A stretch of 64,000 nucleotides of DNA from the NCBI GenBank assembly GCA_035546615.1, contig DASZWM010000006.1:128001-192000 (forward strand). The letters are read 5' to 3'. This document shows, one piece after another, positions 1-64,000 of this stretch. A program made the position numbers and the translations under genes. This stretch comes from Minisyncoccota bacterium. GTDB lineage: Bacteria > Patescibacteriota > Minisyncoccia > Phycocordibacterales > SBAW01. The notes beneath the pieces are model-generated. The model saw only the letters and a list, made by a program, of their open reading frames with translations. It made no database searches and had not been told where the DNA came from. Within the stretch, counting starts at the first letter, position 1. Every line of letters begins with the position of its first letter.

Positions 1-880
1 GGCCGTATACCTCCTTCGCGATGCGGCGGTACAGCTCCTGCACGAATTGCATGCCCGCGCGCATATCCTTATAGGCCTCGTACGACTCCAGCTGCGTGTA
101 GTCCTGCAAATGCTCGCGCGACTGGCCTTCGTTGCGGAAAATGCGCCCTATCTCGAACACTTTCGGGAATCCGGCCACAAGCAGGCGCTTGAGCCAGAGC
201 TCAAGGCTGATGCGCAGGCTCACCTCGATATCGAGCGCGTTATGGTGCGTTTCAAACGGCCGCGCGTCGGCGCCGCCCGGAGTGGACTCGAGCGCCGGCG
301 TTTCCACCTCCAAAAATCCGCGCTCGCGGTAGAAATCGCGCACAACCTGCCAGAACGCGCTCTTGCGCTCGAACATCGCGCGCAGGTCCGGGTCGGTCAG
401 GATGTCGAGATACCGCTGGCGAAGCTTCAGCTCCGGGTCCTCAAGCCCGTGCCAGTTGTCGGGGAGCGGGGAGAGCGATTTGGCAAGCATACGCCAGCTC
501 TTGCACAGGAGCGATTGCTGGCCCTTCTTCGTAGTGAACGAGGTGCCGGATGCTTCTACAAAATCGCCCTGGTCGACGGCCGCGTCGAAGAGCTCGAAGG
601 TACCCTCGGCCATATCGGTCTTCTGGAGCACGAACTGGATGCGCCCCGTGCCGTCGAAAATGTCGGCGAAGGCGATGCCGCCCTGCTTGCGTATGGAAAG
701 GACGCGGCCGGAGAGCGTTTCGGCGCTTTCCGCATGCGATTCAAAATCCGCGAGAAACTCCGCGACACTTTGCGTTCTGTCGGAGTGAACAGGATAGGGG
801 TCTATGCCCGCCGAGCGCAGGAGCTCGAGCTTCTTGAGCCGCTCCGCGCGCATCTCTTCGCCGCTGGTCATGTATTGCAT
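1..880 (-). CDS. lysS: Lysyl-tRNA synthetase (class II), N-terminal part; the gene runs off the window start (C-terminus not in window)
   Basis: Manual reverse-strand translation gives MQYMTSGEEMRAERLKKLELLRSAGIDPYPVH...LRQRYLDILTDPDLRAMFERKSAFWQVVRDFYRERGFLEVETPALES...FEIGRIFRNEGQS (LysRS OB-fold plus class II motifs). The ATG is the reverse complement of 878-880. Absent from the ORF track because it has no in-window stop. Confidence 0.85.
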   Translation of the reverse strand, partial: MQYMTSGEEMRAERLKKLELLRSAGIDPYPVHSDRTQSVAEFLADFESHAESAETLSGRVLSIRKQGGIAFADIFDGTGRIQFVLQKTDMAEGTFELFDAAVDQGDFVEASGTSFTTKKGQQSLLCKSWRMLAKSLSPLPDNWHGLEDPELKLRQRYLDILTDPDLRAMFERKSAFWQVVRDFYRERGFLEVETPALESTPGGADARPFETHHNALDIEVSLRISLELWLKRLLVAGFPKVFEIGRIFRNEGQSREHLQDYTQLESYEAYKDMRAGMQFVQELYRRIAKEVYG

Positions 881-958
881 GATACCAGCACGTATAAAAA
901 GCGAAAGGGCGATGATCCGAAGACCATCGCCCCTTGTTCGCACAGTCTGATTGAAGAG

Positions 959-1384
959 CTAGTCGCAGTCGGTCAGCGAATCGCCGGCTATCGCAAGCGG
1001 CGGGCACGGAGCCCGTACCGCCCGGTAGACGTCGGCCGCCGAAAGCGCGCCGCCCAAGGCCTTGGGCTTCACGGGAAGCCGGTCGGCCTTCCTGCTCTCG
1101 ATCTCAGCCTGCAGAAGGCCGATGTCGAGCGCGGTAAGCGCCGCCTGATCTTCCGGCGAATGGTAATCGTCGTTGGCGATGCGGTCGCCGAGGACGTCAT
1201 TGCCCGGAGAGAGCGTCGGACGCAGGCGCGGCAGTGGCGGATTGAGCGCCGCCGCCTGCGTCAGCGCATGCGTCGCGTCGCCGACCGGGTCGTGTTGGAA
1301 AGCGGCGAAGAATGCCGTGCCCCCCAGGAAGGCGATAGAAGCGAGAAGCCCGATAGTGCCAAGTTTGCGAAAGAACGTGCGCAT
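959..1384 (-). CDS. Hypothetical secreted/membrane-anchored protein (141 aa) upstream of lysS
   Basis: N-terminal hydrophobic segment (MRTFFRKLGTIGLLASIAFLGGTAFFAAF), non-shadow-like composition, AAGGG ~10 nt upstream of the ATG; same strand as lysS. Confidence 0.5.
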   Translation of the reverse strand: MRTFFRKLGTIGLLASIAFLGGTAFFAAFQHDPVGDATHALTQAAALNPPLPRLRPTLSPGNDVLGDRIANDDYHSPEDQAALTALDIGLLQAEIESRKADRLPVKPKALGGALSAADVYRAVRAPCPPLAIAGDSLTDCD

Positions 1385-1574
1385 CTGATGTCTGCCCTTG
1401 GTTGGAGAAAGACACCCCTCTGTCGAATAGTTTTTATTATTTCAGTCCGATTTCAATTATACACCCATATACGCATTTTGTCAAGTAACCGCAGAAGAGA
1501 AAAAGCCCTGGCGGACGGCCTTTTTCGTGTCGAAATGTGTGGATAAAAACCATAGGAGTGGGGTAGAGTGGCGG

Positions 1575-1580
1575 TATACT
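1575..1580 (+). promoter_or_regulatory. Candidate -10 (TATACT) for the mraZ operon, ~57 nt upstream of the mraZ ATG in a locally AT-rich leader
   Basis: TATACT in a lower-GC intergenic stretch upstream of the first dcw gene; no clear -35. Confidence 0.3.
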
Positions 1581-1637
1581 ATCTATTAGTGGGATGAAGT
1601 GGGATAGAGAAAAAGATACGGAATAACCAGAACTGAC

Positions 1638-2072
1638 ATGCTGATCGGCGAATACCTCCATACTCTGGATTCCAAAAAGCGTCTTTCGCTCCCCGCCAAG
1701 TTCCGCAAGGAGGTCGGCCGCAAGGTCGTCATCACGCGCGGGCTCGACCAATGCCTCTTCATGTTCCCGGTCGCGACGTGGAGGGGAATAGCCGAGAAGC
1801 TCGAGAAGCTGCCGTTCGGGCAGGCCGACACGCGCGGCATGAGCAGGTTCCTGCTGGCGGGCGCGGCGGAGGGCGAGGTGGACGGCGCGGGCCGCATCCT
1901 CATCCCCGAGTTCCTCAAGGAGTTCGCGAGCCTCAAGGGCAGGGTGGTGCTGGCGGGCGTGTCGGACCGGGTCGAGATCTGGAACGACAAGACCTGGGAG
2001 GAATACAAGCGCCGCATTGAGAAGAGCGCCGAAGGAATGGCCCAGACCCTGGGCGACATGGGAATACTGTAG
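1638..2072 (+). CDS. mraZ: Transcriptional regulator MraZ
   Basis: Starts MLIGEYLHTLDSKKRLSLPAKFR...; duplicated MraZ/SpoVT-AbrB-like halves; sits in front of rsmH-ftsL-ftsI. Confidence 0.93.
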   Translation: MLIGEYLHTLDSKKRLSLPAKFRKEVGRKVVITRGLDQCLFMFPVATWRGIAEKLEKLPFGQADTRGMSRFLLAGAAEGEVDGAGRILIPEFLKEFASLKGRVVLAGVSDRVEIWNDKTWEEYKRRIEKSAEGMAQTLGDMGIL

Positions 2073-2077
2073 TTCTT

Positions 2078-3067
2078 TTGAAAAAGCACATGATACAGAC
2101 TTTGACTTCCGTTCACGCCAAGCGCCATCTCCGTCGAGAGGAGGATGGTACCCGGCATGAGCGGAAGCCAGAGCCGGTGCACGGCCACGCGAGCGTCCTC
2201 CTGAGCGAAACGCTCGCTTTGCTCGACCTCAAGAAGGGCGAGCTGGTGCTCGACGCCACAGCCGGCCGCGGCGGGCACTCGGAAGCGATACTCAGAGCCG
2301 CCCCCAACTGCCTCATCGCGATGGATGCCGACCCCGAGTCGGTCGCGGCGACGCGCGAGCGCCTCAAGAATTTCGGCGAGCGCGCGCTGGTGGTTGAAGC
2401 GAATTTCCGCGACGCCGCGGCGGTGCTCAAGCGCGAGCACATCAAGGCGGTCGACAAGGCGCTCTTCGACCTCGGATGGAACATGAGCCAGCTTGCCTCC
2501 GGCCGCGGGTTTTCCTTCATGCACGACGAGCCGCTCAGCATGAGCTACGGGCCTCAGCCCGCCTCCGGCTTTACCGCCGCCGAGATCCTCAACAACTGGA
2601 GCGAAAAGGTATTGGCCGATGTCATCTTCGGCTACGGCGAGGAGCGCTACGCGCGGCCCATCGCCCGCGCCATAGCCGCCCGCCGAGACATAGAGCCAAT
2701 CAAGACCACCCATGAGCTGGTTGAAATAATCCGCGACGCCGTGCCGGCACGCGCCCGCCGCGGACGCATCAACCCGGCAACAAAAACGTTCCAGGCCCTG
2801 CGCATCGCGGTCAACGACGAATTGGGCAGCATCGAGAAGGGGGTCCGCGGCGCGTGGCGGCATCTCAGCCCCGGCGGACGCATCGCGGTCATCAGCTTCC
2901 ACAGCATCGAGGACCGCGCCGTGAAGAACCTCCTGCGCGCGCTGGCCCGGGAAGAGGGCGGGAAGCTCATTACCAAGAAGCCGCTGGTCGCCTCGCGCGA
3001 AGAGGCGCTCGCCAATCCGTCGGCGCGCAGCGCCAAGCTGCGCGCCATAGAGAAGCCTATTAATTAA
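2078..3067 (+). CDS. rsmH: 16S rRNA (cytosine1402-N4)-methyltransferase RsmH/MraW. Start uncertain (TTG at 2078, ATG at 2090 or GTG ~2174)
   Basis: HASVLLSETL...LDATAGRGGHSEAIL...LFDLGWNMSQL...ISFHSIEDRAVKN motifs; dcw position. Confidence 0.9.
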   Translation: MKKHMIQTLTSVHAKRHLRREEDGTRHERKPEPVHGHASVLLSETLALLDLKKGELVLDATAGRGGHSEAILRAAPNCLIAMDADPESVAATRERLKNFGERALVVEANFRDAAAVLKREHIKAVDKALFDLGWNMSQLASGRGFSFMHDEPLSMSYGPQPASGFTAAEILNNWSEKVLADVIFGYGEERYARPIARAIAARRDIEPIKTTHELVEIIRDAVPARARRGRINPATKTFQALRIAVNDELGSIEKGVRGAWRHLSPGGRIAVISFHSIEDRAVKNLLRALAREEGGKLITKKPLVASREEALANPSARSAKLRAIEKPIN

Positions 3068-3078
3068 TTTTTATAGAT

Positions 3079-3405
3079 ATGAAAAGCATCGCCATCGCCT
3101 GCACCCCGTACCTCGCCCGCACAAGCGCCGTGCTTGCCGCCGTCATCGCGCTCAGCGTGCTTCTGTACGGCGTATTTTTGCTTGAGGCGGTAGCCAATAC
3201 CGCCAAGCGCACTGCCGCCGAGCGGACCGTGCGCGAGATAGCTTCGCGCGTCTCCGCCCTTGAAGGCCAATACCTGACGCATACCCAGGCGCTCACGCTC
3301 GCCCGCGCCACTGACCTGGGATTCGTCGTACCCGCCGACTCCACGACCGTCTTCGCCTCCGAAGGCGCCCGCACGCTCACTGCCTCCGCCGTGGGAAGCC
3401 GCTAA
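3079..3405 (+). CDS. ftsL: Cell division protein FtsL-like (small single-pass membrane protein)
   Basis: 108 aa, N-terminal TM helix (AVLAAVIALSVLLYGVFLL), located between rsmH and ftsI. Confidence 0.7.
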   Translation: MKSIAIACTPYLARTSAVLAAVIALSVLLYGVFLLEAVANTAKRTAAERTVREIASRVSALEGQYLTHTQALTLARATDLGFVVPADSTTVFASEGARTLTASAVGSR

Positions 3406-3410
3406 CGCGC

Positions 3411-4931
3411 ATGACGAGCTCCCGCTTCGCCGTGCGCATCCGGATAATCACCGCGCTGTGCGCGCTGTGCGCGCTTGTCATCGCGGGCCGGCTCTACGTG
3501 CTGCAGATAATGCACGGCGATATGTACGCGGCGCGGGCGCAGGTGCAGGCCGCGCCGCAGGCGGACCCGATTCTCGACCGCAACGCCATTCTTTTTACCG
3601 ACAAGGACGGCGAGCCGTGGACCGCGGCGTTCATGGACCGCGCCACGACCACAGGCGAATACAAGCGCTCATATCCGGGGGGCTCCTTGGCGGCGCAGGA
3701 GATAGGCTTCGTCGCGTACAACAACGACAACACGCAGAAGGGACGCTACGGGCTTGAGCGCTACTACGACCAGACATTGACCCGACCCGCCGACGACCTG
3801 TACGCCAACTTTTTCGTGGAACTGTTCGGCGCCGCGCGCGCGGCGCTGTCGGGCGACGACCTTTCCGGCAGCATCGTCACCACCTTGGAGCCCGGCGTAC
3901 AGGCCGAGCTTGAGCGCACGCTGAAGGGCTACGACAAGGTATGGCATCCGAAGCTCTCGGGCGGCATCATCATGGATCCGCAGAGCGGCGAGATATACGC
4001 CATGGCCGTATCGCCGACGTTCGACCTCAACGCGTTCAACCTGGAGACGGACCCGCTCATTTACGCCAATCCGCTGGTGCAGAACGTGTACGAGATGGGC
4101 TCAATCATGAAGCCGCTCACGGTCGCGGCCGGCATCGATTCCGGCGCGATAACACCCGCCAGCACCTACAACGACACCGGCTGCATCGAGGTGGACGAAA
4201 AGAGGATCTGCAATTTCGACGGCGTCGCGCGAGGCGTCATCCCCGTGCAGGAGATACTCAGCCAATCCCTCAACGTCGGCGCGTCGTTCGTGGCGACCAA
4301 GATGGGCCCGGACGTGATGCGCGATTATTTTTTGAACCGCTATAAGCTGGGCGAGGAGACCGGAGTGGACCTGCCGGGCGAGATCCACGGCCTCACCGAC
4401 AATATTAAAAAGAGCACGCGCGCGGTCGAATACGACACCGCGTCCTTCGGCCAGGGCATCGCCATCACGCCTATCGAGACCGTGCGCGCGCTCGCCACGC
4501 TGGGGAACGGCGGCAAGCTCGTGACCCCGCACCTGGTGCGCGCCATCCGCTACGACACCGGCATTACCCGCACGCTCACGTGGGGGCAGGTGCCCGCGCT
4601 CAAGCCCCAGACCGCCACGGATGTCAGCCGCATGCTGACGCAGGTGGTGGACAAGGCGCTCGCAAACGGCGACATCAGGCTGGAGCACTACTCCGTGGCG
4701 GCCAAGACGGGGACGGCGCAGATTGCTAACCCGGCGGGCGGCGGCTATTATGCGGACAGGTTCCTGCACAGCTTCTTCGGATATTTCCCCTCCTACGACG
4801 CGAAGTTCGTCATCTTCCTCTTCGCGGTGGAGCCCACCGGCGCGCCCTTCGCCTCCCAGACGTGGGCCGAGCCGTTCCATTCGCTCACGCAATTCCTTAT
4901 AAGCTATTACGACGTCCCGCCGGACCGCTAG
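3411..4931 (+). CDS. ftsI: Peptidoglycan D,D-transpeptidase FtsI / class B penicillin-binding protein
   Basis: N-terminal TM anchor; transpeptidase motifs SIMKP (SxxK), SLN (SxN), KTGTA (KTG); dcw context. Confidence 0.9.
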   Translation: MTSSRFAVRIRIITALCALCALVIAGRLYVLQIMHGDMYAARAQVQAAPQADPILDRNAILFTDKDGEPWTAAFMDRATTTGEYKRSYPGGSLAAQEIGFVAYNNDNTQKGRYGLERYYDQTLTRPADDLYANFFVELFGAARAALSGDDLSGSIVTTLEPGVQAELERTLKGYDKVWHPKLSGGIIMDPQSGEIYAMAVSPTFDLNAFNLETDPLIYANPLVQNVYEMGSIMKPLTVAAGIDSGAITPASTYNDTGCIEVDEKRICNFDGVARGVIPVQEILSQSLNVGASFVATKMGPDVMRDYFLNRYKLGEETGVDLPGEIHGLTDNIKKSTRAVEYDTASFGQGIAITPIETVRALATLGNGGKLVTPHLVRAIRYDTGITRTLTWGQVPALKPQTATDVSRMLTQVVDKALANGDIRLEHYSVAAKTGTAQIANPAGGGYYADRFLHSFFGYFPSYDAKFVIFLFAVEPTGAPFASQTWAEPFHSLTQFLISYYDVPPDR

Positions 4932-4943
4932 CCCGATTCAACC

Positions 4944-6233
4944 ATGCAAGCATTTTTCAAAAAATCAGTAGCGAGACTTTTAAAGCTCGAAGCGCGCCTC
5001 GTTCTGCGCAAATACAAGCCCCGCATCGTCGCGGTGACCGGCAGCGTGGGGAAGACCTCCACCAAGGACGCCATCTACGCGGTGGTGTCCAAGGGCGTAT
5101 ACGCGCGCAAATCGCAGAAGAGCTTCAACAGCGAGATAGGCCTGCCGCTGACCGTGTTGGGACAGCCTAACGCCTGGCGCAATCCTTTTCGCTGGATCGA
5201 GAACCTGTTCGACGGGCTCATGCTGTATGTGCTTCCGAGGCGCTATCCGGAATGGCTCGTGCTCGAGGCCGGCGCCGACCGGCCGGGCGACATCTCGTCG
5301 CTCTCTTCGTGGCTTCCGGTGGATATCGCGGTCATTACGCGCCTGCCGGAGGTGCCCGTACATGTTGAATACTTTGACTCGCCGGAGGCGGTAAAGGAAG
5401 AGAAGGCCTCGCTGATACGCGCGCTTAAGGAGGGCGGCTCCCTGGTGCTCTATGCCGATGATAAGGAGGTGGCCGGCTTGCGCGAGCGCGCTGCAACTGC
5501 CCGTGTCACAACGTTCGGCTTCCATGAGGATGCGGATGTCCGCGCGCACGACGCGCGCGTATCGTTGGACGAGCACGGCCGGCCCGCCGGCATGGTGTCG
5601 CAGATAACAATGGCGGGGAAGACCGCGGAACTGGTCGTGAAAGGCGCCTTGGGCGCGCACGCGCTTCTGCCCGCGCTCGCCGCGGCGGGCGTCGGTCTTG
5701 CGATGGGGAAGGGGGAAGGCGAGATACTGGAGTCGCTCAAGGGCTACGAGCCGCCGCACGGCAGGATGCACCTGATACCCGGCCTCAAGGGCACGCTCAT
5801 TATCGACGACACGTACAACTCAAGCCCCGCGGCGGTCGAAGCCGCGCTCGCTGCGCTGGCGCTTGTGCCGGGTCGCAAGATAGCGGTGCTGGGCGACATG
5901 CTCGAGCTGGGCCGGCATTCGGTGGACGAGCACCGCAAGGCGGGAGCGTGGGCGGCCAAGGTCGCTGACGCGCTCATTACCGTGGGCTTCCGCGCGCGCG
6001 ATATCGCCGAAGGCGCGCTTGACTCCGGCATGCGGGATTCGCAGATACTCCAGTTCGAGGATGCGGGCCCGGCCGGCAAGGAGCTTGAGCTGATGCTTCA
6101 GGCGGGGGATATCATTTTGATAAAAGGCTCGCAGAGCATGCGCATGGAGCGCATGGTCGAGGAGATAATGCTCAATCCCGAGCAGGCGCCGCATCTCCTC
6201 GTGCGCCAGGATGCGGAGTGGAAAAAACGCTAA
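4944..6233 (+). CDS. murF: UDP-N-acetylmuramoyl-tripeptide--D-alanyl-D-alanine ligase MurF (Mur ligase family)
   Basis: P-loop VTGSVGKTSTK; DDTYNSSP (cf. DDSYNANP); C-terminus GDMLELG...KGSQSMRMERMVEEI aligns with the MurF C-terminal pattern, not the MurE DNPR motif. Confidence 0.85.
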   Translation: MQAFFKKSVARLLKLEARLVLRKYKPRIVAVTGSVGKTSTKDAIYAVVSKGVYARKSQKSFNSEIGLPLTVLGQPNAWRNPFRWIENLFDGLMLYVLPRRYPEWLVLEAGADRPGDISSLSSWLPVDIAVITRLPEVPVHVEYFDSPEAVKEEKASLIRALKEGGSLVLYADDKEVAGLRERAATARVTTFGFHEDADVRAHDARVSLDEHGRPAGMVSQITMAGKTAELVVKGALGAHALLPALAAAGVGLAMGKGEGEILESLKGYEPPHGRMHLIPGLKGTLIIDDTYNSSPAAVEAALAALALVPGRKIAVLGDMLELGRHSVDEHRKAGAWAAKVADALITVGFRARDIAEGALDSGMRDSQILQFEDAGPAGKELELMLQAGDIILIKGSQSMRMERMVEEIMLNPEQAPHLLVRQDAEWKKR

Positions 6234-6400
6234 TTGATTACCGTTTTTTCCGATCTCGAGTCCGCGAGAGAATCGGCGATGTTTGTCATACAAACAGCCG
6301 ATAGGCGGGACACCACGGTAATTGCTTTTATTTAATAGCCGTGGTTTAATGCCTCCCGCTGCATTGGGCAGCATTCGATCTTTAACGGGGAGGAAAAGGA

Positions 6401-6718
6401 ATGCAGGTAGTCGCACGCGCGGCACGCAACGGTTTTTCGTTCAGCCAGACCCGCCAGGAAACGGCAGCACGCATTGCGGCCGCCGAAGCCGGGAAGAACG
6501 GTAAAAACACGCCTTCCGCGAAAGCGGAGCTTCGCGAACGGGTCGCCAAAGCCAAGGAGTTCAAGCCCGTCCCGGGCAAGAAGCGTCCGAAGGTTCTGGC
6601 CGGCGGAAAAATCTTCAGCGTCTCGCGCATCTGCGAGAACACGGGCACCGTGTTCCTGCTCGGGAAGAACGGCCATGAAAAGCCGTACAGCCCCGGCGTT
6701 CTCACTTCCATTTTCTGA
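6401..6718 (+). CDS. Hypothetical small basic protein (105 aa)
   Basis: Strong SD (GGGGAGG, 7 nt before the ATG) and terminators downstream. Lys/Arg-rich N-terminus, C-terminus KVLAGGKIFSVSRICENTGTVFLLGKNGHEK. No family recognised. Confidence 0.5.
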   Translation: MQVVARAARNGFSFSQTRQETAARIAAAEAGKNGKNTPSAKAELRERVAKAKEFKPVPGKKRPKVLAGGKIFSVSRICENTGTVFLLGKNGHEKPYSPGVLTSIF

Positions 6719-6740
6719 CCGTTTTCGCGGTCACTTGTGG

Positions 6741-6768
6741 CCGGCGCGTAAAGCGCCGGCCATTTTGC
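6741..6768 (+). terminator. Rho-independent terminator (GGCCGGCGCGTAAAGCGCCGGCC plus T-run), preceded by a second small hairpin at ~6719-6738
   Basis: Perfect GC stem followed by ATTTT. Confidence 0.7.
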
Positions 6769-6843
6769 ATAGTTGCGTGGAGGCTTGAACCGTTGTTAAA
6801 TATGGCATCTCCCCATTGCGGCGGAGACTGATCATTGGGAGGT

Positions 6844-7155
6844 ACTGTGAGCTATTGGCAGCAACCGGACTGGATCCGGCGGAGAAACGATATGGCATTG
6901 GCGCGGGTGATCGATGAGGCAGAACCTACGCCTCATCAGGACAGGATTGCCCGAGAGCGGGAGATCCTCCAGAAACTCATTCACGGGAAGGACTTTTTCG
7001 GGGGAGAGACCTTCTTCCGAAAAGGCAATCAGTCCTACTATGGCACGGTCAAAAGCGCTGACGTTCTCACGGGGCGTGTGCTCGTGGAGGAACAACTGAC
7101 GGGTCTCGGCATGTATGCGTGGCCGTCCGAGCTTAGCGTTTTCCGCGGGCATTAG
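6844..7155 (+). CDS. Hypothetical protein (~103 aa). Start ambiguous: TTG 6835, GTG 6844 after GGGAGGT, or ATG ~6892 after GGAGA
   Basis: SD-like GGGAGGT/GGAGA before the candidate starts; sequence ...DFFGGETFFRKGNQSYYGTVKSADVLTGRVLVEEQLTGLGMYAW. No family recognised. Confidence 0.45.
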   Translation, partial: TVSYWQQPDWIRRRNDMALARVIDEAEPTPHQDRIAREREILQKLIHGKDFFGGETFFRKGNQSYYGTVKSADVLTGRVLVEEQLTGLGMYAWPSELSVFRGH

Positions 7156-7162
7156 GGTTGGA

Positions 7163-7261
7163 AATGAACCAGCCGCATCGATGCCAGGACCGCACAAAGG
7201 TCCTTAAGCCGGCCAAGAAAAAGAGGCGGCGAGCCCGCATCAAGCCGGCGAAGAAGAAGTA
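7163..7261 (+). CDS. Candidate very small, highly basic peptide (32 aa: MNQPHRCQDRTKVLKPAKKKRRRARIKPAKKK)
   Basis: ATG 8 nt after the upstream stop, preceded by GGTTGGAA, and directly followed by a terminator. Below the ORF-track size cutoff. Coding status unproven. Confidence 0.25.
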
Positions 7262-7288
7262 GCCTGCCGGAACGGCAGATAATGATAG

Positions 7289-7322
7289 AGGGGCGCGGCA
7301 TTCTCCGCGCTCTTTCTTTTTC
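7289..7322 (+). terminator. Rho-independent terminator (GCGCGG...CCGCGC plus TTTCTTTTTCTC), preceded by a CTGCCG/CGGCAG hairpin
   Basis: GC stem plus a long T-rich tract. Confidence 0.65.
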
Positions 7323-7424
7323 TCTATTTTTGTTTTATATTCTTTACACGGCCCTTGGTGCAAAGCACCAAGGTAGTCGCTCGGGGCAAAAAGAAAAGCA
7401 AACTTTTCTTTTCTTCCTCGCTCC

Positions 7425-7496
7425 GGCCCTTTCGTCTAACGGTTAGGACAGTTCCCTCTCACGGAACAAATACGGGTTCGATTCCCGTAGGGGTCA
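7425..7496 (+). tRNA. tRNA-Glu (anticodon CTC)
   Basis: Cloverleaf folded by hand: acceptor GGCCCTT/AGGGGTC (two G-U pairs), D-arm GTCT/GGAC, anticodon stem GTTCC/GGAAC with loop CTCTCAC, T-arm ACGGG-TTCGATT-CCCGT, discriminator A, no encoded CCA. Strong similarity to E. coli tRNA-Glu (TTCGTCTA...AGGACA). Confidence 0.85.
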
Positions 7497-7507
7497 TGAG
7501 ACCGAAA

Positions 7508-7531
7508 AAAGCCCACTGCTGGGCTTTTTTC
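7508..7531 (+). terminator. Rho-independent terminator after tRNA-Glu (AGCCCACTGCTGGGCT plus TTTTTT)
   Basis: Stem-loop plus T6. Confidence 0.8.
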
Positions 7532-7556
7532 GTGTACTCATGACAGACGGAAGCAT

Positions 7557-7890
7557 GTTTCTTCAGCAGAAGAAACAGCTGAGTCAGGGTCGTGGAAATT
7601 CAATCGCGACGGCGAGTGAATTATCCATGACCACGTGTGACGGCCGGAGCCATGTTTTGTTAGCAAACAAAACAGGCGAGTCCGGGTCTGGAAAATTTCT
7701 GTTTGACGAAACAGAAATTATTGTGGACCACCCGTGAGGCCGCAGCCATGTCCCGCAACGGCGGGACGGCGAGGCGGGGTCGCGAGCGAAATTTCTGACG
7801 AGAAATTTCGACTTGTGACCACAAAAAGTCCTATAAGAGGTCGGGGCCGCGAGATTTTTCCGTCAGGAAAAATACTTGTGACCCCATGTG
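7557..7890. repeat. Degenerate tandem array of five AT-rich perfect palindromes (8-12 bp stems, 3-6 nt loops) interleaved with GC-rich spacers that share GCGAG...ACTTGTGACC(A/C)C flanks
   Basis: Palindromes at 7557-7576 (GTTTCTTC-AGCA-GAAGAAAC), 7653-7670 (TTTTGTTAGCAAACAAAA), 7691-7718 (AAATTTCTGTTTGACGAAACAGAAATT), 7786-7809 (CGAAATTTCTGACGAGAAATTTCG), 7853-7872 (ATTTTTCCGTCAGGAAAAAT). Recurring flanks ACTTGTGACCAC, ACTTGTGACCCC, ATTGTGGACCAC, CCATGACCACGTGTGAC. A coding frame through the region is implausible. Confidence 0.7.
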
Positions 7891-7898
7891 ACAGCCGG

Positions 7899-7907
7899 TG
7901 GTATTCT
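7899..7907 (+). promoter_or_regulatory. Extended -10 promoter (TGGTATTCT) 8 nt upstream of the mpg ATG; near-leaderless transcript predicted
   Basis: TGn plus TAnnnT hexamer; no SD before the ATG at 7916. Confidence 0.5.
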
Positions 7908-7915
7908 AGAGCCGT

Positions 7916-8446
7916 ATGAAGAAAGTCCTCGGTCCCGAATTTTTCAACCGCCCGACGCTCACGGTCGCCCGCGAGCTTGTGGGCAAATATCTGGTGCGCC
8001 GCTCCAACGGCAAAACCATAGCTCTGAGTATTACCGAAACGGAGGCGTATGACGGCTTTAAGGACCTTGCGTCCCACGCCCGCCGCGGCAAGACCCCGCG
8101 AAATCTCCCGATGTACGCTCCGGCCGGCACTATATATGTGTACTTCACCTACGGCATGCACTGGATGCTCAATCTGGTATGCGGGGAATCTGAATATCCC
8201 GCCGCCGTGCTTATTCGCGGCGCCGGAGAGGTAGTAGGACCCGCCCGGCTTACAAAAGCGCTGGGGATAGATAAAAGCCTCAACGCGATGATGCTGGGCA
8301 AAAAATCGGGCTTGTGGGTCGAAGACAGGGGAGAAACGGTACGGCCGAAAGATATCGAGCGCACGCCGCGCATCGGCATTGCATACGCGGGCGAGTACGC
8401 GTGCAAGCCCTGGAGGTTCGTGCTCAAAGGGGGCCAGCGAATGTAA
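7916..8446 (+). CDS. mpg: DNA-3-methyladenine glycosylase (Mpg/AAG family)
   Basis: LGPEFFNRPTLTVARELVGKYLV...TETEAYDGFKDLASHARRGKTPRN..MYAPAGTIYVY..YGMHWMLNLV matches the MPG family signature. Confidence 0.88.
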   Translation: MKKVLGPEFFNRPTLTVARELVGKYLVRRSNGKTIALSITETEAYDGFKDLASHARRGKTPRNLPMYAPAGTIYVYFTYGMHWMLNLVCGESEYPAAVLIRGAGEVVGPARLTKALGIDKSLNAMMLGKKSGLWVEDRGETVRPKDIERTPRIGIAYAGEYACKPWRFVLKGGQRM

Positions 8447-8481
8447 AAGCGCGGGCCGGGAATTCCCAGGCCCGCGCTGCC
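8447..8481. terminator. Bidirectional hairpin terminator between the convergent mpg and the 8495-8761 gene (GCGCGGGCC-GGGAATTCCC-GGCCCGCGC)
   Basis: 9-bp GC stem with a palindromic loop. Confidence 0.6.
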
Positions 8482-8494
8482 GGCGGAAACTACC

Positions 8495-8761
8495 TCATTG
8501 CGGTCGAGGCATATTCGGAATGGGGCATCCGTTACCGTTCCACACGCTCATCCAGGCTTTCTGTTCCTGGGCCGTGGCGGGAACCGCTGCCGTATCCGGG
8601 ATGCAGAAGGGTCGCACTGTTGCCGGCTCCCAGGTATCAACCACGGGATACACGAAGCTTCGCGAATAAAGCTCGGGGTCTTCCCTGGAGACAGAGGTCG
8701 ATGCGGCGAGAACAGGCGTGCAGACAGAAAGAAGAACTGCAGTGCTCAAGAACCTCCTCAT
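8495..8761 (-). CDS. Hypothetical small secreted protein (~88 aa), start at MRRFLSTAVLLSVCTPVLAAS
   Basis: Signal-peptide-like N-terminus; TAAGGAG SD 8 nt upstream of this ATG. The ORF-track version (to 8866) adds an unlikely N-terminal extension. Confidence 0.5.
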   Translation of the reverse strand: MRRFLSTAVLLSVCTPVLAASTSVSREDPELYSRSFVYPVVDTWEPATVRPFCIPDTAAVPATAQEQKAWMSVWNGNGCPIPNMPRPQ

Positions 8762-8864
8762 GGTACGGCTCCTTAGGCCACCGTGGCCTGCCGCTAGTAT
8801 GCTTCGCGCGCAATGAGCGCGCAATGTGCATATTCGCGATGCTATACTGGAGCTATAAGGATCC

Positions 8865-10544
8865 ATGAGCGCTCTTTCCGATGATCTGAAAAAGATTGTT
8901 CGCGGCGAGGTGGACGAAACGCCCGCCGCGCTGGAGGCCGCGTCGCGCGACGCGAGCCTCTTCGTGGTCCGGCCGGAAGTGATCGTGCGTCCGAAAGACG
9001 CCGCCGATGTGGCCGGCCTCGTGCGCTATGTGTCCGAGCAAAAGAAGACGCCCAAGACCCGCCTTTCACTTACCGCCCGCTCGGCGGGCACCGACATGTC
9101 CGGGGGCCCCTTGACCGACTCGATAGTGCTGGACATGACCGCGCACTTCAACCGCGTGCTGGAAGTCGGCAGCATGTCCGCCACAGTGGAGCCGGGCGTC
9201 TATTTCCGCGATTTCGACCGCGAGACCCAGAAGCAGAACCTCGAGCTTCCCAGCTACACCGCCAGCCGCGAGCTGTGCACCGTGGGGGGCATGGCCGCCA
9301 ACAACTCCGGCGGCGAGAAGAACCTCAAGTACGGCAAGACCGCGCGCTACGTGCAGGAGCTTGAGGTCGTGCTCGCCGACGGGCAGGTGCATACGCTGAG
9401 GAACTTGGAAGGCGAGGAGCTCAAGCGCAAACTGGCCGAAGAGTCCTTTGAAGGCGGCCTCTACCGCAAAATAGCCGCGCTGGTAAGCTCTCCGGAGCAC
9501 CGCGCGATAATAGAGGCGCACAAGCCGACGGTCGAAAAGAACTCCTCCGGCTATGCGCTGTGGGACATCGGCGACGGCGTGAACAGCCTCAACCTCGCGC
9601 GGCTCATGGTGGGCGCGCAGGGGACGCTCGGCATCATCACGAAAATAAAATTCGGCCTCGTGCATCCCAAGCCGTATTCGGCCATGACCGTCGTCTTCCT
9701 GAAGTCGCTGTCGCAATTGGGGACTATCGTGCCGCAGGTGCTCAAGTACGAGCCCGACAGCTTCGAGTCCTACGACGACCACACGTTCTATATCGCGCTG
9801 AAGTATTTCCCCGAATTCGCCAAGCAGATGAAGGCGGGGCTGCTTTCGCTCGCGATGCAGTTTTTGCCCGAGGTCTGGATGGCGCTCACCGGCGGGGTGC
9901 CCAAGCTTATACTCATGGTCGAGTTCCGCTCGCATTCCCAGCGCGAGGCGCTCGCGCGGGCAGAAAAGCTCGCGACGGAAATCGGGAAGAACAAAAGCCC
10001 CGTAAAGGTGCGCGTAGCGAAGGACGAAGCGGGCGCGCGCAAATACTGGACCGTCAGGCACGAGAGCTTCAACCTACTGCGCAAGAAGATACGCGGCCTG
10101 CGCACGGCGCCGTTCATAGACGACTTCGTGGTGGACCCGCTTCGGCTGCCGGAATTCCTGCCGGAACTGCAGAATATCCTCCTCAAATACAATCTCACCT
10201 ACACCATCGCGGGCCACGTGGGCGACGGCAACTTCCATATCATTCCGCTGGTCGACCCCAAAAAGCCCGGGACCGCGAAGGTCATAGACGAGCTCAGCCA
10301 CAAGGTCTACGACCTGGTCGCGCGCTATAAAGGCTCCATTTCCGGCGAGCATAATGACGGGCTCATCCGCACGCCGTATGTCGAGCAGATGTTCGGCCGC
10401 GAGATGTACGCGCTCTTCATGCAGGTCAATCAGATATTTGATCCATTGGACATTTTCAATCCCGGCAAAAAAGTGGGGACGACCTTCTCCGACGCGTTCG
10501 CGAAGCTCGACCTGCCGGGCGTTAAGCCTTCAGCTAAAACATAG
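8865..10544 (+). CDS. FAD-linked oxidase (FAD_binding_4 / GlcD / D-lactate dehydrogenase family)
   Basis: FAD-binding PCMH-type region [16 protein letters not shown]...; 559 aa typical for the family. Confidence 0.8.
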
Positions 10545-10567
10545 GAGGATAGAATATACTTCCCGGC

Positions 10568-11203
10568 ATGAAGATAACGAAATTCGGCCACTGCTGCCTT
10601 CTGCTCGACATCGACGGCGTGAAGATACTCACTGACCCGGGCTCTTTTACGACAGAGCAGAACGCCGTAACGGGCCTCAACGCGGTGCTCATTACCCACA
10701 GCCATGGCGATCACTATCACGCCGAATCCGTGCCCCAGCTTGTGAAAAACAACCCCGAGGCAGTATTCGTAACTAACGGCGAGGTGGGGAAGCTGCTTGA
10801 AACGCAAAGCGTTCCGTACACGAAAGTCGGCGACGGCGGATCGACGGGCATCAAAGGAGTGAAAATAGAAGGCTTCGGCGCCAAGCATGCGGAAATATAC
10901 GGCGAGATGGGCCAGGTCGAGAACACGGGCTACTTCGTGGGAGAGAAATTCTACTTCCCGGGCGACAACTTTTATGATCCGGGCAAGCCGATAGACGTCC
11001 TCGCGCTTCCGGTCGCCGCCCCGTGGCTCAGGATAAAAGACGTCATTGATTTCGCGAAAGCGGTGAAAGCCCGCACGGCCTTCGGCGTGCACGACGGCAT
11101 GATAGTGCCGTCCTTCCGCAGCTTTGCAGGGAACGCGCTCAAGATGTTCGTACCCGAGACCGAGTATGTGGCTATGCAAGATGGGGAAATAAGAGAGTTC
11201 TAA
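10568..11203 (+). CDS. Metallo-beta-lactamase (MBL)-fold metal-dependent hydrolase
   Basis: HSHGDH (HxHxDH) motif, ~210 aa; TATACT hexamer 7 nt upstream of the ATG (leaderless-type). Confidence 0.8.
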
Positions 11204-11243
11204 TTTGTGTACCGCAAAATAGCCAAAAGCGTATAGTAGTGGC

Positions 11244-12383
11244 ATGGAGCCGCTGGCTAACAAGATACGCCCCAAAACGCTTGATGAGTTTGTGGGCCAG
11301 GAGCACCTGGTCGGCCCCGGCAAGCCCCTGCGCGTGGCTATAGAGGAAGGGCACCTATTCTCTTTTATATTGTGGGGCCCGCCGGGCTCAGGCAAGACGA
11401 CGCTGGCGCGCATCTACGCCAATGCTCTGGACGCCGAGTTCTACGAGCTTTCGGCGGTCGACTCCGGCAAGGAGGACATCAAGCGCATCGTAGGCGAGAA
11501 GGGGGCGCTGGATTTCTCCACGAAGCCTAAAATCCTATTCATCGACGAGATACACCGCTTTAATAAGGCCCAGCAGGATTTTCTCCTGCCGTACGTGGAG
11601 CGCGGCGAGCTCACTCTCATTGGGGCAACGACCGAGAACCCCAGCTTCGAGGTTATCTCGGCGCTCCTGTCGCGCTGCCGCGTGTTCGTGCTCAATGAGC
11701 ACGGCGAAAGCGAGATGGATTCCATTATCAAGCGCACGAAGCTGAAGGTCCCGAAGGATGCGCGCGACTGGCTCGTGCAGATGGCCGGCGGCGACGCGCG
11801 GCAGGCCATTACGACGCTTGAGAATACGCAGAAGCTCTATGGCAAGATAACGGTGGATACCCTCAAGGAAAGCATACAGTCCGCGCACCTGCGCTACGAC
11901 AAGAAGGGCGAGGAGCACTACAACACTATCTCGGCGTTCATAAAGAGCATGCGCGCCAGCCAGCCCGACGCGGCGCTGTACTACCTGGCGCGCATGGTCG
12001 AAGCGGGTGAGGATCCGCTCTTTATTGCCCGGCGGATGGTGATATTCGCCAGCGAAGACGTAGGGCTGGCGCAGCCGACCGCGCTTGTAGTAGCCAACGC
12101 GGTGTTCGAAGCATGCGACAAGATAGGCTACCCCGAGGCGGCAATAAACCTGGCGCACGGCGTGGCGTATCTGGCGAGCTGTAAAAAGGACCGCAGCGCG
12201 TACGACGGATATTTCGACGCGCTGGACGACGTACGAAAATTCGGCAACCTCCCTATACCGCTCAAGATCCGCAACGCGCCGACGAAGCTGATGAAAGACC
12301 TCAAGTACGGCAAAGGCTATGAAAGATACGACAAGGAATCCTACCTGCCCGAAAAGCTGAAGGGCAAGAAATATCTGAAATAG
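11244..12383 (+). CDS. rarA: Replication-associated recombination protein A (AAA+ ATPase RarA/MgsA)
   Basis: Walker [12 protein letters not shown]; LADKIRP-like N-terminus ([19 protein letters not shown]); MgsA C-terminal domain. Confidence 0.9.
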
Positions 12384-12386
12384 CAA

Positions 12387-12425
12387 AGCCGCCGGATGCT
12401 TACGCGCATTCCGGCGGCTTCTTCT
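12387..12425 (+). terminator. Rho-independent terminator after rarA (AAGCCGCCGGA...TCCGGCGGCTT plus CTTCTGTTGT)
   Basis: 11-bp stem followed by a T-rich stretch. Confidence 0.65.
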
Positions 12426-12505
12426 GTTGTCGGTCGTATATCCGAAGGTGCTTTTGGGCCGGCTTCGTGCCGGTGCCTGCGCAATCCGTGCACTTCTTGT
12501 ACCAC

Positions 12506-12916
12506 TCACGGATCGGGCGGCCCCTCTCCGGCCGCAGCAGCCACCCCATGCCGCGGCATCGCCTGCAGATGCGCACGCGCTCTCCTTTCTTTCAGGTGAT
12601 GGCGGTGCTCTTCGTGGCCGACCCGGGCGGCGAGGATCGCTTCCGCCGCTTTGTGCCACACCAGGGTCCAGAGCTCGGGAGTGATACTCTCCTTGCGGTT
12701 CCATTGGCGCGGGACCAGCAGGAGCACGGGATTATCGGCCGACGGCTCGTCCAGGGAAAATTCCCAGGCATGACCCTCGACCAGCACCCGCGCCCTGTTC
12801 CTGGTCGCGAGATAGAGACGAATGATGCCGGGGAATCGCTCCTCGGCATCAAAGAGTTGCTCGTCCGTGAGGATGAACTCGCGGAGCTTTACTTGGGACG
12901 GCGAGGTGCTGCTCAT
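12506..12916 (-). CDS. Hypothetical protein (136 aa), second gene of a two-gene operon
   Basis: Protein-like composition on the minus strand (MSSTSPSQVKLREFILTDEQLFDAEERFPGIIRLYLATRNR...HEEHRHH), whereas the overlapping plus-strand ORF 12467-12922 is R/P-rich shadow. GGAGG 9 nt before the ATG. Confidence 0.5.
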   Translation of the reverse strand: MSSTSPSQVKLREFILTDEQLFDAEERFPGIIRLYLATRNRARVLVEGHAWEFSLDEPSADNPVLLLVPRQWNRKESITPELWTLVWHKAAEAILAARVGHEEHRHHLKERRARAHLQAMPRHGVAAAAGEGPPDP

Positions 12917-12918
12917 CG

Positions 12919-13134
12919 CTAGTCGCCTCCGATTTTCCGCGTGCGCTCGAGATCATTGCGGGTGTATCCCCGCTTGCGATACCGGGCGTACTGGCGGTTT
13001 TGCTCGCGCTCCTGCGACACCTGCCGGGGATCAGGAAGTTCGCGGGGCGACTGCGGCTGCTGCCGCGGCGCGCCGTGAGGCGAGTAATCAAGCGGCGTCG
13101 AGCCGCTCGCCCATTTGCTTGTGTGATGGTCCAC
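12919..13134 (-). CDS. Hypothetical small basic/Gln-rich protein (71 aa, GTG start), first gene of the two-gene operon
   Basis: GCGGAGG SD 6 nt before the GTG. Ends 2 nt before the downstream gene's ATG. Low-complexity R/Q/P-rich sequence. Confidence 0.4.
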   Translation of the reverse strand: MDHHTSKWASGSTPLDYSPHGAPRQQPQSPRELPDPRQVSQEREQNRQYARYRKRGYTRNDLERTRKIGGD

Positions 13135-13186
13135 TGCGGGCCTCCGCGTTGACTGTGAAATGAACGGATGAAATTGCGACCGGTAC

Positions 13187-13195
13187 TCTAATATC
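13187..13195 (-). promoter_or_regulatory. Extended -10 promoter (TGATATAAT on the minus strand) driving the 13134..12506 operon, ~60-nt leader with an SD
   Basis: Reverse complement reads TTTTGTGATATAATAG. Confidence 0.5.
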
Positions 13196-13263
13196 TATTA
13201 TATCACAAAACTCCCTAAATTGCAAGTGAAGCGGGGAGGGAAGTGGATAACCCTGAAAAAGCC

Positions 13264-13716
13264 TTATGAGAAGAGGCTTTCAACGATGCCTTTGACGACG
13301 GTGCCGTCGGCTTTGCCCTTGAGGTCCTTCATGAGGGCGCCCATAACCTTGTTGGCGCCGGATTTGTCGGTAACGCCCATTTCAGCGGCCTTGGCTTTGG
13401 CGGCGGCGGTTATTTCGTCATTGGACATCTGTGCGGGGAGGAAGCCTTCGAGTATCGCGAGCTCGGCCTTCTCGCCCTCAGCGAGTTCCGGGCGGCCGCC
13501 CTTCTCGAACTGCTCAATGGAATCTTTGCGCTGCTTGGAGGCGCGGATGATAACGCTCATAAGCTCGTCGTCGGTGAGCATGGCGTCCGGGCCTTTGCCC
13601 CTGGTTACCGCCTCGTTGGTCGCGGCGGCGGAAAGCCCGCGCAAAACCGAAAGGCGCACGGCGTCCTTGGCGCGCATCGCGTCCTTAATGGCCTCCTTGA
13701 GTTCTGGGTGTGTCAT
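13264..13716 (-). CDS. yqeY: GatB/YqeY domain protein (start at MTHPELKEAIKDAM)
   Basis: MTHPELKEAIKDAMRAKDAVRLSVLRGLSAA...EGFLPAQMSNDEITAAAKAKAAEMG matches the YqeY family. The first 18 codons in the track ORF are unlikely. Confidence 0.8.
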   Translation of the reverse strand: MTHPELKEAIKDAMRAKDAVRLSVLRGLSAAATNEAVTRGKGPDAMLTDDELMSVIIRASKQRKDSIEQFEKGGRPELAEGEKAELAILEGFLPAQMSNDEITAAAKAKAAEMGVTDKSGANKVMGALMKDLKGKADGTVVKGIVESLFS

Positions 13717-13753
13717 ATGATTACAAATTTGTGTACCTGAACTATAGCAAAAA

Positions 13754-13762
13754 TGGTACCAT
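13754..13762 (+). promoter_or_regulatory. Extended -10 (TGGTACCAT) 6 nt upstream of the rmuC ATG; leaderless-type promoter
   Basis: TGG plus TACCAT (TAnnnT), then ACCGCC, then ATG 13769; part of the palindrome ATGGTACCAT. Confidence 0.45.
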
Positions 13763-13768
13763 ACCGCC

Positions 13769-14872
13769 ATGGACCCGCTCGTGTTACTTCTTATCGTCCT
13801 GGTGCTTGGAAACGCCGCGACTATCTATCTGCTGTGGAAGCGCACGCAGACTACTGACGAGGGCGGCCCTGCCGACACCCAAGGCTTTATGCTTCTGCAA
13901 AACCAGCTGTCGGAGCTATCGCGCGCGATGGAGAACAAGCTGGGCGAGGGCACGAACCGCATGTTCGAGGGCATGAAGACGCAGTCCGAGCAGTCGGAGC
14001 GCCTTATCGCCACCATCAGCCGCCAGGTAACCGAACAGCTGGTCGAAGTCACTAAGGGCGTTACCGCGACGCAGGAGTCCACCAAGCAGGTGTTTACCAT
14101 CGCAGAGCAGCTCCAGAATCTGGAAAAGGTGCTCAAGCATCAGAAGCAGCGCGGCAACCTGGGCGAAGCGAGTCTCGAGCTCATTCTGGCCAACATCTTG
14201 CCGCCGGGGGCGTATCAGATGCAGTACGAGTTCCCGGGCGGGGAAACGGTGGACGCCGTCATACAGACCAAAGAGGGCGTTATTCCGATAGACGCCAAGT
14301 TCAGCCTCGACAACTACCAGCGGCTCATCAATGCGATAGACGATGTGCAGAAGGCGGAGCTTGAAAAGCAGTTCAAGAACGACCTCAAGCTGCGCATCGA
14401 CGAAACGAGCAAATACGTGCGCCCCAAGGACGGCACCCTGCCGTTCGCCTTCATGTACATTCCGGCCGAGGCCATCTACTACGACCTGCTTATAAACGAA
14501 GTCGGGTCGGTCAAGGTGAACACGCGCAATCTCATCGATTACGCGTACAACGAGAAGAAAGTCATCATCGTTTCGCCGACGACCTTCGCCGCGTACCTGC
14601 AGTCGGTCCTGTACGGCTTCAAGGCGTTCAAGATAGAGGAACAGGCAAAGGACATCGCCAAGAACGTGGAGGCGCTCGGCCGCCATATAAACGCGTACCA
14701 GGACTTCTATAAGAAGCTCGGCGCGTCGCTCTCGACCACGGTGAACCACTTCAACGCGGGCAGCAAAGAATTGGGCAAGATTGAAAAGGACGTCCTGCGC
14801 ATCGACGCCTCGTCGGAACTGGCGATAGACATCCCCATGCTCGACAAGCCAATCCTGGAAGGGAAGGACTAA
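13769..14872 (+). CDS. rmuC: DNA recombination protein RmuC
   Basis: N-terminal TM helix, long coiled-coil, conserved RmuC C-terminal region (GNLGEASLELIL...IPIDAKFSL...FAFMYIP). Confidence 0.88.
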   Translation: MDPLVLLLIVLVLGNAATIYLLWKRTQTTDEGGPADTQGFMLLQNQLSELSRAMENKLGEGTNRMFEGMKTQSEQSERLIATISRQVTEQLVEVTKGVTATQESTKQVFTIAEQLQNLEKVLKHQKQRGNLGEASLELILANILPPGAYQMQYEFPGGETVDAVIQTKEGVIPIDAKFSLDNYQRLINAIDDVQKAELEKQFKNDLKLRIDETSKYVRPKDGTLPFAFMYIPAEAIYYDLLINEVGSVKVNTRNLIDYAYNEKKVIIVSPTTFAAYLQSVLYGFKAFKIEEQAKDIAKNVEALGRHINAYQDFYKKLGASLSTTVNHFNAGSKELGKIEKDVLRIDASSELAIDIPMLDKPILEGKD

Positions 14873-14965
14873 AAAGAAAAACGGCCGCTCCCGGGAGGAA
14901 CGGCCGCCAGTGCCCTGGTTCTCGGCCAGGGCATTCGGGCAGGGGAGCGACCCGCCTGCCGAAAT

Positions 14966-15073
14966 TCATTGAATCCGATGGTCTTTCACCTCGGGCATTC
15001 CTTTTGCGCGGAAAGCCCAGATGACAAGGCCGCCCACCATCGCGAGGAACAGCAGTAATGCAAGGTCAAACAT
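14966..15073 (-). CDS. Candidate 35-aa single-TM small protein (MFDLALLLFLAMVGGLVIWAFRAKGMPEVKDHRIQ)
   Basis: Perfect SD GGAGGT 5 nt before the ATG. Candidate promoter TTGAAC-N16-TACTCT upstream (15120-15147 on the minus strand). Hydrophobic helix. Below the ORF-track cutoff. Confidence 0.4.
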   Translation of the reverse strand: MFDLALLLFLAMVGGLVIWAFRAKGMPEVKDHRIQ

Positions 15074-15170
15074 GCCGACCTCCCGCCTTTCGCGTTGATG
15101 CACCTTCAGTACCGCCTATAGAGTACTCCTCTCCGGCGGGAGTTCAAGAGCGCAATCCACTCGCCGCGAA

Positions 15171-15198
15171 TTGCAGTTTTTATATTTTGTGGTATGGT
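15171..15198 (+). promoter_or_regulatory. Sigma-70-type promoter TTGCAG-N16-TATGGT with TGG extension (TGTGGTATGGT) for the MaoC-like gene; ~58-nt leader ending in a GGAGGAG SD
   Basis: -35 at 15171-15176, -10 at 15193-15198. Confidence 0.5.
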
Positions 15199-15256
15199 AT
15201 TCCCGGATGCGGCGCATTCCGCGCGTATCGTTTCTCGATAATAGTGGAGGAGAATT

Positions 15257-15847
15257 ATGGTCATCGAAGCGCCGGGAATGCCGACAAAGGCTGGGACAGG
15301 ATCGTGTCCGTGGCAGCCGGGGTATGAGTTTTCCTTTGATCTGGGCGCATTCAGCCGAGTCGAGGTTGCGGAGTATGTGCGGCGGGTCAGAGATCCCAAT
15401 GCCATCCATATCGATGCCGAAGCGGCTCGCAAATTCTGCGTTGCCCGCGGCATCGCGGTCCGAATGCCTAAGGAATGGATCGTTCCCGGCATGGCGCCTC
15501 TGGATCGCCTGCCCGGCCTCTTCGTCGACAAGTTCGGTCAGAACACGCACCTGGTCGAGATCAAACGTACGCTCTTTGTGCAGCCCTGCTTTACGGGCGA
15601 AATGCTCCGCGCCGACTGCGCTATCGCGGATGTCCGCAGCGTCGGTCAGGCGGACTGGCATATTTCGTGCCGGATACGCATTTCGGTTGCGGATGCCGAA
15701 GAAGATATCGTGACGGTCACAGGCTCGGCCGCCTTCAGAACGCCGAAGACGGGCTTACGCGCCGATGACCCGGCACTCGATAGAACCGGCATTCCGGCGG
15801 CCGAGAAGCTGCTGGAAGACGACCATGGCGGCGTCTCGAAGCACTGA
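15257..15847 (+). CDS. MaoC-like (R)-specific enoyl-CoA hydratase / hot-dog fold protein
   Basis: DPNAIHIDAEAARKFCVARGIAV (MaoC dehydratase motif); SD GGAGGAG before the ATG. Confidence 0.7.
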   Translation: MVIEAPGMPTKAGTGSCPWQPGYEFSFDLGAFSRVEVAEYVRRVRDPNAIHIDAEAARKFCVARGIAVRMPKEWIVPGMAPLDRLPGLFVDKFGQNTHLVEIKRTLFVQPCFTGEMLRADCAIADVRSVGQADWHISCRIRISVADAEEDIVTVTGSAAFRTPKTGLRADDPALDRTGIPAAEKLLEDDHGGVSKH

Positions 15848-15933
15848 AGCGTCGGCAGCTCAAGGCCCGAGGAGGAATCTCCCCGGGCCTTGCTTTTTTC
15901 CTTATATCGGGCTATATTTTCCCCACAACAGCC

Positions 15934-16257
15934 ATGGCACAGGAATTCGCTATCATAGAGACCGGCGGGAAGCAGTATATGGTTTCCGAGGGCGACACCG
16001 TCAAAATCGAGAAGATCTCGGGCACCTTCGCCGAGGGCGATACGGTAGCCTTCGACAAGGTCCTCATGCTCGACAACGGCGCCGATACGACCGTCGGCGA
16101 GCCGTATATCAAGGGCGCCAAGGTGTCCGCGCAGATACAGAAGATAGCGAAGGCCAAGAAGGTCGTCGTCATCAAGTACAAGGCAAAGAGCAACTATTTC
16201 AAAAAGCGCGGCCATCGCCAGCCGTTCTTCGAGGTCAAGATCTCGAGCATCCGGTAA
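15934..16257 (+). CDS. rplU: 50S ribosomal protein L21
   Basis: FAIIETGGKQYMVSEGDTVKIEKI...FDKVLML...RGHRQPFFEVKI. Confidence 0.95.
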   Translation: MAQEFAIIETGGKQYMVSEGDTVKIEKISGTFAEGDTVAFDKVLMLDNGADTTVGEPYIKGAKVSAQIQKIAKAKKVVVIKYKAKSNYFKKRGHRQPFFEVKISSIR

Positions 16258-16269
16258 AGAAGCCGCCCC

Positions 16270-16297
16270 GAAGGGCGGCTTTCTCCTCGCTATAGCA
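16270..16297 (+). terminator. Rho-independent terminator directly after rplU (AAGCCGCCCC-GAA-GGGGCGGCTT plus TCTCC)
   Basis: Perfect 10-bp GC stem. Confidence 0.7.
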
Positions 16298-16311
16298 TGA
16301 GCGCAGGCCGG

Positions 16312-16476
16312 TCAGCGGGCGGACATGCCGTACTTCCAGCCGAAAAACACGCCCGCCGCGATCAGGATCACGGCCAAAAGCGGGGCGGAATATAAAAGGC
16401 GGCCCCACGTTCTTCTGTACTCCTCGGCCTGGCCTTTATCCCAAGCCGCGAGGTCGTCTTCGTCTACGGCACGCAT
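16312..16476 (-). CDS. Hypothetical small membrane protein (54 aa from MRAVDEDDLAAWDK...), downstream of recR
   Basis: GGGAGG SD 6 nt upstream of this ATG; C-terminal TM helix LLAVILIAAGVFFGW. Confidence 0.45.
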   Translation of the reverse strand: MRAVDEDDLAAWDKGQAEEYRRTWGRLLYSAPLLAVILIAAGVFFGWKYGMSAR

Positions 16477-16532
16477 GCGTACCTCCCTTCGTTTCTCCTG
16501 CGGGCAACTATACAGCATTTTCGGGAACTCTT

Positions 16533-17150
16533 CTAGCTGCGCGAGCTAAGCGCGCTGGCGATAGTGTCCGGGTCGGCGTATTCTATCTCGCTGCCGGTCG
16601 AGAGGCCGCGGCCGAGGCTTGAGAGCCTGAAGTTGAACCCTTGGCTCATGGGGCGAAGCTTCTCGCTCAGAAGCTGGCGGGTATGGTCGCCCTCGGTCGT
16701 GGCGGAGAGGCCCAAAATAAGTTCGGTCAAAACCAGGTCGCTGCCGTCCCGCTCTACCCGTGCTACCAGCTCGCGCATGCGGATGTGGCTTTGGGGCTCC
16801 TCGGCCGCCAGCGGCACGGTGCCGCCCAGCACGAAGTACACGCCCTTGAAGCCGCTTCTCTCAACGTTGTCGATATCCGCGTCCTTTTCGACGACGAACA
16901 GTATCCCTTTCTCGCGCCTGGAGTTGCCGCAGATATTGCAGAGGACGGTGTCGTCGGCGCTTTTGACAGACCAGCGGAAACACTCCGAGCACTGAAAGGT
17001 GTTGGCGCCCAGCTTGCCCAAGTCCTGCGCGAGCGCCGCGCGAAAGGCGCCCGGCTGAACCAGGAGGAACTGCACGAACCGCCGCGCCTGCCGGGGCCCT
17101 ATGCCGGGAAAGCGCTCGAATGCCTGGGTTAGCCGGTCTATCGGGTTCAC
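16533..17150 (-). CDS. recR: Recombination protein RecR (GTG start)
   Basis: LTQAFERFPGIGPRQARRFVQFLL (HhH), Cys4 zinc finger CSECFRW...CNICG, Toprim region. Confidence 0.92.
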   Translation of the reverse strand: MNPIDRLTQAFERFPGIGPRQARRFVQFLLVQPGAFRAALAQDLGKLGANTFQCSECFRWSVKSADDTVLCNICGNSRREKGILFVVEKDADIDNVERSGFKGVYFVLGGTVPLAAEEPQSHIRMRELVARVERDGSDLVLTELILGLSATTEGDHTRQLLSEKLRPMSQGFNFRLSSLGRGLSTGSEIEYADPDTIASALSSRS

Positions 17151-17165
17151 CCTTCTATTTTACAG

Positions 17166-18578
17166 CTAAAAGTCGTGTTTGGCTTCCTCGAAAACGCCGA
17201 AGTCGGTCTTTGAAAGCGATTCGAAGTTGGCGTGCTTGTCGTTGAACATGAGCTCCACCTTGCCCACGGGGCCGTTGCGGTGTTTTTCTATCAGAATCTC
17301 AGCGATGCCGGTCGGCTCGGCGCCGTCCCCGCGCTGCTGCTTGTCTTCGCGGTGGATGAACATCACCACGTCGGCATCCTGCTCGATGGAGCCGGAGTCG
17401 CGCAGGTCCGAGAGTCTGGGCTTGCCGCCGCGCTGCTCCACCGCGCGGGAAAGCTGCGAGAGCGCAAGCACCGGCACGTCGAGCTCGCGGGCGAGTATTT
17501 TGAGCGAGCGGGAAATTTCCGTTATCTGCTGGACCATTGAGTCCGACGCGCGCGTAGTGGTGGGCATCATGAGCTGGAGATAGTCCACGACCAGGAGCCC
17601 GAGGCCGTTTTCGCGCTTGAGGCGCCGCGCCACCGCGCGCATCTTGAGGATATTGTTGCCCGCCTGGTCGTCTATGAAAATCGGGGCGGAGGAGAGGCGG
17701 TCGTACGCGTCACGGATGCGCTCAAAATCCTCGCTGTTCTCCTTTATGCGGCCGACGCGCCAGTCCCACGCGCTTACGCGCGCCTCCGAGGCTATCATGC
17801 GGTCCACGAGCTGCTGGGCGGACATCTCAAGCGAGAAGATGCCCACGGTCGTGCCGTGCTTTACCGCGGCCTGGCGGGCGATATCGAGCGCCAGCGCGGT
17901 CTTTCCGACTGACGGCCGGGCGGCGAGGATGATGAGGTCGCTTTTCTGAAGGCCGGCGAGCATGTTGTCGAGGTCAGGGAAGCCGGTGCGCACGCCCCTG
18001 ATCTCGCCCTGGTGCTCCTGCAGGTGCGCGTAGTGCTCCCATGCCTTGCCGAGGCTCTCGCGCAGTGACGTGAACTTGGTGAGGCTCGGCATATCGGTCA
18101 CCTCGTAGATGCGCTTCTCGGCCTTGTCGAGCGTCTCCTCAAGCTCGCCGCTTTCGTCGAAGCCAAGCTCCGCCACGAACTCGCCGGCGTCTATCAGGTT
18201 GCGCAGCATGTACTTCTTCTGCACCTGGTTGGCGTAGTGGCGGGCGTTGGATGCCGCGGGCACTTCGCTCACGAGCTCCGCGAGGTACGCGACGCCGCCG
18301 ACGCCTTCAAGCTGCTTGCTGTCGGCCAGGCACGCGCGCACGCTCTCGATGTCGATGGGCTCGTTCTTGCCCCAGAGCCCGACCATCGCGCGAAAGATGA
18401 TGCGGTGCTTTTCGCTGTAAAACGCGTCCGCCGAAATGATGTCCACCGACTCGGCCATGCCTTCCGGCCGCACCATAACGGCGCCCAGGAACGCGCGCTC
18501 GGTCTCTATCGTCTGCGGCGGCATGCGCAGCGGGTCTATCTTTTTCGGTTTCGGCGCCTGGGGAGGAAACTTTGCCAT
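17166..18578 (-). CDS. dnaB: Replicative DNA helicase DnaB (start at MAKFPPQAPKPKK; the track's 73-codon extension to 18797 is probably non-coding)
   Basis: GFPDLDNMLAGLQKSDLIILAARPSVGKTALALDIA (Walker A), DnaB N-domain ERAFLGAVMVRPE; RecA-like C-terminus. Confidence 0.9.
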   Translation of the reverse strand: MAKFPPQAPKPKKIDPLRMPPQTIETERAFLGAVMVRPEGMAESVDIISADAFYSEKHRIIFRAMVGLWGKNEPIDIESVRACLADSKQLEGVGGVAYLAELVSEVPAASNARHYANQVQKKYMLRNLIDAGEFVAELGFDESGELEETLDKAEKRIYEVTDMPSLTKFTSLRESLGKAWEHYAHLQEHQGEIRGVRTGFPDLDNMLAGLQKSDLIILAARPSVGKTALALDIARQAAVKHGTTVGIFSLEMSAQQLVDRMIASEARVSAWDWRVGRIKENSEDFERIRDAYDRLSSAPIFIDDQAGNNILKMRAVARRLKRENGLGLLVVDYLQLMMPTTTRASDSMVQQITEISRSLKILARELDVPVLALSQLSRAVEQRGGKPRLSDLRDSGSIEQDADVVMFIHREDKQQRGDGAEPTGIAEILIEKHRNGPVGKVELMFNDKHANFESLSKTDFGVFEEAKHDF

Positions 18579-18742
18579 GCCCTTATGGTACCCCCTTTGC
18601 CCCCGCGCAAAAAGCCGCCCGCAAGAGGCCTCACCTGTGGGTATGTGTATAGAAGGGGGATAGCCGAAAGGCCCTACCAAAACCCTGATTCGTGTGGTAT
18701 ATCTTCGGACAGAGGTGGGAGTGCTACCCGCGTGAGGAGCGC

Positions 18743-19243
18743 ATGATAATGAAAGCAGGACACGAGGAATCGGGAAAGCCGGAACGGATTCTGTCACCCG
18801 AACAGCTGTATCAGACGCTATGCCGAGAGTTCGGAGCGCAAGCGCCGGTAGGCGACATGCCCGCGTTCCAGCAGGATGGGGTCTGGTTTTCGATCAATTT
18901 CCTGGATGCCGGCAGCCGGGACGTCGCAATCAAAATCCACGACTATCGTACGCGTGAATCGGTCACGCCGGAATCTGTGGCGGAGCAGGAGCACATCGAC
19001 GCAATAGTCGCTGCATTGAAGGCTGACAAGAAGGAGGCGGGGATGATATGGTTCTTCCCCGCAAACCCGGGTTCGGAGAAGCTGAAGCCTGTTCTGATGG
19101 TTGTCATGGGCCGCAGCGGCGACACCATCCGCTATGATCCGACTGCCGACGTCGCGGCGCTTCGTGACCGGGTACTCGGCCTGCTTTTGAAGAGGCGGCC
19201 GAAATGCTTTTCACACATGGCTGCGTTCTCGGACCTAGTCTGA
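18743..19243 (+). CDS. Hypothetical protein (~166 aa), divergent from dnaB
   Basis: GAGGAG SD before ATGATAATG. Upstream TGTGGTATATC extended -10-like element at ~18693-18703. No family recognised. Confidence 0.5.
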   Translation: MIMKAGHEESGKPERILSPEQLYQTLCREFGAQAPVGDMPAFQQDGVWFSINFLDAGSRDVAIKIHDYRTRESVTPESVAEQEHIDAIVAALKADKKEAGMIWFFPANPGSEKLKPVLMVVMGRSGDTIRYDPTADVAALRDRVLGLLLKRRPKCFSHMAAFSDLV

Positions 19244-19267
19244 TCCAGTCGTCTATAAAGGCAAACT

Positions 19268-19306
19268 CCAAGCTCCGCACGTCCCTTGGCTGCGGAGCTT
19301 GTTTTT
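19268..19306. terminator. Bidirectional terminator between the 18743 gene and cysS (AAGCTCCGCA...TGCGGAGCTT plus GTTTTT)
   Basis: 10-bp stem with T-tracts in both orientations. Confidence 0.7.
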
Positions 19307-20777
19307 ATCTTTTCATCAGCTGAGCGCCGCCAGCCGTGTCTTTTATATCGTAGCCGGCTTCTTCTATTTTTTTGCGCAGGTCGTCCGCTTTTGTAAAATC
19401 CTTCTCTTTCCGCGCCTCCTCGCGCTGGCGCATCAGGCTTTGCACGTCCTGCGGCAGGTCAGATTCTTCGACCACGGTCAGGCTTGCGGAGGGCCGCGTG
19501 TCGGATAGGCCGAGCCCTAATACCTTGTCGGCAAATAAGAGAGCGCTGCGCTTTGCCGCGGGGGAGACGGCCGTATCCTTCACTAGCTCCCACATTCGCG
19601 CTATAACGCGCGGCGTGTCGAGGTCGTTTGAAAGCGCTCCGTGGATGTCACGCTTGAACAGTACCACGGCCGCATCATCCGGCGCCGTCGCGGTTCCCGC
19701 TTCCAAAAACGCGCGGGTGAGCCGGTTGAGCGCCTGGTTAGCGCCTTCTATTGCTTCCCATGTGAAGTTCATCTGCGTGCGGTAATGGCCGGTCAGATAC
19801 CAGTAGCGGAACGCCCGGGCGGAGAAACCGCGGTCGGTAATATTGTGGAGGTATACCGTATTGCCGAGCGACTTTGATATCTTCTTGTTCTCGATCGTGA
19901 TGTGCGCGTTGTGGAGCCAGTACTGCACGTACTGCTTTCCGGTTATCGCCTCCGCCTGCGCTATCTCGTTGTTGTGGTGTATCGGAATGTGCTCGATGCC
20001 GCCGGTGTGGATGTCTATCTGTTTGCCCAACAGCTTGAATATCATCGCCGTGCACTCGATATGCCATCCAGGGAACCCTTTGCCCCAGGGCGACGGCCAC
20101 CCAAAGGTCGTACTCAGCTTCCAGAGCACGAAATCCTGAGAATTCTTCTTCTCCGCCTTTTCCTCTACCCGCGCGCCTTCCTTTTGGCCCGCAAGATTGA
20201 TATGCCCCAGCTTGCCGTAGCCTGCGAACTTCGCCGTGTCGTAGTAGATGCCGTCGCTTATCTTGTACGCGTAGCCTTTCTGCTCCAGCGATTTTATAAG
20301 AGCGACCTGCTCGGGGATATAGTCGCTCGCGCGCGGGTAGGTAACCAGGCTCGTGTTCACGCCGAGCTTGGAGATATCGTCAAAGAAAATAGCGGCGTAC
20401 TTCTCGGCAAGCGCGCGCATGCCCTTCATCGTAAAGGGGAGCCCGTCGCGCTTGAGGCCGCGCACCATCTTGTCGTCGCCGTTGTTCGGGTCGTCCTCGT
20501 TGTCGCCGGTCAGGTGCCCGAAGTCGGTGATGTTCATTACCTGCTTCACCTTGTATCCCCAGAGGTTGAGCGTCCGGCGGATTGTGTCGGCCAAAATGGC
20601 GGGGACCAGGTTGCCGATATGCATCTGGTCGTACGGCGTCGGCCCGCAGTTGTACATTTTTACCTCCCGCGGCGACAGCGGCGAGAATTCCTCAAGCGCG
20701 TTTGAAAGCGTGTTGTGGAAGCGAAGCGGCGGCAGGTCGACCGCCGGTTTTTTGCTGAAGAAGGAAAAGATGCTCAT
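19305..20777 (-). CDS. cysS: Cysteinyl-tRNA synthetase
   Basis: HIGH (CGPTPYDQMHIGN) and KMSKS (KISKSLGN) motifs; zinc-binding Cys. The minus-strand extended -10 TGGTAGGTT lies 6 nt upstream of the ATG (20784-20792). Confidence 0.93.
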   Translation of the reverse strand: MSIFSFFSKKPAVDLPPLRFHNTLSNALEEFSPLSPREVKMYNCGPTPYDQMHIGNLVPAILADTIRRTLNLWGYKVKQVMNITDFGHLTGDNEDDPNNGDDKMVRGLKRDGLPFTMKGMRALAEKYAAIFFDDISKLGVNTSLVTYPRASDYIPEQVALIKSLEQKGYAYKISDGIYYDTAKFAGYGKLGHINLAGQKEGARVEEKAEKKNSQDFVLWKLSTTFGWPSPWGKGFPGWHIECTAMIFKLLGKQIDIHTGGIEHIPIHHNNEIAQAEAITGKQYVQYWLHNAHITIENKKISKSLGNTVYLHNITDRGFSARAFRYWYLTGHYRTQMNFTWEAIEGANQALNRLTRAFLEAGTATAPDDAAVVLFKRDIHGALSNDLDTPRVIARMWELVKDTAVSPAAKRSALLFADKVLGLGLSDTRPSASLTVVEESDLPQDVQSLMRQREEARKEKDFTKADDLRKKIEEAGYDIKDTAGGAQLMKR

Positions 20778-20806
20778 GGCTGAAACCTACCAACTGCGCG
20801 GCCCTT

Positions 20807-21718
20807 TTACAACCATCCGCGGTGGCGGAAGTACATGAATATGCTGATAGCCATAAGCCCCATGACGCCCACCACCATCCAGAAGCCGTAGGGGTTGTGC
20901 ATAAGCGGCAGGTACTGAAAGCTCATGCCGAACAACTGCCCGACGAACGTCAGCGGCAGGAAGACGAACGCGGTCACGGTGAGCGTCTTCATTATCTCGT
21001 TCTGCTTGGTCGAGAGCAGGGAGTTGTTCGTTTCGCGCAGTTCCAGCAGGGAAGTGTGCAGGTTCTCAATGGTTCGCTCGACGCGCTCCTCGGTGCCGAT
21101 GAGGTCGCGCAGGTAGTAGGCGAACTCCGGGCCGAACAGGCGCGTGGCGACCGGCTCAAGCGAGGTAAGCATTTCCTTATGCGGGGCGAGCGCCTCGCGG
21201 AAGTCGTGCAATACGCGGCCCATCTGGGATATCTCGATGACCATCTGGCGCTCGCGGCCGCTGAAGACGCGCTCCTCAATGTCCTGAAGCCGCTGAGACA
21301 CGGTGTGCGACTCGCTTATAAGCGCCTCATACAAGGAGCGCGCCATGGAAGTAAAGAGATGCCCGCCGTGCTGGTGGGTAATGGGGCGGCCGAGCACGGT
21401 CGTTACCTCGAACGCCTGCGCGAAGGCGTGGAGCGGGTCTACGGTGCCGTAGCGCGTGGTAATAAGGAAGTTCTTCCCGATGACGAAGTCTATTTCCTGC
21501 TCCTGCCGCTGGTTCATGCCCCGCAAGATAGGGAAGTGGAGGATAACGTAAATGATGTCGCCGCGCCGCTCCACCTTCGGCTTGAAGGAGGGCACCAGAA
21601 GCTCCTCGGCAATAAGCGGGTCGATGCCGAATTCCTGCATGAGCGCGCGCACTTCCGCCGGCGTAGGCGCGACTAAGTCTATCCAAGCAGCATGCTTCTG
21701 CCCGTAGCGGGTTAACAT
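20807..21718 (-). CDS. corA: Magnesium/cobalt transporter CorA (start at MLTRYG; the track ORF extends to 21937)
   Basis: C-terminal two TM helices with a GMNF-variant GMSF and YGFWMVVGVMGLMAI...FRHRGWL; ~300 aa fits CorA. TGGTATAAT sits 6 nt upstream of this ATG. Confidence 0.85.
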   Translation of the reverse strand: MLTRYGQKHAAWIDLVAPTPAEVRALMQEFGIDPLIAEELLVPSFKPKVERRGDIIYVILHFPILRGMNQRQEQEIDFVIGKNFLITTRYGTVDPLHAFAQAFEVTTVLGRPITHQHGGHLFTSMARSLYEALISESHTVSQRLQDIEERVFSGRERQMVIEISQMGRVLHDFREALAPHKEMLTSLEPVATRLFGPEFAYYLRDLIGTEERVERTIENLHTSLLELRETNNSLLSTKQNEIMKTLTVTAFVFLPLTFVGQLFGMSFQYLPLMHNPYGFWMVVGVMGLMAISIFMYFRHRGWL

Positions 21719-21724
21719 GTGCAA

Positions 21725-21770
21725 ATTATACCAGGGAATTTTCTTGGGCCATGACGCGCTGTGATATACT
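21725..21770. promoter_or_regulatory. Back-to-back divergent extended -10 promoters: TGGTATAAT (minus strand, 21725-21733) for corA and TGATATACT (plus strand, 21762-21770) for ctpA, each 6 nt from its ATG
   Basis: Both genes lack an SD; the hexamer-to-ATG distance equals the typical -10-to-TSS distance, so leaderless mRNAs are predicted. Confidence 0.5.
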
Positions 21771-21776
21771 ATGTGC

Positions 21777-23006
21777 ATGTCAAAGCAGAAGTTGTGGGCG
21801 CTTGGAGGCTCGGCAGTTGTTGCGCTCGCCTTTGTGGCGGGCGTATACACCGGCCTGGGCGAGCGCGTTGCCAATACCGTTTCCGCCCAGTCGGTCAATT
21901 TCCTCGAGCCGACAAATGCGCCGGCCGATGTCGACATGCAGAAGCTCTGGAAGGCGTGGTCTCTTTTGCGCGACGATTACGTCCCGACGCACGCCTCGAC
22001 CACGTACCCGACCGCCGAAGAACAGCTCTGGGGCGCCATCGGCGGCCTTACCGACAGCTTCGGCGACCCGTACACGGTTTTCCTGCCGCCGGCGGAAGCC
22101 AAGACCTTTCAGGAGGACATCAGCGGCGCGTTCGAGGGCGTGGGCATGGAGATGGGAACTAAAGACGGCCAGCTGGTGGTCGTGGCGCCGCTTAAGGACT
22201 CTCCCGCGGAGAAGGCCGGCATTCACAGCGGCGACGCGATACTTTCAATAGACGGCAAAGACACGGGCGGCATGTCTGTGGACGACGCAATCAAGCTCAT
22301 CCGCGGCAAAAAGGGCACGGTCGTGACACTCAGCATTGGCCGCGAAGGCAGCGCGACCCCGTTTGAGGTCAAGATAACGCGCGACACCATCAGCATCCCG
22401 GTGCTCAAGAGCTACATGCGCGAGGACGGCATCTACGAAATCGACCTGTACAGCTTCTCCGCCAACTCGGCCGACCTGTTCCGCGGCGCCCTGCGCGAGT
22501 TCATCAAGAGCGGCTCGAACAAGCTCATGTTCGACCTGCGCGGCAATCCGGGCGGCTACTTGGAAGCGGCCGTTGATATGGCGAGCTACTTCCTTCCGGT
22601 AGGCGACACGGTCGTAAGCGAGGATTTCAAGGGCAAGCGGCCGGCCAACGTGCACCGCAGCGCGGGCTACAACGTGTTCGCGGGCAAGAACCTCCATATG
22701 GCAATCCTGGTGGACCAGGGCTCCGCCTCGGCTTCGGAGATTCTTTCAGGCGCGCTCCAGCAGCACAATGTCGCCAAGCTCGTCGGCACCCGCACGTTCG
22801 GCAAGGGCTCCGTCCAGCAGCTCATGGAGCTCGGCGGCGGGGCGGAGCTCAAGATAACTATCGCTCGCTGGCTTACCCCGAATGGCTCGTCCATCTCCGA
22901 CGGCGGCCTCACGCCCGACATTCTGGCGACAACCACCCCCGAGCTCATCAAGGCCGGCAAAGACGTGCAAAAGGATGCGGCAGTGAAGTGGCTTCTCTCG
23001 CAGTAA
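21777..23006 (+). CDS. ctpA: Carboxyl-terminal processing protease (S41 family, PDZ domain)
   Basis: N-terminal anchor, PDZ region, catalytic region GSASASEILSGAL...GTRTFGKGSVQ; the start may be 21771 or 21777. Confidence 0.9.
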   Translation: MSKQKLWALGGSAVVALAFVAGVYTGLGERVANTVSAQSVNFLEPTNAPADVDMQKLWKAWSLLRDDYVPTHASTTYPTAEEQLWGAIGGLTDSFGDPYTVFLPPAEAKTFQEDISGAFEGVGMEMGTKDGQLVVVAPLKDSPAEKAGIHSGDAILSIDGKDTGGMSVDDAIKLIRGKKGTVVTLSIGREGSATPFEVKITRDTISIPVLKSYMREDGIYEIDLYSFSANSADLFRGALREFIKSGSNKLMFDLRGNPGGYLEAAVDMASYFLPVGDTVVSEDFKGKRPANVHRSAGYNVFAGKNLHMAILVDQGSASASEILSGALQQHNVAKLVGTRTFGKGSVQQLMELGGGAELKITIARWLTPNGSSISDGGLTPDILATTTPELIKAGKDVQKDAAVKWLLSQ

Positions 23007-23088
23007 CTCAGCAATTGTGTACTTCTCCCTAAGGTGATAGTGTCTTACCGGTGTTCTTAAGGCAGGACCTGACACAGGAGGAGACGCA

Positions 23089-23328
23089 ATGCCGCTTTGG
23101 ATAATTATCTTGGCCGCCCTACTCGTCGTGGCGCTCATCTACCTACTGCTTGGCTACTTTACCCTTCGCATGAGGGTTGGTCTGCAGGGACAGGGACTTC
23201 CTGTGCAGGTCGGAACCACGGTCTGGCACTTCTGGTTTTGGTGGGTAACGATCTTCTGGGTTTTACCGGCCTTCCTCGCGTACAAGCAAGGTGCTGAAGT
23301 GGTTCAAACCCAATACAGCGTTTTTTGA
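23089..23328 (+). CDS. Hypothetical small membrane protein (79 aa, 2 TM, Trp-rich)
   Basis: AGGAGGAG SD 7 nt before the ATG; two hydrophobic helices. Confidence 0.55.
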
Positions 23329-23390
23329 AGCCCGATGCTGCGCGCCCGACCAGGATTGTCGGGCGCGCATTAATTTTGTATAGTCATCGC

Positions 23391-23837
23391 ATGAAAGTAA
23401 TACTGCTTAAGGACGTGCGCGGGGTGGGTGCGCACGGCGACGTAAAGCACGTAGCCGACGGCTACGCGCTTAACTTCCTCTTTCCGCACCGGATGGCGGA
23501 GGCCGCGACGGAAGACAAGATACAGAAAATAGCCGCGCAGAAGGCGGCGCACGAGGCCGAGGCTCAGAAGGCCGAAGCCGAGCTGACGGACAAGATAATG
23601 GGCCTGCGCGGCAAGCGCGTCGCTCTTTCCGCCCGCGCCACCGAAAAGGGAGGGCTTTTCAAGGCGCTCGCGGCCAAGGACATTGCCCGCGCCATCAAGG
23701 CCGAGCACGATATCGATATTCCCGAGGATTCCGTCTACCTTCCGGACCCCATAAAGACAGTAGGGGAGCACCAGGCGCTCCTTAAGAGCAAGACCCAGAA
23801 GGTCGAGCTCGCCGTCTCTGTAGTCGCTGCTGCCTAA
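23391..23837 (+). CDS. rplI: 50S ribosomal protein L9 (start at MKVILLKDV)
   Basis: [38 protein letters not shown] hexamer 6 nt upstream of the ATG; upstream hairpin GCGCGCCCGAC...GTCGGGCGCGC (23345-23368). Confidence 0.92.
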
Positions 23838-23856
23838 TCGAACAGAGGTTCAAAAT

Positions 23857-23888
23857 CAAAAGGCCCGCCTTACCGGCGGGCCTTTTGC
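23857..23888. terminator. Bidirectional terminator between the convergent rplI and rpmA (AAAAGGCCCGCC-TTAC-CGGCGGGCCTTTT)
   Basis: Symmetric hairpin with A/T tracts on both sides. Confidence 0.8.
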
Positions 23889-23901
23889 GTATGTATTTAA
23901 A

Positions 23902-24180
23902 TTACTTGGCGATAACGTCAACGACCGGGCGGGTGGAAGTGGTGCCGTTGAAATTCTGCTTGCGGGCGGTGCGGAAGGAGACAATGCCGCTGATCAGCGA
24001 GAAGATGGTATGGTCGCGGCCCAAGCCGACATTCTTGCCTACCATGTAGCGGGTGCCGCGCTGGCGGACGATAATGGCGCCGGGCTGGGCTGCTTCGCCG
24101 GCATAGAGCTTAACTCCCAGGAATTTTGCCTGTGAGTCGGTAAGGTTTTTCGCTGATCCGCCTGCTTTCTTATGTGCCAT
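23902..24180 (-). CDS. rpmA: 50S ribosomal protein L27 (with a ~10-aa C-terminal extension)
   Basis: [12 protein letters not shown]...LGVKLYAGE...IIVRQRGT...[13 protein letters not shown]. Confidence 0.93.
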
Positions 24181-24204
24181 GGTATGGTATGTTTAAGCCC
24201 CAAC

Positions 24205-24384
24205 ATGATAGCAGATTTAGGGAAACAAGGCAAGCGATGGCTCGACTTCCTCCTTATACCGGCTATAGTTATCCTAGTCGGGGCAGCCTGCTTCGGCTTG
24301 GGGCGCCTTTCGGCCCTGAGCGAGCAGAAGCCCGGCCTCGTCATACACCCCGCCACGGGCCAAACCAATGATGAAAACCACTAA
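24205..24384 (+). CDS. Hypothetical small membrane protein (~59 aa from MIADLGKQGKRW...). Start uncertain (the track uses 24172)
   Basis: Single TM helix LLIPAIVILVGAACFGL; upstream TGGTATGGTAT extended -10-like element at 24181-24191. Overlaps DUF454 by 17 nt. Confidence 0.35.
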   Translation: MIADLGKQGKRWLDFLLIPAIVILVGAACFGLGRLSALSEQKPGLVIHPATGQTNDENH

Positions 24385-24616
24385 ACGCGCCGTCGTCCTC
24401 ATAATCGCCATCCTCTTCCTCATACTGGGGGTAGTGGGGCTTGTCCTTCCGTTCCTGCAGGGCCTTCTATTCCTCGCGGTCGGGTTCATCCTCCTGTTCT
24501 TCCTCTTTCCGTCTCTGCGCGAGAAGACCCAGAAGCACACGGTAAAGTACCCGAAGTTCCACGCGATGATGCTCAAGGTAGAGGACTTTATCGGCCGCAT
24601 CTTGGGAGACATCTAG
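24368..24616 (+). CDS. DUF454 / YbaN-family small inner-membrane protein
   Basis: GVVGLVLPFLQGLLFLAVGFILLFFLFPSLREK matches the YbaN-like G..G..LP.LP pattern. Confidence 0.65.
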   Translation: MMKTTKRAVVLIIAILFLILGVVGLVLPFLQGLLFLAVGFILLFFLFPSLREKTQKHTVKYPKFHAMMLKVEDFIGRILGDI

Positions 24617-24617
24617 T

Positions 24618-25220
24618 ATGCTTGCCGTTGACGTAGAATCCTCCGGCACGGAGGCCCACAAGCACTCCATTTTGAGCCTCGGCGCCGTCGACCTCGGCAA
24701 TCCGTCCAGGCCCTTTTTCTACGAAGAGTGCCGCGCCTGGGACGGCGCCAAGCTCGAGCCCGAGGCATTTGCGGTGAACGGCTACACCGAAGCGACCGCG
24801 ACCGACCCGACCAAACAGTCCGAAGCCGACCTGGTGCATAAGTTCAAGGAATGGGCTATGCAGTCCGACGACCGCACCTTTGCGGGGCAAAACGTTTCCT
24901 TCGACCGCGATTTCCTTAAGTACGCCGCCGAGCGCGCGGGGCATACCGACTGGCCGTTCGCACACCGCACCATCGACACGCATACCCTGTGCTGGATGCA
25001 CATGGTAAAGCGTGGCCTTACGCCGCCTCTGGACCCGGTAAAGAAGCGCTCCGCGCTCGATTTGGACGCCATTCTGGTCTACTGCGGCATTCCGGACGAG
25101 CCGACGCCGCACAATGCTCTCACGGGCGCCAAGTCCCATGCCGAAGTCATCTCGCGCCTGTTGTACGATAAGAAGCTCCTGCCCGATTTCGAGCAGTTCG
25201 ACATACCCTGGCTCTCATAG
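24618..25220 (+). CDS. 3'-5' exonuclease, DEDDh (DnaQ-like) family
   Basis: Exo I AVDVESSGT, Exo II FAGQNVSFDRDFL, Exo III HNALTGAKSHAEV. Confidence 0.8.
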   Translation: MLAVDVESSGTEAHKHSILSLGAVDLGNPSRPFFYEECRAWDGAKLEPEAFAVNGYTEATATDPTKQSEADLVHKFKEWAMQSDDRTFAGQNVSFDRDFLKYAAERAGHTDWPFAHRTIDTHTLCWMHMVKRGLTPPLDPVKKRSALDLDAILVYCGIPDEPTPHNALTGAKSHAEVISRLLYDKKLLPDFEQFDIPWLS

Positions 25221-25239
25221 CCGTTCTTTGGTAGGGTCA

Positions 25240-25741
25240 AAATAGAGCAACCGCTCTGTCAAAAAGAAGGAATATCCGATGACAGGAATAGTCGATACAC
25301 GCCGCGCATGTCTAAGATGCGGTAGCCCCATCTCATCCGCAAGCAGCCCGCTTGTTGTGCAAGAGCGAGGCTTCAGCGCAGAAGCGTGCGTGCCCGCTGC
25401 GATATGTCGCAATTCGGCCTGTGGCCAGGTCACTGCGGATCGCGCAAGTGTGGCGAACTCATCGTTGCGGTGGATGTACGGGCGCACCCCGGTCACTTTC
25501 GTTCCGGGCCCGATTTCCCGGTCTAATGAGTTTTTGCTTACTCCTACGGCCGCGCAGCTCCATCGGGCGTAAGGCTCAACGGAAACGTCACCTCCCCGTC
25601 GCGTCCAGTACAGGATGCGACGGTTTTGCTTCGCAAACCCGCGACCCCGCCTCACAATCGCTTTAGCGATATGTTCCGGCCTTCAATTCCGGGCGCAGGC
25701 AAAGCAGTTTACCTGCTCGGCCCTCCTTCGTTAACACTCAG
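25240..25741 (-). other. ~500-nt region with low coding potential between the exonuclease and tRNA-Pro; candidate structured non-coding RNA (or pseudogene). Strand is guessed from a minus-orientation terminator-like hairpin at 25244-25258
   Basis: The only ORFs here are a Cys/Ser/Arg-rich 97-aa frame and a 146-aa GTG frame whose GC3 (~60%) equals bulk GC, versus ~75-80% in neighbouring real genes. Many local hairpins; no RNase P, tmRNA or SRP consensus found by eye. Confidence 0.25.
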
Positions 25742-25812
25742 TCGGGCCGCCGGGAATTGAACCCGGTCTACATGCACCCCATGCATGTGTACTGCCGGTA
25801 TACTACGGCCCG
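25742..25812 (-). tRNA. tRNA-Pro (anticodon GGG)
   Basis: Folded by hand on the minus strand: acceptor CGGGCCG/CGGCCCG, D-arm GTAT/GTAC, anticodon stem CATGC/GCATG with loop ATGGGGT, variable loop TAGA, T-arm CCGGG-TTCAATT-CCCGG, discriminator A. Confidence 0.8.
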
Positions 25813-25891
25813 TTTCTTCCAGTATTTACTACCATACCTCACTCTGTTAGTGTTGCGCTAGTAACGTACCTCAATAACCGGAGACTGCGCC

Positions 25892-26674
25892 ATGGCTGAC
25901 AAGCCGCTTATTCCGAGTGCCGCATTCCATATCGACGAGATCAAGAAGCTCCGGGCCTCCAAGGAGGAGCGGAGGAAGACCTATGAGGCGGGTCTCGCCG
26001 AGGATCAGCAGGATATCGACGAGCACCTCGAATACCTGCGCGATAATCTCAAAGCCGGGGATACTACTGGCGACCGCATAACCGACCATGTACTGACCCA
26101 TTGGGGCGGCGACCCCGAGCGGGAAGAGTGGTATCGGGCTGCAGACGCCCGGCTCAAGGGCCACGGAGGGCAACTCGTACTGACCTTCGCGACCCAGCTG
26201 GTCGCAGAAGGTCCGTTCATCCGGCACATGGAGCACCCCGGGGCCAAACACATCATGGCCCCGCCGCGTCCGGCCAAAAAGCTGGTTACGCATTATCAGC
26301 TGGCGGTCCTGACCGGCGAGGAGCTCGTCTTGACCGATGCCTCGCCGCGCCTGCCGACCAAACAGTACATCGTCTGGTCGGTAAAAGAGGGTAACTCAAG
26401 CCCCCCGACCGTCGTCAACAGCCTCATTCCGAACGAGATGTTGCCGCTGCCGGCGAAGCCGGTATCAGGGGCGAGACCTCCCCAGTTCTCCCATCTTCTT
26501 GTCGACATCGACGACGTCGACGAAGACGTGCCGGTCGACAACCCGCTTTTTGTGGGCGACGAAGAGGTGGGCGAGCTCTTCAAGAAGAACGGCTGGCCCG
26601 AGAGCTTCTGGATACAATGCCTCAACAAGCTGGGCCGCTACGATCTCGTAGCGCCCGACCATCAGACTGCGTAA
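25892..26674 (+). CDS. Hypothetical protein (260 aa)
   Basis: GGAGA 8 nt upstream of the ATG; acidic, protein-like composition; no family recognised. Confidence 0.5.
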   Translation: MADKPLIPSAAFHIDEIKKLRASKEERRKTYEAGLAEDQQDIDEHLEYLRDNLKAGDTTGDRITDHVLTHWGGDPEREEWYRAADARLKGHGGQLVLTFATQLVAEGPFIRHMEHPGAKHIMAPPRPAKKLVTHYQLAVLTGEELVLTDASPRLPTKQYIVWSVKEGNSSPPTVVNSLIPNEMLPLPAKPVSGARPPQFSHLLVDIDDVDEDVPVDNPLFVGDEEVGELFKKNGWPESFWIQCLNKLGRYDLVAPDHQTA

Positions 26675-26687
26675 GCGGTCTCTAACG

Positions 26688-26722
26688 ACAACCCCCGCCG
26701 GGTCATACCGACGGGGTTTTTC
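26688..26722 (+). terminator. Rho-independent terminator after the 25892 gene (CCCCG...CGGGG plus TTTTTCTTT)
   Basis: Stem plus T-run. Confidence 0.6.
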
Positions 26723-26734
26723 TTTGCCAGCAAA

Positions 26735-26776
26735 AAAGAAAAACCGCGCGTCCCCGGTGCCAGGGAACGCGCGGCT
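26735..26776 (-). terminator. Rho-independent terminator for the minus-strand gene 26819-27160 (CCGCGCGT...ACGCGCGG; T-run on the minus strand)
   Basis: 8-bp GC stem; the minus strand reads stem plus TTTTTCTTTTTT. Confidence 0.6.
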
Positions 26777-26818
26777 CTTGCTTCGGCGTCGGTTGCCGAA
26801 CTTCCGCCGAAGCGAATG

Positions 26819-27160
26819 TCATGACTCAAGCAGAGGCTCCAGCAGCACTATGCTGAACCCGTCGTCCTTGGGGACGAAGTAGTGCAGCAGATACCACTGC
26901 CCGCCGTGCTTGAAGCGGACGACGGTCCTGGGGCTCCATGCCTCGGGTCCGTCGCCAACCATGATCGTGTCCGCCCCGCACGGCTCCGGAGGAATCACGT
27001 CGCCCTTCAGGTCTACCGCCAGCGCAATGGCGTCCGGCGCGTTCGGGCAGACGTAGCCCGTCATTTCCACTGGAGGCGGCGTCGGGGGGAGGCATGATAG
27101 CACGCCCATACCTGCCGATAGCACGGCGCCGCAGTACATGACTATCCCTGCTGTCATCAA
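26819..27160 (-). CDS. Hypothetical secreted / lipoprotein-like small protein (113 aa)
   Basis: Signal peptide MMTAGIVMYCGAVLSAGMGVLSC with a lipobox-like LSC; GGGAGGT SD 6-7 nt upstream. Promoter TGCTATAAT on the minus strand at 27201-27209. Confidence 0.55.
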   Translation of the reverse strand: MMTAGIVMYCGAVLSAGMGVLSCLPPTPPPVEMTGYVCPNAPDAIALAVDLKGDVIPPEPCGADTIMVGDGPEAWSPRTVVRFKHGGQWYLLHYFVPKDDGFSIVLLEPLLES

Positions 27161-27337
27161 AGAACCTCCCGTACGCTCGGGCCTCCGAGCTCGTACACAA
27201 ATTATAGCACCGGGTGAATCTTGAGTGAATAGAGGGCATGGAAGGTCGGCAAAACCCCTAAAAAGCTTTAAAACAAAGGCATATCGCCGTCAATTCACGC
27301 GTGTTTCAGGACCCTGTTTTTTGTCAAGGGACCCCTA

Positions 27338-27367
27338 TTGACCCTATTGACAAAAGTATGCTATCAT
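27338..27367 (+). promoter_or_regulatory. Candidate promoter TTGACC-N18-TATCAT, within a tandem CCTATTGAC x2 repeat, upstream of the SLT-like gene
   Basis: -35 at 27338-27343, -10 at 27362-27367; direct repeat CCCTATTGACCCTATTGACA. Confidence 0.4.
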
Positions 27368-27375
27368 TATCTTAT

Positions 27376-27406
27376 CTCCGGCGTCGAACCGGAGCTTTTG
27401 TTTTCT
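27376..27406 (+). terminator. Intrinsic-terminator-like hairpin (CTCCGG-CGTCGAA-CCGGAG plus CTTTTGTTTTCT) immediately downstream of the candidate promoter and ~45 nt upstream of the ATG. Possible attenuator or short transcript
   Basis: Perfect 6-bp stem plus T-rich tract on the plus strand inside a 5' leader. Confidence 0.4.
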
Positions 27407-27447
27407 AGGTCCCTAACCCGTTCCCGTGCCCCGTTCCCACGCCCCTT

Positions 27448-27885
27448 ATGAACATCACTGCTAGCGTCGCTATCGCAGTCTCCGCAGCGTTCAATGTGAC
27501 CCCTGCGCAGATGCCGCCCCTGCCGGCTCCGATGCCCCAGGTGCAGACCGTTAAGGAGTATGTAGAACAGTACTTTGCCGACGAGCCCATCCTTGCCGCT
27601 ATCGCGTCCTGCGAGTCGCAGTACCGCCAGTTCGACAAGAACGGCGACGTTCTCAAGAACAGCGCGGGCAGCTCGGCGGTAGGTCTCTTCCAGATTATGT
27701 CGTCCATCCACTCGGACTTCGCTGACGACAAGCTCGGCCTCGACATCAATACGCTCCAGGGTAACGCCGCCTACGCGCGCTACCTGTACGACAAGCAGGG
27801 CCTCAAGCCTTGGGAAGCGTCCAAAGCGTGCTGGTCCAAGAGCCAGGCATACAAGAATATGCAGGCTCTCGCCCTCAATAAGTAA
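27448..27885 (+). CDS. Transglycosylase-like (SLT / lysozyme-like) secreted protein
   Basis: AIASCESQYRQF...SSAVGLFQIMSSIHS...GNAAYARYLY resembles the SLT/transglycosylase-like catalytic motif (E-S ... GLxQI ... Y). Confidence 0.6.
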   Translation: MNITASVAIAVSAAFNVTPAQMPPLPAPMPQVQTVKEYVEQYFADEPILAAIASCESQYRQFDKNGDVLKNSAGSSAVGLFQIMSSIHSDFADDKLGLDINTLQGNAAYARYLYDKQGLKPWEASKACWSKSQAYKNMQALALNK

Positions 27886-28099
27886 AACAGCATAAGTAAT
27901 CTAAAACAAAAACCGTCCGGCTAACCCCGGGCGGTTTTTGTATAGTAAGGGTCAAAAAGGAAAGGGGCCGGTCCGAAGACTGGCCCCATACATGGTAAGA
28001 CGTCGAGACGTCCCGCGCCCTGAACGCTTTCAAAGCGGCCCACGCACCTTTATAGCGTACTGCATGCGGCACACAATCGCCAAGCGGGGATAGTGGATA

Positions 28100-28108
28100 T
28101 GCTAGAAT
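28100..28108 (+). promoter_or_regulatory. Extended -10 (TGCTAGAAT) 6 nt upstream of the ATG at 28115; leaderless-type
   Basis: TGn plus TAGAAT; no SD. Confidence 0.45.
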
Positions 28109-28114
28109 ACGGGT

Positions 28115-28630
28115 ATGAAAAAGCATCTTGCCTTGTTCGCCATTGGCGCCGTGTTCCTGCTTCCTCAGCCGGCCGCCGCCGCTTCTCTTACTCAGGCGCA
28201 GGTAATCGCCATCGTGAGCCTGCTCCAGTCCTTTGGCGCGGATTCCTCCGTTATCGCCAACGTCCAGAAGTCGCTGGGGGGCACTTCCATAACCGTTTCC
28301 AATACCTGCAAATCGAACCTGGTCGTTACGGCCGACACCGATACGGTCAATCTCAAGGTAGATAATTCCAAGGACCGCGGCAACGTGGTATTCACCCTCG
28401 ATATAACCTCCTGCAAGTCCTTCACTTCAAGTGCTGTACATATGCTCTTCGACAAAAGGGAAGCGTATCTGCCTATAGACACCAGCGGCACCAAGCAAAG
28501 CGACGGCACTTGGCGCTCCACCACCGACGCTACCGCAAGCGGCTCGATGTTCCGCACGACAGGGGAGCATCTGGTCATCTTCGACTACCAAGGCCTCACC
28601 ACGAGCCTCGTCATCAACGTCAAACCGTAA
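28115..28630 (+). CDS. Hypothetical secreted protein (171 aa) with a Sec signal peptide
   Basis: MKKHLALFAIGAVFLLPQPAAAAS; Thr/Ser-rich mature part. Confidence 0.6.
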   Translation: MKKHLALFAIGAVFLLPQPAAAASLTQAQVIAIVSLLQSFGADSSVIANVQKSLGGTSITVSNTCKSNLVVTADTDTVNLKVDNSKDRGNVVFTLDITSCKSFTSSAVHMLFDKREAYLPIDTSGTKQSDGTWRSTTDATASGSMFRTTGEHLVIFDYQGLTTSLVINVKP

Positions 28631-28642
28631 TACGTTAAAATA

Positions 28643-28672
28643 TTGACGATTCCACATATTTTGTGGTATTTT
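28643..28672 (+). promoter_or_regulatory. Promoter TTGACG-N18-TATTTT with TGTGG extension (TGTGGTATTTT) for the tautomerase-like gene
   Basis: -35 at 28643-28648, -10 at 28667-28672. Confidence 0.45.
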
Positions 28673-28716
28673 GTCCCTTGGCTAGATTTAACCAAGCGCC
28701 GAAGGACGCATAGTAA

Positions 28717-29076
28717 ATGCCGCAGATTACGCTTTGGTGCCTTCCGCATATGTCGGAAGGAAAACTGCGCGAGCTTCATAAGAGTGTCGTTGCAGCAGCG
28801 GTCAGCATCAAGGAGCTCGGACTCAAGGACGAGAACGATTTCCTGACCGTTTTTCCGGTCGATATGATGGAATACGGTCTCGGTACCGAGATCATGGTCC
28901 AGGTGTCGGAGCTCTGGGACAAGCCGGAGCGTACGCCTGAGGTCCGCAACCGCCTCGCTCAAGCGCTGGGCAAGGCGGTCAAGGAACTGTTCCCAGGTGC
29001 GCTCGTTGCAGCCCGCATCGACCCGCCCTTCAGCCCGAAAGAACATGGATTCTGGGCGTCAAATATGCCGGAATAA
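28717..29076 (+). CDS. Hypothetical protein, possibly tautomerase-like (N-terminal Met-Pro)
   Basis: Begins MPQITLW...; 119 aa. Assignment weak, based only on the MP start and size. Confidence 0.45.
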   Translation: MPQITLWCLPHMSEGKLRELHKSVVAAAVSIKELGLKDENDFLTVFPVDMMEYGLGTEIMVQVSELWDKPERTPEVRNRLAQALGKAVKELFPGALVAARIDPPFSPKEHGFWASNMPE

Positions 29077-29080
29077 TACC

Positions 29081-29140
29081 GGCCGACGAATGAAAAGCCT
29101 TCCGGCGATTCACTTCGTCGGCCGGCTTTTCTTTTATATA
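29081..29140 (+). terminator. Strong rho-independent terminator (ACCGGCCGACGAA...TTCGTCGGCCGGC plus TTTTCTTTT)
   Basis: 13-bp stem plus T-run; marks the left edge of the low-GC island. Confidence 0.75.
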
Positions 29141-29272
29141 AGCAGGGAAGTGGCTTCCCTCTTTGTGGCGAGAAAATAGAGTAGGTGGAAATCCCGCTTT
29201 ATAATTTTAGATTATTCCCAGATCTTTGAGTTTCTAAGGTAAGAATCCCTACCTGTCTTTATCGTAGAAACC

Positions 29273-30331
29273 CTATCCGTTCTTGGCAAGCTTGTCGGTG
29301 TTGGAAGGGTTTCCCGCACCACTGTTCTTAGGGGGTTTATTGTCAGATCCTCCACCGTCACTAACTTTATCTTTTTCTTTTCCATTTTCGTTACCCGGTT
29401 TAATTATACTTGCTTTATCTTGTTTTTGTAAAAGTTTATCAATAAAGCCTGTTATATCATCACTCCCATCATCTACGAGCATAAGATGGATAGAAAGTTT
29501 TTCCAGAGACTTCTTATATTCTTCACTAAATGGCATCTCATCAGCTTTAATTACATTAGGTAAATAGGACTTGAGAAGGCTATAGTCTACGACGTATCCG
29601 TGGTCAGGGCAGTCGTATGCTAGGAAATCAATAAAGTTATCGACCTTAGCTTGCTCCATCTCACTGTATTGAGTAAGAATCCGCTTAGCATACATTCTCC
29701 CAACATCTAGAGAGCGAGTCATTGTGCCGAGCTCTATTGTTTCCACTTTCTGAAGAAGGGGTTGATAGAATTTTGCAGAATAATCCAGCAACATTTCGGC
29801 AAGGGGTTTTCTCCCGATTTTCAATATCTCCTCAGTGACTTTCTTTTTAGAACGAAGTTGGTTGAACATTTCGAGCATACCTTGTCTTGAGCGAGCCTCA
29901 ATTTGTAAGAGACTGGCTTGTACATTCAAAGCGGATGACCACTGGCCTTCGGGGTCTGTGTCATCATCCTTCTTGACTTGTACGTCAATTGGTCCAAGTT
30001 CGCCGAAGTCACCAAGAACGACTCGGCTCGCGCCGAGAGTAAATATAGTGGCGGCGCTTTTTGCCCAAAACGGGATTACGACATTTACAATATCGAACTT
30101 CTCACGAAATGTTCTTATTAACCGATAGGCATCGTCAGCTTGTCCTCCTCCAGATTGAAGGATTATATCTACTTCTGCGCTATGTGGGGTGTCTTGCAGA
30201 CTCCTTCGGACTCTTACTACATTGATGCCACCGATTCCACCAAAGTAGACAAAAGTAGGTATTTCTCCTCTTAAATTTTGCAACACTTTAACCTCGGTGA
30301 GTACTTTTGGAATATCTCTCATCTCGGACAT
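29273..30331 (-). CDS. SDH-family (serine dehydrogenase proteinase, S49/ClpP-fold) putative peptidase with a Lys/Gly/Asp-rich C-terminal tail
   Basis: VDIILQSGGGQADDAYRLIRTF...VIPFWAKSAATIFTLGASRVVLGDFGELGPIDVQV parallels the SDH/S49 pattern (HTPGG ... AMSGGT ... LGPVDPQ). AT-rich codons. Confidence 0.6.
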   Translation of the reverse strand: MSEMRDIPKVLTEVKVLQNLRGEIPTFVYFGGIGGINVVRVRRSLQDTPHSAEVDIILQSGGGQADDAYRLIRTFREKFDIVNVVIPFWAKSAATIFTLGASRVVLGDFGELGPIDVQVKKDDDTDPEGQWSSALNVQASLLQIEARSRQGMLEMFNQLRSKKKVTEEILKIGRKPLAEMLLDYSAKFYQPLLQKVETIELGTMTRSLDVGRMYAKRILTQYSEMEQAKVDNFIDFLAYDCPDHGYVVDYSLLKSYLPNVIKADEMPFSEEYKKSLEKLSIHLMLVDDGSDDITGFIDKLLQKQDKASIIKPGNENGKEKDKVSDGGGSDNKPPKNSGAGNPSNTDKLAKNG

Positions 30332-30717
30332 AATATCTCTGTAGAGGCGCCTTGTAAATCAACATGCGTTTTGAGAAGGGAAATGGATTATGCTGTAAAG
30401 ACTTTATGATCCCGAGTTCATTGATAAACAAAAGGATTCTATCCGGGGAAGGGGTGCGGATTATTCTAGCCGAGATTCCCGGCCCTCTCTAGGTTAAAAG
30501 GTATATATAGGTCGCAAAAGGTATATTGTGCGACGTATCTACCCTTTAACTAATCCCGCACGCGGCGGGCTTCCCCATTTGATTTGCATCACTCAATTAA
30601 GTTTCCGCAGCGTATCAGTTTTTAACAATCTCCTTCCAGATCTGCGCTGTGCTTTTTCAACGAACTGGGTACTCCCCTGAACACAATAGTCGGACAGGGG
30701 AGCAAGTCCAGTTTTAA

Positions 30718-30726
30718 GGGGGGGGG
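30718..30726. repeat. Homopolymeric G9 (C9 on the minus strand) tract in the island's non-coding arm
   Basis: GGGGGGGGG at 30718-30726; an unusual simple-sequence repeat for this sequence and a potential slipped-strand site. Confidence 0.6.
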
Positions 30727-30773
30727 TATAAACTCCTCCTTTGCTTCCCTGCCCCAGCTTTCCCTTATGCCTA

Positions 30774-30803
30774 TTGACATACTTTATAATGATATGTTAT
30801 GAT
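30774..30803 (+). promoter_or_regulatory. Near-consensus promoter TTGACA-N18-TATGAT, followed by a leader hairpin (TGAAC-GGAAA-GTTCA) and a perfect SD (AAGGAGGTGA)
   Basis: -35 at 30774-30779, -10 at 30798-30803, GGAGGT at 30827-30832. Confidence 0.55.
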
Positions 30804-30836
30804 ACATGAACGGAAAGTTCATTGAAGGAGGTGACT

Positions 30837-31088
30837 ATGACGGAACGTCGCAGGAACATCCCGAAGGGCAAGACGAGAGTCATCGGCTGCGATCTCTTCG
30901 ATCGCAGCGATTACTTGGTCGGCGACTATCACAAGCGTGAAGACGCTTTCAAGATCGCCGACGAGAAGAACCGCGCTCGCACCGGCTCGATGGATGATGT
31001 CTATTACGTCTACGACGACACCGGCAAGTACATTCGCGGCGAGGAAGCCGTGAAGGAGCTGACCGGCGGCCTCGGCATCAGTCCGTAG
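30837..31088 (+). CDS. Hypothetical small protein (83 aa, MTERRRNIPKGKTRVIGCDLFDRSDYLVGDYHKREDAFKIADEKNRARTGSMDDVYYVYDDTGKYIRGEEAVKELTGGLGISP)
   Basis: Strongest expression signals in the window (consensus promoter, perfect SD, terminator); high-GC native codon usage; no family recognised. Confidence 0.6.
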   Translation: MTERRRNIPKGKTRVIGCDLFDRSDYLVGDYHKREDAFKIADEKNRARTGSMDDVYYVYDDTGKYIRGEEAVKELTGGLGISP

Positions 31089-31117
31089 GTCGAAGATGGG
31101 GCGATAGCGTAGCATTA

Positions 31118-31148
31118 GGCGGGAGAGAAATCTCCCGCCTTTTCTTTT
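31118..31148 (+). terminator. Rho-independent terminator (GGCGGGAGAGAAATCTCCCGCC plus TTTTCTTTT)
   Basis: 8-bp stem plus T-run. Confidence 0.75.
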
Positions 31149-31234
31149 GATACGTTTTGCGACGCCGCTTCAGATAATTGAATTTGTGCGACACTTATAA
31201 CCTCGCGACCCGGCTGGTACAATGACTGGTACGC

Positions 31235-31903
31235 ATGCGGTACAAAGATCAGATCCGGGCCCTTCTCTCCCCTGCGGAGCGCGCCGTCTTTAAAAAGTTA
31301 AAGACTCCAATGCTTGTACAGGACTACATTGAGGCCCTCCCCCAGAATTTTTCTTACAAGGCGGGGGACACCTGCCGCTCGGCGCGCCGGATATTGAAGG
31401 AAAAGAAGGCCTACTGCTTTGAGGGGGCGGTATTCGCCGCTGCCCTGCTCGCCTACCATGGCCGCACGCCGTGGCTCCTTGATCTCCAGACCACCAACGA
31501 CGACGAGGACCACGTGCTCGCGCTCTTTAAAGAGAACGGGCTGTGGGGCGCCGTCAGCAAGACCAATCATCCGGTCCTGCGCTGGCGCGACCCGGTGTAC
31601 AAAACGGTGCGCGAGCTTGCGATGAGCTTTTTCCACGAATACTTTCTGCCCGACACGGGGAAGAAGACGCTCCTTGCGTACTCCAAGCCTTTTGATCTTT
31701 CAAAATATAAGCCGGAGCTGTGGGTCACCTCAGAGAAAAGCCTGGACTGGCTGGCGGAGGACATGGACGCCTCAAAGCACTTCCCCATTGCAGACAAAAT
31801 CTCGCTTAAGCGAGCGCGCAAAGCATCGAAGCTTGAGCGCAAGGCACTGATGCTCGAAGAATGGAAACCGAAAACTAATTCTTCATCCCTATCCCCTTTT
31901 TGA
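31235..31903 (+). CDS. Hypothetical protein, possibly transglutaminase-like cysteine-peptidase fold
   Basis: KAYCFEGAVFAAALLAYHG...DDEDHVLALF suggests a Cys...His...Asp arrangement. Weak. Confidence 0.45.
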   Translation: MRYKDQIRALLSPAERAVFKKLKTPMLVQDYIEALPQNFSYKAGDTCRSARRILKEKKAYCFEGAVFAAALLAYHGRTPWLLDLQTTNDDEDHVLALFKENGLWGAVSKTNHPVLRWRDPVYKTVRELAMSFFHEYFLPDTGKKTLLAYSKPFDLSKYKPELWVTSEKSLDWLAEDMDASKHFPIADKISLKRARKASKLERKALMLEEWKPKTNSSSLSPF

Positions 31904-32648
31904 ACAGCGTGAGGATTATGATGAGGAACGCGGCGGTGAGCGCCAGCAATATGCCGAAGGAAAGCCCGACGGGCACGTCCGACTGCCCCAGGAATCCGTA
32001 GCGGAACGCGTTGACCATATAGAGTATGGGGTTGAAGAGCGACACGGTCTGCCAGAACGGCGGGAACTGCTCTATCGAGTAGAACACTCCCCCGAGGAAC
32101 GTAAGCGGCGTCAAAATGAACGTCGGCACGATGGAAATGGAATCGAACGTATTGGCGAACATCGCGTTGAGGAATCCGGCCAGCGAAAAGAGCACGCAGG
32201 TAAGCACGAAGGCGGCCAGCACGATGAATACGTTGTGGACAACCAGATGCGTGAAGAAGAGCGCCGTTATGAGCACCAGGACCCCGATGACGCAGCCGCG
32301 GATGATGCCGGCGGTGACGTAGCCCGCCACTATCGTCCAGTTGGGCATCGGCGAGACCATCATTTCCTCGAGGTTCTTCTGGAACTTGGCCATGAACAGG
32401 GCGGTGGAGGTATTGCTGTAGGCGTTCATGATTATCTGCATCATCACCAGGCCCGGGACGATGAACATAATGTATGAAACGCCGTGGACGGCCGGCAGCT
32501 GGGAGCCGATGAAGGTGCCGAAGACCAGGAAGTAGAGCGACGTGGTGATGACGGACGGCAGGAACGTCTGCTGCCACAGGCGGAACATGCGCCATGAGTC
32601 CTTGCGGACGACCGTGAGATACGCGATGAATATTTTTTTAGGGGTCAT
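31875..32648 (-). CDS. ABC-2 type transporter permease
   Basis: Six predicted TM helices, ABC-2 signature region; sits just downstream of the ABC ATPase gene (2-nt gap). Confidence 0.85.
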   Translation of the reverse strand: MTPKKIFIAYLTVVRKDSWRMFRLWQQTFLPSVITTSLYFLVFGTFIGSQLPAVHGVSYIMFIVPGLVMMQIIMNAYSNTSTALFMAKFQKNLEEMMVSPMPNWTIVAGYVTAGIIRGCVIGVLVLITALFFTHLVVHNVFIVLAAFVLTCVLFSLAGFLNAMFANTFDSISIVPTFILTPLTFLGGVFYSIEQFPPFWQTVSLFNPILYMVNAFRYGFLGQSDVPVGLSFGILLALTAAFLIIILTLFKKGIGMKN

Positions 32649-32649
32649 A

Positions 32650-33399
32650 TTATATATTTTCCTTCGGGCCGTCGGAATCGATCATCGAGACGAATATGTC
32701 CTCCAGGCTCTGGTCGCCGTGGCGCTTCAAGAGCGACTCCATGCTCTCGCTTGCGAGTATCGCGCCCTTGTTGATGATGGCGATGTTGCGGCACAGGGCC
32801 TCGGCCTCCTCCAGATAATGCGTGGTGAGGATGATGGTAGTCCCTTCTTTGTTGATGCGGCGCAGATAGTCCCACATCGAGCGGCGCAGCTCAACATCTA
32901 CGCCCGCCGTCGGCTCGTCCAATATCAGGAGGCGCGGCTTGTGGATGAGCGCGCGGGCTATCATGAGCCGGCGCTTCATGCCGCCGGAGAGCTTTTGGCC
33001 CATCTGGTCCTTCTTGTCCCACAGCCCGAGCTGCTTGAAGAGCCCTTCCGCCTCCTTGAGCGCCTCGCGGCGCGGGATGCCGTAGTAGCCGGCCTGGTTG
33101 ACGACGATATCGATGGCCTTCTCGAAGATGTTGAAGTTGAACTCCTGCGGCACGACGCCGATGTACGATTTCACCTTTTCCGGCTCCGCGTCTATCGAGG
33201 CGTCGAAAACCCGCACCTCTCCCCCGCTCTTTACCACGAGGCCGGTAAGCACCCCGATAATGGTGGTCTTCCCCGCCCCGTTGGGGCCCAGAAGCGCGAA
33301 AAAGTCGCCCTCCGTCACGGAAAGGTCTACGCCCCTGAGGGCCTGCGTGCCGCCCTTATAGGTCTTAGTGAGTCCCTTGATAGATACCGCTTCGGACAT
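32650..33399 (-). CDS. ABC transporter ATP-binding protein (start likely at MSEAVSIKG)
   Basis: Walker A GPNGAGKTT, signature LSGGMKRR, Walker B LLILDEPT. TGCTATACT extended -10 8 nt upstream (33408-33416 on the minus strand). Confidence 0.9.
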   Translation of the reverse strand: MSEAVSIKGLTKTYKGGTQALRGVDLSVTEGDFFALLGPNGAGKTTIIGVLTGLVVKSGGEVRVFDASIDAEPEKVKSYIGVVPQEFNFNIFEKAIDIVVNQAGYYGIPRREALKEAEGLFKQLGLWDKKDQMGQKLSGGMKRRLMIARALIHKPRLLILDEPTAGVDVELRRSMWDYLRRINKEGTTIILTTHYLEEAEALCRNIAIINKGAILASESMESLLKRHGDQSLEDIFVSMIDSDGPKENI

Positions 33400-33465
33400 G
33401 AAGTCCCAGTATAGCAAAAATCCCCCGGCAGGGGGATTTTTGCGAGAGGATAGTCCCGAACGGGA

Positions 33466-33675
33466 TTACATCATCTTCTTCCAGTCCAGCAGCGCCCAGA
33501 CGCCGGCGAGGCCGACGAGGACATAGACTACTGCCTCAACCTGCATCCACGCCCCGAGGAGCAGGTGGACGACGTTCCAGTCCGCGCCGCCAACGAGCCA
33601 GCCGAGGCCCACAAGGCCCCAGTTAAGCGCGCCGACCACGAGAAGGAGGGTTGCGATAGGTTTAAGTGCTTTCAT
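33466..33675 (-). CDS. DUF378-family small membrane protein (start at MKALKPIATLLLVVGALNWGLVGL)
   Basis: Matches the DUF378 consensus (IA..LL..G.LNWGLVG...). TATACA hexamer 7 nt upstream of the ATG. Confidence 0.7.
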   Translation of the reverse strand: MKALKPIATLLLVVGALNWGLVGLGWLVGGADWNVVHLLLGAWMQVEAVVYVLVGLAGVWALLDWKKMM

Positions 33676-33791
33676 AGCAGTTTGTATACGGAAATAGTGA
33701 GAGTGTAGGTAAGAATCGCGGCTCGACCGCCCGCTCACATCAGTATGAAGCTTTCAGGATGGATTGAAAGGGAGCGCTGTTGATATCTATC

Positions 33792-35063
33792 TTAAAGCGC
33801 CGGCAGGTACGACAGCGGATTGAGATACGCGTTAAGCGGCACTATGGGAATGAATGCGGTGGCTCCGCTGTTGCAGGTGTACTGCTTGAAGGTGACGGCG
33901 CTGGCGATATACACGGTCAGGTGCAGGTGCGGGCCGGTGGCGTAGCCCGTGTCGCCCGAGTAGCCGAGCAGGCTCCCCGTATCGACCCGCTGGCCCTTGG
34001 CGACGGCGATGTTCGAAAGATGCGCGTAGAGGGTCGAGAGGCCGTTGTCATGGCGCACAAGCACCCACTTGCCGTACTGGCAGTACTTCACCGCGCCCTG
34101 ATTTATCTCCTGCACGGTGCCCGAAAGCGCGGCTTTGACCGGCGTGCCTATGGATGCTCCGAAGTCTACGCCGTTGTGCCCCTGCCCGCTGTAGGCGCCC
34201 GATTGCGCGAAGGCGGTGTTGCCGAAGTACTGCGTGATGCGGATGCTATCAAGCGGCCAGGCAAGTATTCCCTTCTGCGGCGCCGGCGCGCTGCCGGTGT
34301 CCGCGGGGCCCAGGCCCTGCGCGAGCTTGATGAGCGCGGCCTCGAAGCTCGCCTCTTCCGCCTGCTTCTGCGCGATAAGCGCCTGGTACGCGCTTTCCTT
34401 GCTCTTGGTCTGCTCGAGCAGGGTGCTCTGCTGGGTTTTTGCCAGCGTGAGGCCCTGCTTCTGCTGGCCGAGGTTGCTGTTGAGGCTTGATAGCTCCTTG
34501 CGCTTGCTCTCCGCCGCGCTCTTGTTCACTTCAAGATCGGTCTTCAGGCCCGCGAGCGTGTGGATATGCTCCTGCAGTCCCGTGCGCACGGCCTCAAGCG
34601 TCGCCGCGTCGTCGAAGAACGACGACAGCGTGCCGTTGCCCAGGAGCGTCATGAGGAACGGCTGGTAATCAAGCGTCTGGAGCTCGCGCAAAGAATCCGC
34701 CACCTGCGTCTGCGATTCGGCGATGCGCTGGGCGGTGGTCTGTATGGTGCCCGAGAGCTGGCCTATCTCGCCGTCCTTCTGCTTTATCTGCGTCTGGGTC
34801 AGCGTGATGCTCTTAGTCAGCTTCTGGATATTGAGGTTGAGCGCGTTGATGGCGTTCTGGAGCGTCTGTTTCTGCTCGGTGGTTGCGTTGAGGTCTTTCT
34901 GAAGCGCGGCTATCTCGTCGCGCAGCTTGGCTATCTGGGCGTTGCTCGCGTCTATCTGCGCCTGGACTTCCTCGTTGGTATCGGCGTGGATGTAGGATAT
35001 CCCCCCGCCCATGATGGCGAGCGCAAAAAATCCCGCCGCAATAGCCTTCCCAGCCTGTCGCAT
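33792..35063 (-). CDS. M23-family peptidoglycan metalloendopeptidase with an N-terminal coiled-coil (EnvC-like)
   Basis: Long Gln/Ala-rich coiled coil, then HNGVDFGA...GYSGDTGYATGPHLHLTV (HxxxD and HxH motifs). Confidence 0.88.
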   Translation of the reverse strand: MRQAGKAIAAGFFALAIMGGGISYIHADTNEEVQAQIDASNAQIAKLRDEIAALQKDLNATTEQKQTLQNAINALNLNIQKLTKSITLTQTQIKQKDGEIGQLSGTIQTTAQRIAESQTQVADSLRELQTLDYQPFLMTLLGNGTLSSFFDDAATLEAVRTGLQEHIHTLAGLKTDLEVNKSAAESKRKELSSLNSNLGQQKQGLTLAKTQQSTLLEQTKSKESAYQALIAQKQAEEASFEAALIKLAQGLGPADTGSAPAPQKGILAWPLDSIRITQYFGNTAFAQSGAYSGQGHNGVDFGASIGTPVKAALSGTVQEINQGAVKYCQYGKWVLVRHDNGLSTLYAHLSNIAVAKGQRVDTGSLLGYSGDTGYATGPHLHLTVYIASAVTFKQYTCNSGATAFIPIVPLNAYLNPLSYLPAL

Positions 35064-35067
35064 CCGC

Positions 35068-36402
35068 TTATTTTACCACAGAGAGCGCTTTGGTAAGCCG
35101 GGCCAGGGTTTTTTCACGCCCAAGCAGGCCCGCGAGCGTAAACGGATCGGGCGATTTCTCCTTTCCTGAAAGCGCTACGCGCATGGGCCAGAGCGCGGCG
35201 CTCCTTCCGACTTCGGTCGCATACGGAAATACCGCTTCCTTGACCGCTTCGGCCGTGAACGATTCGTCGCCCATGCCTGAAAGCGTCTCGATGACCTTTT
35301 CCAAATGCTTAGAAACGTCCGCGGCCTCAGCCTTCGCTCCCTGAAGCAATAATTCTTTCGTCGGGGCGGGTTCGGTATCAAGAAAATCAAACTCATTCTT
35401 GAGCATCTCCGCCGCCTCGCCAAGCGTCTGCGCCCGGTCCTTTATCAAAGGCGCCAAAGCCGGGATATCCCGCCCTCCGGCATATTCTGGACTTCGTAAG
35501 TCCAGATATTTCTTCAGTTGGTCGGCAAAGGCTTCGTTTGACAGGCGCTTCAAGTACTCCTGGTTGAACCATTTGAGCTTTACCTCGTCGAATATGCCGC
35601 TCCCCTTCTGGATGCGCTCGAGGCTGAATGCCTGCACTAGCTCGTCCACGCTGAATAGTTCCTGCTCCCCTTCCGGGTGCCAGCCCAGGAGCGCGAGATA
35701 GTTGATGAGCGCCTCCGGAAGGTATCCTTCGTCGCGATACTGGGTCAATGCTTTGGCGCCGCGGCGCTTGGAAAGCTTGGTGCGGTCCGGCCCGAGCACC
35801 AGCGGCAAGTGCGCGTAGGTCGGAATAGGCAGGCCGAGCGCCTGCATGATAAGTATCTGGCGCGGGGTGTTGGAGATATGGTCTTCGCCGCGCACGACGT
35901 GCGTCACGCCCTCGTCGGCATCATCCACCACGACCGCGAAGTGGAACACCGGCTCGGTCTCCGAGCGCGCAATGACAAAATCGCCTAGGTCGGTCGTGTC
36001 CACGGTTATAGGCCCGCGGATAACATCGGTAAAAGTGAGTGTCGTCTTCGGATTTCGAAAGCGTATGACCTCCGCACGCTGGCCGGGCTCCTTCGGCTCT
36101 TCTTTCGATACGTACGCGAGGTCCTTGGCGATAAGCTCTTTCAAAAGCGCCTGGTGGCGCGGCGCGTTCTCGCTCTGGCGGTAGAACTTGTCGTGCTTGA
36201 GGCCAAGCCACTGAAGCGTCTCCAGAATATTGTCCTCGTACTCCTTCTTGGAGCGCTCGCGGTCGGTGTCCTCGATGCGCACGATAAACTCGCCCCCGGT
36301 CTTCTTGGCGTACAGGTACGCAAATACTGCCGTGCGGTAATTGCCGCCGTGGAGCAAGCCCGTGGGACTGGGTGCGAACCGGGTTACGACCCTCTGTGTC
36401 AT
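35068..36402 (-). CDS. gltX: Glutamyl-tRNA synthetase
   Basis: HIGH region PSPTGLLHGGN; KMSKS-like LSKRRGA. TGGTAGTAT extended -10 6 nt upstream of the ATG (36409-36417 on the minus strand). Confidence 0.92.
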   Translation of the reverse strand: MTQRVVTRFAPSPTGLLHGGNYRTAVFAYLYAKKTGGEFIVRIEDTDRERSKKEYEDNILETLQWLGLKHDKFYRQSENAPRHQALLKELIAKDLAYVSKEEPKEPGQRAEVIRFRNPKTTLTFTDVIRGPITVDTTDLGDFVIARSETEPVFHFAVVVDDADEGVTHVVRGEDHISNTPRQILIMQALGLPIPTYAHLPLVLGPDRTKLSKRRGAKALTQYRDEGYLPEALINYLALLGWHPEGEQELFSVDELVQAFSLERIQKGSGIFDEVKLKWFNQEYLKRLSNEAFADQLKKYLDLRSPEYAGGRDIPALAPLIKDRAQTLGEAAEMLKNEFDFLDTEPAPTKELLLQGAKAEAADVSKHLEKVIETLSGMGDESFTAEAVKEAVFPYATEVGRSAALWPMRVALSGKEKSPDPFTLAGLLGREKTLARLTKALSVVK

Positions 36403-36450
36403 ACGAAGATACTACCAAAAAAAGCCTTATATAGCTTGGCAGCTACTGTA

Positions 36451-36479
36451 TTGACAAGTATAGTATTTGGGTGTATAAT
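36451..36479 (+). promoter_or_regulatory. Perfect-consensus sigma-70 promoter TTGACA-N17-TATAAT with the palindrome GGAACGGTTCC at the predicted transcription start
   Basis: -35 at 36451-36456, -10 at 36474-36479; inverted repeat at 36485-36495. Confidence 0.6.
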
Positions 36480-36513
36480 AGTTAGGAACGGTTCCGAAAC
36501 TAAACCCTCGAAT

Positions 36514-36819
36514 ATGGAGGCTGTCTTGAACGGCAAGATATATAAGGACTCTGCTGATTTCACAACGGCCATGAAGGCGGCCGCGTGGGAAACGCAAATG
36601 ATCTGGCGCGGTGCAGGCAAGCGGCGCAAGTTCAATTCTGCGGCAACCGCCGCGATACAGTTGAATCTTACCGATAGCATCGCCGTGCGCGGACTCAACG
36701 AGGAGATCGTTAAGAGCCTCCGCGCTCTTGCGTTCGATGAGCCAGACAGCGTGACGACGGACGTGGAAGTCGGTCATGCTTGGGGCGCTTATTGCCAACG
36801 CGTTCAGCAGACTGCCTGA
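36514..36819 (+). CDS. Hypothetical protein (101 aa)
   Basis: ATG 27 nt downstream of the predicted start; MEAVLNGKIYKDSADFTTAMKAAAWETQMIW.... The track's longer ORF (36154-) is antisense to gltX. Confidence 0.5.
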   Translation: MEAVLNGKIYKDSADFTTAMKAAAWETQMIWRGAGKRRKFNSAATAAIQLNLTDSIAVRGLNEEIVKSLRALAFDEPDSVTTDVEVGHAWGAYCQRVQQTA

Positions 36820-36882
36820 ACCAGTTCGAACCCCGACAGTTGTTTGCTCACGCAAACGCTGCCGGGGCTTTCGTTTTTATAC

Positions 36883-38013
36883 CTACGCTTCGTGGCTTAA
36901 GGAGATATCTATCAGCGCATTTGCTATCGTTTTTGCGGCGTCGGGGCGGCCGAAGTTCCTTGCGGCTTCGGACATGCTGTGGACGAGGTCGGGCTTGCTT
37001 AAAATGCGGTCAACTTCCGCTACCAAAAGGCCGGGCGTGAGATTATTCTGCTCCACCACCACCGCGGCGCCCGTGCGCGCGTAGGCGAAGGCATTGCGCG
37101 TTTGGTGGTCCTGCGCGGAACCCTCAAGCGGCACCAGTATGGACGGCAAGCCCCAGGCGGCTATTTCGAATATGCCGCCGGCTCCCGCGCGGGAAATGAC
37201 AAGCGACGATACGCCCGCCGCCATGCGTATGGCGAGGTCGTTGAGGTACGCGAATGGCTTGTACCGCTCCGGGTACGCGGAGTTCTGAAGCGCGATGCGC
37301 GAGCGGCCCTCCACCTCGGTAAAGTTCGCCTGGCCGGTCTGGTGGAGCACCTGGTACTTCTCAACCAGATGCGGAATTGCCCCTAGCACCACCTCGTTGA
37401 GCGCCATGGCCCCTTGCGAGCCCCCAACGATGAATATGGTCGGCAGCTCCCGCTTGAGCTTGAGGAACTCGTGCGCGCCTTCGCGAAGCGGAATGAGCGC
37501 CCCCTTGCGGATGGGGTTGCCGGTGTAGGCCACTTTGTCCTTGGGGAAATACTGCGCGGCCTCCTCGAACGACACTGCTATTTTCTCAGCGAATTTGCCT
37601 GCCCAGCGGTTGACGCGGCTCGGCTCGATGTCGGTGGCATAAATAACGACCGGAATGCGGAAGAGCCTGGCGGCGAACAGGGTCGGGAACGACGCTCCCC
37701 CGCCGGTGCCGAATACGACGTCAGGATACAAAAAGAAGATGCGGAAGACCGACTTCGTAATGCCCCACGCGGTCTTAAAGAAGTCGATGAAGTTGAGGAT
37801 GGAGAAATAGCGGCGCATCTTGCCGGCCGAAGTGGGCACGAAGGTAATGGCGTTGGCGATGAGCATCTCGCGATCAAACGGCTCGGGAGCGGCGTAGTAC
37901 AGCTGCGGCTCCAGGAGCTTGCGCTCGCGCACGAGGTCGCTGATGGCCTCGGCCACCGCGATGATGGGGTAAAAGTGCCCGCCCGAGCCGCCCCCTGTAA
38001 ATAAAATCTTCAT
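36883..38013 (-). CDS. murG: Undecaprenyldiphospho-muramoylpentapeptide beta-N-acetylglucosaminyltransferase MurG
   Basis: MKILFTGGGSGGHFYPIIAVAEAI and the C-terminal GT-B fold region. Confidence 0.92.
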   Translation of the reverse strand: MKILFTGGGSGGHFYPIIAVAEAISDLVRERKLLEPQLYYAAPEPFDREMLIANAITFVPTSAGKMRRYFSILNFIDFFKTAWGITKSVFRIFFLYPDVVFGTGGGASFPTLFAARLFRIPVVIYATDIEPSRVNRWAGKFAEKIAVSFEEAAQYFPKDKVAYTGNPIRKGALIPLREGAHEFLKLKRELPTIFIVGGSQGAMALNEVVLGAIPHLVEKYQVLHQTGQANFTEVEGRSRIALQNSAYPERYKPFAYLNDLAIRMAAGVSSLVISRAGAGGIFEIAAWGLPSILVPLEGSAQDHQTRNAFAYARTGAAVVVEQNNLTPGLLVAEVDRILSKPDLVHSMSEAARNFGRPDAAKTIANALIDISLSHEA

Positions 38014-38019
38014 AGTGGT

Positions 38020-39126
38020 TTAAGCCGTGTGCCGCATCCTTCTGGACACGCTTAGTATAACGCCCGCTTCGGCCAGCGCCATGGCGAGCGCCGTGCCGCC
38101 GTGGGAGACGAATATAAGCGGCACGCCGACAAGCGGCACGAGGCCAAGGGTAGAGGCGATATTAAAGAAAGACTGTCCCACCATTAGGACCACAAGTCCG
38201 ACTACCAAAAGGCCGCCGAAGGGGTCCGGCGCGCGCGCGGCGATGCGCAGGCCGAGCAGGCCAAGCGTCAGAAACAGTCCCACTAAGAGGACGCTGCCGA
38301 CAAAACCGAACTCCTCGCCTGCCACGGCGAATATTGAGTCGCCCACCGGCTCGGGAAGGTAGGAAAATTTCTGGATGCTTTGGCCCAGTCCTTTGCCGAC
38401 AAATCCGCCCGAGCCTACCGCAATAAGCGACTGCTGTATCTGCCAGCCCGCGCCCTTCGGGTCCTGCGACTGGTTAAGGAATGTCTCGATGCGCTCGGAG
38501 ACGTGCGGGTACACCATCGCCGCTCCGGCTATCGCGGCGACTCCTATGAGCGCGAGCAGGCCCAGATGCATGACGCGTCCTCCTGCGGCGAACAGCACGC
38601 TCACTGACGCGGCGCCTATCATGACCACGCCAGCGGTGTTCGGCTGTGCCAGAAGGATGAGCGCCGCCGGGCCCGCAATGGCCAGAAGCGGAAGGATGCC
38701 GCCCTTGATAGTTTGGACCGCCTTCATGCGTCCGGCATACCATGCGGCGAGCATGGCGACGGTCGCAAGCTTAAGTATCTCTTCCGGCTGGAATGAGACG
38801 GGTCCCAGGTCTATCCACCTTGAGGCGCCTTTAAGCTCTAGCCCGATGTGCGGTACGAAGGTAAGGAGCGTCAGGCCGATGGCGAATGCGAAGAAATGCG
38901 GCGTGTACGGCCGCCAAGCGCGGTAATCGAGCCGGGAAATGACGAAGCACGCGACCGAGCCGCAGATGAGGCCCAGAAGCAGCTGGCTTACCGCCACGGA
39001 AGAGAATGAAGCGCCGTTTCGCGCGAGAAGGCCGAGCGCGGCGGAAGTGAATATAAGCAGGCCGAAGGCGACTATCGCGCATAGCACGAGCAGGAACGGC
39101 GTATCGGGGGACTTTTTCGTACTCAT
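38020..39126 (-). CDS. ftsW: SEDS-family peptidoglycan glycosyltransferase FtsW/RodA
   Basis: ~10 TM helices; conserved GDSIFAVAGEEFGFVGS region. Confidence 0.9.
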   Translation of the reverse strand: MSTKKSPDTPFLLVLCAIVAFGLLIFTSAALGLLARNGASFSSVAVSQLLLGLICGSVACFVISRLDYRAWRPYTPHFFAFAIGLTLLTFVPHIGLELKGASRWIDLGPVSFQPEEILKLATVAMLAAWYAGRMKAVQTIKGGILPLLAIAGPAALILLAQPNTAGVVMIGAASVSVLFAAGGRVMHLGLLALIGVAAIAGAAMVYPHVSERIETFLNQSQDPKGAGWQIQQSLIAVGSGGFVGKGLGQSIQKFSYLPEPVGDSIFAVAGEEFGFVGSVLLVGLFLTLGLLGLRIAARAPDPFGGLLVVGLVVLMVGQSFFNIASTLGLVPLVGVPLIFVSHGGTALAMALAEAGVILSVSRRMRHTA

Positions 39127-39132
39127 GATGAC

Positions 39133-40185
39133 CTACAGCAGCGCTATCGCCATGCCGACGATGCCGCACACGATGCCCACAACCCAGTAGCGCATGGTCA
39201 CCTTGTAGGGCGGCCAGCCTATCGCCTCGAAATGGTGGTGGAGCGGCGCGACACGCAGGAGTTTGCGATGCAGGAGCTTCTTGCTTGCTATCTGGGCAAG
39301 CACCGACAGCACGGTTACCACCAGTAAGAATGCGATAATGGGAAGCGCCAAAAGGCCGCGGCCGAGGCCGTGCAGGTCGGTAAGGAACACGATTACGACG
39401 AGCGCTAGCGTAAGCCCCATCGTGCCGGTTTCCGACATATAGAACCGGGCGGGGGGAATGTTGAACCACAAGAACGCCAGCAAGGCTCCCACGATAGCAG
39501 CGCACAGCGCCGCAATATTGAATTGCCCCTGAAAGAATGCGATGCCCGCGTACGCGGCGAATATGCTGCCGTACACGCCTCCCGAAAGCCCGTCGATGCC
39601 GTCTATGACCGCGCCCGCATACAAGGACAGCGCCACCAGCATAAAGAACGGGATAAACAGGATGCCGAGATCAAGCGGTCCGGAGATGAACGGGAACGAA
39701 ATGGCCGACACGCCGAGCTTGGAGTAGAACCACCACGCGGAAAGGAAGGAAACGAGCGCCACGACCCCCAGGCGCATGCGAAGCGGTATCCCGCGATGCC
39801 CGCGCACCTCATAGAGGTCGTCGATAAAGCCGACCAGCGCGCCTGCCGCGAGCGCCGCCAGAGGCAGCCACGTTTCCGCGCGGCTAATGAAGGCGAAGTT
39901 GCCGAACGTGTCCGGCATAAGCGCGGCCAGCGCGGCGAAGATTCCCGCGGTTACAAGCACGCTCCCCCACACCAGGATGCCGCCTGCGCGCGGGGTGCCG
40001 GTCTCGCGCTTCTCGTGCAGCTTGTTGAAGGTTTCTGCGGGCGTGCCGTCGAGCGACACTTTGTTCGCGCCGGCCTTCCAGAATTTATATTTGTACAGGA
40101 AATGGCTGAGGGTCGGCGTGGCCGCGATGCCCAGCACGAATGCGGCTGTCGCGGGCAAAAATATGCGCATGATGTCGAGTGTCAT
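39133..40185 (-). CDS. mraY: Phospho-N-acetylmuramoyl-pentapeptide transferase MraY
   Basis: MraY motifs (DDLYE..., IDGIDGLSGG, HHHFE). Confidence 0.93.
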   Translation of the reverse strand: MTLDIMRIFLPATAAFVLGIAATPTLSHFLYKYKFWKAGANKVSLDGTPAETFNKLHEKRETGTPRAGGILVWGSVLVTAGIFAALAALMPDTFGNFAFISRAETWLPLAALAAGALVGFIDDLYEVRGHRGIPLRMRLGVVALVSFLSAWWFYSKLGVSAISFPFISGPLDLGILFIPFFMLVALSLYAGAVIDGIDGLSGGVYGSIFAAYAGIAFFQGQFNIAALCAAIVGALLAFLWFNIPPARFYMSETGTMGLTLALVVIVFLTDLHGLGRGLLALPIIAFLLVVTVLSVLAQIASKKLLHRKLLRVAPLHHHFEAIGWPPYKVTMRYWVVGIVCGIVGMAIALL

Positions 40186-41093
40186 AACGAGGGTTGAGGG
40201 TGCGCTGCGGCGGCGCGGCGTGCCGCTTCTATCAAAGCCTTCACGTCCTCGAACCGCCCGTCGCGGCTGGAGCCCAGGACGGCAATGATGATGGGATGGC
40301 CGATATGGATATCGAATGCGGCGACCAGGTTGCCGCCCGCCAGATCAGTGTACCCCGTTTTGGCGGCTATAAGCCCGGGGATGCTCTGGAGCGGTACCGA
40401 CGTAGAGTCCGCCGTCAGCACGTGCTCGCCGGAGCGGATGGTTACCGACGGATTGGCTGTGGCCTCGAACAAGCCCGGATGCTCGCTCAGGAACGAGGCG
40501 ACAAGCACTGCCATGTCGCGCGCCGAGCCGTACGCACCGGCGGTCTCGAGGTCCACATCAAGGCCGGTCGGATTGCTGAAATAGGTGCGGGTAAGGCCCA
40601 GCTGGGCCGCGCGGAGGTTCATGGCGGCGATGGCTCCCCCGGGCACCGCATCAGCCGCAGCGGCCATCGCGTCGTTGCTCGAAGCGACAAGGCCGAACAC
40701 GAGCAGGTCGTGAATGTTCCACGTTTCGCCCGGGATAAAGCCCCAGTCCCCTTCGGGCTTGAGGTCGTCGGTCGTAATGGTTACTTGCGCGCCGGGCTTG
40801 GCAGCCGCAAGCACCGCCTCCGCCGACATGAGCTTGGTAAGGGACGCGAGCGGCAAAGGCGCATCCGCGTTCTTGGCATAGAGCATCTTCTTGTCGGTCG
40901 GATCGTACACGACGGCCGCCTTGGCGCTGATATCCACCGAATCGAGGCTCATCACGGTAGTGGCAGGCAAGGTGGGGAGGGTCGGATACAAAGGGTTCCC
41001 GCTGGCGTAGAGGCCGGTCAGCACAACGGCGCACACGAGGCTGGCGCCCGCAAGCGTATACAGTACCGCGGTGCTGTCAGGCATTTGTTTCAT
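40182..41093 (-). CDS. D-alanyl-D-alanine carboxypeptidase (S11, PBP5-like)
   Basis: SxxK (ASLTKLM), SxN (SSND), KTG (KTGYT); N-terminal anchor. Confidence 0.85.
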   Translation of the reverse strand: MKQMPDSTAVLYTLAGASLVCAVVLTGLYASGNPLYPTLPTLPATTVMSLDSVDISAKAAVVYDPTDKKMLYAKNADAPLPLASLTKLMSAEAVLAAAKPGAQVTITTDDLKPEGDWGFIPGETWNIHDLLVFGLVASSNDAMAAAADAVPGGAIAAMNLRAAQLGLTRTYFSNPTGLDVDLETAGAYGSARDMAVLVASFLSEHPGLFEATANPSVTIRSGEHVLTADSTSVPLQSIPGLIAAKTGYTDLAGGNLVAAFDIHIGHPIIIAVLGSSRDGRFEDVKALIEAARRAAAAHPQPSL

Positions 41094-41646
41094 TGTTCTG
41101 GCTTTCTTTCAGGCGGTACGCGGCTTCAAGTTCCGCAAGCTTGCCGCGCACGATCTCGAACTCGGGCAATTCGTCGCGATGCTCCACGCCCAGCTGGGAC
41201 AGAAGCTCCGTGGTCGGTTCGTAAAGCCATTGACGCGCATCCTTGGGGTTCTCTATCTTGCGGACGAGCCCGCGCATAAGGAGCGTGCGGAGCGTCTGGC
41301 TTGAATTCACGCCGCGGATGAAATCGATTTCCGAGCGCGTAAGCGGCCCGCGATAGAGTATTGCCGACAAAGCTTCCAGGCCCGCGCGGCCGATATCGCG
41401 GCTGAGCTCCTCCTTGCGGACTTCTTCGACAAGGGCCGAGGTTTCCGGCGAGGCGCGCAGCTCCAGCGTTGTTCCGTCGTCAACGCACACGATGCCGCCG
41501 CTCCTAGCCTCGCGCAGATGCCGTATCGCAAGCTCAAGCTCGTCGCTCGTACATGTAAGCTTGGCTATAAGCTCTTTACGCGCTATAGGGCCGCCAAGGG
41601 CGAACAACAGCGCCTCTATCTTGTTGGATAGTTCCTGATCATTCAT
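41077..41646 (-). CDS. scpB: Segregation and condensation protein B
   Basis: ScpB winged-helix repeats (IEALLFALGGPI...LEALSAILYRGPLTRSEIDFIRGVNSSQTLRTLLMRGLV). Confidence 0.9.
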   Translation of the reverse strand: MNDQELSNKIEALLFALGGPIARKELIAKLTCTSDELELAIRHLREARSGGIVCVDDGTTLELRASPETSALVEEVRKEELSRDIGRAGLEALSAILYRGPLTRSEIDFIRGVNSSQTLRTLLMRGLVRKIENPKDARQWLYEPTTELLSQLGVEHRDELPEFEIVRGKLAELEAAYRLKESQNNETNA

Positions 41647-42355
41647 ACGTCGGTGTCGAAACCTGGTCGGATTGCAGCTGAATATCGCCGAACTCTTTCT
41701 CCTGGCTTGCCATGATTATACCCTGCTTTACCAGCTCCAAAAGGGCCAAAAAGCCCACTATTATCTCGCCTTTTTCCCTTTTGCCGGCGAACTCGCGGAA
41801 CGACAGCCGCATGGCCGAGGAGATGCGCTTGGAGAGGCTCTCTATCATGTCCTCCAGCGACATTATTTTCTTTACCTCCACTTTCGGAAGCGCGGCAAGC
41901 TGCGGGAAGCCCTGGATGAGCACCTGCGCGGCGGCTCTGAGCGACTCTTTTGTAACGGAGTCATCCGGCAGGAACATGGGCTCCGGCGCCTGCGGCGTGC
42001 CTTCCCAGAGCATTGGGCCGTTAAACGACTGCCTGAGTCCTTTGGCGGAGTCTTTAAGCAATTGGTAAACCGCAAGGCGGTACTGAAGCTCCTTGATGTC
42101 GCGCTCCTCGTCGCCCGATAGTTCAAGATTCGGCAGAAGCGAGCGGGATTTGATGAGGAGCAGTGTAGCCGCGAGCGAAACGAACTGCGCCGTCTCGCCG
42201 ACGGGTAGCGTTTCCATCGCATTGACGCTCGCAATGTACTCGTCCGCTACTTGTGCCAAAGAAATATCGTTTATGAGGAGCTTGCGCTTCTCGATAAGCT
42301 CGAGCAACAGGTCCAGCGGACCTTCATACACGGGAGTTTTGACGTTCAGAGGCAT
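41639..42355 (-). CDS. scpA: Segregation and condensation protein A (kleisin)
   Basis: VYEGPLDLLLELIEKRKLLINDISLAQVADEY... canonical ScpA N-terminus. Confidence 0.9.
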   Translation of the reverse strand: MPLNVKTPVYEGPLDLLLELIEKRKLLINDISLAQVADEYIASVNAMETLPVGETAQFVSLAATLLLIKSRSLLPNLELSGDEERDIKELQYRLAVYQLLKDSAKGLRQSFNGPMLWEGTPQAPEPMFLPDDSVTKESLRAAAQVLIQGFPQLAALPKVEVKKIMSLEDMIESLSKRISSAMRLSFREFAGKREKGEIIVGFLALLELVKQGIIMASQEKEFGDIQLQSDQVSTPTYE

Positions 42356-43581
42356 TACAGTGTGAACTGCCCGTTATCGTAGATAACTTTCTGCGTGCCG
42401 TCGGTCAGATGCGCGGTAACGCGGCGTTTCGTAGTTGTGATGATATCGGTATGCACCGAAGAATCGTTATAGCCCAGCGCCGCCGACTGCTTTTTAGTGA
42501 GTTTGCTCACGTCGCCGGTGTAGGTGTCTTCATAGGCGGAACCCAACGCGATGTGCGAATTGCCCTGCGGGCCGCCCATGTTCTCGTCGAACAGGGTCTC
42601 GGCCATGAACTTCGTGATGCGCGAGTGGCGGCGGTCGGTCATCGAGAACTCGCCGATGCGGTCGGCACCGGGCGTGCGTATCATTTCGTGCAGGAGCTTC
42701 TGGCCGGTCTTGGCGCGGCTCTTTACGACCCTGCCGTTTTTGAACCATAGCTCGATGCCGGTTATCTTGCTGCCGTAGCGGTAGAGCGGCTGGTTGAATC
42801 GTATCCAGCCGCTGGTCCCCCGCCAGTCGGGAGAAGTGAATATCTCAAAGCTCGGAATGTTTGCGCCGCGGCCGGAAAGCCATTTGCGGCTTTCGCCCAG
42901 CGTAATCCAAAGGTCGGCGTCTTCCCCTTCTATATGCAGGCGGTCTATTTTCGGCGAGAGGTCGTTGAGCTTCTTGTTGTACTTATGGATGTCCTTATAT
43001 ACGTCGTTCCACTTTTTTATAGGGTCCTTCTCATCAAGAAAGCATGCCTGGATTATCTCGTGCCAGTACTCTTGTATGGAAAGCCCCGCTTCTTTGGCCA
43101 TACCCTCGGTGCCATAGAGCGCGATGGACCAGGACAGCTTGCCCTGATTCTCCTTGTCGCGGCGCCAGTCCATGAACTGCTTCATGGCCTTGCCCCGGCG
43201 CATAATCTTCTTCGGATCTACGTTCTTGAGCGCCTGAGAATCCACATCGGCCAGGATAAAAAGGATATGGTCCATCTGATCTACAAGCCCTTTAAAGTAG
43301 TGCGCCGGAAAAAAGTCGAGCTGGTGGTCCTTCGCGCGCTCAAAAAAATCGGCGCTGAAGTTGTACCGGTCGTCGCCGTTTGGCTGGTAGAGCATGATGG
43401 TGTGCCCTCCCGCCTCAAGCACCGCATTGCGCACCGCGATAAAAAGCGGACGGCATGATTCCATGCCGTTTATGCAAACCACGTCGCCTTTCTTGATTCC
43501 CCTGCCGTGGCCCAGAGCGAAATTCACCAGCACGTCCGCGTAGCGCTTTAGGACCACCGGACTAGGCGTATACCCCTTCAT
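42355..43581 (-). CDS. Aminopeptidase, M29 family (AmpS/PepS-like)
   Basis: M29 thermophilic metalloprotease pattern and size (408 aa). TAAAAT hexamer 8 nt upstream of the ATG. Confidence 0.8.
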   Translation of the reverse strand: MKGYTPSPVVLKRYADVLVNFALGHGRGIKKGDVVCINGMESCRPLFIAVRNAVLEAGGHTIMLYQPNGDDRYNFSADFFERAKDHQLDFFPAHYFKGLVDQMDHILFILADVDSQALKNVDPKKIMRRGKAMKQFMDWRRDKENQGKLSWSIALYGTEGMAKEAGLSIQEYWHEIIQACFLDEKDPIKKWNDVYKDIHKYNKKLNDLSPKIDRLHIEGEDADLWITLGESRKWLSGRGANIPSFEIFTSPDWRGTSGWIRFNQPLYRYGSKITGIELWFKNGRVVKSRAKTGQKLLHEMIRTPGADRIGEFSMTDRRHSRITKFMAETLFDENMGGPQGNSHIALGSAYEDTYTGDVSKLTKKQSAALGYNDSSVHTDIITTTKRRVTAHLTDGTQKVIYDNGQFTL

Positions 43582-43613
43582 ATGGGCCCATTTTAGCGCA
43601 AATACAGGCTATT

Positions 43614-44228
43614 TTAAAGGCTCTTGATGTCCTTAACTATCTCCGGAAACTGCTCTTGATTCTGGTGTTTCCTGTCTTCGAATATTCGAACGGTAGCGTT
43701 GGGAAGCAAGTTACGATACTTCTCAAGCTCGTCGATATTTACGATAGGATCATCTTTACTGTGGTATAGGAATATCTTTCCGGCTTGTTTTTCGAATTTC
43801 TCAAGAGAGCTGGGCAGGACGAATTCGCTTACGACCCTCTGAGTCTCTCCTTTTCCGCGCATCTCAAATGGAGCTGCGACTAGAAATACTCCATTTATCT
43901 TTTTTGGGAACTCCTCTTCGGACAAGTATCTCGCCAAGAATATGCCTCCAAGCGAATGGCCTACCAATATAACTCCATGTTCTATGAAAGGAATGAATCT
44001 TTCGAACCATATCTTCCACTCCGGATATCGGGCATTTTCCTTATTGGGCATGCCGGGATATATAACCTCGTATTCATCGCCAAGGCTCTGAGGAAGCCTG
44101 CTTTTCCAGTCCCCACCGCCTTTGAACTTATCGATATAAATCGGCTTAGTCTTGAGATTGTTAAGAAAATCCTCGTAAGTTGGAAAAGCAGAACTGCCAC
44201 CATGTATGACTACAACTTGTTTTTTCAT
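43614..44228 (-). CDS. Alpha/beta hydrolase, RBBP9/YdeN-like serine hydrolase (DUF1234)
   Basis: VVVIHGGSS...ILVGHSLGG (GxSxG) ... HSKDDPIV pattern; 204 aa. Confidence 0.7.
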   Translation of the reverse strand: MKKQVVVIHGGSSAFPTYEDFLNNLKTKPIYIDKFKGGGDWKSRLPQSLGDEYEVIYPGMPNKENARYPEWKIWFERFIPFIEHGVILVGHSLGGIFLARYLSEEEFPKKINGVFLVAAPFEMRGKGETQRVVSEFVLPSSLEKFEKQAGKIFLYHSKDDPIVNIDELEKYRNLLPNATVRIFEDRKHQNQEQFPEIVKDIKSL

Positions 44229-45490
44229 TATAGTATCTTATTAGCTGCGTCTAATCCTGTTGCTAAGGCTGCTTCGACAGTGGCTGCCTCTCTACCTTGA
44301 TATAACGCTTCGCCTGCGAAAAATATCTTGTTATCTATTGGCTCCAAAAGTTCCGTTTTTGCTGCCGCGGTAGACGGCTTTGCGTAACTATAAGCGCCTT
44401 TTGCATAGGGGTCAGCAGACCAATTTATCACGCGAAAGTGCTTAAGCTCGCTTTGCAGCATTTCTTTCGAAACTTTCAAGATGGTTGCAAGCGTATCAAG
44501 AGAGCGACTTACCACTATTTCGTCGCTTAACCCTTCGAATTCCTTAACCTTAGGGCCCGCAAGCCAGCCGGTAAGCATTGGAATCTCTTCCGGGTACTGC
44601 GTCCACCATGCCCCGAACTCCTCGTTAGTAAGCAGCAATATCATCTTGCTCAGATCATGTTCATTCGCCTGTGCCCACCAGCGAGATTTGAACTTCAAGA
44701 GCACTTTTATTACGCCGCCAAATCCGATGTTTTGTGCTGCCTGGATCTTTTCCGGCTGCTCCGGCGTAAAGGAAATATTTGGCAAAATCGAAGTCGGCAC
44801 GGTTACAAGGACTTTCTGGGCCTCAAATATTTTTCCATCAGAGCACGTTATTTTTATAGTGTCGGTCGATGTATCTATTCCCTGTACTACAGTATGCAAC
44901 TGTATCTCTACTCCAAGTCTTTTGCACTCATTTTGTAAAAACTTCACAAGCGCTCCATACCCCTCCTTCAATTTTGCCTGCTCTCCCATGCCTTCGCTCA
45001 TCCACTCGTCGCGCAGCATGTACATGCTTACTTCCGCCGGGTCGGCTGCGTCGTACCCTTCAGCCATCCGCGTTACCGCATTGCGTAGACCTTCGTATTT
45101 TTCTTCCAAAAAATGCGTATCCAGGAATTTGGCAAGCGGCATATCTTCCTCAAGGACTTTTAACTTCTCCTGCAGTGCGTCCATATCGGGAACGATAAAG
45201 GGAGCCTGCGAAAGTTCGCCGTTGCGGGCATTCCAAATTTCTCCATCGCGCACTAATACCGTTAGCCCAGCGTCTTGTGCGAGAGCCCTGGTAACAGGAG
45301 TAGCTCCGTGTATAAACTCTGCACCGGCTTCTGCAGGAAAGCCGAATTCATCGGCAGGTAAAGTGTAAATGCGCCCTCCGACGCGATCGCGCGCTTCCAG
45401 AATAGTCACTTTCTTTCCGGCCTTCGCGAGCTCTCGCGCAGCCATAAGTCCCGCAGCTCCGGCGCCTACAATAATTACCCCAGTATCCAT
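44228..45490 (-). CDS. FAD-dependent amine oxidase family oxidoreductase
   Basis: Dinucleotide-binding IIVGAGAAGLMAARELAKAGKKVTILEARDRVGGR; amine-oxidase fold length. Confidence 0.8.
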   Translation of the reverse strand: MDTGVIIVGAGAAGLMAARELAKAGKKVTILEARDRVGGRIYTLPADEFGFPAEAGAEFIHGATPVTRALAQDAGLTVLVRDGEIWNARNGELSQAPFIVPDMDALQEKLKVLEEDMPLAKFLDTHFLEEKYEGLRNAVTRMAEGYDAADPAEVSMYMLRDEWMSEGMGEQAKLKEGYGALVKFLQNECKRLGVEIQLHTVVQGIDTSTDTIKITCSDGKIFEAQKVLVTVPTSILPNISFTPEQPEKIQAAQNIGFGGVIKVLLKFKSRWWAQANEHDLSKMILLLTNEEFGAWWTQYPEEIPMLTGWLAGPKVKEFEGLSDEIVVSRSLDTLATILKVSKEMLQSELKHFRVINWSADPYAKGAYSYAKPSTAAAKTELLEPIDNKIFFAGEALYQGREAATVEAALATGLDAANKIL

Positions 45491-45521
45491 GTTCTAGATA
45501 AGTTTGAAAAAACTTAGGACT

Positions 45522-45896
45522 CTAGATTTTTTTAACAGTAAAGTAAGAACTAGCGACAGTCTTCTCACCAATGAGAATTTCTACATCGTAGCGACCTTCT
45601 TTCTCAACGGGGAACCCTTGAAGTCTATGTATAAATTGATGACGAAAGTTTTTTGGTTCAAAAGTTGTTGAATCCCTTCCAATTTCTTTTCCTTCACAGG
45701 AGATCCTAAATGATTCCATATATTGCTTATTTTGTTGGTCAGCCGGTATTTCAATATTGACAACAATGCACATACTGCTATGTATTGCAGGAAAGCCAGG
45801 TACATTTATAGAATCAAACACACCTCTGATATTTAATTTTTTGTCGTTCTCAGAAATTTCGGCCGAATCACACAAAAGAATGAAATTTGGTTTCAT
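45522..45896 (-). CDS. Hypothetical protein (124 aa), AT-rich
   Basis: ORF on the same strand and with the same composition as its island neighbours; no family recognised. Confidence 0.45.
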   Translation of the reverse strand: MKPNFILLCDSAEISENDKKLNIRGVFDSINVPGFPAIHSSMCIVVNIEIPADQQNKQYMESFRISCEGKEIGRDSTTFEPKNFRHQFIHRLQGFPVEKEGRYDVEILIGEKTVASSYFTVKKI

Positions 45897-45935
45897 AAAA
45901 ACTATTTTAGCATGTAAAAAAATATTTGTCTAATT

Positions 45936-47381
45936 TCATTTTATTTCCTTTTCTGTGGAACTATTCTCAGTCTCAAAAGAATTAGAAGAAGAAGGCAAGG
46001 TAAAGTCTTTCGTAGTTTGCGTTACCCCTAACTCATTGTAATCAATCTCTGGATTTGAGTTAATACGTTGATCAATCCGGTTCATATCGCGTGGGAAGGC
46101 GGACGCTTCTTTAACGTTCGCGAGGTTAAGCATTTTCATCGTGAGGCGCTCGAGCCCGGTTGAGCAGCCGCCGTGCGGCGGCATACCGTACTTGAAGGCC
46201 TGGAGATAGAAGGCGAACTTCGCTGTGTCCATACCGCGCAATTTCATCTTCTCGATCAATTCATCGTAGTTATGGATGCGCTGCGAGCCGGAGTTGATCT
46301 CGAGCCCGCGGAAGAGGAGGTCGAAGCTACGGCTAAACTCCGGGTCCTCCGGGTCGGGGTAGGTGTAGAACGCGCGCTTCTTGGTCGGGAAGTGCGTAAT
46401 AAAGATAAAGTCGGAGCTGAGCTTCTCCTTGGCGTATTGGCAGATCTGGCGCTCGTGCTCGGGCTCAAGGTCGAGCTCTCCTACTGCCTTGCCGCCGAAC
46501 TCTTTCTCGATTATTTCTTGTGCTTCGCGCAAGGTGAAGGTTGGGAATGGTCCCTGCGGCAGCAGCGCCGGCTCCACCTTGAAGCGCTTCAGCGCGTCGA
46601 TATGCTTCTCAGCAACAGTCGTCGATATAGTTCGTATCACCTTCTCGAGCATCGCCATCACGTCCTTGTGCGAATCGACGAAGCCCATTTCGAACTCAAG
46701 CTGCGTCAGCTCGGCCAAATGCCGCGTCGTTGCGCTTTTCTCGGCGCGGAAGGTCTTGGCTACGGTCATCGAGCGCTCGAACGGCCCGACCATTATCTGC
46801 TTATAGAGCTGGCCGCTGGTCGCCAAGTACGCCTGCTTGCCGTAGTAGTCTTCTATCTTGAATACCGCCGCGCCTCCTTCGGCGTCGCCGCCCACCAGGA
46901 CCGGCGCTTGGAATTCGGTAAAGCCTTCATCGCGCAATGCGTTCCTGAACGCGTTGACGATGGTTGCCTGCACGGTAAAGATGTCGCGCGTGCGCTCGAT
47001 GCGCAGCGTGAGCGGCAGATTGTCGAAATGCGTGTCGATATTGAGCTCCGCGTCCATCGCAAACGGCAGCGAGTGCGCTTCCGAAAGCACTTTTATGCCC
47101 GTAATTTCAAGCTCGATGTTGCCGTTGGGGACGTCGCGGCGCATCTTCTCCGGCCGCTCGTTCACCTTGCCCTCGATGCGCACGACCCACTCTTGCTTTA
47201 GCTTCTGCGCCACCTCAAGCACCTCCGGCTTGCCGAATACGACGCCCTGTACCTTGCCGGAGCGGTCGCGGAAGTCGAAAAAGGCCATCTTGCCCTGGTT
47301 GCGCGCGACATCCACCCAGCCGCCGATGGATACGGTTTCTCCGATATGCTTGCTCAAATCTCCAATTAAAGTCCGTTCCAT
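45936..47381 (-). CDS. aspS: Aspartyl-tRNA synthetase, archaeal/eukaryal type (class IIb; possibly non-discriminating), with a ~45-aa low-complexity C-terminal tail. Start likely MERTLIGDL (the track uses 47450)
   Basis: OB-fold N-terminus, motif 2 FRAE, motif 3 GGCSTGLERL, FPRD near the canonical end, then an AT-rich-encoded tail ...NSNPEIDYNELGVTQTTKDF.... AspRS versus AsnRS cannot be fully resolved by eye. Confidence 0.8.
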   Translation of the reverse strand: MERTLIGDLSKHIGETVSIGGWVDVARNQGKMAFFDFRDRSGKVQGVVFGKPEVLEVAQKLKQEWVVRIEGKVNERPEKMRRDVPNGNIELEITGIKVLSEAHSLPFAMDAELNIDTHFDNLPLTLRIERTRDIFTVQATIVNAFRNALRDEGFTEFQAPVLVGGDAEGGAAVFKIEDYYGKQAYLATSGQLYKQIMVGPFERSMTVAKTFRAEKSATTRHLAELTQLEFEMGFVDSHKDVMAMLEKVIRTISTTVAEKHIDALKRFKVEPALLPQGPFPTFTLREAQEIIEKEFGGKAVGELDLEPEHERQICQYAKEKLSSDFIFITHFPTKKRAFYTYPDPEDPEFSRSFDLLFRGLEINSGSQRIHNYDELIEKMKLRGMDTAKFAFYLQAFKYGMPPHGGCSTGLERLTMKMLNLANVKEASAFPRDMNRIDQRINSNPEIDYNELGVTQTTKDFTLPSSSNSFETENSSTEKEIK

Positions 47382-47418
47382 ATGTATTTTGTGTTTTTGC
47401 AAAAAGCTAAAATGATTT

Positions 47419-48360
47419 TTATAGAGCCACGCCGACTTTTTGCCTGACATCCGCCATCTTAGCCGATGCTATCGCGCGGGCCTTTTCGGCTCCTTCGCGC
47501 AGGATCTGCTTAACCTGCTCGTCGGTTATATTTGCGCGCCTTTCCCGCATAGGGTCAATCGCAGCCTCTATGTCTTCCACAAGCGCGTCTTTCAGAACTT
47601 TGTAGCTGCCCTTATTCGCCGCATACAAGCTTTCAAGCTCGCTTTCGCTCTTAAAGAGCTTATGGATCGCGTACACATGCTCGGGGCGCTCGCCAGAGGA
47701 GTCGGTCACGATGCTCATGACCGCTTTCGATATCTCGTCTTTGGTGCCGAAGAGTGGAATGGTGTTCTTATAGCTCTTGCTCATTTTCTGACCGTCGGTG
47801 CCGGGCACAGTGGCAACCTCTTCGGAGATCTTTTCTTGCGGTTCTTTGAACGTTTGTCCGTATGCATTATTGAACTTGCTCGCCGCCTCGCGAGCGTATT
47901 CAACATGCTGGCGCTGGTCGGCCCCTACCGGCACGATATCGGTATCATACAGAAGGATATCGGCAGCCATAAGCATTGGGTACGTAAAAAGGCCCGCGTT
48001 CGCCTCGAGTCCTTTCGCTACCTTGTCCTTATATGAGTGCGCCTGCATCAAAAATGGCACGGTAACCAAACAATCAAATATCCACGCCAGTTCTGTGTGC
48101 TCCTGCACATCTGACTGCTTGAATATGATAGCCTTGCTCGGATCTACTCCTGCAGCGACATAGTTCTTTACCACATCAATAATGTTCTGCTTCAGCACCG
48201 CCGGGTCTTTAAGGCTCGTGAGCGCGTGGTAATCAACGACCATGAGGAAGCTTTCGTACTGCTCGTATTCGCTCACAAAGGGCTTGAGCGCGCCGAAATA
48301 GTTGCCGATATGCAAGGTGCCGGAAGGCTGAAGGCCCGTCAAAAGCCGCTTTTTTGCCAT
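47419..48360 (-). CDS. trpS: Tryptophanyl-tRNA synthetase
   Basis: HIGH-like TLHIGNYFGA, KMSKS (QKMSKS); 313 aa. Confidence 0.93.
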   Translation of the reverse strand: MAKKRLLTGLQPSGTLHIGNYFGALKPFVSEYEQYESFLMVVDYHALTSLKDPAVLKQNIIDVVKNYVAAGVDPSKAIIFKQSDVQEHTELAWIFDCLVTVPFLMQAHSYKDKVAKGLEANAGLFTYPMLMAADILLYDTDIVPVGADQRQHVEYAREAASKFNNAYGQTFKEPQEKISEEVATVPGTDGQKMSKSYKNTIPLFGTKDEISKAVMSIVTDSSGERPEHVYAIHKLFKSESELESLYAANKGSYKVLKDALVEDIEAAIDPMRERRANITDEQVKQILREGAEKARAIASAKMADVRQKVGVAL

Positions 48361-48411
48361 ATGGCACTTAGTGTATCAGAAAATCCTTCCCTACCAAGGC
48401 TATTTCTATAC

Positions 48412-48440
48412 TTGACTTTCTACTTAAATAGGAGTATAAT
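48412..48440 (+). promoter_or_regulatory. Consensus promoter TTGACT-N17-TATAAT, 4 nt upstream of the ATG at 48445 (leaderless-type)
   Basis: -35 at 48412-48417, -10 at 48435-48440. Confidence 0.55.
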
Positions 48441-48444
48441 TAAC

Positions 48445-48843
48445 ATGAAACTGAACATTGGAGTACTAAAGATGCCAAAGTCAGAGAAGCCCAACGGTCT
48501 TACCGTCCTCCAGCGTTTTGTGACGGAGGAGATTTTCAAGGTCAGCGCAGAGATCGCCAAGAGATCACAGCAGACGGGAGTGAAGTCCCACACAGCTGCC
48601 TTTACTGCCGTCTTTGGGAAGCGTCTTGCGGTGCTTGATGCAATCTTGCTGGTGGTGAACCACCACCAGCACCGCCACAAAGGCTTATCGGAGAAGACTC
48701 GCCTCAATCTGATTCAGGCGGCAGAGACTTCTTTGTGGTCCTCCTCTCTTTCTGCAGACGGCGAGGAGGTGTCGCGCTATGTACCTCCCATGATGGAAGA
48801 AGACAAGATGCGCGAGTTGTTCCGTCTGATCCGTGCTGCCTAA
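48445..48843 (+). CDS. Hypothetical protein (132 aa; MKLNIGVLKMPKSEKPNG...HHQHRHKG...)
   Basis: The track ORF 48226-48843 is trimmed to the first ATG after the promoter; no family recognised. Confidence 0.5.
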   Translation: MKLNIGVLKMPKSEKPNGLTVLQRFVTEEIFKVSAEIAKRSQQTGVKSHTAAFTAVFGKRLAVLDAILLVVNHHQHRHKGLSEKTRLNLIQAAETSLWSSSLSADGEEVSRYVPPMMEEDKMRELFRLIRAA

Positions 48844-48846
48844 CCC

Positions 48847-48890
48847 GCCCGCAGAAGCCGTTCCGGCTCTGTCGGGCGGTTTCTGTTTAT
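48847..48890 (+). terminator. Terminator hairpin (CCGCCCG...CGGGCGG plus TTTCTGTTT)
   Basis: GC stem plus T-rich tract. Confidence 0.55.
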
Positions 48891-48892
48891 AT

Positions 48893-48950
48893 GACAACTA
48901 GAGTCATAGATAATTTAGTTGTCGTCACAACTAAATTTCTGCCGACCCCG
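48893..48950. repeat. Cluster of three ACAACTA(A) elements forming two nested inverted repeats (GACAACTA...TAGTTGTC...ACAACTAA) between the convergent genes
   Basis: Seen directly; no T-tract, so not a simple terminator. Confidence 0.5.
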
Positions 48951-49034
48951 CCTCAGCTATTTTGCTTGCTGGCAAAATATGCTTCCGGCCCGTGTAAGTG
49001 CAGCAAAAAGTAAAGCAGTTTACTTTTTTCAGCC

Positions 49035-50117
49035 TTACACGCCTTCTTCCTTGAGTTTCTCTATCAGTCCTTTAGCTGTTTTGGAGAGTTTTTGTGGCAG
49101 GATTATTTTAACGCGCACTATTAAATCGCCGCGCTTGCCCCGGCCCATAACTACGCCGCGGCCCTTTACCGAAATAGTCTCGCCATGCGTGATGCCGGGT
49201 GGAATAGAGAGGGCCTCTTCCCCGTCGAGTGTTTGAATTTTATATTCTGCACCCAAAAGCGCGTCGGAAAGCTTTACCGAAAGGTCGGTCATGATATGCG
49301 CGCCTTCTTTCTTAAAGCGCGGATCGGGGCTGACGTGCACTTTTACGTACAGGTCGCCTGAGGCTCCGCCCGCCACCGCCTCCCCCGAGCCGGTAAGGCG
49401 TATCATCTCGCCGCCCTCAATGCCCGCGGGCACGACTATCTCTATCTCTTCCTGCTTCTTGTAGACGCCTTCGCCGCGGCAGGTGTGGCATTTTTCCTTC
49501 GGAACTTTGCCGGTGCCGTGGCATTGCGGACAGACCCGCGTCATCGAGATGGAACCGAAGAACGAGTTGTTGGTCTCGTGGATCTTGCCCGCGCCGTTGC
49601 ACTTGTTGCAGGTCTCGAGCTTGGTGCCCGGCTCGGCGCCGGAGCCGCCGCAGGTCTCGCATTGCGCGGTCTTGGCAAGAAGCACGCGGCGGGTCGTGCC
49701 GAATACGGACTCCTTAAAGGAGATCTCTAAATCTATGGAAATGTCGCGGCCGCGGCGCTGGCGCGTGCCGCCGCCCTGAAAGAGGTCGCTGAATACGTCG
49801 CTAAAGTCGAAGCCTCCCATGCCGCCGTTGAATGCGTCCTGGAATTGCGAGAAGTCGAAGCCCTGTCCGCCGCCGAAACCGCCCTGGTTGGGATTGCCGC
49901 CGCTGAACGTGCGGCCGTAGGAATCGTACTCGGCGCGCTTCTTTTCGTCGGAAAGTATTGAGTATGCTTCGGAAACCTCTTTGAATTTGTCGGAATCACC
50001 GGAGCTTTTGTCCGGGTGGAATTTATGCGCGAGCTTGTGGAACGCTTTCTTTATCTCATCCTTGGTGGCCTTTTTATCGACTCCCAGGATCTCGTAATAG
50101 TCGCGGTTCCCTGCCAT
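49035..50117 (-). CDS. dnaJ: Chaperone DnaJ
   Basis: J-domain with HPD (FHPDK), Gly-rich linker, four CxxCxGxG repeats. Confidence 0.95.
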   Translation of the reverse strand: MAGNRDYYEILGVDKKATKDEIKKAFHKLAHKFHPDKSSGDSDKFKEVSEAYSILSDEKKRAEYDSYGRTFSGGNPNQGGFGGGQGFDFSQFQDAFNGGMGGFDFSDVFSDLFQGGGTRQRRGRDISIDLEISFKESVFGTTRRVLLAKTAQCETCGGSGAEPGTKLETCNKCNGAGKIHETNNSFFGSISMTRVCPQCHGTGKVPKEKCHTCRGEGVYKKQEEIEIVVPAGIEGGEMIRLTGSGEAVAGGASGDLYVKVHVSPDPRFKKEGAHIMTDLSVKLSDALLGAEYKIQTLDGEEALSIPPGITHGETISVKGRGVVMGRGKRGDLIVRVKIILPQKLSKTAKGLIEKLKEEGV

Positions 50118-50135
50118 AATTCCATTATTCTACCG

Positions 50136-51980
50136 CTATTTTTCGTCTTCCGCAAGCTCCTCCTCTTCCGGGGCTTCCTTCAAAGCTGCCTCGGCATCAT
50201 CATCAATTATGAAACCGCCCGCCTGTATGCTCCAGAGCTTATGGTACAAACCTTTCTGCTGCAGAAGCTCCTCGTGCGTGCCTGACGCCACGACTTTGCC
50301 GTTTTCAAGTACGACGATGCGGTCCATTTTCATGATAGTGCTGAGGCGGTGCGCGATAACGATGACGGTCTTGCCGCGCATAAGCACCTCAAGCGCGTCC
50401 TGAATGAGCGCTTCCGACTCGGAGTCGAGGCTCGAAGTCGCTTCGTCGAGCACCAGTATCGGTGCATCCTTCAGTATTGCGCGAGCAATAGCAACGCGTT
50501 GGCGTTCGCCGCCTGAAAGCTTGATGCCCCGCTCGCCCACGAATGTGTTATAGCCTTCCGGCAGATGCGCGATGAACTCGTGGCAATGCGCTTTGCGCGC
50601 CGCCTCGATGACTTCCTCGTCAGAAGCGTCGCGGCGGCCGTAGCGGATGTTCTCCATAAGCGTCCGGTGGAAAAGAATCGGCTCCTGCGGGACGAAGGAA
50701 ATAGCGTCGCGCAGGCTCTCTTGCGTGACATCCGCGATGTTCTGGCCGTCCACTTCTATAGACCCGCCCTTAAGATCGTACAGGCGCAGCAAGAGCTTCG
50801 TGATGGTCGTTTTCCCCGCTCCGGAGGGCCCGACAAGCGCGATCTTCTCCCGCGGCGCGATGCTAAGCGTGAAATCCTCCAATATGCTGCGGTTGTCGTG
50901 GAAGCGGAACTGGACATTCCTGAAAGAGACCTGTCCCTCCGCAACCTTCAGCGCCTGCGCGCCCTTTTTGTCCCGGATCTCATGCGGCGTTATGAGGATC
51001 TCCACCATTTCGCTGGCGTCCGCGAACGCATCGTAGAAGCGCCGGAGCTCGCGGTTGATGCCCACCAGGCGGTCGAACGTGGTCAGAAGGTACGATTGGA
51101 TAAGCACGAAGTCGCCGATGGTGAGAAGCCCTTCCTGCCACAGCAGAACGCCGCCGTAGAGAAGGCCTATCTCGATGACGGTCATAAAGAGCCCGATGCC
51201 GGCCCAGATCCAGTCGTCCGTCATCCAGGAGCGCAGGCTCGCCTTGCGCCATGCGTCTATCGCCTCGCCGTAGCGCTTATTCTCGTACGACTTGCCGGAA
51301 AACAAATCGATAGTCGCCTGGTTGGAGACCGCGTCCGCCAAGGCTGCCGTAGTGCGCGTCTCCGCCTCGGAGCGGGCGATGCGGACAGGCTGGCGCAGGT
51401 GCGCGACGAACACCTGGAACGTTATAAAGCAGACAGCCCATACGGCAAGCGCGATGCCCAGCATGTGGCTGCGCATGAACAGAACCGTTACCGCGCCGGC
51501 CACGAACAGGAAGGTGGGAAAGAACGATATGACCACGTTGTCGAACAGCATTTCGAAGGAGCGCACGTACTTGCTCAGCTTATGCGTGAGCGAGCCCGCG
51601 AAGTGGGAAACGAAGAAATTGTAGGAGTGCCCGATAAGGTAGGAGAAGGACGACGAATACAGGCTGGTCATCACCTTCGCGGTGAAATAATTATTGCTCT
51701 GTCCCTGCACGCGCCTGGCCGCCCACTCGCCCAGATAGATGAGGGTTACGATGGCGAGTATGCCGCCCAGCGTATGCACGGTTTGGGCGTCCGGATGCGG
51801 GGTGGTGGCCAGTATGTTGAAGAAGTTGCGCAGGTACCAGGGCGCCGCCAGGCTTGCGAGCTGGATGCCGACGCCGCCCAGGATGATAAGCGATAGAAGC
51901 CCGGGGTATGCCCTGACTTCCGTAAAATACGCGCGGAACACCGCGCCGGCTTTCGCCCGCTTTTTCTCCTGTTTCGGCAT
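50136..51980 (-). CDS. ABC exporter, fused permease-ATPase (MsbA/multidrug-exporter type), encoded between dnaK and dnaJ
   Basis: Six-TM ABC_membrane domain plus Walker A GPSGAGKTT, LSGGERQR, ILVLDEAT. Confidence 0.9.
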   Translation of the reverse strand: MPKQEKKRAKAGAVFRAYFTEVRAYPGLLSLIILGGVGIQLASLAAPWYLRNFFNILATTPHPDAQTVHTLGGILAIVTLIYLGEWAARRVQGQSNNYFTAKVMTSLYSSSFSYLIGHSYNFFVSHFAGSLTHKLSKYVRSFEMLFDNVVISFFPTFLFVAGAVTVLFMRSHMLGIALAVWAVCFITFQVFVAHLRQPVRIARSEAETRTTAALADAVSNQATIDLFSGKSYENKRYGEAIDAWRKASLRSWMTDDWIWAGIGLFMTVIEIGLLYGGVLLWQEGLLTIGDFVLIQSYLLTTFDRLVGINRELRRFYDAFADASEMVEILITPHEIRDKKGAQALKVAEGQVSFRNVQFRFHDNRSILEDFTLSIAPREKIALVGPSGAGKTTITKLLLRLYDLKGGSIEVDGQNIADVTQESLRDAISFVPQEPILFHRTLMENIRYGRRDASDEEVIEAARKAHCHEFIAHLPEGYNTFVGERGIKLSGGERQRVAIARAILKDAPILVLDEATSSLDSESEALIQDALEVLMRGKTVIVIAHRLSTIMKMDRIVVLENGKVVASGTHEELLQQKGLYHKLWSIQAGGFIIDDDAEAALKEAPEEEELAEDEK

Positions 51981-52003
51981 GTTTTCTACAGTAGCACGAA
52001 CCT

Positions 52004-53914
52004 TTACTTGGCCTCCGGATTATCGTTGGGGGCTGATTGTGAGCCTGCTTCGCCCGGCGGAGGCGTTTGACCGTCCTGGGGAGCGGATTGAGAGCCTGCG
52101 GCCTTCTGCACCGCTTCGTAAACCTTCGAGAGTTCCTTTGAAAGCTCCTCGGCGGCCGATTTGAGCGCGGCTGCGTCGTCGCTTCCCTTCTTGCCCTCAA
52201 CTGCGGCGATTTTCTCGTTTATAGAAGCCTCGAGCTCCGCCGGAACCTTGCCCTTGTTGTCGGCAAGCGCCTTTTTGGCGCCGTAGACCAGCTGTTCGGC
52301 CTGGTTGCGGGCTTCGGCTATCTCCATTTTCTGCTTGTCGCTGGCGGCATTGGCCTCCGCGTCCTTCTTCATGCGCTCAATATCGGCGTCGGAAAGGCCC
52401 GAGCGGGCTTCGATGCGAATGGTCTGCTCCTTGCCGGTCGCCTTGTCCTTTGCCTTGACCGAAAGGATGCCGTTTGCGTCCACGTCGAAGGTGACCTCTA
52501 TTTGCGGCAGGCCCCGGGGCGCCGGCGGAATGCCGTCAAGCACGAACTGGCCAAGCGACTTGTTGTCGGATGCCATGGCGCGCTCGCCCTGGGTGATGTG
52601 TATCTCTACGGACGTCTGGTTGTCGGCTGCGGTCGAGAAGGTCTGCGATTTGCTGGTCGGAATAGTGGTATTGCGCTCAATAAGCTTGGTTGACACGCCG
52701 CCCATGGTCTCGATGCCGAGGGAAAGCGGAATAACGTCCAAGAGGAGCACGTCCTTCACTTCGCCACCCAAGATGCCGCCCTGGATGGCGGCGCCTATTG
52801 CCACCACTTCGTCGGGGTTGACCGACATATTCGCCTTGCGGCCGAAGAACTTCTCTACCGCCGCCTGGAGCGCCGGCATCCGGGTCTGGCCGCCCACCAG
52901 AATGACCTCGTTGATATCGCCGACCTTAAAGGGAGAGGCTTCCATGGCGCGCTTGGTTATGGCCATAGCGCGGTCGACGAACTCCGCGGCGAGCTCCTCG
53001 AGCTTCGCGCGGGTCATCTTGATAAGCAGGTGGCGCGGGCCCGAAGCGTCGGAGGTGAGGAACGGGATGTTTACCTCGGTCTCAACGGCCGTTGAAAGCT
53101 CGATCTTGGCCTTTTCCGCCGCCTCGTCGAGGCGCTGGCGCGCGAGCGGGTCATTGCGCACGTCGATGCCGGACTCCTTCTGGAACTCGGTCGCGAGGAA
53201 GTCGATTATCTTCTGGTCGATATCCTTGCCGCCCAGGTGCGCATCGCCGTCGGTGGACTTAACCTCGATGGCGCCCTCGCCCTCGGTGGACATGCCGACC
53301 TCGAGGATGGAGATGTCGAAGGTGCCGCCGCCGAAGTCGAACACCGCTATCTTTTCGTCCTTTTTCTTGTTGAATCCGTACGCGAGCGCGGCCGCGGTCG
53401 GCTCGTTGATGATGCGCTTTACGTCCAGGCCCGCTATTTTGCCGGCGTCCTTGGTCGCCTGACGCTGGGAGTCGTTGAAGTATGCCGGAACGGTGATGAC
53501 CGCTTCGGTAATAGGCTCGCCGAGGCGCTTTTCAGCGTCCGCCTTGAGCTTGGCGAGGATCATCGCCGAAACCGCTTCAGGCGTGTACCATTGGTCGCCC
53601 ATCTGCACCTCTATGCCGCCGCTTGAGGTCTTGCGCATCTCGTAGGGCACCGCGCCTTTGTCCTTCTGAACCGCCGGCTCGTCGAACGTGTGGCCGATGA
53701 AGCGCTTTATCTGATAGACCGTGTTCTTGGGGTTGGTAACTCCCTGGCGGCGGGCGATGAGGCCCACCAGGCGCTCGCCGGTCTTGCTGGTTGCCACGAC
53801 CGAGGGCATAGTGCGCGCCCCTTCCGAAGTTTCAAGAATGGTCGCTTCGCCGCCCTTCATCACCGCCATTGCGGAGTTAGTGGTGCCCAGGTCTATGCCG
53901 AGAATTTTTGCCAT
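52004..53914 (-). CDS. dnaK: Chaperone DnaK (Hsp70)
   Basis: [15 protein letters not shown]..., DLGGGTFD, canonical Hsp70. Confidence 0.97.
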
Positions 53915-53941
53915 AGTATTTTATAGATTAATTGCTAAATT

Positions 53942-54454
53942 TTAAGATTGTTTGTAGCTGCCTACCGACACTTGCGCCGGTCTGATGACGAAATCACCAA
54001 TACTATATCCGGAGCGTTCTACCGAGACAATAGTGTGCTCTTTTTCTGCCGAATCCACCGCGACTTCGCGCAGCGCCTCGTGCTTGTGCGGGTCAAATTT
54101 CTCGCCCGCGGCGCCATATTGCTCTATGCCCATGCGCTTAAGGGTGCCGAGGAGCTGCTTGTAGAGCACTTCAAGCTCCTTTGAGGCCCCATGCTTGGCT
54201 GACATCTCGAACGAGTCGAGTACCGGGATAAGCTCCTCCGCAAGGCCGGCCTTCGTGCGCTCCTGCATGTACTGGCGCTGCGTAGCCTCATCCTTTTTGT
54301 AGTTGGCGAGGTCCGCCTGCGAGCGCTGCCAGCCCTCAAGGTTGGTCTTTGCTTCCTCTTCTGCCTTCGAGGCGCGGTCGCGGAGCTTCTTTATCGCCCC
54401 TGCGGGATTTTCCGCGTCTTCTTCCGGCACGAACTCATCGTCGATGTCGGACAT
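53942..54454 (-). CDS. grpE: Nucleotide exchange factor GrpE
   Basis: GrpE coiled-coil and C-terminal beta domain (...FDPHKHEAL...). Confidence 0.9.
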   Translation of the reverse strand: MSDIDDEFVPEEDAENPAGAIKKLRDRASKAEEEAKTNLEGWQRSQADLANYKKDEATQRQYMQERTKAGLAEELIPVLDSFEMSAKHGASKELEVLYKQLLGTLKRMGIEQYGAAGEKFDPHKHEALREVAVDSAEKEHTIVSVERSGYSIGDFVIRPAQVSVGSYKQS

Positions 54455-54463
54455 AGTGAAAAC

Positions 54464-54491
54464 ATTATACTCAAAATTTGAGATTGGTCAA
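54464..54491 (-). promoter_or_regulatory. grpE promoter TTGACC-N16-TATAAT (minus strand) with a 13-nt palindrome CTCAAAATTTGAG embedded in the spacer; ATG 9 nt downstream of the -10
   Basis: Reverse complement of 54464-54491; palindrome at 54470-54482. Confidence 0.55.
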
Positions 54492-54498
54492 GAAAAAA

Positions 54499-54520
54499 CC
54501 GGCTTTCGCCGGCTTTTCTT
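54499..54520. terminator. Bidirectional terminator (AGCCGGCGAAAGCCGGCT with A/T tracts) between rpsI and the grpE promoter; a second 10-bp inverted repeat CGAGTTTAGC-N4-GCTAAACTCG lies at 54551-54574
   Basis: Stem-loop with TTTTTT on the minus strand. Confidence 0.65.
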
Positions 54521-54747
54521 GAAGTATAGTTAGCGCTTGCGGCCACATGTCGAGTTTAGCCGTCGCTAAACTCGCACGCGGTCAGGCGTCGTTTTCTGCT
54601 GAAAACGCGCACGACCCTGGCTCGCGCCGTCGCGCTCCGCCTCTGAATCCTTCAGGTGTTCGGATTCAGCCCGCCTCGCCATTTTGCAAGTGCAAAATAT
54701 GGCTCCGGCCGTCTCGCGTTTAATAAAAGCAAAACTGATTGCTTTTA

Positions 54748-55161
54748 TTAGCGCTTCGACCACTGCTTGCGCTTGCGGGCTTTTCTGAGGCCGAACTTGC
54801 GGCGCTCTTTAGCGCGAGGGTCGCGCTTGAGGAAGCCCTCCTTCTTGAGGACGCCGCGCAGGTCGGCCTGATAGTCGACGAGCGCGCGGGAAATAGCATG
54901 GCGTACCGCGATAGCCTGCCCCGCGATGCCGCCGCCGCGGACAACGATGGTAACCGCGAACTGAACCGGCAAATTTACCTTGAGGAACGGCTCCATAGCC
55001 GCTATGCGAAGGGCTTCGGTATCAAAATACTTGTTCGCGTCCATGTTGTTTATGGAAACGATGGTGCGCGGGCCCGGCGTAAGGCGGGCGCGGGCGATAG
55101 CCGTCTTGCGGCGGCCGATGGTCTCTATATAGCGGTCTGTTTCTTTGGGTTTGGTTGCCAT
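54748..55161 (-). CDS. rpsI: 30S ribosomal protein S9
   Basis: ...GGGIAGQAIAVRHAISRAL... C-terminal KR-rich tail. Confidence 0.95.
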   Translation of the reverse strand: MATKPKETDRYIETIGRRKTAIARARLTPGPRTIVSINNMDANKYFDTEALRIAAMEPFLKVNLPVQFAVTIVVRGGGIAGQAIAVRHAISRALVDYQADLRGVLKKEGFLKRDPRAKERRKFGLRKARKRKQWSKR

Positions 55162-55163
55162 AA

Positions 55164-55505
55164 CTATTTTTGTATCGTAAGCAGCTTGATGCGCTTCGCC
55201 TGCAGCTTGTTCTTGGGGAGCATGCCCAGCACCGCGCGGCGGATGGCTTCTCCATGGCCGCGGCGCGCCGTGAGCATACTATAGTTCTCGAACTTTTGCC
55301 CGCCCGGATAGCCGGAGTAGCGGACGTACTCCTTCTGGAGTTCCTTGGCGCCGGAGATCTTTATCTTGGAAGCGTTCGTGACGGTTACCTCCTCGCCCAT
55401 GACGGCGTTCTTGGCGAAGGTCGGCTTGTGCTTGCCGAGCATGACCTTTGCCGCCTCCGAGGCGACACGGCCGAGCGTCTTATTTGTTGCGTCGATGGTA
55501 ATCAT
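55164..55505 (-). CDS. rplM: 50S ribosomal protein L13 (short, 113 aa)
   Basis: MITIDATNKTLGRVASEAAKVMLGKHKP... Confidence 0.9.
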   Translation of the reverse strand: MITIDATNKTLGRVASEAAKVMLGKHKPTFAKNAVMGEEVTVTNASKIKISGAKELQKEYVRYSGYPGGQKFENYSMLTARRGHGEAIRRAVLGMLPKNKLQAKRIKLLTIQK

Positions 55506-55538
55506 ATTATGAATTCACTTTTTGATTGATCGAGTTTG

Positions 55539-55886
55539 CTACACAAACTCGATTAGCGCCATTGGGGATGCGTCGCCCTTGCGCGGCACCATCTTGACGA
55601 TGCGGGTGTATCCGCCCGCGCGTTCCTTGTAATTCTGTGCCGTCTTGATGAGCTTGTTGGCGGTTTTAATGTCGCCGAGCTGCGCCACCAGCAGGCGGCG
55701 GCTGGCGACGCTGTCGGTCTTGCCGCGGGTGAGCATTTTCTCAACGAGCGGGCGGATCTCCTTGGCCTTGGCCTCGGTGGTAGTGATGCGGCCGCGGATG
55801 ACGAGCGAGCGGGCAAGGGACTTAAGCAGCGCCTCACGTGGGCCCTTCATGCGTCCGAATTTTCTGTTGTTGTTGCCGTGTCTCAT
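55539..55886 (-). CDS. rplQ: 50S ribosomal protein L17
   Basis: MRHGNNNRKFGRMKGPREALLKSLARSLV... Confidence 0.93.
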   Translation of the reverse strand: MRHGNNNRKFGRMKGPREALLKSLARSLVIRGRITTTEAKAKEIRPLVEKMLTRGKTDSVASRRLLVAQLGDIKTANKLIKTAQNYKERAGGYTRIVKMVPRKGDASPMALIEFV

Positions 55887-55908
55887 GGGTTTAGTACTTC
55901 AGGTCGGA

Positions 55909-56868
55909 CTACTTAAGGATGATACCGAAGTTCGCAAGCGCGCGCTTGACCTCCTGTATAGCTTTCGGGCCCATGCCCTCTATCTCAAGCAGGTCATCCT
56001 CCTTCTTGCGGGCGAGGCCTCCGACAGTGCGGATGTTCGCCTTTTCGAGCGCGGAAATAGTGCGGCTGGAGAGCTCGAGGTCCTCGATGCGGGTCTTCAT
56101 GACCTCGGCCGAGCTGTCGGGGCTGAGAGCGGCGTCAGCTGCGGCCGCCTGAGGTGCAGCCTCCGGAGCCTCTTCCTCGCGGAAGCCGACAATGGACTTG
56201 AGCTGGGTGATCATTATTTCGATGGACTGCTCGAGCGCTGCGCGCGGGGCGACGGTGCCGTCGGTCTCGATGGAGATGCGGAGGCGGTTGAAGTCGGTGC
56301 GGTCGCCGACACGCATGTTCTCCACCTCGTAGTTCACGCGGCGGATGGGGCTGAAAATAGCATCGACGGAGATCTCCCCTATCTCGACGCGCTCCTTCTT
56401 AAGCGCCTCGCGCGGCACGTAGCCCAGGCCGCGCTCGATGTGGAACTCCGCCTCTATGGAAGCGTCCTTGGAGGTAAGCTCGCAGATATAGGAATCAGGA
56501 TTGAGGAGGCGCACCTGGCCGGGAACCTGGAGGTCCGCGCCGGTCACCTTCTTGGCGCCCTTTGCGGAAAGCGTAACCACCTGCGCCTCGCCGCCGATTA
56601 TCTCGAAGCGGAGCTTCTTGAGGTTGAGCAAAAGAGTGACGACATCCTCCTTCACGCCGTCCATGGTGGAGAACTCGTGCTCGACGCCCTCTATCTTAAC
56701 GGAAGTAACCGCCGCGCCGGGGAGCGAAGAAAGGATGATGCGGCGCAAGGAATTGCCAAGCGTGTGGCCGTAGCCCGGGTAGAGGCCGTCTATCTCGTAG
56801 ACGCCGGACTGGTCCTCCTCGTTAACGACGCGAGGCTTCGACGGCAATGTGATTGAATACTCCATCAT
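55909..56868 (-). CDS. rpoA: DNA-directed RNA polymerase subunit alpha
   Basis: N-terminal dimerisation domain and C-terminal alpha-CTD (...DLELSSRTISALEKANIRTVGGL). Confidence 0.95.
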   Translation of the reverse strand: MMEYSITLPSKPRVVNEEDQSGVYEIDGLYPGYGHTLGNSLRRIILSSLPGAAVTSVKIEGVEHEFSTMDGVKEDVVTLLLNLKKLRFEIIGGEAQVVTLSAKGAKKVTGADLQVPGQVRLLNPDSYICELTSKDASIEAEFHIERGLGYVPREALKKERVEIGEISVDAIFSPIRRVNYEVENMRVGDRTDFNRLRISIETDGTVAPRAALEQSIEIMITQLKSIVGFREEEAPEAAPQAAAADAALSPDSSAEVMKTRIEDLELSSRTISALEKANIRTVGGLARKKEDDLLEIEGMGPKAIQEVKRALANFGIILK

Positions 56869-56921
56869 AAAATTATTTTTAAAATTAATTCTTTTTAATT
56901 GTGTCTCGTAAACTCGACGTC

Positions 56922-57536
56922 TTAACGGCTGTAGAACTGGATAACCACTCCGGCGTTGAACGGAAGCTCGGTTTCAGAAAGGGTGGGCTCGGCCTTTACG
57001 GTAACGCCAAAGCCGTCTTCGGACGGGGCGAGCCAGTTCGGAAGCTTCGTTTCGGCGGCGGCCTCGGCGCGGTTCGCGAAAAGCGGGCTCTGGCGGCTCT
57101 CCTGGCGCACCGCGATGACCTCGCCCGGAGCGACCTTATATGAAGGGATGTTCACGCGGCGGCCGTTCACCGTCACATGGCCGTGGCCCACCAGCTGGCG
57201 GGCGGCGCGGCGGGTCTTTACCAGGCCGGCGCGGAAGACCGTGTTGTCGAGGCGCGCCTCAAGGCGCGAAAGGAGCGCGAGGGATGAATCCTTGCCGTGC
57301 TTCTCCATAGCCTCGCTCGCGTAGCGGTAGAACTGCGACTCGGTGAGCCCGTAGGTAAACCGGGCCTTCTGCTTCTCGAGAAGCTGGGCGCCGTAGTCGG
57401 AGCCGCCGCCGCGCTTGCCGCGGGAAATTTTCCGCGGTGCGCGGGCCTCGGCAAGCTGGTATTTCTGCGTCTGGCACTTCTCGAAGACCGATGCTCCAAG
57501 GCGCTTGCAGATCTTATATTTTGGTCCAATCAACAT
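56922..57536 (-). CDS. rpsD: 30S ribosomal protein S4 (start ATG 57536 or TTG 57554)
   Basis: MLIGPKYKICKRLG... S4 N-terminal zinc-ribbon-like region and S4 RNA-binding domain. Confidence 0.92.
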   Translation of the reverse strand: MLIGPKYKICKRLGASVFEKCQTQKYQLAEARAPRKISRGKRGGGSDYGAQLLEKQKARFTYGLTESQFYRYASEAMEKHGKDSSLALLSRLEARLDNTVFRAGLVKTRRAARQLVGHGHVTVNGRRVNIPSYKVAPGEVIAVRQESRQSPLFANRAEAAAETKLPNWLAPSEDGFGVTVKAEPTLSETELPFNAGVVIQFYSR

Positions 57537-57594
57537 AAATTTATTTATGTTCAATTAAAAGAGGCATAGTAAAAAGGGTCATACAAATGATGGA

Positions 57595-58026
57595 TTACAC
57601 GCGGCGGGGCTTGGGCGGGCGCGGGCCGTTGTGCGGCACCGGCGTGCGGTCCTGGATGGAAGAAATATGGATACCCTTGCTCGTGAAAGCGCGGATGGAG
57701 GACTCGCGGCCGGCTCCGACGCCCTTCACCACAACCGAAACCTCGCGCAGGCCCATGAGCGCCGCCTTATCGGCCAGGAGCTCCCCTACCTTGGCGGCCG
57801 CGAACGGGGTGCCCTTCTTGGCGCCCGCAAAGCCCAAAGAGCCGCTTGAGGACCACAACACGACGTTGCCGGACGGGTCCGCCACGGAGATCTTGGTGTT
57901 GTTATAGGTGGCCTCCACCATAAGGATGCCGGTATCGAGCTTGCGCTTGGATGCGCGCGAGGAAGAACCCCGGTTTTCGCCCGACCCCGCCTCACCCCCC
58001 TTTTTGACTATTCGTTTCTTACCCAT
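57595..58026 (-). CDS. rpsK: 30S ribosomal protein S11
   Basis: ...GILMVEATYNNTKISVADPSGN... Confidence 0.95.
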   Translation of the reverse strand: MGKKRIVKKGGEAGSGENRGSSSRASKRKLDTGILMVEATYNNTKISVADPSGNVVLWSSSGSLGFAGAKKGTPFAAAKVGELLADKAALMGLREVSVVVKGVGAGRESSIRAFTSKGIHISSIQDRTPVPHNGPRPPKPRRV

Positions 58027-58055
58027 AGGTATAGTCTGCTAGATTACAATATATT

Positions 58056-58436
58056 TTATGTCTTTTCAACCTTGCGGCGGCCGGAACCCATGGTCTTGCG
58101 GACATTGCCGCGGACGGTGCGGGAGTTGGTCTTGGTGCGCTGGCCGCGAACCGGCAGTTTCTTGCCGTGGCGAAGGCCGCGGTACGCGCCGATATCCTTG
58201 AGGCGCTTGATATTGCCGGCCACTTCGCGCTTGAGGTCGCCCTCGAGCTTGAAGGATTCGACGATGCGGCGGATGTCGTTCTCGTCATCCGGCGTGAGGT
58301 CCGCGATCTTCTTCATCGGGTCCACCTTCGCGTCTTTGCAAATTTGGGCGGCGCGAGGCTGGCCGATACCGTACAAAGTGGTCAGGCCGTAGACGAGGCG
58401 CTTGTTATTGGGAAGTGTGATGCCGGTTATACGCAT
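58056..58436 (-). CDS. rpsM: 30S ribosomal protein S13
   Basis: MRITGITLPNNKRLVYGLTTLYGIG... Confidence 0.95.
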   Translation of the reverse strand: MRITGITLPNNKRLVYGLTTLYGIGQPRAAQICKDAKVDPMKKIADLTPDDENDIRRIVESFKLEGDLKREVAGNIKRLKDIGAYRGLRHGKKLPVRGQRTKTNSRTVRGNVRKTMGSGRRKVEKT

Positions 58437-58448
58437 AAAATATCTTCG

Positions 58449-58562
58449 CTAGCCCTGCTTTTGCTTGTGGCGCGGGTTGCTGCAGGTAACGTAAATGCGG
58501 CCCTTGCGGCGGACCAGCTTGCAATTCGCGCAGCGCTTTTTGATGGATGCTTTTATCTTCAT
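58449..58562 (-). CDS. rpmJ: 50S ribosomal protein L36 (37 aa; missing from the ORF track)
   Basis: Manual translation: [37 protein letters not shown] (C-x2-C...C...H zinc ribbon). Confidence 0.9.
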
Positions 58563-58566
58563 TGCG

Positions 58567-58776
58567 TTACATTCTCCTGGTGATCCTGCCCTTTCCCCCG
58601 TAGGGGTCAAGCTTGACCGTCACCTTGTCGCCTACCAGGACCTTTATCCGGTGAAGGCGCATTTTGCCGGCCAGGTACGCAAGAATAGTTTCGCCCCCAT
58701 CAAGGTTGACCTTGAAGAGGGTGTTTGGGAGCGCTTCTTCGACTACTCCCCCTACTTCCTTATCCGACGTATCCAT
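58567..58776 (-). CDS. infA: Translation initiation factor IF-1
   Basis: ...[29 protein letters not shown]... S1-like OB fold. Confidence 0.95.
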
Positions 58777-58841
58777 TAGCGACAGCGTTTTCTATAGTAA
58801 CAAGTAGGCCCGCGGATGTCAATTTAGCCCTGAGCGGAGCC

Positions 58842-60143
58842 CTACTTTTGGGTGCCGGAAACCACGGTTATCTTGTCCGGATCGGCCGGGAAGCTCCCCT
58901 GCCAGAACGGACGGACCTTCGCCTCGGCGCGGCTAATGGCCGGCGCGAACGACTCAACTATGGCCTGGAAGGTGTCTTTTTTCTTGCCTACCAGCGCCGC
59001 TTTGAGGCCCGCCTGGTCGTACTGCCATACGAGGGTCGGGCTGCCGCCGAGCGTTATCGTAATATCCGCTCCCGGTTTCGTAGTGGTCGCGGCCGCAAGC
59101 GTCAGCTGGGAAACGTCCGCAAACGCGACCGGTTCGCCGTTGTAGGCGGACACTGAAGCGCGCGCGACAGCGGCGGCGAGCGCATCCACCTTCACTATGG
59201 CGCCCGTCATCGTTGCCGATTGCGCAAGAGTGGCGTTATTGGCGCCCGCGGGCGTCTGCGATGTATTGCTGAAGGTCAGCTGGAGGCTTCCGGGAATGAC
59301 GACGTAGTCTGCGGGGATCTGGGAGGTAAGCGAGGACTGAGCCGCCTGGCTCAAGCCCTGCTTGAGCGTGTCGGTGCCGCGGGCAAGATCGGCAGACGCG
59401 ACGGACGGCTCCGGCCCGACATATCCGCCGGAAATCGCCGAGGCCTGGGCATAGAACTTGTCGTAGCGCGGGTCGCTCTTGAAGCCGGGGATAGTGAAGC
59501 GCGTCTCGCCGCGATTGTACGCCTCGCCAGGCGAGTCCGCGTAGACGGTGGCGGTGGCCGAGCCGGGGGTAATAGTGCCGTCTGCGGCCTTCGTGCCGCC
59601 CGGTACCACGACGGAATCATGAATGCGGTAGATCTTGCCGTCCGGAGCCTCGAAGCGCGTATTGGCGATAAGGCGCTGGACATCGGTTCCCGCGGCATTG
59701 TAGATGGTGATGACGCCGGAGGCGCTGCGCGACACCTGCTTGGTGCCCGAGGCCGTAACGGTGGTGCTTGCCGAGCGCGTAACGGTCATCGTCTCGTAGC
59801 CGAGCTCGCCGCCCGCGGGATGCAGTTTTGCGGTAAGGGTAGCGGGCGGTGTTACCGGTTCCTGCTTCGGATACACGGTAACGGTCGCCCCCGCGAAAAG
59901 GGTCGAAAGGAGGAGGCCGGCCAGAGCGCACACCACGACGACCGCGGCTGCGATTATCACGAACAGGCGGCGGTTGCCCCGCGGGTGGCGGCGTATCATA
60001 GCAGGGCGTTCTTGGGGCATAGGGGTATCGATTTCGTCGTCCATATCCTGCGCGGGCGCGGCGCCGGTTTCGTGCCGGCGGCGCGAGGGAGATACCGGGA
60101 TGTTTCGGATAGAACGTCGCTCCGGGGGCACCATGTCGCGCAT
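58842..60143 (-). CDS. Hypothetical bitopic membrane protein (433 aa): Arg-rich cytoplasmic N-terminus, one TM helix, large Thr/Ser/Ala-rich extracytoplasmic domain
   Basis: TM helix LFVIIAAAVVVVCALAGLLLSTLF at ~residues 60-85; no catalytic motifs seen. Confidence 0.55.
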   Translation of the reverse strand: MRDMVPPERRSIRNIPVSPSRRRHETGAAPAQDMDDEIDTPMPQERPAMIRRHPRGNRRLFVIIAAAVVVVCALAGLLLSTLFAGATVTVYPKQEPVTPPATLTAKLHPAGGELGYETMTVTRSASTTVTASGTKQVSRSASGVITIYNAAGTDVQRLIANTRFEAPDGKIYRIHDSVVVPGGTKAADGTITPGSATATVYADSPGEAYNRGETRFTIPGFKSDPRYDKFYAQASAISGGYVGPEPSVASADLARGTDTLKQGLSQAAQSSLTSQIPADYVVIPGSLQLTFSNTSQTPAGANNATLAQSATMTGAIVKVDALAAAVARASVSAYNGEPVAFADVSQLTLAAATTTKPGADITITLGGSPTLVWQYDQAGLKAALVGKKKDTFQAIVESFAPAISRAEAKVRPFWQGSFPADPDKITVVSGTQK

Positions 60144-60189
60144 ACGTATAAGTAATTATACCGTAAATTTTTTGCCCGCCTAGGGCTTA

Positions 60190-61164
60190 TCAGGCGTAGC
60201 GTGACTTATCCACAAAAAGGGCCTCCAGCATAAGGGGCAAGTCAGGCCGCGCCCCGTGCCCGCCCATGAACGGCTGCGCGTGCCCAGTACGCACCGCGCG
60301 CACGCTGGCCCCGTCCTGAAAGAGTTCCGAAAGCGAGTCGTTGTCGCCGAGCGCGCGGGCGAACCACGTCTCGGAAAGCTGGGGCGCCAAAACGAATACG
60401 CTCTGCGCCGGAGCGACCCTGAGAAGCGGCTTGGCGACATCCGCGAACTCTTCCGCAAAATGGGCGGCCGCGTGGCGCAGCGGCTCCGGGGCCGGATGGC
60501 CACTGGCCCCGCGGCCTTCAAGGCTCAGATACGAGCGGGCCTCCTCCGGGCTCATGCCGCCGTGGGATATGAGCGTCCGCAGCAGCGTGTGGAGGCCCAG
60601 CGGCAGGGTCGCGCGGGCCTTCAGGGAGTTGTCGGCGACAAGCAGGAGCTCTGTCGCCTCCCCGCTCACGATGCATATAAGCGCCGGCCCTTCATCGGGA
60701 AAAAACGACAGCGCTCCGTGCAAGGCGGCGGCGCCGTATGGGTGCAGGCTCAGCTTCTGCTCGCCCAAAGTCGCCCGCGCCGCCGAGCGCAGCGTATCGC
60801 GCATATGCGGCATGAAGGTCGGGGTTCCCGCAAGTTCTATAGAGGCCCACGGGACGGAAAAGAACCCGGCAATATGGGCTACCTCGCCCTCGGTGCCGAG
60901 CGTTTCGTGCAGGCGCATGCGGGACGAAACCTCGCTTATGTGCGCGAGAGCTTCCTCAAGCGCCTTTTCCGTCTGGCGCGCCAGCAGCGCCGGATTATGG
61001 GTGCGCGACAGCGGCAAGAGGACGCGCTTTTCGGCGAACAGGCGCGGCGCCTCGCCGGGTGCAAGGCGCACGAGCGCCGCGGCAACGCTGCCGTTCTCGA
61101 TATCGGCTATCGCGACGGTCTTGCCTGCGCGTTTTTTCTTCCCGAACATAAAATAAGTATACAC
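60190..61164 (-). CDS. Hypothetical actin-fold (ASKHA) ATPase-like protein, PilM/FtsA-like
   Basis: N-terminus GKKKRAGKTVAIADIENGSVAAALVRL resembles the PilM/FtsA phosphate-1 region (G.D.G...K.V); second Gly-rich segment ICIVSGEATELLLV. Weak. Confidence 0.4.
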   Translation of the reverse strand: MYTYFMFGKKKRAGKTVAIADIENGSVAAALVRLAPGEAPRLFAEKRVLLPLSRTHNPALLARQTEKALEEALAHISEVSSRMRLHETLGTEGEVAHIAGFFSVPWASIELAGTPTFMPHMRDTLRSAARATLGEQKLSLHPYGAAALHGALSFFPDEGPALICIVSGEATELLLVADNSLKARATLPLGLHTLLRTLISHGGMSPEEARSYLSLEGRGASGHPAPEPLRHAAAHFAEEFADVAKPLLRVAPAQSVFVLAPQLSETWFARALGDNDSLSELFQDGASVRAVRTGHAQPFMGGHGARPDLPLMLEALFVDKSRYA

Positions 61165-61295
61165 CCTGTCGGCGCGCGCGTTTTTTATAGTATGAAAAGC
61201 AAAAGGGCACCTGACGGTGGGTATTGCAGAATCATTTCTGATCGCGCGTGCACCACCAGGTGCCCGGATAGGTTACGGAATATCAGCCGTTTCGA

Positions 61296-61706
61296 CTACG
61301 TCGCCTGCTTCCTGTCCCGGCTGAGCCGGTCAAAGAAGACGCTCCCATCCTCGACGAAATTCGCGAGGAAGACGATCAGCGCGATAACGAACGCGCTGAC
61401 GAAGGGATTGGTAAGCCCGTTTCCGACCGTGAGGTCGACCATGCCGGCGTAGAGGCCAAGCAGGAGGATCTCGGCATAGGTGACCAGCCGAAGCGCGATT
61501 CCGCCGACGGATGTTGCAGCCTGCGAGTTACCCCGCACGACCCTGACACCCAGAACGACGAGACCGGCGACGATGAGCACCAGACCGATACCGAATTGGA
61601 CCGACCATTCCTGATAGCCCGGAATCGCCCGACCCAGAGGGTAGAACGAGAGGGCGATGAGGAGAGCGGCGACGTTGTAAAATACGAGCTTGCCTTGGTT
61701 TGGCAT
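61296..61706 (-). CDS. Hypothetical multi-pass membrane protein (start likely MPNQGKLVFYN)
   Basis: Four predicted hydrophobic helices. Confidence 0.5.
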   Translation of the reverse strand: MPNQGKLVFYNVAALLIALSFYPLGRAIPGYQEWSVQFGIGLVLIVAGLVVLGVRVVRGNSQAATSVGGIALRLVTYAEILLLGLYAGMVDLTVGNGLTNPFVSAFVIALIVFLANFVEDGSVFFDRLSRDRKQAT

Positions 61707-61891
61707 TTTCGTAAAACCTTTCCTTACCAGAGTTACGTTACTTGGAACGAACAAACAACCGTTCCATATACTATTATATCATATATGCCTGTCTGATGTC
61801 AAGAACCTAAAAAAAGAGCTGTGCAGCTAGTTACCGTAGCGTAGCGCAAAAAAGAAAGCGTCCGGCAATGGATTGCCGGACGCTTTGGTAC

Positions 61892-62176
61892 TTAGGCTTT
61901 CTTCTTCTGTTTTTCTTCGAGTTTCCTCAAGATGTGCTCGACGAGGTGATCCGGTTGCTGTCTTGCTGTCGCCGCAACCGCTTTTGCCCATGCCGCAACG
62001 GGCTTATCTTTCCGGGTTTTTCTTTGCGCCGCGGCACGTTTTGCCATCTCCATGAAACGCTCAAGGGTAGCCTGGGGGTCCTGGACACCGCCGCTTCCCG
62101 ACGTCATCATGTCGAACTCATACGGGCCTATCGGCCCCAGACAGTCGCCATAGCGCATACATCTTCTCCCGGGCAA
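61892..62176 (-). CDS. Hypothetical small protein (94 aa, Lys-rich C-terminus)
   Basis: Minus-strand frame has protein-like composition; the overlapping plus-strand ORF 61868-62206 is Cys/Arg-rich. Confidence 0.4.
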   Translation of the reverse strand: MPGRRCMRYGDCLGPIGPYEFDMMTSGSGGVQDPQATLERFMEMAKRAAAQRKTRKDKPVAAWAKAVAATARQQPDHLVEHILRKLEEKQKKKA

Positions 62177-62219
62177 TGTGAGGGTTCAGTCCTTCTGCAA
62201 CGGTAACAGAAACAGCCGC

Positions 62220-64000
62220 TTATTCAAGCACCGCTTTTATGCGGCGGACACCCGCGGAAACGGCTTCTTCTTTGAGTATCTTGAATGTTCCCGACTCTGA
62301 AAGTTGCCCCGTATGCTCTACATGCGGCCCGCCGCAGAACTCTATCGAAAACGCGTGGTCGAGCGGGCCAATGGAATACACTGAAACGCGCTCCGGATAT
62401 TTGGCGCCGAACTCGTGCTCGGCGCCGAGCTTCTCCGCCTCTTCCTTCGGCATCTCAGTGCGAACGACCTGCATATCCTCTTTTATTTTCTCGTTCACGA
62501 TGCGCTCCACCTCTTTTTTCTGCTCGTCGGTCATCTTAGCGCCCCAGTTAAAGTCGATGCGGAGGCGCTCCTGCGTGATGTTGCTGCCGCGCTGATGGAC
62601 CTCGGGGCCAAGCACGGTCTGAAGCGCTTTGAGGAGGAGGTGGTGCGCGGTGTGAAGCCGCGTCGTCTTCTCGCTGGTGTCAGCCAGGCCGCCCTTAAAC
62701 TTTTGTTCTGATCCGGCACGGGAAAGGTCCTGATGCTGGCGCAAAAGTTCTTTGAAGCCTTCGGTATCTATCTGCTTGATGCCCTTCTCCCCCGCTTCTT
62801 CAAGTATGAGCTCAAGCGGAAAGCCATAGGTCGTAACAAGCTGGAACGCGTCCTGCGCCGAAAGGTTGCCGTGGCCGGCGAAGCGCTCGAGCTCGCGCAT
62901 GCCACGGGCGAGCGTGGTGCGGAACCGGGCCTCCTCGTCGGCAATAGCTTTCTCGATGCGCTCGCGCTGTTCGCCTACTTCCGGGTAGCTGTCCTGATAC
63001 ATATCGGCGACCGCGCCGACTATCTGGAAGAGGGCGCCCTCATGCAGGCCGAGCTTATCGGCATAGCGCACCGAGCGGCGCAGAAGGCGGCGGACGAAAT
63101 ATCCCTGGTCGGTATTGGACGGCTGGACTCCCGCGGCGATAAGAAATACCGCGGCCTTGGTATGGTCGGCCACGATGCGGAACGCTTTTGTCTCTTGCGG
63201 ATTCTGACCGTAGGCTTTGCCCGTTGCGCCCGCGAGGAAATGGACGATAGACGCATGCGCGGCGATAAAAATGTCGTTGACGTCGCGTTTGGCCATCGCG
63301 ATGCGCTCAAGGCCGCCGCCGAAATCCACGTTCTGCTTCGGGAGAAGCGCGAAGGAGCCGTCCTCTTTCTTTATATATTGCATAAAGACCGAGTTCCCTA
63401 TCTCAAGGAAGCGGCCGCAATCGCAGTTAGGATGGCATTCCGGGCCGAATTTGGTGTCATGCGGCGTGCCGAAGTCATAAAATACTTCCGAGTCAGGTCC
63501 GCCCGGCTCGCCCGCAGGCATCTTGTCCGGAGTGCCTGCTCGGGACCACCAGTTCTTCTTTGCGTCGTAGTAAAAGATGCGGCCGCCTTGCATGCCGACC
63601 TGGTAGCCGTTCTCTTCAGAGCCTATCTCAACTACTTTCGCTTCAATGCCTTTGTCGCCAAAGAGCTTCTTCCAAATCTCCGCTGATTCGGTATCGCGCG
63701 GAACATTATTTTTTTCATCACCCAGGAAGGCCGTTACATACAGCTTCTGCGGGTCGAGCCCGACGACGCCGGTCAGGAACTCGAAGAAGAACGGCAATTG
63801 CTCATCCTTAAAATAATCGCCGAGGCTCCAGTTGCCGAGCATCTCGAAGAAGGTCGTGTGGCGGTTGTCGCCTATCTCCTCTATATCGCCGGAACGGAAG
63901 CACTTCTGCGAGTCTACAAGCCGCGTACCCGCCGGATGGTTCTTGCCGAGCAAGTACGGAACGAGCGGCTGCATGCCTGAACCGGTAAAGAGCGTGGTCG
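62220..64000 (-). CDS. alaS: Alanyl-tRNA synthetase; the gene runs off the window end (N-terminus not in window)
   Basis: ...TTLFTGSGMQPLVPYLLGK (class II motif region), tRNA-binding and editing domains (HTAHHLL, CGGPHV), C-terminal region. Confidence 0.9.
   Translation of the reverse strand, partial: TTLFTGSGMQPLVPYLLGKNHPAGTRLVDSQKCFRSGDIEEIGDNRHTTFFEMLGNWSLGDYFKDEQLPFFFEFLTGVVGLDPQKLYVTAFLGDEKNNVPRDTESAEIWKKLFGDKGIEAKVVEIGSEENGYQVGMQGGRIFYYDAKKNWWSRAGTPDKMPAGEPGGPDSEVFYDFGTPHDTKFGPECHPNCDCGRFLEIGNSVFMQYIKKEDGSFALLPKQNVDFGGGLERIAMAKRDVNDIFIAAHASIVHFLAGATGKAYGQNPQETKAFRIVADHTKAAVFLIAAGVQPSNTDQGYFVRRLLRRSVRYADKLGLHEGALFQIVGAVADMYQDSYPEVGEQRERIEKAIADEEARFRTTLARGMRELERFAGHGNLSAQDAFQLVTTYGFPLELILEEAGEKGIKQIDTEGFKELLRQHQDLSRAGSEQKFKGGLADTSEKTTRLHTAHHLLLKALQTVLGPEVHQRGSNITQERLRIDFNWGAKMTDEQKKEVERIVNEKIKEDMQVVRTEMPKEEAEKLGAEHEFGAKYPERVSVYSIGPLDHAFSIEFCGGPHVEHTGQLSESGTFKILKEEAVSAGVRRIKAVLE

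Follow-up and report, generated by a model that had tools for sequence, protein, structure and literature searches.

The window, that is, the whole 64-kb stretch of DNA that was analysed, carries an RNase_T-type 3′-5′ exonuclease gene at 24618-25220 on the plus strand. It was identified from the ORF list, a Pfam match (PF00929 at 3e-09) and synteny, and its neighbourhood is kept in 78 Paceibacteria loci. An exact-sequence lookup of the protein returned no records. The gene forms the left border of a gap, and a weak plus-strand hairpin (25209-25223), called in a terminator scan, straddles its stop codon. On the other side lies the target gene, tRNA-Pro(GGG) (25741-25812, minus strand; ARAGORN; Rfam tRNA model, 52.9 bits), whose 3′ end points towards the gap. 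Close relatives keep the flanking synteny and lack the whole 520 nt. In L009, L073 and L001, where the exonuclease is 74-90% identical, tRNA-Pro lies 0-36 nt from the exonuclease stop codon. Therefore, the 520 nt are a lineage-specific insertion. Several relatives have partial repeats or scars at tRNA-Pro, and the orientation of the tRNA flips among them.

A recognisable element occupies the tRNA-side quarter of the gap (~25596-25727, ~130 nt). It lies on the minus strand, in the same sense as tRNA-Pro, and starts 18 nt past the tRNA 3′ end. The segment GGGCCG (25718-25723, minus strand) copies the 5′ acceptor strand of tRNA-Pro and can thus pair with CGGCCC, the 3′ strand of the tRNA. The segment and the host tRNA covary: the related locus L020 has GGGCTG together with CAGCCC. 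Next comes hairpin C, GCAGGUAAA-CUGC-UUUGCCUGC (25695-25716, minus strand), which is the upstream hairpin of the family described below, with its CUGC loop and here without a U-run. Hairpin C with a AAACTGCTTT core recurs at 49005-49029 and in L020. It is followed by X′, CCCGGAAUUGAA (25682-25693, minus strand), the reverse complement of tRNA-Pro T54-G65 (TTCAATTCC(C)GG). X′ includes a 9-nt exact complement to tRNA-Pro (chance 0.006) and ends 2 nt before CCGGAA, matching the family rule. The element core (25615-25682, minus strand) consists of P2a GCC:GGC, the internal loop GGA/GA, the P2b hairpin ATCGC-TAAA-GCGAT (25657-25670, minus strand), J2/3 UGAGGCGGGG and a shortened P3. Its 3′ end reads GUCGC, compared with GUGAC in the family.

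Covariance model R1 matched this core with 41.9 bits (E = 6.6e-8). The core is 83% identical to L020 over 53 nt by blast, and nhmmer also matched it. When 198 loci, either related or fetched, were searched with the whole gap by blastn and tblastx, the sole match was an 83-nt element core common to L020. Judged by its sequence, the copy belongs to the repeat family; the core, X′ and the co-orientation with the target were all found, and the 3′ direct repeat was not. It has hairpin C and X′ in common with L020 and with the copy at dnaJ. As no second copy of CAATTCCCGGCGGCCCGA was detected with up to 3 mismatches allowed, the copy is truncated or decayed. It has lost the 3′ repeat and part of P3, and only part of the family hallmarks is present at this locus. 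Its folding was weakly better than that of shuffles (z = -1.6). On the plus strand, the terminator scan called a terminator-like hairpin at 25596-25623 (11 bp, 8 of them G-C, followed by TTTTGCTT), which overlaps the 3′ part of the minus-strand copy. We consider it fairly probable that the gap is a lineage-specific insertion at the tRNA-Pro 3′ end whose tRNA-proximal part is a decayed copy of an ORF-less, site-specific insertion element.

The preliminary description of this region had noted an absence of convincing ORFs, many local hairpins and a T-arm-like motif, and had proposed a highly structured large ncRNA. The named hairpins exist and are family helices: GCAGG..CCTGC is hairpin C and ATCGC-TAAA-GCGAT is P2b. 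The T-arm-like piece is X′, the target-complementary segment, and represents an inverted partial copy of the T-loop and T-stem of tRNA-Pro with the 9 contiguous nt in common. The region is indeed without a convincing ORF, but most of it is neither highly structured nor conserved. Of the interpretation, a structured, non-coding, tRNA-linked element oriented like tRNA-Pro was borne out, and a single large ncRNA was not. The minus-strand terminator placed at 25244-25258 was not called by the scan, which called the plus-strand hairpin at 25596-25623 with its TTTT instead. Co-transcription of the putative element RNA with tRNA-Pro by read-through is plausible. We also considered, and rejected, a degenerate tRNA-Ser, tRNA-Sec or tmRNA in the three hairpins. 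ARAGORN and Rfam were silent on it, and the "anticodon-like loop" is the T-loop complement. With the element copy, the unusual hairpins and "extra T-arm" next to tRNA-Pro are accounted for, and a false large-ncRNA candidate is removed.

With the covariance model, eight copies of the family were found in the window, behind tRNA-Glu, tRNA-Pro, dnaJ and rpsI. A tandem array of 3.5 units (7544-7884, plus strand) lies directly behind tRNA-Glu(CUC) and its terminator, with matches at 7544-7633, 7641-7730, 7737-7821 and 7838-7884. Rfam had no match in this array at a permissive threshold. The copy at dnaJ (48901-49033, minus strand; E = 2.6e-7) starts 2 nt past the stop codon and comprises hairpin C (49005-49029), X′ CUUACACG (48991-48998) and the core (48901-48991). 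This X′ is the complement of CGTGTAAG, which spans the dnaJ stop, and the copy folds with a z of -6.3. The idea that it is the omega RNA of a TnpB gene was rejected, as the neighbour is DnaJ (Pfam DnaJ). Two units lie behind rpsI (54530-54756, minus strand; units 54668-54711 and 54579-54643). They are bracketed by the only two AAGCGCTAA 9-mers of the window, one at the rpsI stop (54748-54756) and the other a displaced copy (54530-54538); the 3′ direct repeat of the target end is thus present at rpsI. The family has a high copy number in the host genome, with eight copies in the 64-kb window compared with 1-2 in 590 kb of related loci.

The fetched metagenome loci gave 95 + 15 covariance-model matches (~110 copies). 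The family core is a three-way junction of 77 model positions, made up of P2a GNC:GNC, a GGA/GA loop, the P2b hairpin, UGAGGCGGGGUCG, P3 and the GUGAC end. In the covariance-model alignment, which is biased towards the model's own structure, 91.6% of cells were paired, compared with 66% in shuffles and 30-46% in slid controls. Compensatory double changes were present in 24 of the 27 pairs. The covariation score was 0.494 (vs 0.117), and none of 500 shuffles scored as high. One G·U pair was invariant in 92 of 93 sequences. Independent folds of single sequences gave the same three-way junction (z from -4.6 to -6.3), and the structure was kept among diverged paralogues of one genome. Of 82 members, 80 were more stable as the sense strand, which had 134 G·U pairs vs 40. 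The family is therefore real and structured. The family set was gathered with a pattern fixing CCGGAA and TGAGGCGGGGTCG, so the conservation of these two motifs is partly circular. The conserved P2 pattern, GCC-G-GA-A opposite U-GA-GGC, was also partly fixed by ascertainment, and it resembles a K-turn (tandem sheared G·A) by sequence only.

No Rfam family matched the region, the tRNA-Glu array or 20 family loci at E ≤ 5-10. Searches of open-access text by topic and by sequence string found no description of the family, which appears to be undescribed. Lying outside Rfam 15, it combines strong covariation with insertion at precise points behind genes for tRNAs, tmRNA, ribosomal proteins or chaperones, in which the gene that is hit is restored. 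By inspection, HDV-like, hammerhead and box C/D readings of the junction strands were rejected on strand order and lengths. A family match that seemed to overlap RNase P RNA in L181 was set aside, the RNase P being merely a neighbour ~2.3 kb off. A viral origin found no support either: pattern scans of IMG/VR gave 0, 0 and 2 matches, both of them chance matches that the covariance model did not match, and a search for phage or plasmid similarity found none.

Among 93 matches, 58 had a tRNA or tmRNA within 260 nt upstream, on the same strand in 57 of the 58, and 27 tRNA species were represented. Further targets were the 3′ ends of rplL, rpsI and dnaJ. The copies were always co-oriented and directly behind the tRNA, tmRNA, rplL, rpsI or dnaJ gene. 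In intact copies, the 3′ end of the target is duplicated on both sides of the element; in tRNAs, the duplicated part is everything from C56 of the T-loop onwards. Most of 39 pairs have a direct repeat that opens at C56, just after GGTT, and closes with the 3′ end of the tRNA. In L048, the present 3′ strand of the tRNA mismatches its own 5′ acceptor, which the displaced downstream copy matches. The upstream copy of the target end was therefore brought in by the element. In L194 and L113, the better fit of X′ is to the upstream copy, not to the downstream one.

X′ and X were complementary over 8 nt or more in 23 of 82 members, compared with 3.3 (maximum 8) when partners were swapped. Among 24 members, the duplex between X′ and the uninterrupted target begins precisely 2 nt outside the repeat in 20, and X′ stops 2 nt short of CCGGAA in 23. 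The two extra positions covary in the only non-TT case listed (L168, GA↔TC); the same covariation was read by eye in L191 (TG↔CA), L182 and L144. By these sequence relationships, the elements qualify as target-linked insertions. X′ appears guide-like, and its register suggests a guide-like mechanism; mobility is suggested by the filled and empty sites and by the repeats. The hairpin upstream of X′ is often a terminator, and in the rplL copies the pairing of X′ with the gene end itself forms one. Transcription of the core may be poor in copies whose upstream hairpin acts as a true terminator. No cluster of integrases, RTs or recombinases was found near the elements among 726 ORFs of 51 loci. 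Clustering of ORFs for a helper protein in 51 loci gave only rplJ/rplL-type neighbours, and no recombinase Pfam matches were found among the tested neighbours in the window.

The intact element is ~130-190 nt long and ORF-less, is abundant in the host genome and is found in many metagenome contigs. Its architecture, given in the direction of the upstream gene, is as follows. It begins with X_e, the element's own copy of the last ~18-21 nt of the target. In tRNAs and tmRNA, X_e spans T-loop C56 to the 3′ end, and thus the gene that is hit stays whole. A hairpin, often a terminator, comes second, and X′ (7-20 nt, complementary to the uninterrupted target) third. The three-way-junction core is next, with the tandem-G·A internal loop in P2 and an AU-rich P3 that has a bulged A and the invariant G·U. 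The element ends in GUGAC, and then comes the displaced native target end, X_t. The folded sense strand, most likely RNA from read-through of a strong upstream gene, might base-pair, through X′, with both sides of the insertion point in an empty target. Strands would then be joined 2 nt inside the X′ duplex, beside the 3′ end that P3 holds. Candidate catalysts would be the RNA itself and a host or helper protein.

In its most far-reaching form, this proposal would make the family a self-contained, nucleic-acid-guided, programmable mobile element without an ORF, distinct from introns, IS110 bridge-RNA systems and integrase-borne islands. We offer this only tentatively and consider it rather unlikely. 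An RNA of ~100 nt would use P3 to hold GUGAC-OH at the junction, and strands would be exchanged at a point 2 nt into the guide duplex. Catalysis would fall either to this RNA, as a small recombining ribozyme of a new kind, or to a host protein that the tandem-G·A and AU-rich P3 motifs recruit. If X′ is a true guide, the family would represent an insertion system that is very compact and can be retargeted. It would also add a new case of gene-less mobile DNA persisting in minimal genomes, and the host group is noted for genome reduction (PMC13011429).

The bridge (seek) RNAs of IS110/IS1111, the guides of IS200/IS605 and the omega RNAs of TnpB/IscB likewise have a structured non-coding part with a target-complementary segment, and fixed spacing of guide, scaffold and joining point. 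As X′ changes with the target, target choice in the family also appears programmable. The register that predicts the insertion was found in the family (20/24 and 23/24, as above), whereas an adjacent gene for a DEDD or serine recombinase, TnpA or TnpB was found neither in nor beside the elements. Moreover, the family has a single guide instead of separate target and donor loops, and a target duplication of ~20 nt that is foreign to those systems. It resembles them neither in sequence nor by Rfam, and the likeness is one of logic only.

A tyrosine recombinase acting in trans, encoded by a phage, an ICE or the chromosome, might instead insert small circles at tRNA T-loops. The copies would then be integrase-mobilised miniature elements or att-site scars, the conserved core would be cargo (an sRNA gene) or arm DNA, and X′ would be incidental or structural. 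We regard this as unlikely, although many features agree with it. A crossover in the T-loop is the textbook sublocation of P4-type and other tRNA/tmRNA-targeting integrases. In the family, the crossover falls in the 7-nt T-loop and the identity block reaches the 3′ end of the tRNA or tmRNA. Tyrosine-integrase islands and prophages (P4-type, CIMEs) likewise insert in the T-loop, supply a replacement 3′ end and displace the native 3′ fragment as a direct repeat of ~20 nt. They also form tandem arrays and scars at the same tRNA, and use and restore the 3′ ends of protein genes. The upstream repeat copy supplied by the element (L048, L194), and the partial repeats, scars and flipped tRNA-Pro in several relatives, fit this picture. 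So do the tandem arrays, which also occur at ssrA islands (compare PMC3146451).

However, no integrase was found within ~50 loci with flanks, and an integrase gene adjacent to the elements is likewise missing. The targets number at least four genes in 64 kb, and 27 tRNA species plus rplL, rpsI and dnaJ overall, so the integrase would need to be very promiscuous. In contrast to the islands, the elements measure 130-190 nt, contain no ORF, have no nearby integrase and use many targets per genome. The 2-nt ruler and the covarying X′ are unexpected for att sites, and the covarying hairpins with the invariant G·U favour a folded single strand over duplex arm sites. A covariation-supported three-way junction and a target-complementary segment in a fixed 2-nt register are found in the family and not in att sites.

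It is less probable that the copies are resident cis-acting RNA modules of gene 3′ ends, acting in termination, processing or stability and spread by duplication or recombination. In favour of it, the copies always lie co-oriented and directly behind tRNAs, tmRNA, rplL, rpsI or dnaJ. The frequent terminator in the upstream hairpin, the terminator formed by X′ pairing at rplL and the structure kept among diverged paralogues in one genome also agree with this explanation. Nevertheless, it leaves unexplained the duplication of the target 3′ end, the foreign copy that takes the place of the native end and the empty sites in close relatives. The copy density (1-2 per 590 kb of related loci vs 8 in the window) also argues against it. 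REP/BIME/REPIN sequences, Correia elements, RUP, Rickettsia palindromic elements and MITEs are likewise multi-copy, ORF-less, hairpin-rich and 100-200 nt long. They too lie behind genes, often near terminators, and their copy number varies sharply between related lineages. Unlike them, the family lacks, on inspection, terminal inverted repeats and a short target-site duplication of fixed length. It is site-specific for particular gene 3′ ends, which it restores, and it forms a junction of several helices, in which the junction nucleotides are conserved, and not a simple palindrome.

The remaining part of the gap, 25221-25595, is assigned to neither strand and classed as an orphan spacer by codon score, fold z, and homology and covariance-model scans. 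It accounts for 72% of the interval (~375 nt), without excess structure and unexplained. Neither blastn nor tblastx against the 198 related or fetched loci found any match to it, no phage or plasmid similarity was detected, and the covariance model had no match with filters off. Its similarity to the element copy at tRNA-Pro and to the tRNA was no better than chance. Second and third decayed element copies and a pseudo-tRNA-Pro had been seen in the spacer by eye. They were rejected, as their alignment was matched by 115 of 300 and 30 of 300 shuffles, and the absence of covariance-model matches also contradicts the extra copies. The spacer may be debris of older insertions.

An alternative is that ORF97 (25279-25572, plus strand) in this spacer encodes an orphan small protein expressed with the exonuclease gene, which the element copy merely adjoins. 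An SD-like GAAGGA lies 8 nt before its ATG, and 24 nt after its stop comes the 11-bp plus-strand terminator-like hairpin with its T-run. A CxxC pair plus three more Cys could form a zinc ribbon. However, the codon-usage log-odds over 25221-25741 were below 0 in all six frames, while the flanking genes scored +0.2 to +0.7. The three longest ORFs in the gap had no Pfam matches (best E for ORF97, 0.13). ORF97 and ORF146 (25215-25655, minus strand) had no homologues in a search of 5.8 billion proteins, and tblastx found no match to ORF97 in the 198 loci. ORF97 is overlapped by two more ORFs (104 and 146 aa), as chance alone would produce in DNA of 60% GC, and a search for a promoter-like site found none. 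We judge this explanation improbable, and ORF97 is probably not a gene. The ORF-poor character reported in the preliminary description is thus upheld, with no protein homologue found in the gap by tblastx or HMM.

A single structured ncRNA over ~500 nt, of the ROOL/GOLLD/OLE type or a divergent tmRNA, RNase P or 6S RNA, had been suggested by the ORF-poor gap, the neighbouring tRNA and several local hairpins. It is now very improbable and is already effectively refuted. The Rfam 15 cmscan detected only two tRNAs, over the whole window at the gathering score and over 24900-26100 at E ≤ 10, and Rfam was silent at every threshold on ROOL, GOLLD, OLE, HEARO, tmRNA, RNase P, 6S and SRP. ARAGORN likewise found no tmRNA. 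The 520 nt are missing from all close relatives, and only the 83-nt core is common to L020. The spacer, 72% of the interval, folds like shuffles on both strands (z = -0.57, minus; +0.37, plus), and resembles nothing in the 198 loci, phages or plasmids.

Least probable of all, and scarcely credible, is that the family consists of tRNA introns, self-splicing or spliced by proteins, comparable to the group I introns of Patescibacteria, whose tRNA genes are rich in introns (PMC13011429). Those with a closed P1 (L181, L164, L174, L094, L118) do interrupt tRNA-like sequence, either in the T-loop or anticodon loop or at the D/anticodon junction. The family also shares with these introns an internal guide for the insertion flank, a conserved G·U near the junction and the tRNA-gene setting, and its open-P1 and closed-P1 forms recall permuted ribozymes. 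But its core is far smaller, and Rfam had no group I or group II match in 20 loci. Removing the element restored a tRNA in only one of ~39 closed-class members. In a deletion scan, a junction-spanning tRNA was restored in 10 of 82 members, nine with an intact tRNA just upstream and one of the closed class. The open class sits behind intact genes with a duplicated target end. The interrupted copies in L181, L164, L174, L150, L094, L118 and L111 are fragments or pseudogenes, and an intact copy of the same tRNA adjoins in all detailed cases but L111, whose neighbours are Leu(gag) and Val(tac). The elements matter for the annotation of Patescibacteria MAGs, where they give rise to tRNA fragments, pseudo-tRNAs, flipped tRNA genes and long stretches of "empty" intergenic DNA.

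The interval from the exonuclease stop codon (25220) to the 3′ end of tRNA-Pro(GGG) (25741-25812, minus strand) was compared with 78 related loci fetched with the exonuclease protein, in MAGs labelled Kaiserbacteria, Adlerbacteria or Paceibacterota. The genome of the window is itself of Paceibacteria type (Patescibacteria/CPR), with a GC content of about 60%. The 78 loci have a common gene order: S41 protease, L9, L27, two small membrane proteins, exonuclease, a variable stretch and an SLT-domain protein. By blastn, the 521 nt matched these loci only once, over 53 nt in locus L020. Among the closest relatives, the distance from tRNA-Pro to the exonuclease gene is 36 nt in L001 (90% amino acid identity) and 6 nt in L073 (88%), and in L009 the tRNA abuts the exonuclease stop codon. 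By sequence comparison, the interval 25221-25741 is an insertion, and the exonuclease/tRNA-Pro junction is a hot spot. An unrelated ORF was found at this junction in L070 and a truncated gene fragment in L020; in L048, L003 and L034 the tRNA 3′ end is partly duplicated.

The preliminary description had presented the interval as a low-coding, highly structured region and a candidate large ncRNA. Codon usage was scored as log-odds after training on 24 long ORFs from the window: the profile was positive in the flanking genes, and between about 25190 and 25850 every one of the six frames scored below zero. The three longest ORFs of the gap had no Pfam match, and a large protein search revealed no homologue of ORF97 (25279-25572, plus strand) or ORF146 (25215-25655, minus strand). 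Therefore, we accept that the region is low-coding. ORF97 has an SD-like motif and a plus-strand terminator-like hairpin downstream, and its codon usage is unlike that of the host; that it is a real gene seems improbable. The hairpins named earlier are real in the sequence. The claim of high structure fails over most of the interval: the 375 nt outside the element copy described below (25221-25595) folded no better than dinucleotide shuffles on the two strands (z = -0.57 and +0.37). Likewise, Rfam 15 had no match in the interval, by gathering score or at E ≤ 10, which speaks against a known large ncRNA. A reading of this stretch as containing a pseudo-tRNA and two more degenerate element copies was withdrawn, because the alignment scores did not exceed the shuffle level.

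The piece in common with L020 (25641-25723) recurs at three further places in the window. It belongs to a family of ORF-less structured repeats, copies of which lie directly behind the dnaJ stop codon (48901-49033, minus strand), behind tRNA-Glu as a tandem array of 3.5 units (7544-7884, plus strand) and behind rpsI as two units (54579-54711, minus strand). A metagenome scan with a pattern drawn from the conserved strands returned at least 120 stretches, and about two thirds of the matches listed were real members; two IMG/VR matches arose by chance. A covariance model built from 24 members and run with filters off gave eight hits in the window and nothing else in 25221-25600. It gave one hit in 590 kb of exonuclease loci, and 95 + 15 in the other fetched loci.

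Beside tRNA-Pro, the copy reads on the minus strand. An 18-nt spacer directly after the tRNA 3′ end is followed by GGGCCG (25718-25723), a copy of the tRNA 5′ acceptor strand that covaries with the host tRNA in L020, then by hairpin C (25695-25716), X′ (CCCGGAAUUGAA, 25682-25693) and the family core (25615-25682; covariance model E = 6.6e-8). The motif previously likened to a T-arm is thus present, but it is the X′ of an insertion-element family. This copy has a short P3 hairpin and a 3′ end that deviates from the consensus, lacks the displaced tRNA fragment and folds weakly (z = -1.6). Therefore, this copy is a truncated, decaying member.

Unrelated members folded singly gave the same three-way junction each time (z = -4.6 to -6.3). 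In P1, X′ is paired with sequence just past the element. In P2, a GNC:GNC helix of 3 bp leads through the internal loop GGA/GA to a hairpin of any sequence; going by its sequence pattern, the loop would form tandem sheared G·A pairs in a K-turn-like manner. P3 is a long AU-rich hairpin with a bulged A, at whose base GGUCG pairs with UGACC. Covariation was assessed in an alignment of 95 sequences, with two caveats: the alignment was fitted to the model, and two conserved strands had been fixed by the fishing pattern. Pairing was found in 91.6% of the cells, compared with 66.4% in shuffles and 30-46% with slid partners, and 24 of the 27 pairs had changes on both sides. The covariation score was 0.494 versus 0.117, and none of 500 shuffles scored as high. 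Covariation is also seen at the central pair of the 3-bp P2 helix (CG 87, GC 3, AU 1, UA 1), and a single G·U pair is kept unchanged in 92 of 93 sequences. In 80 of 82 members the sense strand was more stable than the antisense strand, and G·U pairs numbered 134 in the sense and 40 in the antisense orientation. Thus, one specific strand folds, and it has the same sense as the upstream gene.

A tRNA or tmRNA gene lies within 260 nt upstream in 58 of the 93 hits, on the same strand as the element in all but one (57/58), and 27 tRNA species are represented. The remaining targets include rplL, dnaJ and rpsI, with the elements behind them. Open-class elements come with a duplication of the final ~18-21 nt of the target: the upstream copy forms the functional gene end, and the other lies directly past the GUGAC end of the element. 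For tRNA targets, the repeat spans T-loop C56 (after GGTT) to the tRNA 3′ end. The rpsI copy is bracketed by the sole two AAGCGCTAA 9-mers of the 64 kb, and the final codons of this ribosomal protein gene were apparently replaced by the insertion. Where the repeat copies differ, the upstream one is, judging from base complementarity, supplied by the element, since in L048 the 5′ acceptor strand of the tRNA fits the displaced copy and is mismatched with the 3′ strand now in place, and X′ matches the upstream copy in L194 and L113.

In the closed class, a local hairpin replaces the open P1, and the elements interrupt tRNA fragments or pseudo-tRNAs. Nearly every case examined (L181, L164, L174, L094 and L118) has the same tRNA in intact form next to it. 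Removal of the element almost never restores a tRNA; these elements are insertions rather than working introns. Tandem arrays of tRNA 5′ fragments (e.g. tRNA-Gln positions 1-24) occur in L174 (600-1250), L164, L181 and L150, in the order tRNA 5′ fragment, closed-class element, short tRNA piece and promoter-like spacer, with the intact tRNA last. In L164, one pseudo-tRNA-Trp has two different inserts.

X′, the reverse complement of the target, directly adjoins the core on its 5′ side. In 23 of 82 members, X′ and target are complementary over 8 nt or more where this is expected; swapped partners gave a mean of 3.3 and a maximum of 8. In 20 of 24 members, the duplex of X′ with the intact upstream site starts precisely 2 nt to the 5′ side of the repeat boundary, and in 23 of 24 exactly 2 nt separate the end of X′ from CCGGAA. 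The two extra X′-paired positions are TT in tRNAs and covary with differing targets: GA pairs with TC in L168 and TG with CA in L191, and L182 and L144 behave likewise when read by eye. X′ therefore fits the target in its uninterrupted form, spanning the point of insertion. The flanks of the fetched loci contained no recombinase, RT or other enriched ORF near the elements.

We infer that the folded strand would be RNA, made by read-through from a strong upstream gene, that X′ would choose the target by base pairing, and that joining would take place 2 nt into the duplex, beside the 3′ end that P3 holds. The main rival is a conventional T-loop-specific tyrosine integrase acting in trans. Such an enzyme accounts for the crossover site and the repeats, but leaves the multiple targets, the covarying X′ and the 2-nt ruler unaccounted for, and plain att sites would need no X′ match to the uninterrupted target. 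The family shares an att-like architecture with tRNA- and tmRNA-targeting integrative elements, a similar guide logic with IS110 bridge RNAs, IS605 guides and intron guide sequences, and abundance and ORF absence with REP- and MITE-type repeats. It misses a defining feature of each of these three groups. It is filed here as a site-specific integrative element with no model in Rfam and no description found in the searchable literature; we consider it unlikely that the family is a guided, ORF-less mobile element of a genuinely new kind.

Several other features were observed around the copies. In 7497-7905, a terminator hairpin behind tRNA-Glu(CUC) precedes the 3.5 diverged tandem units, whose hairpins are distinguished by compensatory changes. 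The inter-unit spacers CACGTGTGAC and CCCATGTGAC resemble a decayed tRNA-Glu 3′ end plus trailer (GTCATGAGAC), and X′ of the first unit (CTCATGAC) is complementary to the tRNA-Glu 3′ end and trailer. The dnaJ copy lies in a 670-nt ORF-poor gap from trpS to dnaJ (48361-49034), which also holds a plus-strand ORF of 123 aa without Pfam match (48472-48843) and its terminator. The two rpsI units lie between rpsI and the grpE-dnaK operon (54530-54756), with the rpsI stop region duplicated at their flanks; the native copy is CGCAAGCGCTAA (R-K-R-stop) and the current gene end TCGAAGCGCTAA (S-K-R-stop). In L157 (1-180) the target is a tmRNA gene (partial Rfam hit, tmRNA 3′ end), and its repeat from T-loop to 3′ end is duplicated past the element. 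In L116, L192 and L095, GUGAC is separated from the displaced target end by an extra module made up of CGAAAG, a small hairpin and GTTCCC.

At the exonuclease-side site, a tRNA is absent from most of the 78 loci. tRNA-Pro(GGG) is on the plus strand in seven relatives and on the minus strand in eight, and both flanking genes keep their orientation; these inversions may have originated from inverted partial tRNA copies (X′) left by family elements. Sequences just 3′ of tRNA-Pro (tRNA sense) in L048 (4708-4750), L003 and L034 resemble scars of lost elements, and L048 has, in order, the tRNA, 16 nt, GTGAC and a displaced tRNA 3′ end. A 260-aa protein without Pfam family adjoins tRNA-Pro (25892-26674); it has weak, patchy relatives (32-36% identity) in just three of the 78 loci and is therefore counted in the variable stretch. 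Further on, 27200-31200 has lower GC, atypical genes and several ORFs without Pfam match, and includes a ClpP-like SDH-type serine protease (29273-30331, GC3 0.39). This stretch, 5′ of tRNA-Pro, was probably acquired horizontally as an island.

What the first reader, a model, noticed from the sequence alone, without database searches (positions are those of the whole stretch)
29141..30820. Low-GC island carrying an SDH/S49-like ClpP-fold protease and a G9 homopolymer tract
GC falls from ~60% to ~40% immediately after a strong terminator at 29081-29140. The island encodes one 352-aa SDH-family (serine dehydrogenase proteinase / ClpP-fold) protein with a Lys/Gly/Asp-rich tail and atypical codon usage. 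Beyond that it has ~450 nt of AT-rich non-coding DNA with direct repeats (AAAGGTATAT x2), an inverted repeat and a G9 run at 30718-30726. Homopolymeric G tracts of this length are slippage-prone and are rare in this sequence. On the minus strand the tract would read as a Pro-Pro-Pro run in a ~50-aa frame that starts inside the adjacent gene's -35 box. The island ends at the promoter of the 30837 gene. This looks like a horizontally acquired module, possibly defence- or stress-related.
Basis: partly seen in the sequence, partly recalled or inferred. Interest (0 to 1): 0.6.

Follow-up and report, generated by a model that had tools for sequence, protein, structure and literature searches.

The report
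Imported protease gene with hidden partner
A small piece of foreign, low-GC DNA in an uncultured Patescibacteria genome carries a ClpP-like serine protease gene and an unannotated 57-codon partner gene that overlaps its end; the G9 run and repeats next to it belong to the host's own DNA and look incidental.

Summary
The GC drop (0.43 against 0.58), the PF01972 protease ORF, the repeats and the G9 run sit where stated. The interpretation needs three corrections.

1. The imported DNA is smaller than claimed, at most 29160-30488. Short non-coding elements conserved in Adlerbacteria-like relatives bracket it. The AAAAGGTATAT repeats, the palindrome and the G9 tract lie in host-lineage DNA.

2. The island carries two genes, not one.
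   - One is the SDH-type protease (true start M4, 349 aa). Its Ser92/Asp116/His244 are invariant across 113 diverse relatives, and its fold is ClpP-like.
   - The other is a 57-aa ORF (29212-29385, minus strand) that overlaps the protease's "Lys/Gly/Asp tail" in another frame.
   - This small ORF shows third-position substitution bias.
   - It is found at the protease 3' end in 33 of 43 related loci.
   - It has no Pfam or PHROG match.

3. G9 is not remarkable on composition alone: 40 of 100 shuffles contain one. It lies 47 nt upstream of a -35 box, outside both supported genes.

Horizontal acquisition from a low-GC Paceibacterota-like donor is well supported (GC3 0.39 against 0.76). A role in defence or as a toxin-antitoxin-like pair is inference only.

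The parts
29079..29134 (+). Intrinsic terminator of the host 119-aa gene (28717-29076). It is native DNA and marks the left edge of the GC drop.
   Evidence: A 12-bp perfect inverted repeat at 29079-29090 / 29114-29125 is followed by CTTTTCTTTT. Folding gives -33.7 kcal/mol, z -7.16, with 0 of 200 shuffles as stable.
29145..29159 (.). Short hairpin GGGAAGTGGCTTCCC. It is a host-lineage element and sets the outer left limit of the imported DNA.
   Evidence: It is a single copy in the window. Among 251 loci (2.7 Mb), the core GGAAGYSRCTTCC recurs only in the syntenic relatives, at L009 8904 and L010 2731.
29212..29385 (-). Unannotated small gene of 57 aa (MEKKKIKLVTVEDLTINPLRTVVRETLPTPTSLPRTDRVSTIKTGRDSYLRNSKIWE). 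It overlaps the last 113 nt of the protease gene in another frame and is the conserved partner of the protease.
   Evidence: Translation is. An HMM built from 12 such ORFs hits only the 3' ends of SDH genes among 47,606 six-frame segments (E <= 4e-15, next best 1.1). 33 of 43 non-redundant related loci have the ORF, and 0 of 85 distant loci do. Substitutions fall on its third codon positions (4/0/15, 3/2/13, 6/4/13, 11/5/19). In L175/L176 and L254 the motif lies wholly outside the protease ORF. The database holds 11 called proteins with no Pfam domain.
29273..30322 (-). SDH-type (Ser-Asp-His) ClpP-fold serine protease, 349 aa from the conserved start M4. The ORF as listed runs to 30331 (352 aa).
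29403..29432 (-). Promoter-like site inside the protease coding region (TTTACA-18-TATAAT). Its -10 box ends 17 nt before the small ORF's ATG. It is a possible separate promoter for the partner gene.
   Evidence: It matches 11 of 12 consensus positions. A TATAAT 10-16 nt upstream of the small-ORF ATG is conserved in L001, L003, L004, L172 and L173. Function is not shown.
30330..30358 (-). Promoter-like site of the protease gene (TTTACA-17-TATTAT). The -10 box ends 7 nt before the conserved ATG, which suggests a leaderless or near-leaderless mRNA with no Shine-Dalgarno sequence.
   Evidence: The scan is. The same arrangement of a -10-like box 4-10 nt before the ATG is seen in L001, L003, L004, L172 and L173. 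This is an inference from sequence only.
30489..30551 (+). Host-lineage conserved non-coding element. It contains the two AAAAGGTATAT repeats and the palindrome GTCGCAAAA-N6-TTGTGCGAC. It is not part of the imported DNA and sets the outer right limit of the island.
   Evidence: blastn matches fall in syntenic relatives L010 (48 nt, 85%, E 3e-8), L009 (37 nt, 92%) and L011 (26 nt, 100%). A 26-nt core is invariant across the four sequences. It is a single copy in the window, with 0 of 100 shuffles matching. The hairpin folds at -21.8 kcal/mol, z -4.2.
30662..30716 (+). Stable hairpin followed by TTTT, immediately 5' of the G9 run. It is terminator-like and about 180 nt downstream of the conserved core.
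   Evidence: Folding gives -25.1 kcal/mol, z -3.27, with 0 of 200 shuffles as stable. Relatives also carry a G/C-rich hairpin about 170-190 nt after the core.
30718..30726 (+). G9 homopolymer in host-lineage intergenic DNA, 47 nt upstream of the -35 hexamer of the 83-aa gene promoter (30774-30803).
   Evidence: It is the only G/C run of 7 or more in the window. 40 of 100 shuffles contain a G9/C9. It is identical in the Logan contig L008, assembled separately from sample SRR12170516. No variant was found in JGI metagenome contigs.
30622..30780 (-). 52-aa ORF that reads the G9 run as Pro-Pro-Pro. There is no support for it as a gene.
   Evidence: It has no PHROG hit. Its codon log-likelihood under the host model is -2.07, against host genes at -1.355 +/- 0.156. 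Read directly, there is no Shine-Dalgarno sequence upstream.

Best explanation
A cassette of about 1.15-1.33 kb lies within 29160-30488. Its minimal extent is 29212-30358. It was acquired horizontally by an Adlerbacteria-like Patescibacteria genome (58% GC) from a low-GC, Paceibacterota-like donor, and it landed in a variable intergenic spot between host genes.

The cassette holds two co-oriented genes.

1. The first is a cytoplasmic SDH-type ClpP-fold serine protease of 349 aa. Gly62-Gly63 form the oxyanion loop and Ser92 is the nucleophile. Asp116 sits where ClpP has its His. His244 lies in a conserved CPDHGY loop of a family-specific C-terminal helical domain.

2. The second is a 57-aa, mostly disordered, basic protein with one conserved helix-(D/N)P-helix motif. 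Its gene overlaps the protease's 3' end in a different frame. The protease's 'Lys/Gly/Asp-rich tail' is mainly the read-through of that overlap.

Shown: the foreign origin, the intact catalytic triad, the ClpP-like fold, and the reality and tight linkage of the small gene.

Inferred: the small protein is the protease's cognate partner, most likely a bound inhibitor or substrate that keeps the protease in check. The pair would then behave as a selfish, toxin-antitoxin-like or phage-conflict module, which would explain its frequent transfer.

The G9 run, the AAAAGGTATAT repeats and the palindrome belong to the host's own intergenic region. They have no demonstrated link to the cassette.
For: Foreign origin:
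- GC is 0.427 against 0.585, the lowest stretch in the window.
- GC3 is 0.39 against 0.76 +/- 0.077.
- Codon log-likelihood is -2.21 under the host model (host genes -1.355 +/- 0.156) but -1.62 under a 39% GC Paceibacterota model.
- The closest homologs (59-79% identity) sit at native GC in 31-40% GC genomes.
- DNA similarity to those genomes stops at the ends of the ORF.
- Syntenic relatives L009, L010 and L011 have different content at this spot.
- Host-lineage elements bracket the cassette.
- The junctions are confirmed by Logan contig L007, which spans 29065-30536 at 100% identity.
- In 17 of 34 other loci the gene is 7-12 GC points below its flanks.
- IS1595 transposases or integrases lie next to the gene in several loci.

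Protease:
- PF01972 is met at the gathering score.
- Only five columns are invariant in 113 diverse representatives, and they include S, D and H in that order.
- The best BFVD hits are annotated 'serine dehydrogenase proteinase'.

Partner gene:
- The evidence is, as listed under parts.
- The low-confidence tail of the protease model (residues 313-352) coincides with the overlap.
Against: - No experiment or known family assigns a function to either protein.
- There is no PADLOC hit, and no literature on the function of PF01972 was found.
- Gene neighbourhoods of homologs mix defence and mobile-element genes with housekeeping genes. No family recurs in more than 2 of 19 loci.
- The window context is housekeeping: GluRS, M23 peptidase and an ABC transporter.
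- The two clades of small ORFs are not demonstrably homologous (hhalign E 0.27).
- 10 of 43 related loci and all 85 distant loci show no detectable partner.
- The small-protein model is low confidence (pLDDT 57).
- No Shine-Dalgarno sequence precedes either gene, so expression is inferred only from promoter-like boxes.
- No direct repeats, att sites or mobility genes mark the insertion in this window.
Confidence: 0.55

Rival explanations
1. Protease plus dedicated substrate. The small protein is a pro-peptide or pro-protein. The protease matures it by cleaving near the conserved (D/N)P motif and releasing the variable C-terminal part. This would be comparable to the NfeD protease and its operon partner stomatin, or to a leader-peptide protease. 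It would not be an inhibitor or antitoxin relationship.
For: - The small proteins have a conserved N-proximal motif and a variable C-terminal half.
- The start and stop codons are tightly overlapped or coupled in many loci.
Against: - No export, modification or immunity genes recur nearby.
- The small protein has no hydrophobic or signal segment.
- A small-protein homolog occurs without any protease in a phage-like locus.
Confidence: 0.2
2. A single-gene island. The protease is a stand-alone accessory enzyme with a genuine disordered Lys/Gly/Asp tail, and the overlapping 57-aa ORF is a chance frame.
For: - Gene callers annotated only the protease in L001, L004 and L007.
- The small-protein model is poor.
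Against: - Third-position substitution bias falls in the small-ORF frame, not the protease frame.
- In-frame stops fall at different places in the protease tail in L003, L172 and L173, while the alternative frame stays open.
- The motif lies outside the protease ORF in L175 and L254.
- The HMM is specific for protease 3' ends.
Confidence: 0.05
3. A phase-variable contingency locus. Slippage of the G9 tract switches expression of the protease, the 83-aa gene or the 52-aa PPP ORF.
For: - G9 is the only long G/C run in a window that otherwise avoids them.
- It lies in a 490-nt intergenic region between divergent promoters.
Against: - G9 is 47 nt upstream of the -35 hexamer of one promoter and about 360 nt from the other. 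It is in neither a spacer nor a supported ORF.
- 40% of shuffles contain such a run.
- The Logan contig, assembled separately from sample SRR12170516, also reads G9.
- The tract lies in host-lineage DNA, not in the island.
Confidence: 0.05
4. A remnant of a prophage head-maturation module, that is a ClpP/S49-like prohead protease with a nested scaffold-like gene.
For: - There are weak hits to head-maturation protease models (NF045542 22.7 bits; phrog_26628 E 0.0024).
- Distant relatives occur in prophages.
Against: - Scores are far below the cut-off (22.7 against 120).
- The best PHROGs are of unknown function.
- No capsid, portal or terminase genes are nearby in the window or in the closest loci.
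- In phages the gene sits at accessory positions, next to the integrase or the immunity region.
Confidence: 0.04
5. An assembly artefact. A low-GC fragment from another organism was joined into a high-GC contig.
For: - The composition changes abruptly on both sides.
- Logan contigs of this genome are short.
Against: - Logan contig L007 (29065-30536) crosses both composition boundaries and includes host terminator sequence and the host-lineage core element at 100% identity. L008 overlaps it.
- Logan contig breaks occur about every 1.5 kb across this genome, not specifically at the island.
Confidence: 0.03

Closest known systems
Pfam PF01972 SDH_protease (ClpP-like SDH-type serine proteinase, formerly DUF114; MEROPS S49-related) / NCBIfam NF047768
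   Same: - The N-terminal ClpP-like core, from the oxyanion loop through the Ser and Asp, matches the model above the Pfam gathering score.
- Ser, Asp and His are invariant and in S-D-H order.
- The fold is ClpP/SppA-like.
   Different: - Only residues 40-120 align to the Pfam model (profile positions 80-160 of 286).
- The roughly 190-residue C-terminal helical domain carrying CPDHGY is specific to the subfamily.
- The NCBIfam equivalog score is 40 against a cut-off of 250, and named relatives also score only 49-56.
- A conserved small partner gene is present downstream, which the family descriptions do not mention.
ClpP (S14) and SppA / NfeD 1510-N (S49) self-compartmentalising proteases
   Same: - It has GG oxyanion and xKSAA nucleophile motifs equivalent to the SPGG and AAS motifs of ClpP (the comparison is from my own knowledge).
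- NfeD also works on an operon partner (my own knowledge).
   Different: - The position of the ClpP His is occupied by Asp116, and the His comes about 150 residues later.
- There is no AAA+ partner and no membrane segment.
- CLP_protease (PF00574) is hit weakly by only 6 of 44 members.
- The oligomeric state is unknown.
Type II toxin-antitoxin or abortive-infection two-gene modules
   Same: - The cassette is compact, with two co-oriented overlapping genes.
- One product is small, basic and mostly disordered.
- The module moves often, sits at lower GC than its surroundings, and occurs next to IS elements, integrases and restriction-modification genes, and in prophage accessory slots.
- An orphan copy of the small gene lies in a phage-like locus.
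   Different: - No toxicity, neutralisation or autoregulation has been shown.
- Neither protein matches a known toxin-antitoxin or PADLOC family.
- The large partner is a ClpP-fold protease, which to my knowledge is not a described toxin class.
- The DNA-binding domain typical of antitoxins is not evident.

Membership tests
Pfam PF01972 SDH_protease | Whole-protein score at or above the curated gathering score | tested here: met
   The score is 33.1 bits against 31.3, over residues 40-120 only. All 44 aligned homologs match, with a best E-value of 4e-14.
Pfam PF01972 SDH_protease | Catalytic Ser, Asp and His in that order along the chain (the origin of the name 'SDH'; definition from my own knowledge of the Pfam description) | tested here: met
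   S92, D116 and H244 are three of only five invariant columns in 113 representatives that are 19-49% identical. Their spatial proximity could not be measured because the model coordinates are not exposed.
Pfam PF01972 SDH_protease | ClpP/crotonase-like fold | tested here: met
   [not shown]
NCBIfam NF047768 Clp_like_SDH (equivalog) | Score at or above the curated cut-off of 250 bits | tested here: not met
   The score is 40.2 bits. Relatives that NCBI names 'SDH family' score 49-56 bits. This is a divergent subfamily, not the equivalog.
ClpP (S14, PF00574) | Ser-His-Asp triad with the His about 25 residues after the Ser, and a family HMM match | tested here: not met
   The equivalent position is the invariant Asp116. 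The window protein has no PF00574 hit, and only 6 of 44 relatives have a weak one.
Phage head-maturation protease (NF045542, ClpP-related) | HMM score at or above 120 bits, and a position beside portal and capsid genes | tested here: not met
   The score is 22.7 bits. There are no capsid or portal genes in the window or in the closest loci.
Known anti-phage defence systems (PADLOC-DB v2) | Match to a model of a known or candidate defence protein | tested here: not met
   The protease and its three neighbours have no hit at E <= 0.1. Defence genes are only sporadically nearby in homolog loci.
Type II toxin-antitoxin module | Two adjacent co-transcribed genes, one giving a small labile protein that neutralises the other, with mobile and patchy distribution | tested here: inconclusive
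   The architecture, the overlap, the disorder of the small protein and the mobility all fit. Toxicity and neutralisation are not testable here, and there is no match to known toxin-antitoxin families.
Phase-variable contingency locus | Homopolymer located inside a coding frame or a promoter spacer | tested here: not met
   G9 is 47 nt upstream of the -35 hexamer of the 30774-30803 promoter. The only ORF that crosses it has no coding support.
Phase-variable contingency locus | Tract length varies within or between populations | not testable with these tools
The Logan contig, assembled separately from sample SRR12170516, also reads G9. No other contig with the flanking sequence exists in JGI metagenomes.
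Horizontally acquired genomic islet | Composition and codon usage deviate from the host and match another lineage, and the islet is absent at the syntenic site in relatives | tested here: met
   Syntenic loci L009, L010 and L011 lack it. One caveat applies: these relatives are distant, with 57-66% amino-acid identity in flanking genes.
Horizontally acquired genomic islet | Mobility signatures at the site, such as an integrase or transposase, flanking direct repeats, or a tRNA target | tested here: not met
   None are present in the window. The best flanking direct repeat shares only a 9-nt exact AT-rich core (15 of 19 positions), which I judge compatible with chance. IS1595 transposases or integrases flank homologs elsewhere.

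The most novel reading that the evidence does not exclude
The SDH-subfamily protease and its overlapping, intrinsically disordered partner of about 60 aa form a previously undescribed, widespread two-gene conflict module. It would work as a protease toxin or effector held in check by a small inhibitor or decoy substrate. It would spread among Patescibacteria, Bacteroidota and their phages. Orphan copies of the small gene in phage-like genomes (L252/L253) would act as counter-defence decoys.
Probability: 0.15. Interest if true: 0.7.

Novelty: new variant of a known kind. Interest (0 to 1): 0.4.

Why it matters
In itself this is an ordinary event: a small horizontally transferred gene cassette in a candidate-phyla-radiation genome.

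Two points have wider use.

1. A large and essentially uncharacterised protease family comes, in this subfamily, with a conserved partner gene. The family has 6,126 cluster representatives at E <= 1e-3 and 506 at E <= 1e-30, and I found no functional literature on it. Gene callers usually miss the partner because it overlaps the protease's 3' end. That gives a concrete, testable handle on what these proteases do: co-expression, cleavage or inhibition assays, and phage challenge.

2. The case shows that a low-complexity 'tail' on a predicted protein can be the shadow of an overlapping gene.

The G-tract phase-variation idea, which raised the original score, does not hold up.

Tried and rejected
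- **Logan contig breaks as evidence of island polymorphism.** Rejected. Contigs of this genome break about every 1.5 kb everywhere.
- **Flanking direct repeats as att sites.** The candidates were 29197-29215 against 30782-30800, and others. I judged them compatible with chance in AT-rich DNA.
- **Pseudogene remnant of the upstream neighbours of L001 and L003 in the 490-nt spacer.** tblastn found nothing.
- **Rfam search of 28900-31300 at E <= 5.** Only noise was returned.
- **blastn of the spacer against phage and plasmid collections.** No match.
- **Scan of JGI metagenome contigs for G-tract length variants.** No match.
- **Search for a conserved protein neighbour longer than 60 aa outside the gene.** None was found in 28 loci, and Pfam and PADLOC profiling of 150 neighbour ORFs was heterogeneous. 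That first led me to call the protease a solo gene. I reversed this once the overlapping ORF was seen.
- **Consensus RNA structure for the conserved core and its downstream 200 nt.** With four sequences, only the palindrome and a terminal hairpin were recovered. There is no convincing sRNA.
- **Homology between the two clades of small ORFs.** Not significant.
- **Small protein in IMG/VR.** No pattern-confirmed hit.
- **Literature.** Searches for PF01972, 'serine dehydrogenase proteinase', SDH_protease, and ClpP-like with defence terms found nothing relevant. The DUF114 hits were prefix artefacts such as DUF1145 and DUF1149.
- **afdb50 fold library.** Unavailable.
Full report
**Observation.**
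- The window is 58.0% GC. Region 29141-30820 is 42.7% GC and is the lowest-GC 1680-nt stretch in the 64 kb.
- The drop begins just after a very stable hairpin at 29079-29125, followed by CTTTTCTTTT (-33.7 kcal/mol, z -7.2). This is the terminator of the 119-aa host gene that ends at 29076.
- ORF 29273-30331 (-), 352 aa, hits PF01972 SDH_protease just above the gathering score: 33.1 against 31.3 bits, residues 40-120 only.
- Its GC3 is 0.39, against 0.76 +/- 0.077 for 31 host genes.
- The two AAAAGGTATAT copies, several inverted repeats, and the G9 run at 30718-30726 are all present. So is the 52-aa minus-strand ORF that starts in the -35 hexamer of the 30774-30803 promoter.

**Host and origin.**
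- The flanking 222-aa gene finds its best relatives in Candidatus Adlerbacteria and other Patescibacteria, at 57-58% identity.
- L009, L010 and L011 are syntenic for the genes to the right: the ABC transporter, the M23 peptidase and GluRS. L009 and L010 are also syntenic for the SLT-like gene at 27448.
- Between those anchors each genome has different content, and none has the protease. This is a variable spot.
- The protease's closest homologs (59-79% identity) lie in Paceibacterota-type contigs of 31-40% GC, where the gene sits at or near local GC, within about 5 points.
- Its synonymous codon usage fits a 39% GC Paceibacterota model (-1.62 bits per codon) much better than the host model. 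The host model gives -2.21, against host genes at -1.355 +/- 0.156.
- DNA similarity to those loci stops at the ORF.
- A Logan contig of sample SRR12170516, assembled separately (L007 = window 29065-30536, 100% identity), crosses both composition boundaries. A chimeric join is therefore unlikely.
- I first thought the Logan contig ends might mark island junctions. Contigs of this genome break about every 1.5 kb regardless, so they carry no such information.

**True extent of the island.**
- A blastn of the two spacers against all fetched loci gave unexpected hits. Window 30489-30538 matches the syntenic relatives L010 (48 nt, 85%), L009 (37 nt, 92%) and L011 (26 nt, 100%), each upstream of the 222-aa gene ortholog.
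- That stretch is exactly the AAAAGGTATAT repeats plus the palindrome GTCGCAAAA-N6-TTGTGCGAC. A 26-nt core is invariant in all four genomes and single-copy in the window.
- On the left, the hairpin GGGAAGTGGCTTCCC (29145-29159) recurs only in L009 and L010 among 2.7 Mb of loci.
- The imported DNA is therefore confined to about 29160-30488.
- The repeats, the inverted repeat, the hairpin-plus-TTTT at 30662-30716 and the G9 run are host-lineage intergenic DNA.
- The spacer's GC (0.44) is low but within the range of other host spacers, whose pooled GC is 0.51.

**The G9 tract.**
- It is the only G/C run of 7 or more in the window, and G6+ runs are depleted overall: 13 against 37.8 expected.
- Even so, 40 of 100 dinucleotide-preserving shuffles contain at least one G9/C9.
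- It lies 47 nt upstream of the -35 hexamer of the 83-aa gene's promoter and about 360 nt from the protease promoter. It is in no promoter spacer.
- The 52-aa ORF that crosses it has no family hit and codon usage unlike host genes.
- The Logan contig L008 also reads G9. No other contig with these flanks exists in JGI metagenomes.
- Nothing supports a slippage switch. Only read-level data could exclude it fully.

**The protease.**
- Homologs start at MRD/MKD-VPKIL, so the conserved start is M4 (29273-30322, 349 aa).
- A -10-like box (TATTAT here) ends 7 nt before that ATG, with a TTTACA -35 box. In five close homologs (L001, L003, L004, L172, L173) a -10-like box lies 4-10 nt before the ATG, and none has a Shine-Dalgarno sequence. 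This suggests a leaderless or short-leader mRNA.
- An alignment of 44 homologs, and then of 113 diverse cluster representatives (19-49% identity), leaves only five invariant columns. These are Ser92, Asp116, Gln118, Tyr214 and His244 in 352-aa numbering.
- That is the Ser-Asp-His order that gives the family its name (definition from my own knowledge of the Pfam entry).
- No relative with a solved structure is detectable by sequence.
- The C-terminal helical domain of about 190 residues, carrying CPDHGY, is not covered by the Pfam model.
- The NCBIfam equivalog cut-off is missed by a wide margin: 40 against 250 bits. The same is true for relatives that NCBI names as SDH family. This is a divergent subfamily.
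- The broader family is large: 6,126 50%-identity representatives at E <= 1e-3, 3,463 at E <= 1e-10 and 506 at E <= 1e-30.

**A second, overlapping gene.**
- A first search for conserved neighbours found no partner longer than 60 aa outside the gene in 28 loci.
- It did flag small same-strand ORFs at the 3' end. Translating the 3' regions in all frames gave the following:
  - The protease frame acquires stops at different places (L003, L172, L173).
  - Another frame stays open and is far better conserved. By eye, WIN against L001 is about 75% identical in that frame and about 40% in the protease frame.
- In the window this is ORF 29212-29385 (-), 57 aa. It overlaps the last 113 nt of the protease gene, which is exactly the model's low-confidence tail at residues 313-352.
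- An HMM of 12 such ORFs hits only protease 3' ends among 47,606 six-frame segments. E-values are 4e-15 or better, and the next best is 1.1.
- A second clade of protease homologs (35-45% identity) has its own small ORF immediately downstream. The HMM of that set recovers non-seed hits at the same position in further loci.
- Overall, 33 of 43 non-redundant loci at 33% identity or more have the ORF. That includes every non-redundant locus at 47% identity or more that has downstream sequence. None of the 85 distant loci has it.
- Substitutions between close pairs fall on the third codon position of the small frame: 4/0/15, 3/2/13, 3/2/13, 6/4/13 and 11/5/19. That position is position 1 of the protease frame.
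- In L175/L176 (ATGA-type overlap) and L254 (6-nt gap), the conserved motif lies entirely outside the protease ORF.
- Eleven such proteins (52-89 aa) have been called in public assemblies. They have no Pfam domain and no name, and no Pfam or PHROG hit.
- The model is mostly disordered, with a short helix-(D/N)P-helix at the conserved motif (pLDDT 57).
- An 11-of-12 consensus promoter-like site (29403-29432) lies inside the protease gene, 17 nt before the small ORF's ATG. The TATAAT is conserved in five close homologs, 10-16 nt upstream of the ATG.
- The two clades of small ORFs share position, size and a short h-x-D-h-h-x-(D/N)P...R motif, but they are not significantly similar by hhalign (E 0.27).

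**What it probably does.**
- Shown: a catalytically intact SDH-type ClpP-fold protease and a tightly linked small disordered protein travel together.
- The pair is transferred often.
  - In 17 of 34 other loci the gene is 7-12 GC points below its flanks.
  - IS1595 transposases sit beside it in L089/L183 and L192, and on both sides in L190. Integrases occur in other loci.
- Distant family members occupy accessory slots of temperate phages. One is next to the integrase of a P2-like Burkholderia phage. Another lies between the immunity genes and early genes of a Klebsiella phage. They match PHROGs of unknown function at E 1e-25.
- The closest loci carry GmrSD, restriction-modification, HNH or PDC-S13 genes nearby.
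- Against that, other loci and this window have housekeeping neighbours, and PADLOC has no model for the protease.
- My best inference is a selfish, toxin-antitoxin-like or phage-conflict pair in which the small protein is the protease's bound inhibitor or decoy substrate.
- A dedicated protease-substrate (maturation) pair is the main rival.
- One homolog of the small protein (P0271) sits in a phage-like locus (RtcB, NinG, a run of small genes) with no protease. This is compatible with an orphan 'antidote' but is a single case.
- None of this has been tested experimentally, and I found no literature on the family's function.

**Verdict.**
- The finding is a real, recently acquired islet, but a smaller one than proposed, and it is a two-gene cassette.
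- The G9 and repeat features that made it look unusual belong to the host's own spacer and are probably unrelated.
- As an event it is ordinary.
- The overlooked partner gene of an uncharacterised protease subfamily is the part worth following up.

Noticed in passing
window 30489-30551 (core 30511-30538), with L009 8698-8734, L010 2935-2982, L011 348-373: A non-coding element with a 26-nt invariant core (CGCAAAAGGTATATTGTGCGACGTAT, containing the palindrome GTCGCAAAA-N6-TTGTGCGAC) is conserved across Adlerbacteria-like genomes whose flanking proteins are only 57-66% identical. In each genome a G/C-rich hairpin follows about 170-190 nt downstream. It could be an operator plus promoter, or the 5' end of a small unknown transcript. 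There is no Rfam match and no convincing consensus fold.
   Followed up: partly
window 31150-31203: Half-sites of the same palindrome (TTTTGCGAC and TTTGTGCGAC) recur in the spacer just upstream of the 222-aa transglutaminase-like gene (repeat families D2 and I6). This hints at a shared regulator site on both sides of the 83-aa gene.
   Followed up: no
window 44228-45490 (-) and 45806-45935: This is a second compositional outlier. A flavin amine-oxidase gene has GC3 0.49 and a host-model codon score of -1.91, against host genes at -1.355 +/- 0.156. A 130-nt spacer of 26% GC lies nearby. It is a possible second horizontal acquisition.
   Followed up: no
L252 1252-1410 and L253 1353-1511: A 52-aa homolog of the small partner protein (P0271) lies in a 32% GC, phage-like gene run (an RtcB-like gene upstream, NinG, many small same-strand ORFs). 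No SDH protease is in the locus.
   Followed up: partly
L190 (3386-nt contig), also L089/L183 and L192: IS1595/ISXO2-like transposase ORFs lie next to the protease-partner pair. In L190 they lie on both sides, which resembles a composite transposon.
   Followed up: partly
L011 1-350: The first 350 nt of this Adlerbacteria MAG contig are very GC-rich and encode an NRPS-like adenylation-domain C-terminus. It abuts the conserved core element exactly. This looks like a chimeric contig end or another insertion.
   Followed up: no
window 25741-25812 (-) to 31235: tRNA-Pro(GGG) lies 3.3 kb left of the island. The stretch from it to the 222-aa gene is filled with small secreted or unknown proteins (260, 113, 145 SLT-like, 171, 119 and 83 aa) that mostly lack homologs in the syntenic relatives. 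This suggests a broader variable region.
   Followed up: no
window 28585-29046 (-) against 28717-29076 (+): Two long ORFs overlap on opposite strands with similar GC3 (0.64 and 0.68). The plus-strand gene is the one followed by the strong terminator, and it was called in the Logan contig L171.
   Followed up: no

Follow-up and report, generated by a model that had tools for sequence, protein, structure and literature searches.

The window, a stretch of 64,000 nt from a Minisyncoccota bacterium, carries on its minus strand grpE, dnaK, a gene for an ABCB-type half-transporter of 614 residues and dnaJ, in this order, with gaps of 27 nt (grpE/dnaK), 23 nt (dnaK/ABC) and 18 nt (ABC/dnaJ) (Table 1). 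This order and the two gaps flanking the exporter gene had been claimed in an earlier reading made from the sequence alone (the sequence-only reading), and both are borne out by the open reading frames and by Pfam and NCBIfam. Canonical operons are organized as grpE-dnaK-dnaJ or hrcA-grpE-dnaK-dnaJ, with hrcA usually being the first gene of a dnaK operon controlled by HrcA/CIRCE. The present cluster shares with them the order of grpE, dnaK and dnaJ on one strand and a strong sigma-70-type promoter before grpE, yet the departure claimed for it is genuine: dnaK and dnaJ are separated by an unrelated ABC exporter gene, rpsI instead of hrcA is found upstream of grpE, CIRCE is absent and the transcripts are apparently leaderless. 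The ABC gene has a native GC content (0.58), the same as its neighbours. Downstream of dnaJ follow a structured element, a convergent, unannotated plus-strand ORF (48226-48843) without a Pfam match, and trpS. The GC-rich hairpin between the dnaJ unit and this ORF, overlapped by a weaker hairpin call at 48862-48876, is probably the real, bidirectional terminator.

Table 1. Positions of genes, promoter-like elements and structured elements in the window
Feature	Position	Strand	Remarks
grpE	53942-54454	minus	170 aa; GrpE by Pfam and NCBIfam
dnaK	52004-53914	minus	636 aa; DnaK by Pfam and NCBIfam, above equivalog cut-offs
ABC exporter	50136-51980	minus	614 aa; ABC_membrane and ABC_tran by Pfam and NCBIfam
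dnaJ	49035-50117	minus	360 aa; J, Zn-finger and C-terminal domains; above TIGR02349 cut-off
grpE promoter	54464..54491	minus	-35 TTGACC 54491-54486, 16-nt spacer, -10 TATAAT 54469-54464
Spacer palindrome CTCAAA-A-TTTGAG	54470..54482		inside grpE promoter spacer
Predicted intrinsic terminator GCCGGCGAAAGCCGG + T6	54493..54512	minus	between 10-bp inverted repeat and grpE -35 box
10-bp inverted repeat CGAGTTTAGC-GACG-GCTAAACTCG	54551-54574
Candidate extended -10 of ABC gene, TG-c-TACTGT	51988..51996	minus	7 nt before ATG, leaderless type
Candidate dnaJ promoter	50127..50155	minus	-35 TTGCGG 50155-50150, 17-nt spacer, -10 TAGAAT 50132-50127
GC-rich hairpin CCGCCCG...CGGGCGG	48844..48878		between convergent dnaJ unit and ORF 48226-48843
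Element copy after dnaJ stop	48900..49030	minus	P0 (AAAAAAGTAAACTGCTTTACTTTTT), X, Y hairpins; CM 88.5 bits, E=1e-17
Element copy between rpsI and grpE promoter	54539..54747	minus	P0, X, about one extra degenerate unit, Y; fold z=-8.5
Tandem array of 3-4 X-Y units	7500..7885	plus	after tRNA-Glu and a terminator-like hairpin; fold z=-12.8

The exporter is assigned to the ABCB-type (type IV) half-transporters, combining a transmembrane domain (PF00664, E=1.9e-25) with a nucleotide-binding domain (PF00005, E=8e-32) whose ATPase motifs, read from the translation, are all intact (Walker A GPSGAGKT, signature LSGGERQR, Walker B ILVLDEA(TS) and H-loop IAHRL). Orthologs across Paceibacteria are 57-76% identical. 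Among the PDB entries matched by sequence are ABCB6 (E=7e-96), an Atm1-type exporter (9e-91) and Sav1866 (9e-90), and domain composition, half-transporter length and intact motifs are shared with the homodimeric ABCB-type proteins Sav1866, MsbA, Atm1 and ABCB6. However, the protein falls below every NCBIfam equivalog cut-off of this kind: it scores 381.7 bits against the MsbA equivalog TIGR02203 (cut-off 602), and all other specific ABC equivalogs likewise stay below their curated cut-offs, leaving no substrate class assigned. To our knowledge, CPR cells possess neither an outer membrane nor lipid A, which makes an MsbA-like role unlikely. The assignment thus extends to the generic ABCB fold only, and the protein would be a homodimeric housekeeping exporter.

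We compared gene order in 161 sequences, comprising 160 related loci and the window. The order dnaK-ABC-dnaJ is found in 39 of them (window included), ABC-dnaJ in 4, dnaK-dnaJ-ABC in 7, all more distant relatives, and dnaK-dnaJ without the ABC gene in 34. The approximately 43 Paceibacteria loci with the ABC gene before dnaJ belong to a clade mostly labelled Adlerbacteria-like. A sample anchored on dnaJ, unbiased as regards the ABC gene, comprises 23 informative close relatives; the ABC gene precedes dnaJ in 10 of them and dnaK directly adjoins dnaJ in 13. In the lineages with adjacent dnaK and dnaJ, the exporter ortholog adjoins tsaD/valS/tsaC; roughly half the related genomes have it elsewhere. 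The synteny check proposed in the sequence-only reading therefore shows an order shared by many relatives and not peculiar to this genome, and hence no assembly oddity. Neighbour-joining trees of the ABC protein and DnaJ have internal branches too short to tell one rearrangement from several, and the literature searched gave nothing specific on a dnaK/ABC arrangement in Parcubacteria.

Upstream of grpE, the previously claimed promoter TTGACC-N16-TATAAT stands, matching 11 of 12 consensus positions, and about 35 relatives share its architecture, TTGACn-N16-(T-run, TG)-TAnAAT-N8-10-ATG. As the -10 box ends just 9 nt before the ATG, the grpE transcript would be nearly leaderless. The predicted terminator abutting this promoter would stop transcription arriving from rpsI and the structured element farther upstream just before it reaches the grpE -35 box; the same arrangement of terminator hairpin and promoter is present in two relatives (L001 and L089). 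To find regulators of the cluster, we searched for CIRCE (TTAGCACTC-N9-GAGTGCTAA), which with up to four mismatches has no match in the window and a single, unrelated one in 1.58 Mb of related loci, and for HAIR (CTTGAGT-N7-ACTCAAG), which, with mismatches allowed across the same 1.58 Mb, has no similar site near any dnaK cluster. These operator searches thus yielded nothing relevant, and Pfam, run on 34 ORFs of the window, detected no HrcA domain. An operon controlled by HspR/HAIR would have hspR downstream of dnaJ, where the window has the structured element, the unannotated ORF and trpS. Control of the cluster by HrcA/CIRCE or HspR/HAIR is not apparent.

The sequence-only reading had pointed out two inverted repeats. 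The palindrome in the grpE spacer is indeed present, once in the window against 0.07 copies expected by chance, but it is not conserved among the approximately 35 aligned grpE promoters and is missing in the closest relatives (L089, L001, L002 and L073), all of which keep the same promoter architecture. The 10-bp inverted repeat, noted earlier as resembling CIRCE half-sites with the wrong spacing, is not CIRCE-like in function: it has its half-sites in reversed order around a 4-nt spacer and is the second (Y) hairpin of the structured element after rpsI; with the terminator intervening, it falls outside the grpE promoter region. That either the palindrome (CTCAAAtTTTGAG) or this repeat serves as the operator of a heat-shock repressor replacing HrcA is very improbable, even though the former overlaps the promoter spacer and is unique in the window: the corresponding stretch reads aaacgtaaattttgtg in L089 and tcggctatttcctatg in L001, these promoters in general have a T-rich spacer and then TG, and the repeat, lying upstream of a terminator, is a covarying hairpin of a repeated element with further copies behind dnaJ and behind tRNA genes. 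The palindrome is lineage-specific and probably not an operator.

To characterize the gene starts, we scored the hexamer TAnnnT where it ends 5-10 nt upstream of the start codon, a placement for which control positions give 1-9%. It precedes 26 of 28 grpE, 59 of 80 ABC and 24 of 36 dnaJ orthologs, but only 5 of 32 dnaK orthologs. For the ABC gene the coding-sequence control gives 9%, and 34 of the 59 positive orthologs also carry a TG; across relatives the ABC element reads TGnTAnnnT, 6-8 nt before the ATG; it is TGcTAGAGT-7-ATG in the closest relative, L089. In the window, the ABC hexamer TACTGT is weak and has no -35 box. The dnaJ element TTGCr-N17-TAnnnT is conserved in relatives as well, and its -35 box TTGCGG here lies inside the last ABC codons, which encode ..ELAED... 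Consistent with a promoter of dnaJ, TTGC[AG] occurs near the ABC stop in 27 of 40 loci where dnaJ comes next versus 3 of 45 where it does not. The dnaK operon of Bacillus subtilis, which is heptacistronic, is likewise reported to have an internal vegetative promoter before dnaJ. By contrast, dnaK here shows no promoter-like element of its own, and the 27-nt gap after grpE is A-rich, so dnaK is probably co-transcribed with grpE. The same kind of start-proximal TAnnnT precedes an exporter ortholog located beside tsaD/valS.

The pattern of a -10 element adjoining the start codon is common in the window, where TAnnnT is found at 16 of 45 long ORFs versus 5% of all ATG triplets, while SD-like 4-mers, present ahead of 6 of the 45 long ORFs (13%) and of 14% of all ATG triplets, are not enriched. 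The ABC gene does lack a Shine-Dalgarno sequence, as had been stated, but this is a trait of the whole window and nothing special to the gene. With 9, 7 and 9 nt between the -10 motif and the ATG, grpE, the ABC gene and dnaJ all fit a leaderless type of start. Leaderless genes can be recognized by a -10 box some 10 nt upstream of their start codon (PMC3160421, PMC6028130), and the leaderless organization of Actinobacteria, Deinococcus and the GeneMarkS-2 'leaderless' class likewise has this box 5-10 nt before the start and no Shine-Dalgarno sequence; in contrast to those systems, the neighbouring genes concerned here are separated by only 15-25 nt, and promoter boxes fall within the coding sequence of the gene upstream. 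The literature searched gave no specific description of leaderless genes in Paceibacteria/Patescibacteria. One might instead regard the TAnnnT motifs as AT-rich translation-initiation signals of a non-SD organism, not as promoters, be there one operon or several; SD-like motifs are unenriched in the window, after all, and dnaK is translated with neither SD nor -10 box behind a merely A-rich stretch. We consider this quite unlikely, as the motif bears the hallmarks specific to a -10 box (T1, A2, T6, often with TG one base upstream), the grpE and dnaJ motifs are paired with a TTGAC or TTGCr box at 16-17 nt, and the motif is missing before dnaK in 27 of 32 genomes, though dnaK must be highly translated. 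Their sequence and conservation suggest that these motifs act as promoters and the hairpins as terminators.

How the four genes are transcribed can be read in two ways. Given one strand and gaps of 27, 23 and 18 nt, they have the outward form of a single operon, and no terminator lies in the 23-nt or 18-nt gap of this genome or between the four genes in L001, L002 or L089. A four-gene heat-shock operon would yield one mRNA from the grpE promoter with the exporter co-regulated with Hsp70; the role of the exporter under stress could then be, for instance, lipid flipping or the export of peptides or damaged material. The linkage of the ABC gene to dnaK and dnaJ moreover recurs in two orders, dnaK-ABC-dnaJ and dnaK-dnaJ-ABC, between lineages whose dnaK is only 64-73% identical, which could reflect selection for co-expression and not inherited synteny. 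However, a single operon would have no internal promoters or terminators, whereas conserved promoter-like elements precede both the ABC gene and dnaJ, and at least 8 of the 32 relatives sharing the dnaK-ABC-dnaJ order, no fewer than a quarter, carry a predicted terminator (hairpin and T-run) behind dnaK. Unrelated extra genes are inserted between dnaK, the ABC gene and dnaJ in about 10 loci, the exporter ortholog resides elsewhere in so many genomes, and no heat-shock operator is recognisable. Linkage is in itself a weak argument for shared function, since Paceibacteria keep the entire rpoA-rplQ-rplM-rpsI-grpE-dnaK-dnaJ...trpS-aspS backbone in synteny. We therefore regard the single heat-shock operon as rather unlikely. 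Of the co-transcription and co-regulation proposed in the sequence-only reading, the uninterrupted gaps remain, while independent promoters in relatives, named there as an observation that would tell against it, are matched by the conserved elements; the case for co-regulation of the exporter with Hsp70 is weak.

The reading we favour, and hold to be probable, is that the cluster is a lineage-typical Hsp70 variant of a Paceibacteria clade, made up of three adjacent transcription units. A housekeeping ABCB-type exporter gene would have come to lie between dnaK and the dnaJ promoter. The strong sigma-70-type grpE promoter would drive grpE-dnaK as a nearly leaderless transcript; an extended -10 promoter, placed 6-8 nt ahead of the ABC start codon, would make the ABC mRNA leaderless; and TTGCr-N17-TAnnnT would drive dnaJ, with its -35 box absorbed into codons for the acidic C-terminal tail of the ABC protein. 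The gap between dnaK and the ABC gene has shrunk to 15-23 nt, with no terminator, in this genome and those closest to it, and the 18-nt gap here lacks a terminator as well, so that read-through from the grpE promoter is possible and probably adds to ABC and dnaJ expression. Since the exporter and dnaJ each have an apparent promoter of their own, the order is lineage-typical and not evidence of a heat-shock-regulated exporter, and the exporter would not be a dedicated heat-shock regulon member. If the three-unit reading is true, the gene order can serve as a marker of taxonomy and synteny for a single Paceibacteria clade, and it is a clean example of independent, apparently leaderless transcription units being packed end to end in these streamlined genomes, as seen in the dnaJ -35 box in the C-terminal exporter codons and the grpE -35 box abutting the preceding terminator hairpin. 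This bears on how genes and operons are predicted in CPR genomes, for which it is routine to take short gaps for operons, and it cautions that adjacency alone is poor ground for inferring heat-shock co-regulation.

The most novel feature of the locus is the structured element, P0-X-Y, of about 130 nt, consisting of conserved, covarying hairpins P0, X and Y, the last with a GACG loop. Its copies bracket the cluster, one after rpsI, also matched by nhmmer and CM, and one after dnaJ, and in several genomes it follows dnaJ, rpsI and tRNA genes; the tandem X-Y array after tRNA-Glu in the window is of the same family. After-dnaJ copies occupy the same position in three relatives (L009, L048, L088) and after-rpsI copies in four (L064, L083, L085, L104). 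Such orthologous positions in divergent genomes, together with compensatory base changes and G-U pairs, suggest a selected RNA structure, not selfish spread. ERIC, BOX, REP/BIME and Correia elements and 3'-UTR structured RNAs are similarly modular hairpins after stops or terminators, co-oriented with the upstream gene and sometimes tandem; P0-X-Y differs in its orthologous positions with compensatory changes and in matching no Rfam family. Absent from Rfam and strongly supported by covariation, it would be a new RNA motif, and it may represent a new structured-RNA class acting on 3' ends of highly expressed genes. A joint reading, in which P0-X-Y is such a class and the exporter is a functional partner of Hsp70 in Paceibacteria, appears unlikely; in it, the partnership would show in the exporter gene staying beside dnaK/dnaJ in both gene orders, loss of the terminator after dnaK in this sub-lineage would have tied exporter expression to grpE-dnaK, and by analogy with mitochondrial Mdl1/ABCB10 the protein might serve to export protein quality-control products such as peptides.

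Rfam 15 gave no match at gathering threshold in the window and, at E<=10, just chance-level matches in 54400-54800 and 7400-7960. Group II intron domains V-VI, attC, REP/IS200-type hairpins, SRP RNA, 6S RNA and RNase P RNA were considered as identities of the element, and none had a supporting match. A scan of viral contigs for the element core returned 25 16-mer matches with only one modest CM match (L161, 34.9 bits), indicating that the element is not a common phage-borne sequence. Tandem Repeats Finder did not detect the X-Y array, as its units are too divergent, and this tandem, multi-copy layout argues against a single-copy housekeeping RNA.

The order grpE, dnaK, ABC exporter, dnaJ proposed in the sequence-only reading is correct, as established from the ORFs together with Pfam and NCBIfam searches, which back the identities of GrpE, DnaK and DnaJ, the latter two above equivalog cut-offs. 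In the window, the successive intergenic gaps are 27, 23 and 18 nt. Because it carries ABC_membrane and ABC_tran domains (Pfam/NCBIfam), the exporter is assigned as an ABCB-type half-transporter, and every ATPase motif is intact in its translation. Among solved proteins it is nearest in sequence to the ABCB1 halves, ABCB6, Atm1-type exporters and Sav1866, and it scores below the curated cut-off of each specific NCBIfam family (for MsbA, 382 bits vs 602). Judged from its sequence, the fold is clear but the substrate is not. The gene has the same GC content as its neighbours, and an identical protein is found in the database on a 208-kb contig of a Candidatus Paceibacterota MAG. We read the exporter as a conserved transporter of the ABCB type with a housekeeping role. 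In two related loci, L089 (4143-5972) and L090 (4136-5935), the exporter occupying the dnaK-dnaJ slot is unusually divergent, with 53-54% identity to the window protein, whereas their DnaK is 86-90% identical to that of the window, reflecting either fast evolution or replacement by another lineage of the gene.

Coordinates of the Hsp70 cluster, the P0-X-Y element (hairpins P0, X and Y) and the terminator/promoter overlap; L-numbers denote related loci compared with the window
Feature	Location (strand)	Remark
grpE	window 53942-54454 (-)	170 aa
dnaK	window 52004-53914 (-)	636 aa
ABC exporter	window 50136-51980 (-)	614 aa
dnaJ	window 49035-50117 (-)	360 aa
P0-X-Y after dnaJ	window 48900-49030 (-); L009 9049-9148; L048 8893-8992; L088 2606-2702	~40 nt after the dnaJ stop
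P0-X-Y after rpsI	window 54539-54747 (-); L064 2391-2487; L083 3317-3412; L085 1363-1460; L104 2100-2230	
P0-X-Y after tRNA-Glu	window 7500-7885 (+)	3-4 tandem units
P0-X-Y after tRNA-Phe	L060 9891-9984	
P0-X-Y after tRNA-Val	L062 8802-8895 (-)	
Possible P0-X-Y after tRNA-Pro	window 25605-25692 (-)	weak match
Further P0-X-Y copy	L124 5-105	
Terminator/promoter overlap	window 54464-54512; L009, L012, L016, L022, L037, L043, L046, L050, L058, L064, L065	~60 nt upstream of grpE in the related loci

An ABC-anchored scan, restricted to one genome per species, yielded 80 loci with exporter orthologs of 57-76% identity, which were sorted by tblastn with the four window proteins. The order grpE-dnaK-ABC-dnaJ, on the same strand, is present in ~37 of these loci and grpE-dnaK-(x)-dnaJ-(x)-ABC in 3, while ~40 place the exporter in another context, most commonly upstream of tsaC and divergent from tsaD and valS. 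Where the exporter adjoins tsaD/valS (L014, L015, L019, L023, L033, L041, L062, L069; a Kaiserbacteria-type context), a gene for an Hsp20-type small heat-shock protein is found 3-4 genes off on the opposite strand, which is probably a coincidence. A dnaJ-anchored metagenome scan, unbiased with respect to the exporter, found the ABC gene before dnaJ in 10 loci and dnaK directly before dnaJ in 13 (2 uninformative) where DnaJ was at least 67% identical; more distant lineages have mostly dnaK-dnaJ, with four further cases of dnaK-dnaJ-ABC. Over 160 loci plus the window, dnaK-ABC-dnaJ occurs 39 times (window included), ABC-dnaJ 4, dnaK-dnaJ-ABC 7 and dnaK-dnaJ 34 times, and ~10 relatives have extra genes between dnaK, ABC and dnaJ. 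The synteny check suggested earlier thus shows the interrupted order recurring in a clade (39 among 161), and the exporter's place beside the Hsp70 genes is a synteny trait at clade level, not one unique to the window genome. Neighbour-joining trees did not resolve the number of rearrangements. A real functional coupling of the exporter with Hsp70 is conceivable, since two gene orders retain the linkage; however, the whole backbone rpoA-rplQ-rplM-rpsI-grpE-dnaK-dnaJ...trpS-aspS is syntenic throughout these lineages, so the linkage may largely be inherited synteny, and we regard such coupling as unlikely.

The grpE promoter described in the earlier reading, TTGACC-16-TATAAT, is real, and its architecture is common to ~35 relatives, in which TTGACn-N16 (containing a T-run and TG)-TAnAAT is followed by 8-10 nt and the grpE ATG. 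With the -10 box so close to the start codon, the grpE transcript would be nearly leaderless; leaderless genes are conventionally recognised by a -10 box placed ~10 nt ahead of the start codon (PMC3160421, PMC6028130). With start codons picked blind to the motif, we counted -10-like TAnnnT hexamers whose last base lies 5-10 nt ahead of the start, using positions within coding sequence as control. Such hexamers precede grpE in 26/28 cases (control 2/252), ABC in 59/80, 34 of them with an upstream TG (control 66/720), dnaJ in 24/36 (control 13/324) and dnaK in 5/32 (control 6/288). The ABC element reads TG-c-TACTGT in the window and TG-c-TAGAGT in L089, the closest relative by DnaK (90% identity), each followed by 7 nt, with the ATG next in the window. 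A TTGTCAA(A) box is conserved just upstream of the ABC extended -10, ~6-7 nt from its TG (L009, L012, L016, L058, L064, L073, L090, L100, L031, L034, L057); being too close to the extended -10, it is not a normal -35 box, and may represent a binding site for a regulator or an atypical promoter element.

The dnaJ element of the window, TTGCGG-N17-TAGAAT followed by 9 nt and ATG, has its -35 within the last ABC codons. TTGC[AG] is found near the ABC stop in 27/40 loci with dnaJ next vs 3/45 without, and it encodes LAE of the acidic, otherwise unconserved C-terminal tail of the exporter (window 50136-50160; 40 related loci). On this comparison, the CTTGCrGA codons of the tail double as a predicted dnaJ -35 box; in relatives with an intergenic box, the same CTTGCr precedes dnaJ. 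Across the window, a start-proximal -10 motif (TAnnnT 5-10 nt before the first ATG) marks 16/45 long ORFs (36%) vs 5% of all ATG triplets, suggesting that leaderless transcription is widespread in this Paceibacteria genome. SD-like 4-mers, by comparison, are not enriched before long window ORFs (13% vs 14% background). The exporter gene indeed has no SD, as had been stated, yet this describes the organism rather than the gene.

The cluster would probably consist of three abutting units, grpE-dnaK, ABC and dnaJ, which is the arrangement we consider most likely. A hairpin plus T-run terminator follows dnaK in at least 8 of 32 relatives with dnaK-ABC-dnaJ, but none was found there in the window or in the related loci L001, L002 and L089, so that some read-through is likely in the window sub-lineage. 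The proposal that the exporter is co-regulated within a heat-shock operon is at best partly right: the likely read-through favours it, whereas the promoter-like elements of ABC and dnaJ speak against it. Upstream, a GC-rich terminator in the rpsI-grpE spacer of the window abuts the grpE -35 box. In many relatives the two overlap, with the grpE -35 (TTGAC) in the loop or 3' arm of the rpsI-unit terminator hairpin and the terminator T-tail serving as promoter spacer; the overlapping stems vary among genomes, yet always pair.

Neither regulatory motif proposed for grpE is supported. The palindrome CTCAAANTTTGAG (CTCAAA-A-TTTGAG) in the promoter spacer occurs once in the window and is absent from the nearest relatives that share this promoter, where aaacgtaaattttgtg (L089) and tcggctatttcctatg (L001) are found instead; only the T-run and the TG of the extended -10 region are common to these promoters. 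The 10-bp inverted repeat, described earlier as resembling CIRCE half-sites but with the wrong spacing, is hairpin Y, with a GACG loop, of the P0-X-Y element. No CIRCE-like or HAIR-like site was found near any dnaK cluster in the 1.58 Mb searched, and none of the 34 ORFs of the window that were searched against Pfam carries an HrcA domain.

The spacer between rpsI and grpE (293 nt) has a much more stable predicted fold than shuffled sequence (z=-8.5). On the gene strand, 5' to 3', it comprises P0 (AAAAGCAAnCnGnUUUGCUUUU) right after the rpsI stop, X, about one degenerate extra unit, Y and the terminator. Searches with nhmmer, and with a covariance model derived from 11 copies, located further copies of the ~130-nt element (P0 hairpin sequence AAAAGCAAACUGCUUUGCUUUU), which are co-oriented with the upstream gene wherever that gene was identified. 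In a covariation test on a MAFFT alignment not fitted to the structure, 95.6% of cells pair vs 80.7% in shuffles, and compensatory changes occur in 14/21 pairs vs 6.7 in shuffles, a value reached by 0/500 shuffles; sliding the 3' partners by one to three columns lowers pairing to 33-45%. The frequent G-U pairs indicate that the structure forms in RNA of the gene strand. The element has no match in Rfam and is not common on viral contigs. For highly expressed genes it could act as a 3'-end or termination module, or influence RNA stability; as a candidate new RNA motif, it is the most novel item of this analysis, peripheral to the gene-order finding.

Elsewhere in the window, GC content is lower at 28000-32000 and 44000-46000 (0.45-0.51 vs ~0.59), and these stretches may be acquired segments; a flavin amine oxidase gene (44228-45490) lies within the second. 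Pfam gives no match for ORFs 48226-48843 (+), 58842-60143 (-) and 25892-26674 (+). The first of them is oriented convergently with dnaJ and probably starts well within the ORF as listed. Cell-wall gene clusters at 36883-41093 (-) and 3411-6233 (+) encode MurG, FtsW, MraY-like, D-Ala-D-Ala carboxypeptidase, PBP transpeptidase and Mur ligase proteins, indicating that the organism makes peptidoglycan.
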